Source: Ascidiella aspersa
Lineage: Eukaryota
NCBI GenBank assembly: GCA_963924565.1
Contig: OZ004608.1
Span: 1,922,001 to 1,986,000 of the forward strand
Length of the DNA stretch: 64,000 nt
Direction of reading: 5' to 3'
Shown: piece after piece, positions 1-64,000 of the stretch
Position numbering within the stretch: position 1 is the stretch's first letter
Layout of the letters: every line of letters starts with the position of its first letter
Notes under the pieces: model-generated
What the model was told of the DNA's origin: nothing
Seen by the model: only the letters and a program-made list of their open reading frames with translations
The model's database searches: none
Position numbers and translations under genes: made by a program

Positions 1-192
1 TGCGAAAAACTACAAACTCCCACCGCAAATTATTTCAATGACTCAAGTTTAACATAAACATCTTACACGCGTAAACCCAAGATTTTTGTTATGGGGCATG
101 AACAAAGAAATGACGTCACTAAGTTACGTCAAAACGTGACGTCATTAATAAGTGGCCATACGAACACCATACACAGTTCGTTTTTTTTACAC

Positions 193-419
193 CAGGGGTT
201 CCCAACCTGCGGGCCATGAGCTTTTTTCAAGGGGGGCACAAAACATTAAACAATATTATTTTTTTTAGTTTATCATCTCTAAGTCTTCTCCATTCTAACT
301 ACCGGTTACTGTATAAACCATTTTTTTTAATTAAAATGACGTTTCCTAATTTTAAGGGGGGCATTGATTTCTCAAAATTTTTAAAGGGGCCACCATATAA
401 AAAAGGTTGGGAATCCCTG
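193..419. mobile_element. hAT (Charlie-like) MITE
   Basis: TIRs caggggttcccaacct / aggttgggaatccctg; degenerate 8-bp TSD ttacacac/ctatacac. Confidence 0.7.
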
Positions 420-620
420 CTATACACACTTCGTTTTTTTGTGTTTTTTTTCTTAGGCTGGAGTGGAAAACTACGAATTTATTTGTTTTAACTAAGTTGT
501 CCAAACTTTTAATTTTGGTGGTGCGGTGAGACGCACGGTGCTTATGGGCTTAAACACATTTAACATGCACCAAGAACAAATTTGAGTTTTTGCATTCACG
601 TTTAAGATAAGCGGAAAAAC

Positions 621-820
621 TTGTTCGCAATTTATGTTTGAAAAAAGCCTTCAAAAAATTAGGAAGCCGGAAAGCAGGGCTTTAGAATAATGTTTCCGCA
701 CTGAGGGTCCATGGACCCTAAAAGGAATCAAAATAAAGCTTGTAGGTATTAAGTCTATTACGAAAGCACTCGTAAAATGGAAAAAGAAAAATATTTTTTT
801 TTTGTTGATATCTAAGTATT
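621..820 (+). repeat. ~200-bp direct repeat, second copy at ~3035-3230
   Basis: ttgttcgcaatttatgtttgaaaaaa...aagcttgtaggtattaagtctattacgaaagcactcgtaaaatgg...gttgatatct occurs at both positions with few differences. Confidence 0.9.
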
Positions 821-1184
821 GAAAGAAGCGGAAAAACATATGTTGACCCTCCCTTCTTGGATCAGACTCTAAAGTCTCATCAGAAATAAAACGCAACAGA
901 AATGTATGCGAGTCTTTCTGTGAGTGGCAGGACTTTCCCGACTTAGCTTCACCTCTGACCCTAAACCACAGAGACCTTTTTAATAAGCCACTAGGTTGAA
1001 GAACGAGCTGTCGGGAAAAAACTCCAAAGTATTTTATCACTCGTCTCATTTCTTACCGCAGCGTTGGGTCGTCGCAAGTACAAATATCCCAGGGGATTAT
1101 TGGGGCATCTGCAAGACATCGGGTTATTGCCGAACCCACATTAACCGATATCCGAAACCTGCAACAAGTGGTGGCTTGATATAA

Positions 1185-1345
1185 GGGATGTTCGATTCTA
1201 GACATTTTATTTCAAACCGACACTCGATATTTTGAACAAAACTATCTCGATCCGAATCGATACAAATGACGTCATTGTTATGCCAAAGTAAGCAAAATAT
1301 ATAAAATTAAAACGTTTAAAGCGATTTTTAGAATTTTTTTAATTT
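1185..1345 (+). repeat. Dispersed repeat carrying TGACGTCA (gggatg..cgatac...atacaaatgacgtcat)
   Basis: Related copies at ~10290-10394(-), 29440-29525(-), 38125-38203(-), 39310-39460, 44057-44230, 52834-52925 and 54178-54259(-). Confidence 0.75.
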
Positions 1346-4079
1346 TTTAGACCTGCTTTTGACACTTTAAGAAGTTAAGTTACCTCTGGTTGTTGACATT
1401 GTAGATTGTAGGGTGATTTAATTCTGCATATTTAAATCCGCAAGCTGTTTACTTTTGCAAATGTCTGACAAACTCTATCTCATATTTTCGTGTTGTTATG
1501 AGGTTGTCAGGTCAAACTATGCAGAGCTTTAATCAAAAATGCATAACCTGACGCTTGGTGTACAAAGGCCAAGATATAAGCGACGGGCTTATGTGTAGAA
1601 AAGCAGATTCGTGGAGATACGACCGAAAAGGTCATTGATCTATGAACGCAAGATACAAAATAGGCCAAGACTTTGTAAAATCACGTTCCATATCAAAATG
1701 CTACCAAACCTTTTTTGTGTAAGACATTCATGTAAACAAAAATTATATATCTATAATATTTAACAATTGCGTCACATCTTTTATAAGTGGTGCTTTGAAT
1801 TACTTCTTCTTCGAATTAACTAAAGTTCGTATCGAAACGTCGAAATCAAAATGATGTCGATCTACTCGACCTTTTTGGCTTTGCAACTCACTATCAAGCT
1901 ATAATATTTAACTTCTGTTACCTGAACGTATTGCTTTATATAATTGTTGTTTCCAGTATTTGATAAATCTTTATGAGAGATAACAGCTGGAGGTTGTAGT
2001 TAAATGTACACATGGCAACAAAGCCCTTACTTATAGGAGTATGTGTCATTTAAAAAAAAAAGATTTAAAATGTTCAAACGTCTTTGTGGGGTTTGATATT
2101 CAACACGGATAAATGTCAACATATTAATATAAACTAAATATACCCCTAGTGTAGATTCTAAGCCGTTTAGCTCCGAATAGTTACATGTGTGGCAGTTATA
2201 TGTTTATAATAAGAGATCACTTGGCAAGCGCGGCCATATTGCGTCTCCAAGCGTCGTTGATTGAATCCCGTTTCATCTCTCCTACATTATTAATGCCAGC
2301 TCTTAAGGTCCCCAATATCCCGCTTGTGGATTTATTGCGACTCGTTTCACTTTTGCCGTTAAGTCTTCCCGTTTAATCACAACGCAAAGATTCACTTGGA
2401 TCGATTGTTCGCTTCCCCAGTTCTGACTTCTCTTATTGCGTACAAAGGTTAGAGTTTTCGTTCTGAACATGCGCCTGAATCTTAATGGTGAAAAACAAAT
2501 GATTCTGGTTGCACATCAATAATGAATATCAAACTAGCAGGCGCTGCAAATCTTATTAAAACTGAAAATCAGTTTGTTTGGATGTCATGCGATTAATATA
2601 TTTCACTCCTAAAAGCATTATTGGTAGCTTACCTCAATAAAGGCGTAAAATCGTTGTTTTTTGAAGCGTTTTTTTATTGATTCCGTTAGGATGGTTAGAT
2701 GGAATCAGTTTTAATCTACTTTTTAGTTCTGCAAAATACAATTTATTCAACATGCTTTTGTGGTCCAACTATTATAACCGCAAAAATGGAAACGGAAAAT
2801 ACAACTTCATGATTTTGAAATACTGCCCTAATCGCTTGATATTTCGGACCGTGTTTCCAAACATCTTTGTCTAATTTGCTTGAATTTGCCGTTTTGTCTC
2901 TTAGGGTAATTTTAACCAAGTCTTCCCTTTTGGGGTTCACAATTCTTAGCTCCATATTGCCTCGATAAAGGTATAAGATTTTGCACAAACATTAGTCATG
3001 GTGATAGACCATCGCACAATTCGTGTTTTCTGGTTTGTTCGCAATTTATGTTTGAAAAAATCTTTAAAAAATTAGAAAGCCGGAAAGCAGGGCTTTAGAA
3101 TAATGCTTTCGCAATGAGGGTCCACGGACCCCAAAAGAAATCAAAATAAAGCTTGTAGGTATTAAGTCTATTACGAAAGCACTCGTAAAATGGAAAAAGA
3201 AAAATATTTTGTGTTGATATCTTAAGTATTGTTAGTTGGACACAGCATTACGTTTAAAGTGCGTCAGTGTTTTACAAAGTCTGGGCTAAAAAATAGAGGT
3301 CGGCAGGCTTAAAACCACTGCCTGTGATGTTTTTTGTGAGTGTTTTGCCATAAAACGCATTATTTAGGAAGAACTGAGAATGCTTTTTTGACAAAGCTTG
3401 TATATCAACTTCAACAATGTCTTATCTTATACCTTTGTCGTTTTTTTTTTTTTGGGGGGGGGGGGTATTTTTTTGCAAGTTTTATAAACGCTAAAATTTT
3501 CCCTATAGATAGATATTTCTCAACCTTTACCATTTTAACATACTGTGCCACCTCTTTTTAGGAAATCAACTAAGATTTAAACATTTTCCTGCTATTGGCG
3601 TGGCCCACTTACAACTCAAAAACAAAAAATCAATCTTAGAGCATTTTGATTTCAATGCTATAACCCTCGGCTGCAATTCTGCAATGATTAATCCCTGTGG
3701 ATTGGCAGCATATGCCCAACTGTCCATATCGTGTATGTGTGCAACGCTAAACGAATCACGAGCCTTTATAAACGCAACAAGCCAAAGGTGTTCTCACAAT
3801 AAAATGTATTAAAACCCTCTCAGGTAATTCGATTCGAGACGAACCGATTCTCGCAAAGTAAAAAGCCGGGAAGCAGATGGCAGTACGTAACATGAACGAC
3901 AAAAAGCACATTTTATCACAGAAACCACGAAAATAACGTTAAAATAAATAGGTACTTAAGCAGACACTAGTGTAATTATATAAGACGGCAACGCTGTGGC
4001 CCGCTTCATTGAGATGCAGCAAAAGAAGAAGAAAGAAGTTTGAAGAAGTTTTTCTAGTTTGCGGCGCTGGTTACGACTC

Positions 4080-7000
4080 CTACTTGCGACTTGACACCCA
4101 TTCGTAGTTGCTCTGTAAAACAAATAATAATAAATTAAGCTTTAGCAAACAGTTGCTACAATTTCTTTTAAAATTACCTTTTGGTTAAAATTCTTATAGC
4201 ATTGTTTAATTTTCTTAATTATCAAGCGTTCAAACTTGCTTTATATAAAACAAAAATTGTACTTAACATGTACTTAAATGCTTATATATAGTAAACGTTT
4301 TGGTATTTAATAGTCCCTACAATTTTCGTTTTTTTTGTATTTTAGTTTTTTTAGTTAAATCTTGTTCTGCATAATATTGTAAACGTTTTTGTTTAGTCTC
4401 CAAAACTTAAAACCTTTAAAACGACCCCAGGGTTGCACGGTTTAGCAAATGACAGTTTGTATTTTTTAAGTCAGTTTTCAATCCACTTTTCGAGAACGCA
4501 TATTCGGTTTCCTGCAGCTTTGTAAGGTCAACCTCCGATGGAAGCCATTAGAGCGGCTTAAATGAAAAAAAAAGTATTTTTTCGGTTTTATTTTAAAATA
4601 ACTTTTCGCAGAAAACTGTTGATGATTCATTACCATAACACGTGAAATTTGCGCGAATTTAAGCGCTATAATTATTATCATTTGAGACAATTCAGCCACG
4701 CTAGCATACTTTTAAAAGCATGTTAAAAAAATGGGATTTTTTATCATTTTTTTATTTTTTAAAATTGTTGAAGCTATCGTTCTACAAAAACGTTTTTCTG
4801 AACTGTAATTTATAGTGACTTTTTTGGCGTTTTTTTTCGTTTCTCGTGCTCCGCGTTTTTGTTTTTTTGACGTTTATTTTGTGTGTTTTAATATTTTTTG
4901 TTGCAAATTACAAAATTTGTAAACTGTAAGAATACTCACAGAAAATGGTGTGGACTCTTCCTTTTCTTTCAAAGTGTCTCTGGCCAGCGCCTGGAAATAA
5001 AAGCGAGGTTAGAATCGATGGAGCAACCTTAAAGTGACGCAAAGTCGAACCAACGTCAGAATTAATGCGACCGCTCGCTACAATCCCAGCGGAAACAATC
5101 ACAGCCTTCGGATTATTTCGACGTCAACTCGCTAATCAGGGCTAAACGGGTCAACCGAACGCTTTAGAGCTGCCACCAGTAATTTGAAATAAATCGAATG
5201 CAAATTGTATAAACACTGACATTTTTGCTCATCTACCCTGCTATATATAAACTCTTGCTACAAGGCATAATATTAATCAAATAATATTTTATGTTTATGA
5301 AAGCTGCATAACAATGCTATTTAATTACCAGTGGAGCTAATATTTTATTACCCTGATATAGGCTTTTAGTTTTTACCATTATAGTAGAAATTTTATTCAA
5401 ATCTGAGTCGGTTGTTATTTTTTTAAAACAATCGAATAAGACCAAGAAAAGTTTGTCAATTTTTTTTTATTTAAATTATGTTGTAACAACGAACTTCAAG
5501 GCAAATCTATTTTTTCCCTAACAAGAAATGAGCCGCTCACTCGCAGGGTTTAACAATTTGAATAAAACGAAGTAAAAAAGTTTTTAAAATAAAAAACAAC
5601 ATTATGGATTTTGGGATTTTCCCTCAAAACTACAAAATGAGTACGCCTGTACAGAAGTCAGATGTAAAAAAATAAACAATAAATTAAATATTAAAACGGG
5701 CCAAAAAATTCTTCGAAACGTTTAAAATTCTATTTACTTCTGTATGGGCTTTGATATTCTTACTACGTCCAACTACAACCTCCAGCCATTATCTTAATTT
5801 TTATTCGAAACTTACTACAAACAGCAATCAAGCCCCTCACCCGCAGTATTTGCAGCAGTGTAGCTCTGTTGTCTTGCTGCACAGCGTTGCTTATGGCGTC
5901 GTCGTACTTGCCATAGTTGACCGAGGCCCCCGAGGCCTGGCGCCGGCTGGCCGTCCGGTAGTTCAGGCCCTGGTCTCCCCCCGAGGCCGGAACCGGGCCG
6001 GCCGCAAAATCGGCGGTGTCCCTGAAACAAATTAAAAAATGTAGTTGTACTAATCAGTTTCTGGATAAAATTGAAATTAATGATATTTCAGTCTTTTTCG
6101 ACAAATCAGCGTTTTCACCAAAATAAAAATAAGAATTTGTCGTTTTTTCAAACTCTAATTTAAAAATTGGATAAAAATCTTTTTGGTAAAGTTAATACTA
6201 AATAATTTATCTTTCAAAAACTTCTGAGACGTTTCTGTCTTTTTTGATATAATTAATTCCAACTATATTATGCATTACAATTGACTTTCCGCTTATACGA
6301 AGATTTGTATCAAATAAGTTTTAGTAAAAATGTTGTTTCGTTGGTTTTAAAAAACACAAAAGCGCTTTTCTGGAAAAAAAATTATGTTTTTTGTCCGAAA
6401 TTAAAACCGAATCCTACCCAGTTTCCACGAAAAAATGGTTACATTTTCATCAATAAAAAATTAAATACCAATTTTGAACGCACTAAAATAAGTTAGGACA
6501 ATATGGAGCCAATTAGTCACAGTTTAAAAGTGTTTTTTATTAGCTTTGAAGGCCGTCGTCAATCAAGACACGAAAATAGATTTCTGATCGATAGTGGTTC
6601 GGCAGTTAAGGCCGCTGCATCGACTAACTCTGACTAAATAGCTTATATTTGACCATAAAGCACAAACTGTAGTGGATTGCTACCTTAAGTCTTATAAACA
6701 ACATACAACTTTCGTTTTTTTTGGGCGACATATTTCAACCTTATAGATCGTGCTTCTAAATCTTGTATATTTTTTCATCGCCTTTAATTTAAGGCAGTTA
6801 GAATTTAACTTTACAGATTCTGCGTCCATCCATTTTTTTTTGTCGTCGTAAATTAACCTGGTTGATCGAGCTTTTAATATTTTATGTTGTTGCCTTTAAT
6901 TCACGGCAACAAAAATCCTGAGATTTTGCCTACATTTTTCGGCCCAATTCATTAAAAGTAATAAAAACCTTCAATTGTACGTTATTTTTTTCGACTTTTA

Positions 7001-7328
7001 TTCAAGGTGATCCAATACCCTAAAAACCACTTCGTCAATTTTTGTTCAGCCCATTTTGTTTAAATTTTTGTCAACACATTTTGTCAACATAAAAAAATGG
7101 AACATTTTGCTTTAAAATTTCCCAATTTTTTTAAATTATTTTAGACCTATAACCGAAGATACGCATCGGGAACCGAAATTAAAGCAAACTGTAGATAACA
7201 CACCTTTTTCCTCCGGTGTTTTGGAGTCCTGGTTTCCACCACTTGGTCCAATGTCCTGCTTCTGAAGCAGAAACAGCAGCGAAGAATAGAGCAAGTGCCA
7301 GGGTTAGGTTAGAAGCGTAGTGCGCCAT
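4080..7328 (-). CDS. GnRH-related (GnRH-X-like) neuropeptide precursor, 129 aa, 4 coding exons: 7328-7204, 6021-5841, 4990-4940, 4112-4080
   Basis: Manual splicing (donors gtgtgt/gtgagg/gtgagt; acceptors ttgtttcag/tatttccag/gttttacag; 125+181+51+33=390 nt, in phase) gives MAHYASNLTLALALFFAAVSASEA-GHWTKWWKPGLQNTG-GKR-DTADFAAGPVPASGGDQGLNYRTAS-RR-QASGASVNYGKYDDAISNAVQQDNRATLLQILRALARDTLKEKEESTPFSSNYEWVSSRK*. It has a hydrophobic signal peptide, an xHWxxWWxPG GnRH-type motif and a GKR amidation/cleavage site. Exons 1-2 are the most secure; exons 3-4 are inferred from splice signals. Confidence 0.85.
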
Positions 7329-9224
7329 TTCTTGCTTGAAGGAGATCAGTTTAAATAAGTTAAATAAATATAACAGTGTATGTCGGTTACTTCACAGTAG
7401 AGATTATAACAGCAGGTGTTCGTCGCTTTTTCTGGAAAAAATAAATCAATTTTTGGGTTCTGGTGCGCTTAACGATGAATTCAAAGTGGGAAGTTTTTTT
7501 CAGAAAGTTTTCTGAAATGCTACTCTAGCTTAAAGAGCTTTATCACATTTTCCCCCAAATTTTAAAACTCTTTTCCAACCGATAAAAATAAAAATAGATG
7601 GGGCTGCAAATAAAGTAAATCTGCAGACTTCTAGACCAGAGTAAAGAAAAATAGCACACACTCTTTACGTTATGTAAAACAAATAATTCCGCATTTTTTG
7701 CCGACCTACGCAGAAAATTAGCGCGCAATTCCTAATATCGGCAAAAGCAAACAGTTCCGTATTGTTTAAGTAGGTTAAGACACGTATTGACCACGCAATC
7801 CCAAAATCCAGCAAACAAAAAAACAGTTTTTAACCGGGTTTCCGAAAACTCAACACACAACCCCGCATTAAAACATTGCAGAGCCTGTACAAGCACAAGG
7901 CACAACCCTGGTCAGACCCATCTGCGCGAACCAGCGGCAGGCGCTGGCCGAATGCATCCAATTCTTGCCGCACCGTGCTTTTATAATCCCCACGCGCCAA
8001 AAAGTAAACAACACTTTTTCCCGAGCGACATCTCTCTTTACGCGAGCGGCGTCGGCCTAAAAATAGGGCTTTTCCACCCGGTGTTACGTCGTTACAGAGG
8101 CCACAGACCTGAAATTGGCCCGCTAATGTGGCCCCGAAAAGCGGCAAAACGTAAGGGCTACTTTTAAGCACTACATGCTTCTTTATTTGTGCGCGAAACT
8201 AGATTCGTACGTAAAGCGGGAACCTTGAAGTTAAGCGTTAAATGTTTTTAGGTATGTTGATGTTACAGCTTGCTTTAGTGGTAGTATATGATTGATTGAA
8301 TATGCCAGTTAGAAAGTTAAACATTTTAGAAGTAACACTTTTTTCGAAGATAGCAAAATAACTAACACATCGGCATCCATTAAAAAGCTAATAAGCGAAA
8401 ATAGATGAGCAATTGAGCCTGTAAAATGGAAATCTTGAAGTTAAACTGGTTTTACAGATATTAAAGATAATTTTGCCTTAACTACATTTTAAAGAACAAC
8501 GCTCACAAGAATGGCATGGAAATATTTAAGGTCCGACTACGCAGAAATCTTTAAATCTTACTTTATTCATATTTGACACCAATAATGCCAACTCAGTACA
8601 TAAGGCAAACTAAGTTCAAATAAAATGTAAACATTTTGCTAAACTTTGGTTAAAATTAGTTTAAGGAATTTTTATGTTTATAATTGCACAAAGTTTTGAG
8701 GCTTTGAAAAAAGTCAGATTTTTGCTAAAAAAGAGTAGATTTTGCGGTTTTGGCGACAATAAAACAAAATCGTAGATCAATTCGTTTATTTTTTAGTCCA
8801 AAAAAGATTTGAAAAGATGACTTTTCTAAAGTCTCTGCGCAGAGCATCGTCCAGCAAACAGGTTATAGTGAGTACGAGTATTCGAAATACGTCAAAGTGT
8901 CAACATCACTTCCATCCCTGCGCTGGCCCAAAAGTGCGGCCGTTCTGCGCGCGCGTCACAGACAATCGAGCGCGCCCCTACGTCACAATGCCAGGGGCGT
9001 CACGTGAGCCGCAATGCACACAGGCTCCCCAAACCCGAAGTAATTGCCCGACCGTCTTTTCTCCCCAAAACACGAGTTTGAAGGTGACGGGGAAAACGAA
9101 CAAGTTTTAAACGACTTTAAAAAGCTCGTAATTGCAGCAGCGCGGGTTCATTGACCCGTGACCCTTGCGCAGAGTTTCCACTTTTAACGATTGATTGCTC
9201 TCGGTGTTATTTTGGAGCGTAAAG

Positions 9225-9470
9225 GTTGGAGGTTGTAGTTGGGTGTCTAAAGCCCATACAGAAGTAGGTATCACTTTGTGAACGTTTCTAATAAATATTA
9301 CTTGATTTTTAACATCTAGGATTTGATCGAAACGTTCACAAAATGCTTTCTATACTTCTGCATGGGCTTCGATATTCGTTCTACATCTAACTACAACCTC
9401 CAATAATTATCCTAAGAAATATTTGAAAGTTTCACAAAATGCTAACTGCTTCTGTATGGGCTTGATATTC
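9225..9470. mobile_element. Copy of the foldback MITE family plus an adjacent half copy
   Basis: tggaggttgtagtt...aaagcccatacagaagtagg ... tacttctgcatgggct...aactacaacctcca. Confidence 0.7.
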
Positions 9471-12423
9471 GTTCCCTGGTGAAATTTTCTTCCGCGCCAA
9501 TAAATCCCCTTGATTTGAGCAAATCGCTTTTCCGCAATTTCAAGGCCAATCCGGCGAGACATGACTTGCTTTAATATTTATTATTCGCGCCAAGCAATCG
9601 TGTTTGGTTAAATTAAAGCAAATTAACATTAAATGCGAGAAAATTAATTTAGTTGGATTAGGAACTTCAATCGCGAATGTGGACCTTCCCTGACCAAGAA
9701 TGGCTTCCAATAGATTTGGAGATATTTTCACAAATATTGTCAAGAATTGGCATTTAAAACACAAACTACGAAAAATATGAGTCGCCGTTTCAAAGTTTTT
9801 CCAACTTTAAGCAAGCCTTATTTTTTTAACTTAGACTTACATTTCAATTTTGATGATCGGGGATATGTTTTTTGAAACGCCATTACCCTAACCTTGATCA
9901 AGCAACTGCCACCACAAGCCATTTTATTGACTTTTACTGCACTTAATTATTTTATTGGGTCATTTTGTGAGTAAATAAACTGGAGGCTTTGTATGAAATG
10001 AGCTATTTTTACAACAGAAATTAAACCAAGACTATTTCAAAATAAACGTTGTTAGAAGGGTTGACAATCAAACATTTATTTTTATATACTGGTTCGCTGC
10101 ATTTGTTTTACGTTGGAAAATCAAAAACCTTTAAACTTTGAGATTAACGCGGTAAGTTTCACCTTGAAAGGGAAATGATCGAAAAAGAGTAGATTCAAAA
10201 TTAATGGTAACTTTTAACGCCCTAGCAAATTTTGATGTATTAAAACTGGAATATATGCTGCTGTATAATTAATCTTAAACTTTCAAAATTTATCTAGCTT
10301 CCTTATTATGACGTCATTTGGTATCGTATCGTATCGCGATACTTTTATCGAAAATATCGGGTATCGTAATAGAATGTTAAGTATCGGACATCCCTGGTGC
10401 CGCGAAATGTTTGTCGAACAAAAATCTCGCGAACCACTGATGTACGTGATCCAACCAGCCCGCATTGCTGAATCACCCAAAATTTCACCTCACTTGTGAC
10501 GTATAAAAGCCACGTCACGATATCGCCACGTCATAATGAGCTCGCGATCCGGTATCGCTCGAGGTTCTTTGTGACGCATTTAGGCGCATATAATTGCGGA
10601 ACACGGTTTTGCTTTCTTCGAAGGAAGGTCGATGAAGAATCTAATTGGCCCGAAAGTGTATTTTGAAGCGTCTTTGCGTGTTTTCAGCTGTTTGGGGCTT
10701 CGGGGTTAAATTGGGTAAATTGGGGCCGATGGAATTTCTTGCGTTTTACTCAATATTTGGTCGATTCATCTAACTTAAAAGTGACAGCGATTGGAATTAG
10801 CAAAAACAAAAGCCTTTAAAAATACATTTTCACCCCTTCGCTTAACTATGGCTACGAATCTATATAGAGCCAGATAAAAGTAAAAATCTACCATTATTAC
10901 TATATTCCACATGTTTTTTGGTTAGTGAGTAAAAATTCGTTGAAAATATAGCGCACTTTTTCGAGTAAAATAGTTATTGGCGCTCCCTTACTTTTGTAGA
11001 TATGCAGTACGGGTAATGTTCTTTTCTGCAGGGCTTCCGACAAAACCACACCCTATAGTAAGAATAACAAATCCCATGGGGAAGCATTTTGTCAACGTTT
11101 TAAATAAATCTTTATTTCTTTATTTAAAAACGAATAAAGATTTATTCTAAACGTTAAAAATGCTACTTACTTCTACGGACTTATTACTAATATTTAGTCC
11201 AGTTTTAAATTACGCTTTTAAAATCGTTACAACGGTGATAAATCGGCACTTTTATACGCGAAAAACAATTTATTTCTCTAAAAGTTACTCCAAAGTTGTT
11301 GTTAAGATTTATCGTCTTATCATTGTTCCGCGATCAGTTCTTGAAATTAATCGATCCTCCAAAAAAAAAACAACTCAATTCCGACGCTTCATAAACCGCC
11401 ACAACTTTTGATTTAATCAAATTCGATCTTAGTTTGAAATTGCGTCACGCAAAATCCCAAGAGACTTAATTTTGCGTCGCCGCTTTCTGATTGGATATTT
11501 CCTCGTATTTTGATAATGACGCGTTACGCGTAGAGCCAATCAGCTGCCATTACAAGGCTCGCTGAACTCAATTACTTACCGCTACGCTAAATAACACTCA
11601 ATTAAGGCTGCGTGTCACATATATTGGCTTTTTGCTTTTGCGATGTACTGCACGCTTTAAAATAAACCATTTTGCTCAACAAATAAATTGGATTTACTGT
11701 AACCAAAAACTGAATAAAAATCTCCCATCGCTAGGACCTGCGTTTGGATTATAAGTCAACATAATGTGGCTAACAGTGAATACACTTTACGGCGGCCGCT
11801 AATTTTATCAAATTTTGATTCCCTGAACTATTTCGCGCACTGCTAATGGCGAGTGTTCCGCAGGTTAATAAAGATTGCTGTGTCAACCTTTTATCTCGGC
11901 AACGCAAACACTTAAGATAAGCAAAACAGCGAAGCTTTAGCGGCACAATCTATTCAACGAACGTTTGTAAGCAAACAATACATAAAAAATTAATTTTTTT
12001 TTAAAGTTCGGATTTAATTATAACGATCCATGTCTTTGTAAATCCCCGAAAGTATTGGAGAAATTTTTTCGGAATAAATCTCAATAAATATCCATGTAAA
12101 CTACTGCAGTCGGCGACCAAATCAATTTTCAGTCACGGCCCATTTGTGGATAAACACTGATATAAGAGAATAACTACCGAATGCGGTTATAACAGCAAAA
12201 ATTAGTCCGGCGAATTTGGGAAACAGACAAAATTTAATTATGCCAGCGCAAAACCGCAGTTAAAGGGGTTACTAAACACTTCAAATTTGTAGCTGTATTG
12301 TACATATTCAACAGCTGAATTTGAAAGGGAATACATGTTTTTTTGAGCGTTATATAACGATCAACACCAGATGTTAGTTGAACAACGTCTAAAGACGTTA
12401 CAAGACGCACATATCACTTTCAC

Positions 12424-12760
12424 CAGGGGTGGGTAAACTAAGGCTCGTGGGCCAATTGCTTTCCTACAATGTAAATCATCTGGCCCGCCATATCTTTTAC
12501 AAACCGGACATGAGGCCAAACCTCATATTATTTGGCTATTTCGACTTGTTAAATGCGAAAATAGTTCGACTGTGCGCAAATATTGTGTCCATATCTACTT
12601 AAGCTAAAACTACGCATTTTAACAACATTAATTACAATTACCAGGGGAGCTGTTTTTAACAGCACGGAGAGCTTTCTTGGTTTGGTTTTGGCCCGCGATT
12701 AGAAAAGTTTGTCCGTCACTTGGATTTGGCCTAGGACTGGGAAAAATTTGCCAATCCCTG
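12424..12760. mobile_element. Degenerate hAT-like MITE
   Basis: Termini caggggtgggtaaact / aatttgccaatccctg, with internal ggcccgc motifs like those of Charlie-type MITEs. Confidence 0.5.
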
Positions 12761-13142
12761 ACTGACGCAATCGTTATTATTTGTTAATCAGAAAAGAAGG
12801 TATGGATAGGCGAAATAATTATATATATCAAGTGGCAAAAATTTTCGTTTTAAAGAGTTCTATGCTACGAATAAATTTCCACTTAAAAGTTTTCGTGCGC
12901 ACGTCGCCTTTGGACTGAGAAGATTAACTTAAAATACAAATCTGCGCCAAACAAATGGGATCCGCGCAAACAGTTTTTGCGTTTAGTTTAAATAGTCAAA
13001 AAAATGTGAGATTGTCTCGTATACAGTTTGTAAAAGAGGTTTTATTTTTGGGGTCGTATATTTTACCAACCCATGTTTTGGATTATCGCCAGCGTATTTT
13101 GGTGGCAATTCTTCCCAGTGTACACTTTTGAGTTATTGTTGC

Positions 13143-13238
13143 GTGTTGTTCCTTTGAACCGTTTGTTGCTTGTTGTAATTGGTGTCGCGACAAAAGGTTT
13201 CCTTCAGTCGTACTACCACCTGATTGTCGGTAAATCAA
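13143..13238 (+). repeat. ~95-bp dispersed repeat, second copy at ~27923-28020
   Basis: Shared aaccgtttgtt...cgacaaaaggttt.cttcagtcgta...ccacctgattgtcggtaaatcaa. Confidence 0.8.
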
Positions 13239-15859
13239 AAACCAACATACTAGTCGCAATTCAAGTTAAATCAACTCGATAAATTTCTCGCCATTTACTC
13301 ATTGATGCGTGTCTATTGCAATCCATAAGCAATTCCACGTCACCCCTGTTGCTTTGAACATGTCAATCAAACACGCTATAATTGCCACATCTAATCGAAC
13401 TGGACGCTACCGTGGTAATTTGTTGACCTAATCCAAATCCAATATTTCTACGCTGAAGAAATGACGTCAACACCCAATCAGCATAACATATAGCTTTGAC
13501 GCAACAATGCCTTGCCAGAACAAATTCAGGATTTTTGTTTCAGGGGTAATGAAATTTTATCAACCGTGACGTCACAAACTTATGACCTAGCAAATTTACA
13601 TACGTTACATTTTTTTCTTGCTGCGTTTTTTTTAATTTTTCAAAACAAGATTTCCAAAAAAAACTTTAAACAGTTTTTTTAACTCTTTCCAACAATTAAC
13701 CTCCTCCAACCGCTTTTCTCACTGATTCTTTGTGGCACTTTTTGCCGGTTGATATCTCTTTTGTAAAGTGACTCACCAATCCGGGGGGTCACGAGAATGT
13801 ATTTCCCACAGGCCGCTCCCTTATAGACTTTGCGCAGTTCCGTTCGACATTGCTTACTTAATGTCGCTTCAATCGCTTTTGTCAAACACTAACGAGGGCC
13901 ATTTCTCTTGTCTGCCGCCGTGTTTCGGAATCTGCTATTTAACCAACTTCTTAATTCGCAATTTGTCCTTTTTGAGGTTTCAGGCTCCTTGCTAATGTCA
14001 CTACCGACAGGGGTGGATCCAGGATTCGTTTGAGAGGGCATGACTTTTTTGGGGGGAGCAAGAAAACTTTAGGGATCATTTCACAAAGTTACGCCAGGAC
14101 GTGACGTCATAAAGCAATTGTTCTTGAAACCACTTGTTGTTTTCGATGTAGCCTAGTTTGTGCATAAATCGCAGCTGAATACATACATAGCAACGAAATT
14201 CGTTTATTTGGTTTAAATTAGTGAAACTTTCATTTTAAAAAGAATTTAGGGCATTATATAGACACTTTATAAAGGTTTGAATATTACTTGAAATAGCGGC
14301 ATTTATAATGTAATTCCACAACAATTGCGCTTTGTGCAGTTTATGATCTCACACTGTGTACATACCATAGCATGCGTCTTTGAACTAAATAGAGATCTTG
14401 AAAACGGGCACAAACGTAGTAAAAATGAATAGAAATTAAACCTTTTTTCTATTTACCAAGTAAAAATTTGCAAAAAATATAGTTTTGGGGGAAATAGCTC
14501 GATGCCCCCTCTTGGTTCCGCCCCTGACTATTCTTCTACCTGAACTTTGTTCACATCCCTTGTACTCCAGGGCGGGCAAATTACCTGAGTTCCTGTAAGG
14601 TAGGGTACGCCCTATATGTTGGCCCGGCCAAAGTTTAATTAAAAATCGCGTCTATATTTAGCTCCTAGCTGGTCTAAAGTCTGCAGAATACGTATTTAAT
14701 TGAAATAAATTAGGGATAGAGGGCCAGGGTTCAAAGTTTGATACAAAAAACCTTTGCAGATAAAAGAGAGAAGAAATTAGAATATTTTGGGGTACAAAAA
14801 CCGGATTTAACCTTTGATGAATAGTTTTGATTTAAGGACACAAAATGTCCTGCATTAGTTTAACTTCCTATAGGCTAATATCAACTTTGCTACACTTTAA
14901 AAAACAAATCATTGTTCTGCTTATCATTTTTAAAGTAACAAGCAAAATTAGATCATTTTAAATCCCAACACGCAATGTGACAGGTTTAAAGATTTTGTCG
15001 ACTGTTTTTCAACAGATTTAATAAAAAAATGATAATAAAATAGAATTCTTTTTGAGTGTCAGTTCTAAAGTTGTAACCAGTTGCTATTTGTTCGCTAACT
15101 AAAAAGTAATTATCACCCACCCCTTGTACGCACGACTCGGCTAATTTACTCGCCCAAACCAGTTTGTATTGATCGGACGCTTCACTACTACTACGCTTGG
15201 GAAAATTGTTCGTTTGGCGCGTTGTTTAACTTGTGCTTTGTTACATAATGCTTTGCTGGACCTAATTAACCGCCAACGTGAAAACAATTATAAAATATAC
15301 AGCGAGCTTGTGTTGTAAACAAATCGCTTTGAAATGACTCAAGTCCAAGTTCATTCATTTGTAAAAACACTCAAGTCCTGGTCAGGTCCTTTTTGAGTAA
15401 ATACTAGTCATGTCCCAGTCTTTTCGTAATTATATCAAGTCAATTTCAAGTCAAATCCTTAAAAATTAAACGTTAAACTATAAAATTTAGTAAACTCAAC
15501 CTGTTATAAGCAATAAATCGAATAAATATTAACACACAACGCAAATTTAACAAGCAAACTGTTTTATGTGCAAAACTTAGGAACTAGGCTAAACTAATTT
15601 TACCATAAAAAGCTGAGTAACAGTTTATTTCAACCCAAGTCACTTGTGTTAAAACTTGAGTCTAGTGAAGTCATTTGTGCTTTACTTACATTATTTACAC
15701 CTAAATACCGCCCTAGAGCTATAGCTTGCACTTCAAATTAAACATGGTTCATCTAATTTTAGTCTAAAGCAAAAAAGTACAAGGTAGGTTGACACAATGT
15801 GAACAAGTCCCTTAAATAAATAATTATTTTTAATTTTGACCGCGCGGTGTCGCTAGATA

Positions 15860-15873
15860 GTTTCCATAGCAAC
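15860..15873 (+). promoter_or_regulatory. RFX-binding X-box upstream of CFAP57
   Basis: GTTTCCATAGCAAC matches the 14-bp X-box consensus GTHNYYATRRNAAC and lies ~1.6 kb upstream of the ATG of a motile-cilia gene. Confidence 0.75.
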
Positions 15874-16592
15874 AGAATTAAAAGTAATTTTCAATTTCAA
15901 GGAAATTTTCTGTTTTTGCTGATGTTTATGTTTTAAATATTACCTACCTTAGCTTTACATTCAATTAGAACTTTAGTTTTAACAAAAAATAAAAGGTGTT
16001 AGCACAAAGTTTAGTTGAAAACTGTGATGCAAAACACTTACGTACCGGTATAATGATTGGCAGTGTTTTAATTAATTCATTTTGCAATGACTAAAATCCC
16101 AGTCAATTGGTAAACTTTTTCCATGATGAGGATTACCGCAACTATAAATAAGAAAACCGACAACATGTTGCAAACAAATTGTTTAATATGCAAAACTTAA
16201 GACAAACAACCCCATATTATATATAATTGCTTAATAAAATCTAATTTCAGTCATTTGTTCAAAAGACTTAGTCAAGTTAGAGTCGTTGGTAAGCAGTGAC
16301 TTAAGTGGGGTCATATTTAAGTCATTACATCTGATGATTAGCTGCTTTTTAAGATTCAATTTGTTTATTTTTTTTTATCCAGCTTGCCCAGGGACACATA
16401 CACCCACTAGTTAATATGCATTGATTTGGGTTAGTGTTTGGGCTTAAGTGGTGGTAATATAAAATTTGCTTTCCAAAGTTTAGCATTGTTTACATTATTT
16501 ATTTCTTAATCCATCAAAAACAAAAACAATATTTACATTATGACAGCCTTAAGAGTGGATTGTTAATTGTCCATTGTGTTTAGTTACCGATG

Positions 16593-16875
16593 GGCCAGTC
16601 TGGAAAGTATGGCAGATTTAGACGAGATCTCGCGGGTGCACGGCTGAAAAAATCTGGGTGACCGGGTGTAACAAAGGTAAAAAAAGTACACCTTGGGTGC
16701 ATTTTCGATTTTCCTTGTGCACTTGTATGATTCTACGATGCATTTATTGCACTGTAAACGTCTGACACACATGCGTTTTACATATTTGGGGTGCAGTTCA
16801 CAATTTTTTCAGGGTGCACTTTTAAAAGTTTGAAAAAAACTCGCGGATGCACTTGCCTTACTTTCCACAGTGGCC
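16593..16875. mobile_element. MITE-like element with ~22-bp imperfect TIRs and 4-bp flanking duplication
   Basis: ggccagtctggaaagtatggca ... tgccttactttccacagtggcc, with gatg on both sides and internal repeated gggtgcac motifs. Confidence 0.55.
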
Positions 16876-17441
16876 GATGGGTGAAATGCAGCATGTACAG
16901 TCGAGTCGGACTTGGGATTTTAGTGAGATTCCATAAAACTACCCGTGTTCTGAGTCCAACGTTGATAAGGCCGCAAACTGTGGAATATCATATGGTTTAC
17001 TATTTTCAAAATTCCAAACGTGTATTGTGGGTAAAAAAATAAAACACACTGAGAAGGCAAACTATAATTTAACTACTTTACACAGAAAAAACAAAAACAA
17101 TATTTTAATATTTATAATTTTTTTTGAGGGGGCATGGCCCTGCTACCCAATGGTTCTAATCAGTTTTTTTTAAGGTCAAATGCGCAAATAAACTAGGCTC
17201 TTTTCGCAGTGCGTTGTGCTGCTTGTGTATTTTCATGTTTATTGCAATGCAATAATGTAGGTCTACCAGTTTCTTTTGTTCCAGTTCTGTTTATTGTAAC
17301 ATTATAGTGAAATACTTACGGAAAGATCTTACTTTACTGTCTGGGTAAATATCTTCTCTTTGTTTATTTATTAGAGAACCACTTTTTGTGTCAGACAGAG
17401 CTTTTAAAAAAGGTTTAAAAAAGTGCTGTTAGGCAAGCGCC

Positions 17442-20400
17442 ATGGCGACTGCACTTGCACAAACGCATCACATGTTTGGGCTCCGGCCCAGCATCACCGG
17501 AAGCATAAGCTACCTCGATGAACAAACCATTGTCTTTCCGTCGGGAAACCAGGTGATCAGGTTCAACATCGACCAGAAACAGCAAAAGTTCATTTCTGGA
17601 TCGGATAAATCGCAAGGTACCATTATGGATTCAGATTGTGTTTGTAATATATGTTTTAATTTTGTGTTTGTATACTAATTGTTAAGCCTATTGAAGCATT
17701 TTAAAAGCTGCAGCTAAGTTTTAAATTATTGCAAGTCAATAGCTTTATTTTTCTACTTGTGTATGCTGAGGTAGTAAATAGTTAACAACTACCCCACAGT
17801 TGTCATAGACGTTGACTAAGTTGCCAACTTATTTGGGAAAATATTTGTTAAATTATCTATCGTTATTGTTTGCAACTGGCAAAATCGTGTGACAACCACG
17901 TCTTCTATTCTAGACGTTTTCCACATTTTTGTAACTTCTGAAAGATGTTTTTGATTCATTTAACCATTATAATTATCTCAGTATTTTGGGATTGACTAAT
18001 AAACCTTTTTACGCATTGCCAAACAAATCATCTTTATAAACTAAATTAATATAAATATTCATAACCTAGGCAGAATTATTGTTTCACCAAAATGATACAC
18101 TTCCTTTCAGGAATGACTGCTATTGCTCTGAGTCCCAATCGCCGTTACGTTGCAATTGCGGAAAAAGCAGACAAACCAACGGTTACTATCTATGACATGC
18201 TGCACGATCAGTCCAAGAAAAGAAAAGTAAGAAAAAAAATTAATTATTTCAATATAAAAACTGATGCCCTAATGATTCGAATTTAACCTATATTTAAGGA
18301 TATTATGTTAAAATGAATATCAGGGACATTTTTAAAACTTGGCTTAAACATATTTATATATATATATACATATATACATAAAAAAAGTATTAGTTTTGTT
18401 AGTAAGTAACTTCAAAATTTACAAGGCATTATATTTTGCCATGTTTAAACTAAATATGAATTTACTGGGCCATTAATATAAAAGTATCCAGTTTAAAGCT
18501 ATATGTTTATGGCAAATATATTTTAAAAAGCTTCTTTTTATTTCATATATATGAAAATTATCATATATATATTTATTTATATATGTACCTATACTTTGTC
18601 AGTGATTTAAATTATATTTTAATGCCTAAAATTTTTACTTGAATGCAATGTAATTTGTTATTTTTAAGTGAGTTGTTTTCACGATAGATTAGTTTTGTTT
18701 GGATATTTTTATATCAGTTATAGTTTAACAGCACCTATATGCTAAACGTTTGTGCACATGTAAACATTTGAATTGTTTCTTGCAGACTCTGACGGCCCCA
18801 GATTTGCAAACGCACGAGTTCGTCAGTCTCTCATTCTCACCCGACTCGAAATACCTGATCGCCCAAGGTGCCAAGCCTGAATGGACCCTGGTATACTGGG
18901 CCTGGGAAAAGTCTAAGATCATGGCAACAATGAAAACAACCAACCAAGCTGGGCAGCCTGTCTATCAGGTTTCTTGAATTAGGATTATTAAACATAATTT
19001 GATTTTCAGTTTTGTCAATTCGGACCTGTAAAAAATTGATTTTGCTTTTTGCACATTTGAGCCAGGAAAATTTAATCTTTTGCTAGATTTAAGAGATTTA
19101 TTTCTTCTATTTGAAAATTGTAAAATCCAAACCAAACTATGTGGTCTACTTAAAATGTTTTTTTTTTATACAAATCTGTGTTTTTTTTCAAAGAACATGG
19201 CTTGTAATATTTTATTTATTGGCCTGTAAATATCTATGTGTTGCACTAATATAGTGTTCCTAAAATATAATTACAATTTAAAACTAAAAATACATGTCCC
19301 AATTGGAAAAATTGGTAGTGTACTACTATGGCAGATTAAAAATTTTAAAACATTTATTATGAATTGTAGATTGCGAGTACGTAAATAATATTATGTTATG
19401 GCAAACCCAATTGTTCAATTTTTTCCTTGCAACATCTTTAGGAAGTTTTGTTAAAAATTTTACTATATTTAACTATTTGTTTGTTTGTAACAGAAAATCA
19501 AAATCAATTTCTGCTGTATTTTCCTAACAATGAGTATAAATGTGCATATCAGGAGTTAATTATATTTACAAGCATTTTAATATAGAAATTAAGTTTAGAT
19601 CGGCACAGAATCATTGTGCTTTGCCTTAAAGATTAAAACGACACACCAGGGTGTCGCGAAGCACAGTTTAAAAACCTCTATGCAAATCCAATAAAACCAA
19701 CATGTTAAATTCATCTGACAATAAACACACTATTCCACAGGTTAGCTTCAACCCTCAAGACAACACACAGATCTGTGTAACCGGCAACCACATTTTCAAG
19801 CTCTTTCGTTACGCAGAGGGAAATCTTAAGCAGTTTGGGTTCCAGAAAATGGAACCTCAGAACTACTTATCACATGCATGGGTAAGCTGCAACTTAGATT
19901 TAGTTATAATGACTTAACATTGAAGTTTCCAAAAACTGACATGAGCAATATGACTTGCTTATATTTTGACTTAATCTGAGTTTTAATAATTTATACTACT
20001 TTTTAATATGTATATTTTGATATAAATAGTATATTACCAAAAATTAGCTCAAATTTTTCATACTTTGTATTATTGTGCAAAATATTGGCCTAATGCCATA
20101 TTAACCACAATGGAGTTAATCCTACTAAAACAATACCAAAAATAAATCTGTTGAAATTAAAATCAACCAAAAATAATTACCCAAATAGAGATAATAGCAA
20201 CATTCTTAAATTTTTGTAATAAATTCCAATCTAGCAATATCCAACTCTATGTATTTAAAATGTAAATGTATATCCTTTACCATTCCTCATAATATTTTTG
20301 TAAAAATAACCAAATTAAATTAAAATACAACCTAGAAATTTTAAGTTTCAATCTGATAAGTGATAATACAAATGCAAATATTAAAATTATAACACGCTTT

Positions 20401-23400
20401 TTCTTGCCCAACCCAGGTTTCAGACGAGCGAGTTGTTGTTGGAAGTGACACAGGAAAACTTCTTCTGTTCGAAAACGGAGAACTTAAGTCTGAGTTCCAC
20501 GCTGCTCTTGCCACAGGATCCACAGCTGATACAAACAGCATCAGGTATAAAGACCTTTATGTACTATGTGAATATTAATTGGAGCATAATGGTTGGAGGT
20601 GGTGGTAAACGTCTGAACCCCCTTTGGTATTTAAATAATAAACTAATGCTACAGAATAGAATTTTGAGACTTCTCCAAAAGCATTTTGTCAGCAAAGAGG
20701 TGTGTTTATAAAGTTTTAAGTTAAAATGCAGCAGGCAATGGTGCTATGGTTGTTTCTCGACTTACTCCCCTCTGAGCCTGTGTAGCTCAGTTGGTAGAGC
20801 AACGGTCCCGGTAAGACAGAGGTGTGAGTTCGAACCACAACACATGCTAGTTTTACAAATATAATGCAGCAAGCAACGGTGATATGGTTGTTTCTCGACT
20901 TGCTCCTCTCTGAGCCTGTGTAGCTCAGTTAATAGAGCGGCGGTATGACCGAGGTCTTGAGTTCGAACCTCACCACAGGCTAGTTATTTTTCGAGCCTGC
21001 CCTGCTTGCATCATTTACCGACATATTCGGTGAGTCTGCGATGAATTTTCGGTGTGCTTGCCGACATTATAGTTTGCCCTAAAATTTTAAATGATTAATG
21101 TATACAACAAGTTCCTCCATACAACGCTCCGCTACACATTCCCACACAGAGCGAGCGTATCGATGATCCCCGAGGACGCAGTTAGTGGGTCAGGAAGCGG
21201 CATCGGCTCCATCCAGATCACTTCCATCGTGGCCCACTCGAAGGGATTCGCATGTGCCGGTGGAGCCGGAACCGTCCACCTGTTCGACAAAACCGATGAG
21301 AAAGATTTCTACCGGAAGACCAGGGTTGTCAAGGTGGGTTATGTATATATTAGTTGCAATGTTACGAATGAAGCATTTCGCACTTTTGCCAGATAACATA
21401 TTTTTTCTTGTTTATGTTAAATTTGCTTCTCGTCCATTCAATCAACAAACTACATAAAAGTAACCAATACATAATTGTGTTCACAATAAAATAGTAAAAT
21501 AAAAATGAAAAAAAAAAAATTTGTATAAAAATATCTGTACTAGAAAGCCTAGAATTTTTAGAAATATATCAAGTTTTTTGGTTAAATAGGAGCTAAAAAT
21601 GTATTGTTTCCAAGCCAAAAATCCAAGCTTTGATAAAGTATTTTGCAAAGCATGCCGGATTTAACAATGTGTCGTAAGTTTTAATTCCCAACAAGCAATA
21701 TTTTTCAACAAAACTGCTGCTCTATTTACCAACGCCGACATTTACTCTGTTTAATTGGCTTACACCACAATCGCCTTGCTTCTTTGCGCGCTAAAAACCA
21801 GCATGAATCTTTGCCAGTGATAACCCCGTCGATCTCCCTCACTTTTATATATGTACACAAAACAACTACGGAGAGGCCGAAACCGGACTGATTTGTCAAG
21901 CCTCTGCGAAGGCATCTTGGGCACTATACATTGTGTATCGTTATCATTGGCCAGTATGACTCCAGGAGGACTGGCTCACAGGATACACATTGTGCATATT
22001 AATGTTTATATTATGTGATCAAGCCCTTCTGGAGTCACACAAACTAACAATTAAAGTAAAGCTTCCCAAGGCGTCTTGTGTACTTATAATGCGTTCCATT
22101 ATCTTTGGCCATTACCACTCCAGAATGGCTAATTACAGAATATACAGTGTGTATATGTACGTTTCAGCTGCGTTCCTCTCATGTATTCAGATATCCCCAG
22201 ACCCCCACAGCACTAAATAACTCCGGCACTTTCCCTAGATACCCCCAGACCCCCACAGCACTTAATAACCCCTGAACTTTCCCTAGATACCCCCAGACCC
22301 CCACAGCACTGACCCCACACAAGCAGAGAACCAGACGATAGTTGCACTTACAGCGAGTCCCAGTGAAGAAATGCTGGTTGCTGCTACCGACGACCGACAA
22401 CTCTATGGGATCGCGCTATCATCAACAGACCTCGGGAAAGGTAGCTTGTGTGTTTCTTGCAATCTGCGTAATAAGACGAGAACTTTTTTATTATATTTTG
22501 GAGATTTTTTATAATACAGCCCTTACAATTTTTTAGTTTTCTAAAAACCCTTTAAAGGTGCAGCTCACTTTTACCAACTTATATTCCTTGCCGCTCCATA
22601 TTACTAACTTTTTAGTCATGTATTCCACATATACCTAACTTCCCAAATTTGCGTTCCTTGTGTAAAAAAGCGCGAATGACTCGAAGTTTGAAGATGAAAC
22701 CTCATTGTATTGCTAAAGCTACCAACATAAATGTTAAATGATTATTCTACCCACATAAATGTCAAATTATTCATGCCAAATTATTTACCAATATAAATGT
22801 CAAATTACCCTTTAAGAGGTGATAACCTAAAATATATGAACCACAACTTTTACACATATTAAACATCCTCAGTATATTCTATTCACAGGCGAGCAAGCTA
22901 CTTTCGACCCCCTCACCCATTCCTTCCACAGCAGTGGCATCACAGGACTGGACGTTTGCATCAGGAAACCACTCATCGCTACTTGCTCGCTTGATAGATC
23001 AGTGCGCATCTGGAACTACGAGACAAAGTAAGCTCTGGAAAATGTAGTGTAAGCTGATAAAGCATTTATGCACCAGTGTGGGGTAAAGGTGGTTAGAAAT
23101 ATAAGAAAGATTATAATCGGTTTCCCATCTAAAAAAAAGGACGAATTAAAAGATCTTACACAGCAAACAATCTCATGATACTAAGGATAAAAGATTGTTG
23201 CTTTGTTAAAATTTAGACAAAATACGAAGTCACGTTTCGCAGAAAATAAAAACAATTATTTTTTAAAATGTGAACCCAAAACATAAGGACTTATATAAGA
23301 AATATTAACGTTGCGACAGCCTAAATATCGATGATCCTGTTCTAAGTCCGTCGCCTCATGGCCTAGTTTTATACCACGTGGACCAATCTTGGTTGGGCAA

Positions 23401-26400
23401 CTAGAATGTATGTGCAATGTACATGTGACCTTAAGTTGACTAAGGAACAACAGTTTAAAAAACTTTCAATTGACTAATATTGCTCCGGTGAAGCGACGCT
23501 TTATATTATAATAAATTCTGAAACTGCAAAATATCCTATTGTTCCCAGCACCTTGGAGTTGTACAAAGTCTTCCAGGAGGAGGCTTACAGCATCGCTCTT
23601 CATCCCTCAGGACTCTACATTTTGGTGGGATTCAGTGACAAACTCCGACTCATGAACATCCTCATCGACGACATCCGAATCTTCAAGGAGCTTACCATCA
23701 GAGGATGCAGGGAGGTGGGTCATCATCACTCTTCCTTTTCTCTCTTTAGGCGTTGATACTCTAGGGATGCTGAAGTGTTAAATACGAGTTAATGCAAATA
23801 TTTTGGGAAGTTTTCTTTTATATTTTAAGTCTATCAAAGCCTATTTCTAGAGAGACTGATAATGTATTTTATACCTTTTCTATTTCTCTTAACATTCTAT
23901 AAAATGATTGACTTTGATTACGACAGAAAAGTCGAATAAAGAATATTTGCTTTAGTTTAAAGTTATTGTCGCTTTTTACGCGTAAGTTTTAACAATTGGG
24001 AGGCAAAATACTGTTGGGTGCTTTTTCAAGAAGTATAATTTAAGTAATAAAGTTGAAAATGATTCTTTCAACATAATTCTCAAAATACATTTGTTTAATT
24101 TTCACTAGCAGTTTGCAATTATAAAAATTTAAATTTGTTTTAAAGACGGGCACTTTGAATATACTGAGGTAGCTTGTTTCGGCCTAAAACTATTAACTTT
24201 TCCACGTGAAATAAATCTACTTAATAAAACATCTATTTACATGATAACTCATCTGCATGCCTCCATAATGATATGCTCAAAAAGTTAAAATTTAAACACA
24301 AATCAGGAAAGATTTAAAACTATACACGTACAAGAGATGATTTAAATGCATTTAACCCAGCTTATGTGTCCTAAATCTGAATTCTTGCTTGTTGTTCGTC
24401 CAGTGCGCTTTCAGCAACGGAGGCCACTTGTTCGCTGCTGTCCACGGAAACGTTATCCAGGTTTATTCGTCGACCACTTTCGAGAACGTTTCAAACCTGA
24501 AGGGGCATAACGGGAAGGTGAGAGCAGGGACGCTACTCATAATGTGCACGGCTGTCCGATAATATGGATCGGAGCCGATACCCGATTTTAAGTGGTAGTA
24601 TCGGTACTACACTGATACTATAGGGTGGTATCGGTGCTGATCTGGTACTAATACGCAGTTGTTATGTGAACGAACCGCGGTTTTGCAAGAACTTTTAATG
24701 GAGAAATAAATTTATCAGTCGGGATATTTCTTATAACTAAGGAAATGGTGGCAACCTAATAATTTTTTAATAAAATATTGTTTTTTTTGTACTGATAGGT
24801 CAGATGAATCGTTAAGTCGTTAATAGTATAAATAAAAAGCACTACCCCCATTTCTAGCAAAAACCCGGATAAATTTATCACAGTTTATAGACCACTTGTA
24901 CCTGTAAAATTTGACCGACAGATACACGCTTTGGATATGGACAAAACAAACTCCGCAAAATCAGACAAAATTAACAAACGCTACATTAACCACTAGGTGC
25001 GCGCGATCGCGTGGAGCGCCGACGACAGCAAGCTTATCTCCAGTGGAATGGACGGAGCTGTGTACGAGTGGAACCCCACAGCTGCCAAGCGGGTTAACGA
25101 GGTTGTGCTCAAGACTTGTGCTTACTCTGGGGTGACTGTTTCTCCCAGTGGTAAACACACATATGCTGTGGGGAGCGATAAGACCATCAAGGAAATCACG
25201 GAGTCACAGGTATATCGGCGTTTTGTCGATCTAGTGAATTTTATATTCAATTTTTGGTCTATTTAACATTTTTATGTAATGTTTTTCATCTGTTTTCGTG
25301 CTTTCATTTATCGTATAATTTGTTTTTTGCTACAATTGTTGCTTTTTTTAGCTTAGTTTTTCAATTAGTCATTTAATCTAAAACAATAATTCTAAATATT
25401 TTTGTTTATTGTATGTAATGTTTTTTATTTGAAAATATGCAATATTTTAATTTAATTCAATGTCTTAATTTAAACTAACTTTTTATTTTTAATCATTTTT
25501 TTTATGTAAGATTTAAATTTAATCCAATATTTTAATTTCAATCGCTTTTCCAAATTTTATGTAAGATTTTTATTTATTTAAAATCAATTTAATCCAACTT
25601 TTTTTTATAAATTTTATGTAATATTTCAATTCAATTCCATGTCTTAACTTATCTAACATTCCTCTCCCAACTTGCAGATCCTCCGCACAGTGGATGCAGG
25701 AGGCATGACGCTCACTCAGGTTACGATGTCACACAGCGGCCGGATGCTCTTCTGTGGAACAACACAAGGAGCCCTGAGGTCTATCAAGTTCCCTCTCACT
25801 GATGTGGGCGACTGGACAGAACATCAGGGACACGCTGGGCAAATTACTAAGGTAAGTTGATAAAAGTAACGTATATTGAGTACTTTTGCCATGTTTGGAG
25901 TTCGCGGATAAAGGACAATAAGGTAAGCCAAGATTCGAGATTTTATGCACCTTGAAAACAAAGAGCACAAAAAAAGGACAAAAAAAAGCAAAAAAACCTT
26001 ACGGTTATCAAGTCAAGCTGCTCATCTAAGATAAATAAGTCTTAAAACTCTACTTAGTTTTTACGGATATTACCGGGTATGCTAAAGCGTTAAGATTGCT
26101 AAACCTGAAGTTAATTTTAACCAAATTAACAACAATTATTTCCTTGCTGAAATGAAAGGTAATAAAATATAAATAAAATTCAACGTCGCCTCAATGTTAT
26201 GTAAAAAACCCAAAAAGGTTTTACTTAAACACTCTTTTGGCCGCTTCAATGTCTCTTAATCTGGCCGTCTTTTCAGATAAAGATAATCAAATAAAACTAC
26301 TATCAAGTTTAACAAGCAAAGTGTGGCTCTTTTTTCAATTTTTTCCCTACGTTGTATAGCTGAAACCTCAAACCATTATGCGGAAAAATGTGTGGCACTA

Positions 26401-29400
26401 TTACATTTACAAAAAAAACGTTTAAAATCCTCCACTTTCCTATTACATTCTGCTTCTGCTCACAGATGAAGATAACTTACGACGATCAGTTCCTTATCAC
26501 GGTGTCAGAGGACGCTTGCTTAGCTGTGTGGAGGGTGTCGGACAAGGAGGGCAGGGGGGTCAAGCACGACCGGGAAGTCCCCTACGCCGAGGAGATTCTC
26601 ATCACAAAATCGGACCTCGAAGAAAAGGTGAGAATTTAATTTGCAAATTATTTTTAGAGTTTTTTTTCTTATTTTTTAGAGTTTTTGCAATTTTTCACAA
26701 TGATCTCTAGTATGAAAGGCTTTTTCTTACAAAATCTAAACAGTGTATTTTTGTGTATAATCACCTAACATTTCGGCGTAAGACTGTTATCAGCTATTAA
26801 CATGCCTACGGTATTTTTAATGTTCACAATGTGTGTATAGCTGTTAAATTGCAATAAATATTTGATAGCGATTTTTTTATCGCTGAGGCCGCTCAGTAAT
26901 TGATTAAAAATCATAAAACACGTCTGGTTCCTTTGTCAAACCTCTCTAAAGATGATTCTGTTGTACATTACATCTTTATTTTATACTCTTCCCAGAACCA
27001 ACTCATGTCCGAGTTGAAGACCCGGGTTGAAGAGTTGAAGATGGAAAACGAGTATCAGCTCCGACTCAAGGACATGAACTATAACGAGAAGATTAAGGAA
27101 CTTACCGAGAAGTTCATTCAGGTGGGGAATAAATTCAACGTCCAGTATGCGATGGGTATATTTTCCCTGACCGGGGTGTTTTGTTGTTTGGGCAACACTC
27201 AAATGTTTTAAACTGCAGGAGTTTTGAGAAAACAAGTACATTCGTAAATAAGTAAATCTCTCTTGATTATTTTTTTAAAGACGTTTCCAAACTCATTCGT
27301 TTTTGGTTGAATCGCATTATTGGAACAACTTTTTTTCTTTTTTTTTTCTTTTTTTTATATTATGCATATCGTTAACAAACATATTCGGGCGTTGCTGGCG
27401 ACTAAACTGATTCAAATTTCATTCAAATTCAAAGTCGGCCAACAGCTGTAAATCGACTACTTCCATAATAAGATTATTTTTCTACGAATTAAACAGAATC
27501 TTTATTGGACCTAAACACTGAACTAAAGTATTCATGAACGTTGTTTTATCAACGGTGGTTGTAACATTCTTCGAATCCACCTGTTTACTCGAAACGAAAC
27601 AAGTAACCCTTTTGTTGTTGCAGGAAATGGAAAGTCTTAAGACGAAAAACCAAGTTTTAAAAACGGAAAAAGAAAAGGAGATTGCAAAACATGAAGAAGA
27701 GTTGGCTGAAGTGGTCGATAAACACTCCAAGGATATGCAAGACCTCGGTATGTGATAAAATAACAACTTTGTTCAATCATATCAGATAAAATAACTACAC
27801 TTTTAATCTTCTGAGCGGTTAAATTTTTTCATTTAATGTTAAAAAAATGTAAAATAATTTATAATAAAGTGTGTTTTTTAACATACAGACCTTAACAAGC
27901 ATACTTTTTTTACTTTATTACATGTTGCTCCTTAAAACCGTTTGTTACTTGCTATATATGGTGACACGACAAAAGGTTTTCTTCAGTCGTAAGACTGCCA
28001 CCTGATTGTCGGTAAATCAATAATACAAAAAACAAACAACAACCAGAAGTTGATGCTTGAGTCTCAACTGCTATCGTTTAAGTCTGCCACACCAAACTAG
28101 TTTTAGGTTACCCTTCCACTCTCTTAATCCTCTTCATATTGTAGAATCAACGAACAACCAGAAGTTGATGCTTGAGTATGAGAAATACCAGGAGCTCCAG
28201 GCAAAGTCCCAACGGATGCAGGAAGATTACGAGAGGCAGCTCCAGGATGCAGATGAGAGCAAGGAACAGGCTCTGGAGGAACTGACTGAGTACTACGAGA
28301 CCAAATTGCAAGAGAAGAGCTCACAGCTTGAACAGGTGGGGAGAATTAAGGGTCCTTTACTCTTTTTTTTGGGGGGGGGGGGGCAAATTTTCATAATTTT
28401 CGCATAATTTGTCTAATATTAAAAACAATTTGGAAATCCCAAATGGTAAATTAACAACAGGTTAAGAACCATTTACCTCTCTGTGGATTCATATCTTAAA
28501 TCGAATGAATTTGTTGTTAAAACAGAAACAGCATCAGTGTAAATAGAAGTATCTTCAGCTCCTATCGCGACAAGGTAGTAACACCAACTTTTGTAGGGAC
28601 AACTACAATGTCAAGGCACCATGTGCTCAGTGACCTTTGACCGCAAATAATAGAATGCTTACACACTTAAATAGGTCATGAAAGCACTTACATCAAAATG
28701 CGGTTTTAGCAAACTCACAGTTAATCTTAAAACTCCCTAATCTTTTTCATAATCCCGTTGTTGCACAGAAAAATAGAAAAAATAGAAAAATAATCCGGAT
28801 AACAATTTTGTAAAACCGGAATATTATCCGCTGTGGATGTTCCACTTTTCTTAATTTTAGCGTCACTCTGTAAGGAAAAGGGAACATCTACAGCGAAATA
28901 TTATTATTTCTTATAGATTTCCCACTTATTTATGTCTTATCATCGTATTATGACCTCCCTAATGTTTTTCATCTTCCCATTGTTCCACAGGCGAACGACG
29001 AGGCTCGTCAGCAGCAGCGCGAATACGAGGAGACGAAGCGTCAGATCGAGGAGGATGCAGACCGTGAGATCCTCGACATCAAGAACAAGTACGAGCGGAG
29101 GTTGAGGGATGAGATCGAGACAAACATGAGGCTCAAGGGAGAGTCCGGCATTATGAGGAAGAAGGTGACAAGAAGCTGATAAAAACTTAAAAAACTTTAA
29201 AAAAAAACCTGAGGAAAGATTTAAAAAAAAAGTTTAAAACAAAAAAAAACTTAAAAAAACTTAAAAAAATATAAAAATTCATTTATTTTAAAACTGTTAT
29301 TTTCGTGCAAGTTTTTGTTGTCTGAAAGTGATTTAAAAACAATAGTAGGTTAACAGCAAGTAACTCAACTTCTCAACAATAAAGCAAATTTTAGCTTACT

Positions 29401-32400
29401 AACCTGGAAAATTATATTTGACTTAATTTCATATCTTTTGTTTGTTTGCGCATAGTAATGACGTCATTTGGTATCGTATCGGATCGCGATAGTTTTTATC
29501 CAAATATCGGAAACGGAATGAAATGTCAGGCGTCGTACTTACCTGGACGCTACATACCATTGCTTTACTTCTTCATGCACAGTTCAACAGCCTCAACAAG
29601 AGATCAAAATATAAAAACGAAAACTGTATAACAGTATATGTAAACAAAGGACCTGAAGTAAAGATTTCCAAAGTTATATGTATACAACCTTATTTAAAGG
29701 GAGTCTTATACCTTACGTTATGTTTTTGTGCGCAGTTCAACAGCCTCAACAAGGAGATCGACAGCAAGAACGAGGAGATCCGAACGATGCAGCAGGAAAA
29801 GCAGAAGTTGGAGAACGTGATTAAGTCTCTGGAGAAAGACATCCACGGGCTGAAGAAGGAGATTCAGGAGAGAGATGAAACCATCCAAGATAAGGTGGGA
29901 AACTTGCGCTCTTATGCTTGTAGTTTGTTGGATTTGTTGTCATTTAAGCAAAAATACTCATCCCAAGAAATAATAAATCCTAAGTGTAGCCAGGGTTAAT
30001 TTTTATTTTGCTAAATTTGGTAAATTTTTTTGTTTTATTATATAATTACTATTATATTTTTATTGCATGTTACTATTTAGAATAAGGTAGGAAGTATGCG
30101 CTTCTCGAGAAAACCTCGCTAAGGGAGGCAGTTATTGCTTGTAGCTGCCGGATTTGTCCGTTCTTAAGCAAAATACTCTTCGAGAAATGTCCATAACCGC
30201 TGTAGTTTACAACCCAGCAAAGTGTAACTAGGGATGGATCCAGGGGCAAACTATTGCTAAATTTTTCAATTTAGCTACTACAATTTTTTTATTCCTTGTC
30301 ATCATTCAGGATAAGGTGGACTCCCTACCTAGCCCCTCGGGAAATAATCCTTAATTAATCCTGTTTCGGCTTGAAGGCTTTTAGCTGTTGAATTTTGACC
30401 TTTCTTTAGTAAAATAATGAAGTTTATTTTAAGTATTTTTAAAGATTATATCCAAATACGAAGACAGGACTCATATTTTTAAATTTGAGTTTTTTCTGCC
30501 ATTGCCTTATTTTTGTTTGTCCACTTTAAGATTAAAAAAATCTTAGTTATCACTGGGTCGCCAAAGCTTGACTGTTATATGCCAAGAAAAAGGTTGAGAA
30601 ACACTGACTTAATTTGATAAAAAAGTTTACTCTACCAACTGCTAATGTGTAATTTTGTAGACGATAACCTCAGTACTTTTTCACCCTAAAATGTGAACAT
30701 TTTTCTTTTCTCAGGAAAAACGCATTTACGATTTGAAGAAGAAGAACCAGGAGTTGGAGAAGTTCAAGTTTGTGTTGGATTATAAGATCAAGGAATTGAA
30801 GAAACAAATTGAACCGAGGGAGAACGACATCAAGGCAATGAAGGAACAAATACAGGTAAATACCCTAAAATCGAAGATATTAAAGCTGTTTTCAGCTATA
30901 CAATGTTCAAGAAAAACTCCAAAAAATAACAGCGGTTAACAGCGAAATAAGTGTTTCCTTTAGGCAAAGGGTTGGCAAAATCAGGACTCCGACAGTTAAA
31001 AAATACCTTTTTCGGATCTGTAAAGATACTTTACAAGCTCGTATCGAAACGTCTTAACCAAGATGTTGTCGATTTACTCGACCTTGTTACTTTACTGTTA
31101 ATGTTAAAGCTACATTACTGATCTGTGCATAGTATGTTTCCCCTTCCACTTGATATTTGTTTTAATATTCTCCCTTTCCACTCCTTAATCTTCGCCTTTG
31201 TTCGTTCAATGGAAATTTGTTTTTCATCCTGATCGGTTTAAGCCACGTGACTATTTTTTCTTTCTCTCAAGAGATAGATGTTTCGTTTATTGTCACCTAA
31301 TTTCAACCCTCTTGTTGATAAAAAAAAACATGTTTTCAACTGATCCTTATTTGTGTTCACAGGAGATGGAGAGTGAGCTTGAGAGGTTCCACAAGCAGAA
31401 CACTCAGCTCGAGCTGAACATCACTGAGCTTAAGCAGAAGTTGAGGGCAACAGATAAGGAACTGCACTTCGAGAGACAGAGGGTAGGTTTATTGATATTT
31501 TCACAAAATGCAATTATCTCAATATTAAAAGAAATATATTTGTTTTTAAGTTCCCAGAATTCCTGTGACAACGTTTATTTTGAATAAAAGTTTCTAATGC
31601 CAGTAAGTTAAACACCATTGAAAGTTTACTATCCCCCATAGTTCGTGCTGCGAACCTTAAAGGGAACACTTGGTTAATCAGTGCCCCCCACCCCCCCAAA
31701 AAGAGGGTGCCCCCCCAAAAAAAAACAATTACCCCCTTATTATAGCTCGGCTGTCATACTTCCGACTCTGTTGGAAAACCCCTCAATTTTCGCCGCCAAA
31801 GTGGTTTTGGCGTTAAACTTATTAGTACCGGAAAAACTTGCTGTGTGCCGCTTCTAATTAAGATGCAACTTTTATTGACTTTAGGCCTAAAATATTCGTT
31901 TCGCAGAAAAGAGGAACTAATATTTATGCTGAAATCACGTTTTAGCACACGCATCAATCGGAAAAAAAACTTTCTTAATTCTCAAAATAAAGCCATCTGA
32001 AAAAAAACTCTTTTATCTATTTTAATTAAACGATATGGATTTTTATTTATTGAAAAAGCGAAATATTAGTTTTTAAAGATTGCTTCTACAAAATGTATTC
32101 AATTTAAAGAAATTCGGTTTCGGCAACCTACTGGCCTTCTTGCTTTTCTACTTCAACAAGTTTTTTCCGGTCCATGGGGCAGAGATGTCTATACCATTTA
32201 CTGAAAATTTCTCACACAAGTCTTGTTTTTTTGGTTATTTTAACGATTTTTTCTCCCCAGGTTCGAGACGCCGAAGCAGTGAGCAAGCGGATGAAGACCG
32301 ATATCCACAATTGCGTCGGCTTCCTGCAGGAGCCCAAGAAACTGAAGGAATCAATCAAGGGAGTCTACGAAACCTACGTACATGATGACGTGGTAAGTGG

Positions 32401-35067
32401 TGACGTCACGATTACAATGACGTGTAATTGGTGATGTCATTAAGCCACAGCGATTGTGGTGATTTTGACAATGATAAAATGCTGTCTTTGGTAGCTTGAA
32501 AATTAATCATTCCAGCATTTTAATAATTTTTTATTATTTGTTAAAACTTTTGAATGCAGATGATGATTTCTATTTCGTTTTATTACTGGTTTATTGCAGG
32601 TCAGGATATTTTTTAAAAGCGGTTTTTCTAGGGGTAACCATGCAAATTAAATAAGAAATCAGTAGCCTTCGACTTTGCTTAGGCCTTAGAGATCCTAAAA
32701 ACACTCAAGAAGCCTAAAAAAGCGCATTTTGTGTCGTCATACCCAGACTTTGACAACTAGATTTATTTTAGCTTTTCAAAATTAGATTAGAAAAAAAATT
32801 GAATTTTTCATTAAAGAATATCATTAAATTGTTCTCAATCAATTTTGTTTAAATCGTGAAATATTCTCATAAGAAAGTATATGGCAAATATTTTTGTGCT
32901 ATTATTGGTATTTTTAGCATAGAAAATACTTTTCAGACTGAAAAGTTCTACAAGTTGTTCAGACGAAAGAGTTAAAAACCCGAATTAGATTAAACTCACA
33001 TCTAAAGCAGATAAGCAATCCGCCAATTAGATTAGAATTGGAATTATGTAGTTGTCCAAGTGTGGCCATAACTGCATTATTCCCACTTACCTATCGTATC
33101 TTCCATGCTTGTACACCAGGCGGAGTCGACAGGTGTGGACCAGGACATCACCAAGGAATATTCTCGACAAAGAGAACATCTTGAACGCTCTGTCGCCTCC
33201 TTGCGGAAGAAGCTGTCCAAGGACACGGAGATTCACCGAGCAGATAATGTCCGCATTATGCAGGTGGAAACAACGCTACATTTACTGTTTTACTTATTTT
33301 AGGGGTTCGCATTATGCAGGTGGGAAGAAAGATAGATTGACTTTTATATCACCACCTTTATTCCTAATTACGTTTTATTACACTATTGTTTTTTGGTGTT
33401 TTTCACGAAGGGTTGCATTATGCAGGTAAACAACAACCCCCTTACTACCTTTATTTCTAATTACTTTTCATTACAACATTGCTTTTGGTATGATTTTGGG
33501 GTTTGTATTAAAATTGTGGGTTCCTTTTATTTTTGCAATCTTCATCTTTTATCGCTAATTACTGTTTGTAAAAGGATTGCTTTTAAACGATAAAATGACC
33601 GCACTATGCGGTGAAAACAACAGACTAGAGTCACTTGCCTTCATTTTCTAATTTCTACGTTTATTTCTTAAACTTTTTGCAACCGTACTTTTTTTTGTTG
33701 AAGCAACAATACTTGAAACAATTTTGGATGAAAAACGCTACACGACCCCAGACTAAGCGCCGAAGCGCGAATTTAAAACCGTTATTGTGTTGGGTTTCAT
33801 TTTGAAAAACAGTATCATGAGTAGAACAAAACAAATTCACAGAACTCAAAAACTTTTACCTTACAAAAGGGGCCTTTGAGCTTTAACAGTATAGTGCTTA
33901 GAAGCGTTTTACTTATTATTCTCTTCAAAACTGTTTTTTTTTACTTTTAATTCTACGTTTTATCCAAATAGTTAGCGGAGCAGTAATAAAATCTGGAGCA
34001 TTAAATGATATATATTTTCTAAATCGATAAAGATTCACCCAAATGCTATATAGATACCAGAATCACCGCATTTAAAGTCATCCCTAACCAACCGAATCTG
34101 TCCATCAACCCGGTGTTCTATGATACGAGAAACGTTATCGTTGGTCAAAAGCGACTTGTACATCTTTTACAGCATTTAAACCTTGGAAATAGTCACTGAC
34201 TTACGTTAAATTGCCGTTTGGTTGCTTTTATTGATATTATCTAACAAGCACTTTTTGACCTGTGCAGGAGAACGTGACCTTGATCAAGGAGATAAATGAC
34301 CTTCGGCGCGAGCTCAAGTTCACGCGTACCCAGGTTCATGACCTTGAGGCTAACCTTGGCAACAACCGCAAGAACGCAGGTGGAAGTAAGGGAGGAACAA
34401 AACGATCCGACACCGCCGCTACTGGTACGGATTTATTTAGTTTTTTTTTAATCCCTGTGGTTTTATTGTTTTTTATCACCCCCCCCCCCCCCTCCACACA
34501 CACTTTTTTTTTTGAACCAGTTTTTTTATAGTTCAGTAAACATTTTTACCAATTTTTGTGAAAGGACAATTATAATTTTTTTGAAATCTAAATTTAAAAC
34601 ATTTGAGGACCAGCAACCTTGTTTTACTGAACTTATTTTGACCCCTGCGTTACCTCCTTGTGTTTGTGAGCGCAGTGTCGGAAGTGAGTGATGGTCGGAG
34701 CGTCCTGCGGCAAAACCCCGATGATGAACTTCCAAGAATAGTCGACATACAGAAGTCAGAGATAAGGAAGCTTAGGAACCAGGTATGAACCGTGTTTGAA
34801 GGCAAACATGGTTGAAATATATTCTATCGCATCCTATATTTTTTGCAGATAAAAAAATATGTTGTACCTTTGGTTAATAAACTGTTAACTAAAATAAGTT
34901 TTATATTTGAAACTAATGATGCCTGTTTATACACCAAAAAAAGTCTTATGATTTCAAATTTAGAAATTATTTAATTCTATGCGTTTCAGATAATGGATCT
35001 TGAAGACCAGCTAATGCGCCGTCCGCCTTCGGGGGGTAAATTGCCCCCCATGGTCCTCACGCAGTGA
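17442..35067 (+). CDS. CFAP57: Cilia- and flagella-associated protein 57 (WD-repeat + coiled coil), 25 exons, 1233 aa
   Basis: Exons: 17442-17616, 18111-18226, 18786-18968, 19741-19881, 20417-20544, 21150-21333, 22287-22440, 22889-23027, 23549-23714, 24404-24517, 24997-25209, 25678-25851, 26466-26627, 26996-27121, 27624-27747, 28145-28335, 28991-29164, 29736-29894, 30715-30855, 31363-31482, 32261-32392, 33120-33263, 34268-34424, 34676-34782, 34990-35067. All junctions are GT-AG with consistent phases, 3702 nt total. Recognisable motifs: [112 protein letters not shown]. Confidence 0.96.
20726..21050 (+). mobile_element. Dimeric tRNA-derived repeat (SINE-like) in CFAP57 intron 5
   Basis: Two ~139-bp tandem units, each ending in a tRNA-like module with an A box (TAGCTCAGTTGG / TAGCTCAGTTAA) and a B box (GAGTTCGAAC). 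They are followed by a body (agcctgc.ctgcttgcatcatt...attcggtgagtctgcgatg) that also occurs at ~53790-53860. Confidence 0.75.
28484..28720 (+). repeat. Dispersed ~240-bp repeat; inverted copy at ~47030-47290
   Basis: caaggtagtaacaccaact...gacaactacaatgtcaaggcaccatgtgctcagtgacctttgaccgcaa...gcacttacatcaaaatgcg is reverse-complemented in ALG2 intron 4. Confidence 0.85.
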
Positions 35068-37127
35068 CAAGGTCGTTCCAAGGTCAAGCAAGCGATTGTG
35101 GCAACTTTTTTAACAATACTGTGTAAATCGAATATCGCACTTTTTTTATGAGTGTTTACGAAATACTTTTATGTTGATGCTAGAAGTTTCAAGCCTTTTT
35201 TGAAATATATCTCGAAACAAAAACGTTGTATTTTTTGGAAAGTTTAGCTAGACGTAGAATTAATATCAAATCCCATACAGAAGTAGGTATCACATGTTAA
35301 AAAATGTATAAAAAATATTTAAAACGTTTAAAATGATACCTACTTCTATACGGGGTTTGATATTCTTGCTGTACTTTTTTCTTATTAAGACAGAACTAGA
35401 CAAAGATTATAAAGTTTTCAGGCAATATTTATTGAAGTGATTTGTCTGTCTAAAATCTTATAATGCACAACAAAGTTTAGGAACTAGAACGTTATATGAG
35501 GCACGTTTTCACTAACTTGTGATTTTGATACAGATTAATATATAGCTGGCCTGGCCTCATCTGTTATAAAAATGGTCTTTGTAAGAATTCTATGTTTGAA
35601 TGTAGCTTTTCTTCAAACACTAAACAATTTAACCTCGTTTGGTTTTGCGTTTAAAATATCACATTTGAGGTTTCAACATTTTTGATTTTTTTCCCAATCT
35701 AACATTCGCCTTTTAACTAAAGTGTAAAAATACCCAAGTTCAACATACAAAAAAAACATACAGGAAATACACCTGTAATTGTGTTCTCACAAATATTACA
35801 AAATACTTGTTGGTTTACGTTTGTTTTACTTTCAATTAATATTTTGTTGGGACCTTACAGAGGTGTAAGTTTATTTTTAAATTAATCAAGCGTAACTGAT
35901 TACTCGGGACCAACTAGTGATGGCTGATTGGTTTTAAGCAAATGTTGATTTTAATAAAGTCTGCCGATTTTTTACTCTGCCCTTAAAAGATCATTTTGCC
36001 AAAATAGCAATAACTATATTTTAGATATCCTTATAATAAAGTTTCGGTGATAACACAAAATACAATTACATACTGTATTGCTATAAAAACAGAAGTGTAA
36101 ACTTATTTTCTGTAAACTGTAGTGTAACACATTAAGAAGTCGTCTTGTCTGCTAACTTTGTTTTAAAAATTATCGGTATAACTTTACTGTACTTACTTTT
36201 AATTTTGCGACCACTATTGAAGGAAGTCAAACCTACTTTTTTGTGTAACTTTTTGGTCTTTGCTGTCCTAACTGTGTCACCACATGAAAAAAGGACAAGC
36301 AAAACAAGTCAAACACACGATTTTGAAGATTTTTTTTATAAATACGATGCATTTACACGCGCTACATAAATGTGTTCCATCAATTGCGCGTAAAAACAAG
36401 CGTAACAAGAAAAATATGCACTAATAGTCCTACAAAAGCACGCGTCAAGTTTGCTGGGAACGAAGTTTCAAATTTTTTACAAATTGTGTTTAATTGTTGG
36501 TGACCGTTTACCCTTTTAGAAGAAAAACATCATTAAACCTAAACATTGTTTGTAGAAAAAGAGAAAAATTTGACAAAGCAACAGAAAGTAATGTTAACAT
36601 TTTGAGCATATAAATGTCACAGAACAAAAAGTTTGGAATATACTGAGCAAATACAGACACCGCTCTTAAAAGGGGCTTGGGTGCGCCTTAAAACAGTGTA
36701 ATAGAAGACCGATTAAAACATTAATTTGTAGCACAAGAATATTATGTGTTTATCAGAAGTTGTACTTACATGGTTCTGAAAAAAGTAAAAAAAGTTTCTT
36801 GTTAAAAATATTTTTAATTAACTTTTCTGGCTTGCTGTCAATAAAACCAGCCGCAAGTGGGTAAAAAGACTAGTTTGATGTCGAAGTTTGTGCTTACGGG
36901 TCTTAAAAGAAGGAACGAGCCATAAAATGTTGAGAAGCACTGTGTTAGAATAAGGAACTGAAGATGCGTTGGTAACGACAACAACAAAAATGTACTTAAG
37001 GATGCGTGGTCTGCAAGGAAATCGCTTCAAATGTACAATCACTTCAGCAGAAAGCACAAACACAAAGAAGCAATGTTAAGTACCTGGTGAAAAATTATGC
37101 AGAAACTTTGAAAAGGGACTTGGCCCT

Positions 37128-37470
37128 ATTTAACGCGCTTAGGTGGCATTTTGGGGATGACCGTTATTTTATTCAAACTTTTAGGAAAAAGAAGAGACAA
37201 AAAACGAAAACAATTTCATGGACAGTTTATGAAGCCGCTTTACGATCCATCTTTTTGTTGATATAATGAATTGCAAAGACAAAAATCAAGTAAATCGACA
37301 TTATCTTGAAAAAGCCGGCCTCTTTTATAACGCGCGGTTAAGTGGAATTTTTGGGCTGCTTTAAAATCGACCGACCTTCTTTTATTTGAACTTTTATGAA
37401 ATAGAGACAAAAAACGAAAACAACTTCACGGCAAGTTCATAAAGCCGCTCCACGATCGATTTTTATGCTT
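37128..37470 (+). repeat. Degenerate ~200-bp tandem duplication between CFAP57 and ALG2 3' ends
   Basis: taacgcgc...gagacaaaaaacgaaaacaa.ttca.gg...aagccgct..acgatc.at occurs twice. Confidence 0.7.
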
Positions 37471-37756
37471 TGCAATTCATAATTGAGCTACATTACAGAT
37501 CCGTGCATAGTGCACCCAAGTATATCTTTGTAATTTTGATGATTTTTTTTTTCGTTCCTAAATCCGCCGTAGAACATCAAAAGGCAAACTACTGCATTAA
37601 AGTATACAATCTCATATTTCAAACAGTTTTTTGCTTAATTTTATCCAAAAAAACGAAAGTCGGACTTCTGTAAAGCGTTTAGAAAAACTGGCAACTGTTC
37701 CACCACTGGGGTCGCTGTGGAGCTCGCGGGGTCAACGAGAGGTCAAAGTTGAAGGG

Positions 37757-40700
37757 TCAGTCAACGATTGACATGATGATTCCGTTAAGGTTGTCGGAGA
37801 ATTTGTTGAATGAGAAGTTCTGGTTGACCCTTGACCTCCCGGCTTCACCCATGCGTAACGCCAGTCCTTCTTCTTCGATCAAACTTATCCTGGAAGAAAA
37901 TTAAAATGAGATTTCACGGTTTACGAAAATAAAGCCTTTAAGGAACTCTTGTCAACGCTAATGTGGTTCTGGCGCCGAGCCGATAGCAATTTAATATAGA
38001 TATGTTCACCTTGATTTGCTAACACAGCAATTTCGAACTTCAATTCATTGAAAAATGCTAGGTTAATAACTGGTGGAGATTGAAGTTCTGCCGACCCGAG
38101 AAAAAATATCTTTTTAAAGTTTTAATTTACTTTGCTTGTGAGCATACCAATGACGTCATATAATATTGGTGCCGCAATAAAGTGTCAAGTATCGGAAATC
38201 CCTGATAGTATTTTATAAATGTGAAACTTGTGTTGTTTGAGATTTATACAAGGCTTGGGCATGGAATAAATTCAGGTTGAATATTAACGCCGTCATCAAA
38301 AAAGCGTATGAACTATTTTCACTATCAGGCCTGCCTGACAATCCTGGATTGAAGCCGACACCCTTTTAACGGTCACGCAGATTATTGCCTGATAAATGTT
38401 TAAAAACGTTTAACTCTTTTCGTCAAGAAGTTTTGCGACAAGTCGCACGCGCACCCTTGAATGTGACATGCAAACAAAGTGCAATGCTGCGTGATGTTTT
38501 TGAAATGGTACGACTAAATAATCGATTATAGCACACAGCACTTGGCTAAGCATGCAATACATATTTTAAGTAACGAAAACCCGTGACAATTGTCAATTGA
38601 GAATAACTCCCAAACGTAAAACTTTAGGTTGCAGCAGTAATTGGCTTTGGACCCAATCACTATAGCTAACAAACGGTAGTATCGTTACTCGTCCGATACT
38701 TAGTTGTATCGGTGCTGATCCAATACCGAGTTAACATTGATTTCAGCCATGATTTAACGCAGATATTTCTACATAGAAAGATAAATTTATAAAAAGTAGT
38801 AGGTTAATAACTGAAGGTAACTAAACTTCTCAACAATAAAGCGATCTTTGACCCATTTTATAACATTTTGCACAACCCAATTTTTATAGATTTTGAACTC
38901 CCCAACAACCCACGCAAGGCTCAGTGGAATTGAGAGCAGCCATCACAACTTTAAGCCGCGTTCTGCTTCAACTAAACCAAACCTTGTAACTTAGATAAAA
39001 GTTTTAACCTGTTGTTTGCCAACTTTACGCTACATTTAAGCCGACGATTGAAGCCAGGCCAATTTCACGCCTTGCTCGACACTTTTTTGCTTAAAAAGGC
39101 TCAAAAAACGTGTTTTCGGCCCAAAAACTGGAACAAACACAACATTTCAACACAGACCCGCAAATATGCAGCAAAGCTAAATAATGAGCTGGCGTTGGTT
39201 TCAAATTCAGCCGGCGGCTATATGATGAAGCTTATTGCGATAAAACATTGCCGATTCGATGAAAAGCGAGTTTTGCGTAGAAACTCATTATTCTTAAAAT
39301 GTACAACAAGAAGTGTCCGACACTTAATATTTTATTCCGCTACAGATATCTTATATTTTGAAAAAATATACCCGCGCTAAAATCCGATACAAAATGACAT
39401 CTTTACCATTCTGAAACAAGCAAAATAGTTAAACTTAGAACGTTCAAAGGTATTTTTTAAGGTTATTAGGCCGAATTGCTTTAGCGTTAAAAGTTTAGTT
39501 ACTTCCAGTTGTTAACCTGCTGTATTTTGACCAAATTCTTTTAAGCTAGGAATCTCTGCATTTTTTTCCCAAATCGTTCCTATATTAAGTTGGTATCGCA
39601 GCCTAGTATGGGATGAGTACCGATACTACCACTTGACATCAGATATACCTTGACACAGAAATTTAGCGAGGCTTTATTCTTATAAGTTGCCTTAAATATC
39701 AGCCAAAGATTGCTTCCTTCGCAAACTTTTACGAATACTTACATTTAAGTTTAAAAGTTACTCGTATGTAAGTTACTCAATACTTACATTGCAGTGGCGA
39801 AGTTTTCAGCCGTTGGTTTGCGAAGGAATCCAGTTTCTCCGTCAGCTATCGTCTCCAATGGACCTCCACTGTTCACACCAATCACTGGTTTCTGGAACAA
39901 AAATGTAAGTTTAAAAAATTACGATAAAAAGTTGTAGTCTAGAGGTCTAGAAAATTTGACGGGCTCGGTCGAGTCATGGGTCATACTCCCAAGGCCATTG
40001 TAATTTAAAAACATTGGCAAGACGTCCCATAATAAGGATCACAACGATAAAAGTTGTAGCTTAGGAATTACTAAACTTCGGCCCTAAAGTTAAATCCTTC
40101 CGGCCCACGGTATATTTCCATAATTTTCACACTGCTAGTAATTTATTGACGATATTTGTTTGTTTTTTGCTAAATTTAAACGAAATTTGAAACTGAACGA
40201 CAATTTTATGAAGCTCCCTATGCATGTTGTTGAAGATTTTTTAAGTTTTCTTAGTTTATTAATAATAAAGTAAATAAAGTTTAAAACAAAAAGTTTTTAT
40301 CCGGCCCGCCATCTTCCGTCTTTACAGTTATTTGACCTTTAGTTACCCTGTCAACACTAATGTGGCATCGGCGCCGACCCTATATCAAATTAATGCACGA
40401 GTTTTATTGATATTTAAATAAAACGCAGCGATTTCTATCAACGAAAATACTCGGTTAGATATTTCTCAGCAAAAAATATAAATATTGGACACAGCGTATT
40501 TTGAACCCTTCAGGATGGCCTTGAACAATAGTCTACAAAGCAAGTAAGGTATTCATTTATTTATGAATAACTGTATAGTAGAAAGCTATGGACGGCAACT
40601 ATTATAATACGAATTATACTTCTGTTTGTTTTTGTGACCCAGCTCTGTTTTTTTTTCATTGCTTTATATTGCGTCATATACTCTCGTGCGAATGTGAGGC

Positions 40701-43700
40701 TGTGTATTTATATACAGAGCGTTCCAGCATTCTATATCCAGCAGTGCCTATAAATACACATGGGTGCACAAAAATAAACCGACATTTTCCCATAGCACGG
40801 CATAAGTAGTGTACATTGAGGTTCTCACCATATACAGTATATAGAACGGAAACGATGTACGTCAACGAGGTTACAGTGGAAGGCGGGTCAATGACCCAGG
40901 GTTACAGAGGCGCGCACGCATGGAAATATACGTTGTAGTGATGATTTCATAAAGACAACAGTGAAGTAATAAATAGGCAAGACCCGGTACTGAGCCTATT
41001 TATCAGGGCCACGTTTTTATGGCACGAATCTCAACCAAACAAGCTATGTACCAAGTATGACAATTTTAATTTCAATTATATGACAAAAACTTACAAAAAA
41101 ATGTAAAATGCAAATTCTAACCGCCAATGACCAGTGGTGTAAGTCACGTAACAACTTAATTAAACTTTAGTCAAACAGATTTCATTAAAACGTATCTTTC
41201 GTCAACGCACGTGCTGGCAGACTAATATTGCAACATATCTTGAGACCAGCTAACCCTATATAGTATTTTTCAACCGTTTAAACAACGCTTAAAGTGACAT
41301 AGTTTTTGTTACTCCAAAGGCATTCAAAGGCAAAACTTTTTAAAGTTCAGTGTCCAGTTACAGAAAATAAGACGTTACTTTATATTAAACTCTCTCTACA
41401 TTCATGTACATTCTTTCCACCAAATATTGAGTTGCGGCCCAAAGGTTGAGAAACATTGAGTTAACCAAACCACGATATTTCGTTTTATTCTAGTGCTAAT
41501 AGGTTGGAATATTTTGTTAGGCCTCCCAATGCATCTAGTACCTACCTTCATGTACATTGCTTCAATGGGAACAATGCCGAAATGTTCGTTAGCTGGTGTG
41601 TAGAGCACTGCTGTACTGGCCTTGTAAACCTCCAGCTTCTTTTGGTCGCTGATTGAAAGCAGGAAAGTCACTTTGTCCTTAACTCCCTTTTTACCTGCGT
41701 TGTTGGAATAATTGCGGGTCAGGTCAGTGCTTTTAATCTCTTAGGATTTCGTGGATTACAGAGCTATTTTCTCAAATAATTGTAATTAGTGAAATGCTTG
41801 CTGTAAGACTCTATTTTTTCTTCGTGGGAAAACAAATATAACCTTTGAAAAAAATAATAACCTTTGAAAGGTTTAATAAGAACCACAGAGTTCCAGCAGT
41901 TTTACCTTTTAAAGATTCATTTCACCCCCTTAAAAACGTAAACAAATTGAAAATTTGCGACACTCGAAATTTCGGACATAAAAGCGATCTGATACCATAT
42001 TTGGTTAAGCACAACTCAATGCTGAATTTCTATTAAATGTAAAAAGCGTTCATCTCAGTCAACTCTCAGCAAACAACGATCAAATGGCACCTGCTAGTTT
42101 AACAAGTTCCTCGTGGTACATCACGTTCTCAAGCACCCGTTGATCATATCCTCCCGCCATGATCAGATGAACTTTCGCCCACTCATGGTCACTCACGCGA
42201 TCACGAATCAGACCTGCGTGAAAAACATGAAGCTAAATGGAATATATGTTTAAAAAGTTGGTAAAAACAGTTTTTTTGTGATTTCTGCTTTTTGACATGA
42301 TTCTTGTGTAAAGATTTAAGTTCGCTAACATGTTGCACAATTAGGAAAATTTTCGAAGTTCAACATTTCCTTCCTAAAATAGCTTATGAACATATCTTTA
42401 GTTCTTTCGATATGATTTCTGGCTTGCCTATGTTGTTAATTACAATTGTAGAAAAATATTGGATGATATAGAACGTCGTAATTGTTAAAAATGGGAGTTA
42501 TATCAAAATGAAAGAAAAATTAAAAGTATAAATTTTGCGTTGACTGTGAAATGGGCTTTTATCGAAAATTCATTAAATTGTAGTGGAATTAAGGCTACAA
42601 AAAGTATAACTTCTACTAGCCTTAAATTTGTGTGGAAAAGCCTTTCACTTTAACTCGAAAACGACCTATACATAGATTTGAACTCGGTGAGAAATGTTGT
42701 TGCCAAAAGCACAAGCACACACTGTACATTGTGAACAGCCAAGTTGTGGCTTGTAGGTAACTGCTGACGTGAAAGCGCAAGAAATCCAACCCAGGTTGGT
42801 AAACCACAGCTTGGTTGAAGGACCAGCCAAGCAAGCTCTCATCTAACAATGTTTTGTCTACCTTGGTGCCAGCACTCGAAAACAAGCTACTTCTGGTTGC
42901 AAGTGATTAAAGGTAGCTAAACTCGAAACTTAAAACACAGAAATTTAAGTTTGACATTTATTAATATAACCGAAAAGTTGAGAAACTGTAAAACTAAAAA
43001 GATGTGTTTCGTACCACATTTTAGCCTGCAAAAATATTTCTATTTGATGTTGTTAACTACTAATGATGCATTTTAAGTTTATATTTATTTACTTTTTGCA
43101 CCAAAACGAACCGTTTCCGGCTTATATTTCCAAAAAACAATAGCCTTACTGATTTTAAGTTTTAAAAGTGTGTGTATCGAACAGCTAACAAAAATCGTGA
43201 ACCCCAATTTCTTGATAATCGGAATTATAATCGCGTTTCAATGCGCTCTATTTTTACGAGTTGCAGGCGAATTGAAACCAGTCACACATCAAGATTGTGG
43301 TGAAGTACTGCTTATAGGTGGGGGGGTTATTTACCCCTGAAATTTTGGTTCGATTGCATACTTGAAAAACAAGTAAAACGGAAATTGAAACGGAAATGGA
43401 GTCTAAATCCATTTATGGAGAAAGTGCGTTGCTTCCATTAAAAAAATATTATTTTCAAAACTTTCATTCCACTTTTCAAACAATACAACAGGATTTTGAT
43501 CAGGCCTTCATGGACCCCCTATAACTAGTCGACGTGCCCCAATGGTTCCACAGACGCCAGTTAAGAATCCATGTCATAGACACACAACAGCTTATAGCAC
43601 CATGTTAAAATCTTTCCACAAACTTGAAAGTAAGCAAGATATGATATTTCTTGTTGTGTATTTGCCCTGGGGATATGTTAGTCCAAGGTTGCACTGAAAA

Positions 43701-46700
43701 GTGTTCATTGAACAAAAAAAGCCAACATCTACTGGCTTAATCTTGTACACTTGTGATTGTGACTCACACCTACAGAAAAGCAGGTTTTTGTGGAAATGTT
43801 CTGCATTATGCCGAAATTTACCGACGTGGTTATTTCCGCAGGAGTCTATTCAACTGTATATTCAATTGTATATTCAACTGTATATTCAATGGTACGATAA
43901 TTAGGGTTTTGGGCTGCTTTATAGCTGAAATTGCAGTAGTTTAAAGATCACTAACTTAATGAAAAGGTGCAGAGCTATAAACGCAACGTCAGAACTCAAG
44001 CGACATAAAAATATTCCTATTCCAGTATACAAACGCCAGGTTGAAAGACAAAGATTTGGGATGATAGTGTTCAAGTATGTACGATACTTGACATTTTGTT
44101 CCGATACGATACGCAATATTTCGGATGAAAAGCATTGCGACTCAATACCAAATGACGTCCTTACTATGCTCAAAGAAGCAAAATAGGTGAAACTAAAACC
44201 TTTTTTTCGTTTTTATTATGGGTTAATACGCCAAAATTGCTTTGACATTACAAAGTGTAATTACGTTCAGTTGTTACACTACTATTTTTTTGACCTTTAT
44301 GTAGAAATAACTGAGCCTAATGTAAAAGTAGCTGCGCCCAATACTATCACTTGGCATAGAGTTACATCCCTTCTAGGGAATTCACCCGTGGTTCTATTTT
44401 AATGCACGGGAAAAAGACAGCATTTAAAGTTGCTTTTTAGAATCACGACCGAAGTTCTGCGAATTGAAGAAATTAATTTGTGACAGGCGTGATCCATAAT
44501 TACCAGTGTTGTAGACTAGTCATTTTAATCCAAGTCATGTGCATCAAATAAAAAGTTAAAATATTAAAATTGGTAAATTCGTCTGATCTGGGCAATGTTT
44601 TAACATAAAAAACTGTTTTATTTGCAGTAATTTAATTGAAACAAACCGAATTTAAAAAAATTACCCCGAAGTTTTTCATTAAACATTTGCCTCTCCTACA
44701 AAACATTATCTCTTACGTTAATATTTTGAACATACTTCATGTAAAATTTGCAAGACAAATAAACACTCCAGTAAAATTTTCAAGAGCAATTTGTAGTTAC
44801 AAGGTAAATGTTTCATAGGATAACAACCGTTGCATTTCCGAAATGCTGACATCAGTTAGCTGGACTTTATTCAATGCACGGATGTTAGTGACTCATCCAT
44901 TTATTCAAGTTGTCACAACGTTAGACGCTTTAAAACTATATTGTTATGCATTTGTTTGTTATAACTGCGCATTTGGAATTTTTTACACTGTTGGTGAAAA
45001 AAACAGCTATAAAACGTAAAACCTGACGTGGTATTTTATACGACGTTTTTCAGTTGTATTCTTTAAATAACATGGCGCTTATAATAAAGCAATTTTCAAT
45101 TTAAAATCCGCTGAACAAAAAACACAAGCTGGTTTTATTTTATTAATTTTTTAAAACATTGAATAAAAACCCTATTTTGGCGTTAATATGACACAAAGGC
45201 GGATGAAATTTATCTTTTTTATCCCATGCTTCATCTTAACAGCGGGGCAAAGTGGTTTTAATTTGTTTGAACAAACAGTTATTGACGGGCCACTGCCATT
45301 TGGGCCGAAAAGTGCGTTAGTGGAAGCACGTACAGAGGTTGAATAGAGCGTAAAGTTGAGAGACGTGAAAATATGAGGTAAAATAAGCTGGGTTGGGCAA
45401 GGATACTTTAAAAAACTACAAGTAACTATAGCGTATAATAAAGCGTTTTTCGTTTGTTAAACATGCCTTCGTGACCTTATCCGGCTTATAGCTCACAAGT
45501 ATGCTTAAACACTATTAGTTAGACGTAGAATGAACATCAAAGCCCATATAGAAGTAGGTAGATTATTTTGAACTTTGAAATAACGAAATGTTAAAAATAA
45601 ATAAACGATTTATTAGAAACGTTCAAAATGGCACCTACTTCTACAATGTTCAACTACAACCGTATTTTGTTTGTAATTTCACAGGGCGTTTTGACGGCAC
45701 AGGCGTGGATCTAACGTTTTGCACTAATTTAATTTTTTCCCATCGATCTGAACTTTTTATCTTGTTTTTTTTTTTTTTTGTCGAAAAAACCACCAGCTGA
45801 AAATATTAAGACAACATTAGGTAAAAAACTTCAAAAAAACGAAAATTAGTTTGTTGTTATGACACGATAAACGCATTTTTCTAATACTGATGACACCCAT
45901 AGGAGGGAAATATATTTTGTTTAATCTTAATCATTGATGTGCAACCAGAATCGCTTGTTTTTTACATTCGGATTCAGGCAGATTCTCCTATACGCAATTT
46001 TGAATACCAGCTGCAAATGTGTTAAAATTAATCTATACTTTCTATTGGTGCGAAAAGGAAGTGTAATACACAGTAACAATAATACAAACAAAAGGTTGTG
46101 GGGCTTAAATTACTAGAGCAGTGGTTCTAAACCCACTATTTGTGTGCGATTAGAGACCATTATATCAAATCACATTTTCCTACATGTTTTAAGTTGATAA
46201 TGTTGTTCCAGTTTCATTTATAGAGACATTTTTATGTAAAATACTCAACGAAAATTCCAATCGGGGTGCCGAAAATCTATTTGTTATTTTTTGGGGGAGC
46301 CATAAAAGGTTGAGAATCACTGGGCTAGAGCGGGCATACCGATCAGAGCAAAACAGCACTTAACACCAAACTAAATAGACTCGCCTCTGGTAGAAAAGCT
46401 TTCACAAAAATGATGGGAGTTCCTCAAAACCGTTATGTTTGGCACATGTGCGGCTCGAAGAACGCGATTTTGCTTGTAAGATTTTATCAAATAGACATTT
46501 GAACCTCGCATCTTTAGTGTACAGAGTACATACATTAATTTTGTTTTCAAATTTAGATACGTGTTATTTATCATTGCAAAAACGATATACATTTGCTCAA
46601 ACTGCAAAAAAAATAAAGATTTATAATTGGTCAAAAACTGCACTACGCATAGAGTGTGAGTCCCCAAATAGCTCTAGGATGTAGAAAAATAGAATTGTTG

Positions 46701-49700
46701 GAAATATTTCTCTTAGTTGCAAGTATTATTTGTTATGATATATGCCAAAAAGAAAAAAAAAGACAAATGAAGTCTTAATTTTGTAACAATCTTAACTTAA
46801 AGAAAAACGCAGTACAACATTAATTTCAGATCTAATTGAGCGATGTCGAACATCATTTAGTAAACTTAACTACCCGGAAAATAAATACAGATTTTTTACA
46901 AAATAAGTTATCCATATTTTAACGGTTAAAAACTCTGACATAACAGGACAAACACGTCAAATAAGCTAAAACAGAATGAAGCAAGTTAAAGTAAGGTATC
47001 TATAGTCTCGCCATTGTTAAGCATTACACTAAGTTTGGTAAAGCGCATTTTGATGTAAGTGCCTAATGACCTATTTAATTGTGTAAGCATTCTATTACTT
47101 GCGGTCAAAGGTCACTGAGCACATGGTGCCTTGACATTGTAGTTGTCCTTACGGCAGTTGGTGTTACTACCTTGACGCGGTAGGAGCTCATATTGTTAGT
47201 TACTTGTAAGTGTTGATGATGTTTAACTTACACTGACGCTCTTTTAATAACATTGTTTTGTATTCATTCTAATTAAGATATGAATCCACTTGTATAAGCC
47301 TTTGTGTTAAAAATAAACTCCTGTACACTGATAAAGACTTCAGCATACGATCGGATCCATTAGTTTTCAGCCATAACAAAGGTATGTATAGGTTTCGCAC
47401 TTAACAAAGGTCACTAGGTACGCGCTAAAAATTCAAAGTAGGGCCGAAAGAAAAATACGTCACAGGTTAGCTGACCGCAACTTATGACGTCACGATTTCC
47501 TGAACTGGCCCGGTATGAAACGCTTCCTTGAAAAATGACGTACGCTGTAGCGGAACATATAGCGTCATTTTAACGTATACACGTAATACTATTTTGATTC
47601 GGTGTAAATACACATGACTGTATTTAGATTGCGCCGCTGTTATATTTATATTTGATGTTTTGCCGAATCATTTAAATGGACAAACACGACCGAGGACTAT
47701 GTTTTTGGCTTGGATGGAAATTTTCGGATAACCACAATGTTAATCCAATAAATTGGAAAATCCATTTGATTGATGTTACATAAGCAGTGCAGGTATTTTT
47801 AGGTTGTAGCTCGCACAACATACAACTAAACTATATATATAGGTCGTGCGTGAAAATATGTGATTATCAAAATACCAACATGAACACATGGCTCTGGCTA
47901 TTTTAATTTAATGCAATTTTCAGGAGTATTTTTATATTTCAGTGTTGCTTTTTTTGAGATGTAAAAATATGACCCGCGGTTACAATTTTTTTTGGCTTGT
48001 GCGTAAAAAATAGTATAACTAAAATTACTCATACGATGATTTGTGCCGCAACATATTCAAATTATTCATGTGGGTAAACTGGAAGTAAACGTTCATTATA
48101 AATTTAAGGGAAATATTTCAGCCTATTTTTTACATCCTAGAGCTATGTGGGGACTCACACTCTACGCGAAGTGCAGTTTTTGCCAAATTATAATTTTTTA
48201 TGTTTTTTGCTGCTTGAGCAAATGTATATCGTTTTTGCAATGATAAATAACACGTATCTAAATTTAAAAACAAGATTAACGCCTGTACTCTGTACACGGA
48301 AGATTCAAGGTGCAAATGTAGCAAAGTGAAAATGATTGCAGACAATTGGGATAACTTAAACTATTGATCTAAATAGGCTGAAATCTTATCAATAAATTGG
48401 GAAAAAACTTTGGTATCTAGAGAATTTGCCTGGCAAATCAAAATATTTAGGGTGTGTTATTAGCCAATTTAAATTTATTTAAAAAAAAACTAAAAAAATA
48501 GCTTTTAAAATTTAAAATAAATAAACAAATTTAAACAGAAAAACTTGAAGCTACTTGCCAAAAAAAATATGAATTTAAAGGTAAAATAATGTTAAGACTG
48601 TTTATGAAAACAGGTATAAAAATAAAATCATTTCTTAAAAGGTACCATCAGTTTCTTATTCAAATAAACACTTTGTTTCACAATTTATTGTCGGTGGGAG
48701 ATCCCTTACTTCCGAAAGTGTTTCAGCTTTTGAAGTAAAATTTACAAACAATCTCACCTATTTATTTACCACTATAAAAAAACAATACTTTTCCTAAATT
48801 TCCTTCGTACATGTTTAGTATAAAATTCAAACAGAAAAGCTTTAGGATACTTGCACAAGAAAATAAAAATTAAAAAAAAAACTTACCTAATGCTTCAATG
48901 GCCAGGGCCAAGTTCTTTTTCCGCTCGTATCGATTTATTGAAAGGAAAATATGTTTTGCGGTGGAAGGAGTCGCAGAATCCCTCCTCGAAGTTCGCATGC
49001 TGTGCAGCGTTTGGTCGTAGAAGTCTGTGTTGAGACTAGGATGCAAAACGTGTGTTTCGATCGCTCCAAGACTTGTGAATGTTTCGCGGAAAATTTCGGC
49101 TGAAAAACAAAAAGTGTGATTAATCTTTAATCAATAAGCTAATCTAAATAATCTGTACAAATTTAAACTGTCAGCGTAAACACCATAAAGTCTTCAGATA
49201 TTAGGCATGTTTGTGCAATTGTTTGTATTATATTAATAATCATTTTCTCAAGTATGAAGTTAAATTACATATACTAGATAAATTTACATCTAAACACTAG
49301 AAACTTAAAATGTTAGGTAACAACTTTATCAAACAACGTTCAATAAGATTGCAGAAAAACAATTAGCTATTACTGTGATATCTTTTTTTGAAATTAGCAT
49401 ATAATTATATACAAACTGCCTTAAAAAGGTGTAGCTCTACCTGTGAAATGGCTGTTAACTAGCACCATATCTGCCATTCCAGTTGATTTTTCTTCCATCC
49501 AATCAATGGGCTTCCGATATAAGGTTTTCAGCCACGTCGTTCGCTTTGTGAGGAGCTGGTCAGGAAAGTGGCAGTAAAATACAATCTTCGCTTTCGAGAA
49601 ATACCTTCAAAATTTAAGTACAACATATACAGGGTTGCCACATAATTTTATGAAATAAATTTTAAAACTAGACTTTTAAATAAAATTTATAGCTTTTTAA

Positions 49701-51158
49701 AAACCTAAACTGGATAACTCAATGTTTTTGTTGAACATAATTAAAAAAATAGTATAAATAACATGTCAACACAATACCAAGTAGTTTAAAAATTGGTTTT
49801 ACAAGGGTACTTTCTAATAACATAACCTACGATGCACATAAAATAGATTTACACAAAATATTTTAAAAACTTTTCAATTGGCAAATTAATTATAAGACTT
49901 TTAAAGATTGAAAGATTTGTTAAAGTGAAAACGACCTAATCTTACACCAGAAAAAAAAAATATTTTTTTAGCAAAGTATTAAAATTTTTTTTTCACTTTT
50001 GTAAAAAAAAAATAAAAAAATATCACAACAATAATATTTGCTTACTTAAGTATAGGAATGCATACTGATACTTGATCGCAGAATATGACGTCAGGTTTCA
50101 GATTGGAAAGTGTAATGAGGTAAAGTGCGATGATTATCATTCGAAGGTAAGCTAGTAGGGCATGGAAAGCACCAAATATACTCCGAGGAATCCAATTTCC
50201 GATCACATTCACAAACAGAGTTCCATTCTTTGTTTCTGTGGAAAGCATAATTAGCTTTAATGGATATACAAACAAATAGAATAAAGTGGTTATTCGATTA
50301 ACAAATAGTTCGGAAGAAAAATGCTATGACCATAGACAGTATGGCAGAATGCTGGCAACTTGGCAATCATGTCGACCAAAGAATCAGCCAGAAAAACGGA
50401 TAAATAATCAACATTTGCTTGCATTTTGCCTTGTTCATTGCCTAACACCACAAGGTTCATATTTATAGAAGGCAAACAAAGCATTTAACTTTCACGATGC
50501 AAGAAAACATTGAATAATTTGGAAAAAAAAATGCTTCTCACTAAAAGGCTTGCAAGATTTTGCCAGCCTGACTACAGATTTATTAAGATGTATACGGTTT
50601 TTATGAAACAGAATTACAATATTTCAGATCAACTACTAATATAATGGGTAAGAAAACAAAAGGCCATCATTGAGTAATACAATCCCACCGTCATTATAAT
50701 TTTTCAATAAATTTTTCTTCTCTGTTTATTGAATATCAAAACCTCTATTTTTTGTTGGGTCTGGAATTAGGCAACCCCCGGTAAACAAGTATTATGACAT
50801 TAACTTCTCTGTAATGATGTATTTTTTAAAAAATAACGCTTTACATAATCAATAAATGTGGAAATACACTCTGAACAACTAAATCAATGTATATTCATAA
50901 ATCAGTGTATGATGCGTGAGCGAGCCGAAAAAAAATAGCCACTTTTAAAAATATGGGCAAATATTCGACCCATTCTGTATTCAAATGTTGATTGTGTATA
51001 ATACCTTCAAAACAATGTCGCTTGTCGTGATGGCCAGTGATAAAGCTGACCCGATGACCTTTCGACTTCAACGCTAACGCAGCGTCCACCACAAGTCGTT
51101 CTGCTCCACCGATTCCAAGATCAGGATGGACAAAAACAATCTGCTTTCGATTCTCCAT
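37757..51158 (-). CDS. ALG2: Alpha-1,3/1,6-mannosyltransferase ALG2 (GT4), 8 exons, 409 aa
   Basis: Exons: 51158-51005, 50235-50046, 49604-49441, 49099-48887, 42213-42091, 41694-41546, 39891-39788, 37889-37757. Total 1230 nt, phases consistent. Motifs: [71 protein letters not shown] (EX7E), NSGGPLET. Confidence 0.96.
43847..43890 (+). repeat. 12-bp minisatellite (tattcaactgta) x~3.7
   Basis: Direct reading of the sequence. Confidence 0.9.
46119..46322. mobile_element. hAT (Charlie-like) MITE
   Basis: Termini cagtggttctaaacc / ggttgagaatcactg; TSD-like tactagag/ggctagag. Confidence 0.65.
46499..48308. repeat. Long inverted repeat pair (~210-bp arms: ~46499-46715 and ~48105-48308) in ALG2 intron 4
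   Basis: aaatttagatacgtgttatttatcattgcaaaaacgatatacatttgctcaa...agagtgtgagtcccca and its reverse complement. The pair also explains the mirror-image ORFs in the ORF track. Confidence 0.85.
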
Positions 51159-52172
51159 TCCAATTTTCAGGTTTAAAAATTTACAAATCCTAAACATAAA
51201 ATAAACATGGCACATTGTACAGCAATTCCATTTGAAAAGAGTCTTTTAAAGTTTTTAAGATTAATTAATTTCTGTCTTTTTCCGACGAATTGAAATGTTT
51301 GCCAAGATGTACTTTCATCCTGCGTTCATGCTGTGATTAAAATATCCTTTTTATTTTTATTTAATAGAAAAATTCATAGAAAAGTGCATAACAGCCTTAA
51401 ACTGTTTGGAGGTAATAAAGCTTTAACATATACTAAAGAGATGAATGCCTTAATCATAACACAAAGACCCAGAAACCTACAGTCAGTGTCTCGGACTAAA
51501 ACTTTGATAAATTAACAGCACTGTCTTTGCTAAGTATATCTTCAATAATTGACTGTCCTATTATTTAAAATATTTACAATAGGTTGTTAACGCGGACAAC
51601 AGTAAATTAATCATTGAATATATATAATTACAAATGGGTATATGTGTCACCATGCAAGCCGTGAAAACATTGAATAGTCACTTCTTAAACCTACTTACCC
51701 AGCAAAGGAATTAAAACAGATAAAGAAATAAAGCATAAAAATTTTGCAAACCAAGAAATTAAATCTAAATATACCACCACCTGAACCCAAACCCCAGCCA
51801 ATGCATAATGACTAACTGGTGTATGTATTCCTAAGCAATCCGGCTAAATAGACACTTTATTAAAAATGTTACAATAAATGTCAATGCCTATGATTTTAAC
51901 TTTGATAAAGGTTTGAGTTCTTCATAAAACTGTCTTAGTTCTAACGTACACTTTAAAATAAACAACTCTCATCTCTGTCAAAACGTTTGTCACTGGTCTT
52001 GAATCGTAATACACTTTCATGGGTTTATATCGTCAACAATATTTTGGTAAAGGTGCGAGTTAGCGTTTGATAGGTGTTGGGTCAAGCTGTATTATTATAT
52101 TTATTCTGCTGTGTTTGTTTTTTCCTTGTAATTTAAATTTTGTCAATTCGTTTGGTTAATGTAAAAGAAAAG

Positions 52173-52373
52173 GGCGCTGGTCTAGAATCCTACCACAACA
52201 AACAATATTTTGGTTTGGGTCCGGGTTAGCGTTTGGGTTAGGGTGGGTCAAGTATTATTATTAAATAATGAATATAATAATACTTCACCCACCCACACCC
52301 AAACACTAACTCTCACCCTAACACAAATATTGTGCATTGATTTAATAATGTGGTAGGATTCTAGACAAGCGCC
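52173..52373. mobile_element. MITE with 25-bp TIRs and 8-bp TSD (Merlin-like termini)
   Basis: Left end ggcgctggtctagaatcctaccaca and right end tgtggtaggattctagacaagcgcc. Both sides are flanked by aagaaaag (52165-52172, 52374-52381). The internal arms are also complementary. Confidence 0.8.
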
Positions 52374-55300
52374 AAGAAAAGTGGTAGGATTCTAGAACAG
52401 CCATTGCCATACAAACATGCTGTAGCTACTTTTCTTAAAAATGTTACAATAAGCGTCAATGCCTACGATTTTAACCTAAATAATTTTAATGAGTTTTCAC
52501 ACTGTCTTTGGAAAAGAACACTTTTAATAACCAACTGATCTTGATTAAAACCTTTTAATACTTTGCAATGCTTGCGAGAACCTTCCATAAAAGCTAGGGC
52601 AACGTGCCACGAAACTCTACCTTCTGTGAAACGTTTTACTCGTGGAACAATTTTGTCGTCCAACACAGCTATGACGTCACACCGCTATCAGCTGTTTCTT
52701 GCATGACGATTATTCAGCATTTCTTTTTTCTGCGAGGCTGTGTCCATTAAATAATTAATTAGCGTGGTTTTAAAATTCGAATACAGTTAGATCAAAGAGA
52801 TTCTAAACTATGGAAAGCCATTGATTTATCATAGGGATATCTGATACTTGATATTTCATTTAAATCCGCGATTCTTTGAGTAAAAAGGGTTACGATCCGG
52901 TTCCATACCACATGACGTCATTACTAACCATCAGAAATTGTACCGATACCACTTGGCATCCAGTATCGGCCCGATTCGATAATATCGGTCATCTTTCTTA
53001 ACCCTGTATTGACTCCTACGATAGGGTTCCATTTTTGAACCGAAAAAAAACGGACACAATTATGTAAGGTTCTAGCGGCACCAATATGTTTTATAAAAGC
53101 ATTTTTTCCCAAATTTGTTAAATCCACACATTATTTTCCAATTTATCCCACGTAACTGGATTAGTCAAGGTAAAAAATCTCTCACAGACGCAAAGTGTAA
53201 CACCAAAATTCCTGACAAAAGTCCAAAAAACTGGACGTATGGCAACCTTATCTTACAATTATCTACAATTCTCAAGGAAATTTGCAAATTTTACAGCAAA
53301 CATGCCATTAACTATGCGCCATCAGCATAAGTCAACCAACCAACCACATTCAGTTTTGTGTTGGCTGCAAGATATGGGAATTCTTCTTGCGTGAGAAAAC
53401 TGAAAATCCGTGGCACGTCTCATCTCATCAAGTCAGCTGACAACGCGACATTATATTTTAACTTATCTTGGTTCAATTTTGCACTGCGCATGTCAAAGTG
53501 TCGTATTGACTGGTATTTAAACATCGCGCATTCCTGATAAGTCAACCAGGTTAATTTGGAAAGGCAGGACTCACGTTGCGTCTGCAATATTCCACGGGGT
53601 AAAATAAAAACCTGACTTTTTGTAATAAACGTTTATGACATTTTACAAACGTATTTATAACAATTGAAAATGATGCACATACATATGTGTGTTAACAACT
53701 GTGATCTAGCCCTTCCGAAGCTGCCTTTATGACCAACGATTACGGCTTACGTATCATAGTACACCGAAAGCCATCGCAGCCTTATAGCAGGCTAGTTGTT
53801 GTTCTAGCCTGCGCTGCTTGCATCATTGATCGACAGATTCGGTGAGTCTGCGATGGATGTGGTGTACGCATTTATAACATTTTATATTTACCGCTGATAA
53901 TAAACGCCGGAAATGTTTTGCAGTTTTGTCTAACTTTACCTCACAACTGGAAATGTTTGATAATGTCGGATCGGAGACGATACCCGATACTAAATTGATT
54001 AGTCCATTAGATCTATGTTTTGAAAGCCTTTTCTAGTTTAAAAAAACATTGAGAAAATATATTGTCTAAAAAATCGAACATAAATAGGCTAGGTGATGTA
54101 TAACGCAAAACTACTTCGGCGCAAATACTATAAAAATGATCAACATTTCACTTATTAAGTCGACTTATTTCGATGGTAATGACGTCATTCGGTATTGATT
54201 CGATATTTTTTGCCTGAATATCGGGTTTTGGAATGATAAACCAAGTATCGAGCATCCCCACTTACAACAAAACTTAAATTAGAGCGATAAGCTGCTAACA
54301 TTAATTGTAATATAATTTGTAAATTGCTGGCGTTCTAATTCTTGTTATAAGTTTATTTAGGCTACGTTCTAATTAACCGATAAAACTACTTCGTCCAACG
54401 GCGAATTCAGTTTCTTAATAGGAACAAATTTTTCGCTACAAAAATGCCTTAAAACTGTCAATCTAGGCTAAACTCTTTTACATTTACATAGCTATAAGAC
54501 AATATGCGATTTAATTAAAATGATGGCGAATTGACAAAATATAATTAATTTTTTTAATTTAATTCTGCAGATTCCTTATCTAATTTGGCAAAACAGAAAA
54601 GTTCCAATGTTATGCTAATCCAATTTCAGAAATACGCTGAAAGATTTCTATTTGTCTAAGTCTGTTCGCGATACCACGTGTTATCTGTCCTTATAGCACT
54701 GCGTGACTTAATAGTGATTAGGCATTAAAAATCTAATTATAACCGGCATTACTTATATATCTCCGCCTACGCAACATATTGCTGATGAGAATTGCCTTGC
54801 GTCAGCCAATTAAGGAATGACTCTACAGAAAGTTGCAAATTTACCAAGCGCGTGCAAAAAACACTCTAATGACACCTCTGGTTTTTTGTGAGTGTCATAA
54901 CTCTTGATTTATGGCTTAGCAGCATATGTTGCAGAGTGACACGACAAATGTGTATGCTGTTCTTAGTAAAATGACCTTATTATTTACTGGGATTATTTAT
55001 GCCTAATGTCAATGTTACAAACAATTAATGAAACACTTATGAAATTTGACAGCTGTATTTTTTGCCTAAAACATTACTTATTGGTATTGGAATAAAACAC
55101 AAACTGTCAGGCATAGAAACGACTTGCTTACCTAACTACATGAACCACCCTGCTAAAACTAACTTACAACTTTTTCCCCTATAATATAAATATCCTTCTC
55201 GGCTTAGGTTTTTCAACTTACGAACCACAGGTACAAGCACATGCTATTTATTGATAGGCAGTTAACAACAACCATGCTTGTAGTGTGGTGATGAGGGTAG

Positions 55301-55544
55301 AACAACAAGTAGATCAACAACTACATCGGGAGCCGCAGCTTGTGTACCGGCCAAGTAAAACCACAACGAAATAATATATATAAATGCGGCGACACGCGCA
55401 GGAAATACGACAAAATACGCCCATTCCATCCAATATACGCCAAATTATGGTAAAAGTTCTGTACAATATTGGGTGAAATCGAGGTAAGTTTTGTACCGAA
55501 TGTTGTTGATTTAATTTAAGGTTGATTTGGGTTTTTTAATGGAG

Positions 55545-55608
55545 TTTTCGCACTGTTTAGCATTATTTTCGCACCGTTTATCATTATTTTCGCACCGTTT
55601 AGCATTAT
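55545..55608 (+). repeat. 21-bp tandem repeat (ttttcgcaccgtttagcatta) x3
   Basis: Direct reading of the sequence. Confidence 0.9.
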
Positions 55609-55744
55609 AGGTTAAAAAGTGATGGAAACACATGAAAGTACTGAAAATGTGTCCCGGTAAGTTTTGATACTTTCAGCTAATTTACTGAAAAACTTGGAAC
55701 CAGTTTTTGTTAGAGGTCAATTTTCTTTTAAGCAAACTCTATTT

Positions 55745-55880
55745 CCGATAAATCGGATCGGAGCCGATACCCGATACCAAGTGGTTGTATCGGTTATCGT
55801 CCGATACTAGGGTGGTATCGGTGCTGATCCGATAATAAACTAATATCGGAACCATGGTTTGTGATTCAACCCAGCGGTTC
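55745..55880 (+). repeat. Dispersed repeat (ggatcggagccgatacccgat...ggtggtatcggtgctgatc)
   Basis: Related copies at ~24556-24690, 38675-38730, 53965-53992, 52935-52990(-) and 39590-39645(-). Confidence 0.7.
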
Positions 55881-56124
55881 TACAGCAAAAGTCGATTTTT
55901 TTAAAACGTTTATATTTATGTCGGATCTCACATGTGAACGATTCAAATATTAGGTCGGTGGCTTCGTATTTTTAACGAGGTAGTTTAAGGCTTATTTAAA
56001 GATAGGTTTCTTTTTGACCGAAATGCGTTGAAAATGAACCAGAGCAGTTCTCCTTAAACTATAGACGACCCATATGAGAGCAAACATATCGCAAAATGAA
56101 AGTTGAATGCAACTATTCTTGCCT

Positions 56125-56317
56125 TAATAAGAATATCAAAGCCCATACAGAAGTAGGCACATTTTGAACGTTTCGAATAACTCTTTATTCATTTTCAACA
56201 TATCTTTATTCATTTTTCAGATGTTGAAAATGAATAAAGAGTTATTCGAAACGTTCAAAATGCTACATACTTCTGTATGGGCTTTGATATTCTTATTACG
56301 TCTTACTACAACCTCCA
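56125..56317. mobile_element. Foldback/palindromic MITE family (aaagcccatacagaagtagg)
   Basis: ~75-bp near-perfect inverted arms around a ~19-nt spacer. Related copies at ~5710-5785, 9225-9470, 35245-35370, 45517-45662 and 63595-63640. Confidence 0.8.
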
Positions 56318-58014
56318 ACCATTATGCTCCAAAGTTTATATTCTTGCCTTGTTTTACGATACTTTTTCGCAGACCGTATTTTTTGTTAATTTTTTTAGAA
56401 TAAGGAGATAAAATTTAAAATATGTTTCGAAGGTTCACAAATAGTTTAAGAAGAACTGCTTAGAGGGTTGTGTGAAGTGTAAGGTTGGCAATAAGCTAAA
56501 ATAACTTTTTTAAAGAAAGAAAGCAATAAATTATCAGGGGTTTCCTAATGTTTAACAAAACGGCGATTGAGTTAAAAAATTACAAAAAACGCGCCTCGTA
56601 AAGTGTAGCGACTTTTTAGTTATGTTGAGAAACCTTGTAAAGCGAAACCTGCGGTATTTGATTTCGTTTTCTTCGCGAGTGAGACTGAAATATTGCGACT
56701 TTGATATTCAAGGATGGTGGAAAGGAACTAATATTTATGAAAAAAACAATCAAGGTTTGAAAATAAAACTTTTCTCATATCGATAGGTACTTAAAGCCAG
56801 CTTATTGAGAACCTGTTGGTCGAAATGGCTTCACGTTTTGTGAATGGGAATATATTGGTGGGACGCATTTATGGGCAAGATATTTGCGGGTGAGGTTTAA
56901 GCGACCAAACGGAACCGTAAAATAAAATGTCACATTAAAAAGTGAATGTTTTTTAAATTGCTATTCGTTTATAGAGGGGTTGGACAATTTTCACAATTTT
57001 TTGCGATCTGTCATAATTTCTGTCAATATTTGAGGCCAGTTGTGGTTTTAGCTTCAATTAAGCGCTAAAATACAAAAAGGACGAACGTAGACACAGAAAT
57101 GGGACAAGACGGGAAAATGCGTGCTCGAAAAATGCGAGAAAGCGTGTGTAATGAAATGGCGACACCGTGCGGGTGTTTGGCGGGGTAACATCGGCCGCTA
57201 GGGGCGCACCGGAGCGAAAACTTGGCGCGGACGGAAAAAATCACGCCGGGGTTAGTTAAAGTGGGAAAGTACCGGATATTAAGGTCGCAAAAGCTACAAA
57301 GCGGAGGTTTTTCGGTTTAGCACCATTATTTATCATTTTTCTACAGCGAAGCACCGTGTTTTCACCTACATAAAGGCCACCGCGAAATTAAAATAAAAAA
57401 CAATCTATTTTCGATAAAATGTTTACAACGTAAAGGTTACGCGCGCAATAAAACAAATAAAAACGCGTTAATCGATGCGATCGCGGGAGAATAAAGTAGA
57501 AAAAAAAGCACCAAAAAACACCAACAACAACAAAAGGCTTTCTGAATAATATTCTGTGGAACATTTTGGGTTTGGCACCGTCGTTTGTTTTCGGCGCAAT
57601 TCTAAACAAAAAAGTAAAATTCAAAGACACGGTGGAAAGGCAACAACACATTTGTTGAATTTCTTCGCGCTGAGATCAAAAAAATGCAGAAAAGTGTCAA
57701 AAAGGCACGAAATAATGGGTTTCCGCATCACTGCTTGTTCAATGGTGTTGCATGTTGCGGAGATGCAAGTTGTTATGTACAAAGTTGTTCTGAAATCCAT
57801 AAATGGCAGAAGGTAAAATGCTGTTCTCACTGTTTGATAAAAACTAGTTAGTACGATTATCTTTAAATAAATAACAGTGCTGTAATATCTAGAGTGCCTT
57901 CATTTTTCAATATAGCATATTTTAACATTTTCTATTGATTGGTAAAAAAACGGGTTAGAGAGCCGCATGCCTTCGGAACCGGTTTTATCGGAATTAGTTG
58001 TCTAGTCAGGATTG

Positions 58015-58282
58015 TAATGCAAGCAAGGTAAGGTTAATAATAAATTGAACCTCCGGTGAGAATTGAACTCACGACCTCGGTCATACCGCCGCTCTATTAA
58101 CTGAGCTACACGGGTTTAGAAGGGAGCAAGTCAATCAACAACCATAGCACTATTGTCTGCTGCATCCTTTTCGTAAAACTAGCTTGTGGTGAGATTCGAA
58201 CTCACGACCTCGGTCATATCGGGAACGTCGCGCTACCAACCGAGCTACACAGGGTCAGAAGGGAGCAAGTCGAGAAACATCT
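58015..58282 (-). mobile_element. Second copy of the dimeric tRNA-derived repeat
   Basis: The reverse complement has the same two units, leader (tttctcgacttgctccc.tct) and A/B boxes as 20726-20980. Confidence 0.75.
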
Positions 58283-59324
58283 GTACACCGTTAGACATAA
58301 AGTTTATAGATAAAACCAAAATTAATGGCAATACTTTAGAGCACACACTGTTACTCACGCACACAAAAATTCGTCGAAATATATAATTAAAAACTATTAG
58401 TTGTCTAAATATGCCCGGTAGTAGACAAATCACGCCACACAAGGTTTAACTTAACGTAAAAGTTTAAAATGTTTTACAGACACAATCACATCTATGAGAC
58501 AGCAGTTACACTTGAAATATTCCATATTAAACCCTGTGCTAGCATACAGAGCCATGTGATAGTTTAAGCGCGTGCCCTCTAAAAGACCAGAGTAAAGCAA
58601 GCATAGGTGAAGTTACGTGCTATAGGTCACGTAATACAACATGAGGGTGGCTTGTACGATTAAAGTTGCGACACACTTCCATTATTGTGTTTGCTGTTTA
58701 ACTTGCACAGCATTCACAAATACACACAAGCGTTATATAAGGAATGTGGCATTACGATAATGGACACGGAACTACCGCGAGTGAAAATTAAATCGAAGAA
58801 ATACTCGTTATAGGATGACGTTTATAGCTGTTCGCATTAAATTAATTTTTACCCTTTTGGAATCAATATCTTTATAACTCAAAAAAAGTAGCACTAAAAA
58901 TATCTAAATAAAAGTTTACGTTTTTCAAAGTAGGTTAGTTTTTTAGGTTTTTCTGTTTTATTTAAAATGGGAAAAGTTTTATAAAAAAAGAGAGGTATTT
59001 TAGCTTAATATAATTTTTATAACTTGAATAAAAATGTTACATAAGTCGAACGTTACGGGATTTCTTGCAATAAACCAAATATTTGATTTCTATAATATTT
59101 TGGTTTCTATAGATTTCTACTTTGACCCGATAAAGCACAGTTGTGCGAAAGCTTGTCAAGAATTCAATAGAATATGTCTGTATGAAGTGCAGCGTGATTC
59201 CTCTATTTGGTTTCTGTAGACATTCATGATATTAAATAATTTATATGAAACAAAATAACTCTACAAGCATGTAAAAATTACCTTTTGGCGGGAAATTGGC
59301 GTTTGGCGGGAAATTGGCGGACTC

Positions 59325-61330
59325 CTATTGGCTCTGCGTGGATAGCTCGGACGCCTGCTGCCTCTGGTGGTGAACTTGGGTGCAAAGGTCAAGGGCAGGG
59401 TCAGCGAACTCGTCAGCCGACTCAACTATGCTCGTCTGTGAAGCAAACGTTAGATTAGTAAAAAAACAACTGAATCAGAGGTTCTAAGGTCGGTCTATAA
59501 TATAGGAGTTATCAATTTTTTTTCAAAAAAGACTTAAAACTTTGCTGTAATCGTTGTAGCAATATTTCTTAGCTGCTTTGTAGTTCTTTATTGGTTTAAC
59601 TCGGGGGCTCGGAGTCTGCCCGGGACTGGGAACCCGAGGTCGACGTGCGCATGCACAGTACCAAATTAAAAAAATGGAATATTTACCTATTTTGTCAAAA
59701 TAGAAATAACTTAAAATATTGCTGTAATGGTTGTAGCAAAGATTCTTAGCTGCTTTGTAGTCGTTTGGGTGACTTTTTCTACTTATGACAATGTTTTTCC
59801 CCCAAAAAATTGTGTCACCTTTTAATGTGCTTGGGTCGCCAACTGCGGTAGTTTTATGTGGTTAGGTTAATTGAGATTGGTTCTTGTGCAAAAAAAATTC
59901 TTTAACTTATTTAACGCGTATCCCTAAACAATTTTTAGGGGGTGCTTTGACAAGGGTTAGCATGAAACTTTTTAGAGATGACGTCATAAGATAGGCGAAG
60001 TTAAATAACTTGCTATTTCCGGTCGAACTCATGCGCGAATAAAAAAATGAGTCTAAATACATTGAAGGTGAGAGTGAGGCCAAAGCGTAATTAATCTCTT
60101 TAAAACATAAAGCCAAACTGAGGCTTTCTTGGACTCAAAAAATACAACAAACGGACCCCAGTTTAAGAACCCCTGCTTTAGATCTTTAGATCTTTATCAA
60201 ACATTCCAAGTTCACCTTATCTGGAAGCGATAAGAACCGACCAAGTTAATACGAAGGATTTCCTCAATAAACCGCAAACCATTCGAGGGATTGCGGATCG
60301 GGGATGGTCGGAGACGACTTCCTCTACGGTGTTTGTTTTGACTTTTGTGATAATGACGTCATCCAAATATAGAAATGACGTCATGATACATGGGTTCAGT
60401 AGAGGGTAAAAGCCGTTTTCCATTTAAGTTAATGCTTGGTTAAAGCGGAAGAGCAATAATGGATTCTGCTTGAGATATGATCTGGTGTTTTGTGGAGATG
60501 CATTTAGTTAAGTGGAGATTGCTGGAAGTTAATCACTGCGAGCAAAAAGCAATCTGGCTTTGCATCAAATATCGTGCTTAAAATACGTGCCGTTTTGGGA
60601 ATAGGGATTACCGGTGAAGATTTTTGCTTTTTAAGATTGAAAATATATGCGTTTGCAAATTTATGAGCAACTATATTTTAAAATCCGCTCACCTAATATT
60701 CTAGGTTTAATATTTAAAAAAAAATTTTAAATTTTAATTTAGGTTAAATTAAATTTTTTTAGTATTGCGAATGTCCATATTTGTTTTTTTACATAATCTC
60801 AAAGTTTTATCTTTACTTTTTTATACTTTTTCGTATAGCCATGTTTTTTTTGCGAATTTTCACGCTTTTTGTACGTACAATAATATTTAACCCCCATTTT
60901 TTACATTTTCACCCTAACCCTCACCAGCGACTCGCTTCTCCACAAACTTTATTTTTAAATATTTTTATAACTTTTTGATAATCATATACTAAATAATTTT
61001 CACAGTTTTTATACGTGCAATAATATTTTACCCCCACTTTTTTACATTTTCTCCCAAACACTCACCAGTGACTCGCCCAAAGTGTCTTTTATTTTTTTTA
61101 CCAATTTCACACTTTCCGTTCGTACAAGAATATTTTAACCCTATTTGTTTAATTTCATCCAAAACTCACCAGGGACTCGCTCCTCCCCAAACTGATCCTG
61201 GTGCCCCTCTTGCTCAGGGGATCTCCCTCCTCACCCGGGGATTCCCCCTCACCCATCACGAACACGCGGCTCAAGCGACGCGTCAAACTCACGCAACTCA
61301 CGCGGTTCATGGAGTGGCGTGTGATGTCAC
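59325..61330 (-). CDS. 3' exons of an unidentified protein-coding gene (exon 61330-61170 + terminal exon 59435-59325); upstream exons not identified
   Basis: Two GC-rich islands with good splice sites (tgcatcacag / gtgagt; tgcttcacag) join in phase: (G)DITRHSMNRVSCVSLTRRLSRVFVMGEGESPGEEGDPLSKRGTRISLGRSESL-TSIVESADEFADPALDLCTQVHHQRQQASELSTQSQ*. The tail is Ser/Arg-rich and looks disordered; no family recognised. Confidence 0.6.
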
Positions 61331-62076
61331 CTGTGATGCAACACTGACGTCATTACGGTGGGGAGTTGTTAAAATGATTTAGTGGGTTGAATATCTAACT
61401 AAATAATAGCGATAAAGTTGGACATAGAACATTGACGGAGGGCAATTATTTTTAACTGGGGGTCGCATGACACCGAGTGTATTTTACGGCTATGTCAAAT
61501 TGTGGATCTTAAATACAAATATTATGGAGTGTAATGTCTTTTTTGTTTTGAAGTGTTATTCTTCACAAAAAAGCAAAATAGAATTGTTTTGTTTTGACTG
61601 ATAAGAGTAAGAATAGGTAACGAAATCTTACGAGCGTAATTTCAATAAAAAGTAAAAACGTAAAAGCTTATTTTTGCTAAAACGATTTAGAAGAAATGAG
61701 ACGCGGGGCGTGTTTTGCCCAGGTCTGACTTGAAGGAACATTGGATCCAGTACTAAAGTGCCATTGTGTGAAAGTTCTACTACAACAATGCTAATATCGA
61801 CGTCACAATTGATAGGAGTTTGAAGTGAGTCTGACAATAAATAACAAAGCTGAGATAGAAGTAGGTGTCTGCTGAAATCTTTAAAATAAACCGTTAAAAC
61901 AAGCAGGTTAGCAGTGGCCAAAGGTGAAGTGTTAGTCGTAAAACTTGAACAATAAGAAATTGAATCGCTGTAACGTTGATCAACGTAAACGTTTATTTTT
62001 GTAGAATCTCTCGCAGACGATAAATGTAAAAAAATCCTTGCTTTCAAATCGCTCAAATATATTAGACTGTTTAGGC

Positions 62077-62493
62077 CAAGGGTTCTTCACCTTTTTTGCA
62101 TGTTTTACCCTTTTAACAAAGATGAATATCAGATTTACCCCAAATATATAAAATGGTTCTATTTTTTTGAAAAACGAGTAGCAAATTTTATCAGTTATGA
62201 TGTAACAATGAAGTTAAGAGATAAGGATGTTGCCAATTAACTAAAATAGCCATCATCGCGAAAAATAATGTTACCGACACTAGATGATAAAGAATTAATA
62301 GGCTACTATAGGCTAACATCGAATCGAATTAGCAGTTAATCTGAACTGGGAAAGTAGGCCACCAATACCTACGGCTTGCACACTTTTCCTGTCCTGTCAA
62401 CTGATGTGGATATTTTGATTGATAGCTCATTTACCCCCTAAAACGAGAAAATTTACCCCCTGGGGTAAATTTAACCCAGGTTAAGAATGGCTG
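62077..62493. mobile_element. hAT (Charlie-like) MITE
   Basis: Termini caagggttcttcacc / ggttaagaatggctg with a perfect 8-bp TSD gtttaggc (62069-62076, 62494-62501). Confidence 0.8.
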
Positions 62494-64000
62494 GTTTAGG
62501 CGAAAACGGATATAAAGCTGATATGTGACATATATGTGCGAATATTTTAAAGAAAAAAGGCCCAACATTTGGACAATTTCTATGAATCTTAGTTTTGGCT
62601 GCTTTTCTGTTGTGATCCGCAACAAAACTCCTAGGAAAGTCGTAAAACCACTATTATTGGAATGTTACGTCACCCAAGCACCAGTAACCCACATCAACGT
62701 GGGTGGTCTTTGGGGGGTTGCATCGCTGGGTTTAACAATATTTACAGTTTACGGCTAAACTTCCAGGATCACACACAGCACAAAGCAGCCTTGAAATGCC
62801 AGTCACATTCTGCGCAGCTTTTTGCCCAGGACTGTTTAACATTTGTTTTATGTTTTTCGTTTAATTTAACATTCGAAAAAATGGTCTCTGTTATTTATCT
62901 GTTTTTCCTTTTATAGTAACGCAGTGGTTTTCTTTTATTGGCTTGAGGCACCTTACAGAAATTATAAATAGTTCGCCGCACCCTTGCTAGTATTTTTGCT
63001 GAGTGGTTAACTGTAACGTTACAATAAACGGGATTGAAACAGCGCATTAACAGTGCAACAAGGTTGAAAAAAACTTTTCATTTTTTGGCATTTTTATCGT
63101 ACACAAAAAATTGTATTAAGAAGCCTACCAATAGAACAAAAAATGGTGTCTAAAGACTTTGAAATATCTCTTGGCACCCTTGAGCGTGAAAAATGACACT
63201 CTAAAGTGACGCAGCACCCCGGTTAAGAAGCACTATAGTACCGAAAAGGCGAACTGGTTGGAAAAGGGTCGTCTATTACGAAGTGGCCATATAAGTCTTC
63301 TAAACCATCTACAAGCTCAAAATGCGTTGGAAAACATCATAAAAGGAATTATTTCTTGCAAACCTGACTCAAATTATTATTCCTTTTCACGGCGGTGTTA
63401 TGAAGGTTACTAGTACTATAAAAACAAATGGCGTAAGATTTACTATTGCGTTTATGAAGTGCCACCCACATACCAATAAATGTATTTAATGTTTTTTCAC
63501 CCACGCCTAAAAAATTCCAATAAAACTGATACAAAATTACGTTTCCAATAAATATTTTGTAACTCTTTATTGTTGAAAATAAATAAATAGTTATTCAAAA
63601 TGTTCATAAAATGCTACATACTTCTGTATAGGCTTTGATAAAACACACATTGTTTAGAGGACACTAGTGATTTTATGATAGCACCACTAACAATAAACGG
63701 CTATCGACAAAAGCCACAATATCGATCTATTTACATTCCACCTGCGGTTAGAAACACTTTACAGCACAGGTCGATATTAGAAAGAAGACTGAAAACTCGC
63801 AACATACGATTAAATCACACAGCAAATGACTCAGTTCCCTTTTTACGAATAGTTCAAGCGTTTGTGGTCGTTTATATCTTTATTTCGTTTCTAGATTGTT
63901 CAAGTCCAAGGCGGGCTATTCGCAAAAAAAAACCTGAAGGGATGAATAAACACTGGTATAACACCAATAACAAATCCCCGCTATGGACAAAAGCCGCTAA

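Follow-up and report, generated by a model that had tools for sequence, protein, structure and literature searches.

A four-exon gene, absent from earlier listings, lies on the minus strand of the 64,000-nucleotide window (the whole stretch of sea-squirt DNA analysed here) and would encode a secreted, hormone-like peptide. We consider it slightly better than an even bet, with a probability of roughly 0.55, that this ascidian gene, present in one copy, encodes a divergent secreted neuropeptide precursor of GnRH-X type, from the extended GnRH family.

Anatomy of the gene and its neighbourhood

The four exons were read directly from the sequence and would join in frame via three GT..AG introns, giving a summed coding length of 390 nt (129 codons and a stop) in the four-exon model. 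The coding part of exon 1 (7204..7328, minus strand) begins with an ATG at 7328 and contains a signal peptide, the predicted peptide, Gly-Lys and two bases of an Arg codon. The signal peptide (7257..7328, minus) comprises 24 residues if cut after S-E-A, with a hydrophobic core at residues 8-19, and leads directly into the predicted 15-residue peptide GHWTKWWKPGLQNTG (7212..7256, minus; G25-G39), in which a core of H2 W3 T4 ... W6 W7 ... P9 G10 is followed by a five-residue extension. The last bases of the exon (7204..7211, minus) supply the amidation-donor Gly, a Lys and the AG of the Arg codon, the third base of which is found at 6021 on the far side of intron 1, and together these form a G-K-R processing site. 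The first-pass annotation had placed a four-exon gene here, with a signal ending in S-E-A, a peptide at 7256-7212 and a G-K-R site with a split Arg codon, and every one of these elements was recovered in its place.

Intron 1 (6022..7203, minus; GT..AG, GC 0.30) is in phase 2 within the Arg codon (AG|G), with the donor GTGTGT from 7203 and the acceptor tttgtttcag|G at 6021; DNA reads show a 4-base deletion polymorphism inside it at 6825. The associated (GAP-like) peptide begins in exon 2 (5841..6021, minus; donor GTGAGG), which contains an RR site and then Q...NYGK. This exon is GC-rich (0.66), open in several frames and lies within a 96-residue open frame. Intron 2 (4991..5840, minus; GT..AG) includes a high-copy repeat of ~35 bp at 5735-5769. 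A helix-like segment, LLQILR|ALARDTLKEKEE, is carried on into exon 3 (4940..4990, minus; 17 codons, acceptor ttatttccag, donor GTGAGT), an exon known from the model only, and intron 3 (4113..4939, minus; GT..AG) separates it from the coding part of exon 4 (4080..4112, minus; 10 codons and a TAG stop, acceptor gttttacag). Both of these last exons are short and were delimited by splice consensus alone, and exon 4 is probably the weakest part of the gene model. Overall, the GC content of the exons (0.47-0.66) contrasts with that of the introns (0.28-0.33).

An in-frame stop is present 22 codons 5' of the ATG, which itself stands in a good Kozak context (A at -3, G at +4). Some 75 nt 5' of the ATG is a putative TATA-like box, TATAAT (7403..7408, minus), and a trans-splice acceptor may be provided by an AG (ttcaag|) that precedes the start codon by 6 nt. 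Neither AATAAA nor ATTAAA was found as a poly(A) signal in the 480 nt downstream of the stop, and a scan for promoters and terminators of bacterial type, a type irrelevant for this DNA, was empty. A bidirectional promoter shared with GTP cyclohydrolase I, raised by a weak Pfam match at 8763-9107, was rejected because the real GCH gene is located on contig C5 and the ORFs at 7736-9107 do not resemble coding sequence. The flanks of the gene carry WD40 and coiled-coil signals only, on the plus strand, with a coiled-coil exon at 29523-29999.

Uniqueness, database searches and read evidence

A DNA motif for HWxxWWxPG gave one match in the 308.6-Mb genome and none with the reversed-pattern control, and exon 1 and exon 2 are each single copy in the genome. 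As this unique motif is flanked by a signal peptide on one side and an amidation/dibasic site on the other, the locus is more than a chance occurrence. Three canonical GnRH genes in the same genome (loci L002, L003 and L005, on contigs C5 and C9) encode seven QHWS-x4-PG decapeptides, each then followed by G-K-[KR], and thus this ascidian possesses both the GnRH family and the processing scheme that goes with it. The tunicate setting assumed at first pass is supported, with multi-copy QHWS-type GnRH genes in the very genome that holds the candidate.

Database searches using exon 1 and exon 2 separately detected no statistical homology. A word-indexed protein search gave no candidates with exon 1, a result whose meaning is limited by a length filter, and none with exon 2 inside its longer open frame, and a protein-language atlas yielded no usable match. 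An exhaustive HMMER search of exon 1 against 1.84 billion representatives returned two matches only (E about 3e-4), and both were rejected as alignments to the hydrophobic signal alone, in tandemly repeated artefact proteins. A metagenome scan for W-W-x-P-G-(x4-5)-G-G-K-R returned at least 80 loci; among the matches listed none had H-W upstream, and these were set aside as chance matches in GC-rich bacterial contigs. The Pfam GnRH model (PF00446) did not match the candidate, although it has no power here, since the canonical precursors of this genome do not reach its cut-off of 18.5 bits either (14.7 and 11.1 bits, and no match for the third). What ties the candidate to GnRH is a short motif together with the layout of the precursor. 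The first-pass description of a divergent member of the extended-GnRH lineage draws support from the gene model, the ascidian context and the nearest resemblance, but not from any statistical search.

The lack of a GnRH link in these searches would also suit a lineage-specific, secreted and amidated peptide that is Trp-rich and cationic and is related to GnRH neither in ancestry nor in the receptor it acts on, such as a haemocyte antimicrobial or the ligand of another GPCR, its likeness to GnRH being convergent. The net charge of the peptide (about +3) and its three Trp in 15 residues are in keeping with such a product, as are the single copy, the introns and the position of the peptide right after the signal, features in which the gene departs from the genome's three canonical GnRH genes. 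We nevertheless regard this explanation as unlikely, given that H2, W3, P9 and G10 stand in register together with the GnRH-X-specific W6-W7 pair and an extension ending in a Gly-amide, that the motif occurs nowhere else in the genome, and that the order of signal, peptide, G-K-R and associated peptide is the classical layout of a GnRH precursor.

DNA reads at ~5x list zero variants in exon 1 (7204-7328), which indicates that the Gly codon (GGA, 7256-7254) ahead of His-Trp is real; a sequencing slip is also unlikely because two bases of GGA would have to change to give a Gln codon. The concern raised at first pass, that this GGA might be an error for Gln, was thereby settled in favour of Gly. 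The variants found in the other exons are a synonymous one in exon 2 (5895) and a conservative E114D in exon 3 (4955). None of the 7.8 million RNA reads sampled (~6% of one RNA run, tissue unspecified) fell on any exon, and the reads in this sample were confined to the repeat within intron 2 (5735-5769). Expression of GnRH-X in Ciona is restricted to the neural complex and the larva (PMC7697785), and thus a gene that is alive would also be expected to go unseen in so thin a sample of a single library.

The same blank is what would be seen if the gene were a decaying or silent GnRH-X relic, in which the frame is still open, Gln1 and Ser4 have been lost as constraint relaxed, and either no expression takes place or no active peptide is made. 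The two GnRH positions that are most conserved are indeed changed, the canonical poly(A) signal is missing from the stretch searched, and the exon-wise searches gave no orthologue by which constraint could be shown. However, all three introns retain consensus donors and acceptors, the four exons are free of frameshifts and stops, signal peptide and G-K-R site alike are preserved, and the sole exon polymorphisms are the synonymous change and the Glu-to-Asp replacement, so that we consider a relic improbable. If the locus were no gene but an open frame arising by chance, with splice-like sites that are accidental, the ~6% RNA sample would likewise hold no transcripts and a GC-rich exon 2 open in several frames would fit, but this is very improbable in view of the combination of a Met-initiated signal, a genome-unique core, an amidation/dibasic site, three frame-keeping intron pairs and GC peaks at the exons.

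Signal cleavage and the predicted product

Cleavage sites were judged by hydropathy and a -3/-1 rule table. Four sites were legal, after S20, A21, S22 and A24, and a cut after A21 (V-S-A|S) is as canonical as, or more canonical than, that after S-E-A. The Gly-initiated peptide of the first-pass annotation is therefore one option of several: a Gly codon does precede His-Trp, but the N-terminus is not fixed by it, as cuts after S20, A21 and S22 obey the same rule. A cut after A21 would leave an 18-mer extended by S-E-A; the monoisotopic masses calculated for the amidated forms are 1793.9114 (15-mer), 2081.0231 (18-mer), 1993.9911 (17-mer) and 1975.9805 Da (17-mer with pGlu). The human GnRH2 signal peptide likewise ends in S-E-A ahead of the hormone, and to our knowledge every GnRH precursor is cleaved directly before the residue preceding His-Trp. 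The Glu located two residues before the Gly would be capable of forming pyroglutamate only if the cut fell after S22, a less favoured site with S at -1. Such a cut, with cyclisation of the Glu, is a rarer and hypothetical alternative that would give pGlu-A-G-H-W... in the register of the 12-residue protostome and echinoderm peptides, inside a chordate.

With GnRH-X-type descent as the preferred reading, we infer the following route from gene to product. The signal peptide would be removed and a prohormone convertase would cut at K-R, after which a carboxypeptidase would trim the basic residues and the exposed Gly would be converted to a C-terminal amide. The product would be a Trp-rich cationic peptide ending ...HWTKWWKPGLQNTG-NH2, with Gly as its N-terminus if cleavage follows S-E-A. 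Because a pyroglutamate cap is lacking and an extension takes the place of Gly10-amide, it would most likely be a weak or partial ligand, or a modulator, of the animal's GnRH-type receptors rather than a full agonist. By cryo-EM, pGlu1 contacts four receptor residues and activation is driven by the N-terminal segment (PMC12207466); given this part of pGlu1 in receptor contacts, a role as a natural antagonist may reasonably be proposed. A fuller evolutionary version, in which the GnRH-X lineage is an older ascidian gene that has here lost its cap to yield a free-Gly GnRH-family peptide by which the animal antagonises or modulates its own GnRH receptors, is put forward only tentatively and is rather unlikely.

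GnRH-X has been described from Ciona alone in the GnRH literature searched, and no other endogenous partial antagonist is reported for a GnRH system (PMC7697785). If the candidate is a second, divergent member in another ascidian, the GnRH-X lineage is conserved, and the changes that it tolerates are exposed, with W6-W7, P9-G10 and the amidated extension kept and pGlu1 and Ser4 lost. In light of the cryo-EM contacts (PMC12207466), a natural peptide of the GnRH family that lacks pGlu1 would offer a ready means of probing how binding and activation separate. If silent or unrelated, the gene is merely an unannotated gene for a small secreted peptide.

Comparison with known GnRH systems

Measured against the pGlu1-His2-Trp3-Ser4 consensus of the GnRH family, the candidate retains His2-Trp3 but has Gly1 and Thr4: the residue before H-W is Gly (GGA) rather than a Gln able to form pyroglutamate, and Ser4 is conservatively replaced by Thr (ACC). 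Pro9-Gly10 is present, but Gly10 is not the amidated residue, as L-Q-N-T-G intervenes before G-K-R. The resulting ...KPG-LQNTG-G-K-R is an extension of GnRH-X type with a Gly-amide predicted from sequence at its end, and the Trp6-Trp7 pair is likewise of GnRH-X type.

With the candidate, the canonical GnRHs of tunicates (tGnRH-1 to -11, together with this genome's seven decapeptides) have in common H2-W3, P9-G10 and a Gly donor with dibasic site. In contrast, they are exact decapeptides with Gln1, Ser4 and G10 directly before G-K-[KR], and their precursors hold 1-4 peptides, internal after Arg, in uninterrupted coding exons, whereas the candidate is extended, lacks Gln1 and has a single peptide directly after the signal in a gene with introns. 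In this respect it resembles the vertebrate precursors, in which one peptide stands right after the signal, with G-K-R next and then an associated peptide encoded across additional exons. It differs from the vertebrate GnRHs in having no pGlu and in its C-terminal extension, and its first intron falls inside the Arg codon of G-K-R, while the vertebrate intron is located within the associated peptide. Lamprey GnRH-III (pQHWSHDWKPG) is identical to the candidate at W7-K8-P9-G10 and shares 6/10 identities. The octopus GnRH-type peptide has 12 residues, pQNYHFSNGWHPG-NH2 (PMC7697785, table). If cut after S22, the candidate E-A-G-H-W-T-K-W-W-K-P-G would share the register of such protostome and echinoderm GnRHs (a residue able to form pGlu, then two additional ones, H, an aromatic, S/T, x, x, W, x, P, G), a match that is entirely hypothetical in that it needs both the less favoured site and cyclisation of the Glu.

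The closest resemblance is to Ci-GnRH-X of Ciona intestinalis, which ranked first of 23 published GnRH cores against the candidate (BLOSUM62 sum 50, next 42) with 6/10 identities including W6-W7, as the first-pass annotation had perceived. The sequence given for it there, pQHWSNWWIPGAPGYNG-NH2, and its partial antagonism of GnRH receptors are both borne out by PMC7697785, which cites Kawada et al. 2009. Both peptides have H2, W3, W6, W7, P9 and G10 and an extension past P9-G10 ending in a Gly-amide, which is predicted in the candidate. They differ at position 1, where pGlu1 of Ci-GnRH-X is matched by Gly or by an S-E-A or E-A N-terminal extension, at Thr4, Lys5 and Lys8 (Ser4, Asn5 and Ile8 in Ci-GnRH-X), and in a tail of 5 residues (LQNTG) against 6 (APGYNG). 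The Ciona precursor reportedly contains a single copy of its peptide, as does that of the candidate. At the level of codons, taking GenBank accession AB219239.1 as it appears in PMC6048306, 21/30 bases of the core are identical; Ciona Asn5 is converted to Lys by a single base change, and Ser4 to Thr by one replacement change (AGT to ACT) and one synonymous change.

Structure and variation of the candidate gene

Direct reading of the sequence and an in-frame join of the exons confirmed the four-exon, minus-strand gene model with a leader, a peptide and a G-K-R site that had been proposed in the first-pass annotation. In the ORF listing of positions 3900-7500, a 49-codon ORF starting at the ATG at 7328 encodes, in order, a hydrophobic leader, GHWTKWWKPGLQNTG, and G-K with the opening two bases of a split Arg codon, which are followed immediately by the GTGTGT donor at 7203. 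The coding part of exon 1 (7328-7204), exon 2 (6021-5841), exon 3 (4990-4940) and the coding part of exon 4 (4112-4080), all on the minus strand, were joined by coordinates to give 390 bases, comprising 129 codons and a TAG stop. All three introns are bounded by GT..AG with pyrimidine-rich acceptors, and their GC content is 0.28-0.33 as against 0.47-0.66 in the exons. The 3' half is the weakest part of the model, since the short exons 3 and 4 were placed from splice consensus and frame only; no AATAAA or ATTAAA occurs within 480 nt past the stop.

At the 5' end, an in-frame stop lies 22 codons before the ATG, positions -3 and +4 of which are A and G, and a TATAAT lies approximately 75 nt upstream. 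The minus strand at 7329-7345 is a pyrimidine-rich run ending in AG (tctccttcaag) 6 nt ahead of the ATG. Trans-splicing to a spliced leader is common in tunicates, and this AG could be an acceptor of that kind. Just upstream, a GC-rich block (7736-9107; GC 0.49-0.57) has several open frames on both strands, the translations of which matched no family and have a non-coding appearance. The block could represent a promoter region rich in CpG, or else some element that was not recognised.

The concern that the GGA encoding the initial Gly was a misread Gln codon was not borne out. GGA is two positions away from either Gln codon, making a simple base error unlikely; genomic reads of the species (X6, ~5x) had zero differences across 7204-7328, and in an independent marine metagenome (X4) the contig covering 7196-7371 had two differences in 176 bases, none of them listed at any exon 1 position. 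Outside exon 1 there were two exon variants: 5895 is synonymous (Ala84), and 4955 gives Glu114Asp. At 7196, 8 bases into intron 1, the X4 contig diverges from the assembly, pointing to an indel or an insertion allele within the intron. The same intron has a 4-base deletion polymorphism at 6825, carried by 5/5 DNA reads and by one contig of a run labelled as another organism (X5). Both X4 and X5 contain near-identical pieces of the locus, introns included, so this species has left DNA in samples that carry other labels.

Predicted processing and the mature N-terminus

The candidate carries a secretory leader and a single G-K-R site, Gly and dibasic processing sites being common to it and the canonical GnRH precursors of the genome. 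A convertase would cut the precursor at K-R, a carboxypeptidase would then trim the basic residues, and the Gly donor would yield a C-terminal amide. Within residues 15-30 the -3/-1 rule is satisfied at four sites, after S20, A21 (V-S-A), S22 and A24 (S-E-A), and cleavage at V-S-A/S is no less canonical than at S-E-A/G. To our knowledge, cleavage in all GnRH precursors precedes His-Trp by one residue, so that family logic favours S-E-A/G; the human GnRH2 leader likewise ends in S-E-A. The Gly-initiated peptide originally proposed is nevertheless one option among several. A cut after A21 would produce an 18-mer beginning S-E-A-G, and cleavage after S22 a 17-mer with an N-terminal Glu able to cyclise, which would share with octopus and echinoderm GnRH a 12-residue register (pGlu, two residues, H, aromatic, S/T, x, x, W, x, P, G). 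For the amidated products, the calculated monoisotopic masses are 1793.9114 (15-mer), 2081.0231 (18-mer), 1993.9911 (17-mer) and 1975.9805 Da (17-mer with pGlu).

In the associated peptide encoded by exon 2 (5841-6021), R-R (residues 68-69) is followed by QASGASVNYG-K (K, residue 80). QASGASVNYG is a possible second amidated peptide, for which the downstream cut would be monobasic.

Homology searches, neighbours and expression

Word-indexed protein searches with exons 1 and 2 queried singly gave no matches, an exhaustive HMMER search with exon 1 gave two matches only, both spurious and signal-like, and a protein atlas search found no match to the candidate. It was also unmatched by the Pfam ten-residue GnRH model, below whose cut-off the canonical precursors of the genome fell as well, and a metagenome motif scan produced, among the matches listed, only chance bacterial ones. 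Statistical homology to GnRH is not demonstrable. A convergent secreted peptide outside the GnRH family would fit these blanks, and we consider it unlikely.

A plus-strand neighbour has WD40 repeats and a coiled coil, with WD40-bearing exon-sized ORFs at ~20000-35000 and a CEP85-like coiled-coil ORF at 29523-29999. This is compatible with the CFAP57 named in the first-pass annotation, although that identity is unproven; for ALG2, the other neighbour named, there was no glycosyltransferase signal at E of 0.001 or better. A weak GTP-cyclohydrolase match at 8763-9107 was rejected as spurious, the genuine gene lying on contig C5.

The species has a single RNA run (X7), of which about 6% (7.8 million reads) was read; 0 reads fell on the candidate exons, those placed lying solely on a short high-copy repeat within intron 2. 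In DNA, RNA and metagenome runs alike, this ~35-bp element (5735-5769) has a read depth of ~250-280x versus ~5x around it, with many opposite-strand joints at 5735-5744; it is therefore likely to form an end or a hairpin portion of a small, MITE-like repeat present in very high numbers. The blank sample is an absence of support, not a refutation. In Ciona, GnRH-X is restricted to the neural complex and larva (PMC7697785). A silent relic of a GnRH-X gene would also fit the blank; set beside the intact 129-codon frame, it too appears doubtful.

GnRH genes of the genome and likeness to Ciona GnRH-X

A degenerate Q-H-W-x5-P-G-G-K-R pattern occurred at five sites in the 308.6-Mb assembly (control, 0), in which the window occupies C2:1922001-1986000, and translation showed three canonical GnRH genes (L002, L003 and L005; C5:22258180-22261714 and C9:19162358-19162476 of assembly G000) with seven decapeptides. 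One gene on contig C5 has a single copy (QHWSNRYNPG), its neighbour 3.4 kb off has four (QHWSDRYQPG, QHWSNFYLPG, QHWSPMFKPG and QHWSTGLGPG), and that on contig C9 has two (QHWSSNLSPG and QHWSLSLSPG). All seven differ from tGnRH-1 to -11 of the review table, and two copies have G-K-K instead of G-K-R. Precursors holding several GnRH copies are characteristic of ascidians (PMC7697785), which identifies the animal as one. In contrast to these genes, the candidate has introns and a single peptide directly after the signal.

Exon 1 and exon 2 each occur once in the genome. The HWxxWWxPG DNA motif had exactly one genome match and no control matches, against our own chance estimate of 0.1-0.3 for ~15.5 specified bases in 617 Mb of two-strand sequence. 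We consider a chance ORF very improbable. Since the motif is unique, the candidate is the GnRH-X-type gene of the species if any exists, with no separate Gln-initiated copy. Overall, the observation made at first pass was confirmed and its interpretation partly supported: we put the probability of a live, divergent GnRH-X-type neuropeptide gene at slightly better than even (about 0.55).

When the ten-residue core was scored (BLOSUM62) against 16 published GnRHs and the seven from the genome, the best was Ci-GnRH-X (6 identities, sum 50), followed by lamprey GnRH-III (sum 42), the lead being due to W6-W7. The Ciona peptide, pQHWSNWWIPGAPGYNG-amide as given at first pass and listed in the review table, inhibits Ci-GnRHR-1 and -3 by 10-50% (PMC7697785). 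The candidate string did not occur, and GnRH-X outside Ciona was not described, in the literature searched. At the codon level, 21/30 core bases are identical to Ciona AB219239.1 (codons printed in PMC6048306): Asn5 to Lys takes one base change, Ser4 to Thr one replacement change (AGT to ACT) and one synonymous, and Gln1 to Gly two.

In GnRH receptor structures, pGlu1 touches residues 1.35, 3.32, 6.51 and 7.39; activation is driven by the N-terminal segment, the part of the peptide that enters the receptor most deeply (PMC12207466). From this role, the candidate, which retains His2-Trp3 and Pro9-Gly10 but has no lactam cap and is extended C-terminally, should bind with altered efficacy, and a putative action as a partial antagonist or modulator like Ci-GnRH-X is the most economical prediction. 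The candidate shares with Ci-GnRH-X the extension past P9-G10 and a terminal Gly followed by the amidation donor.
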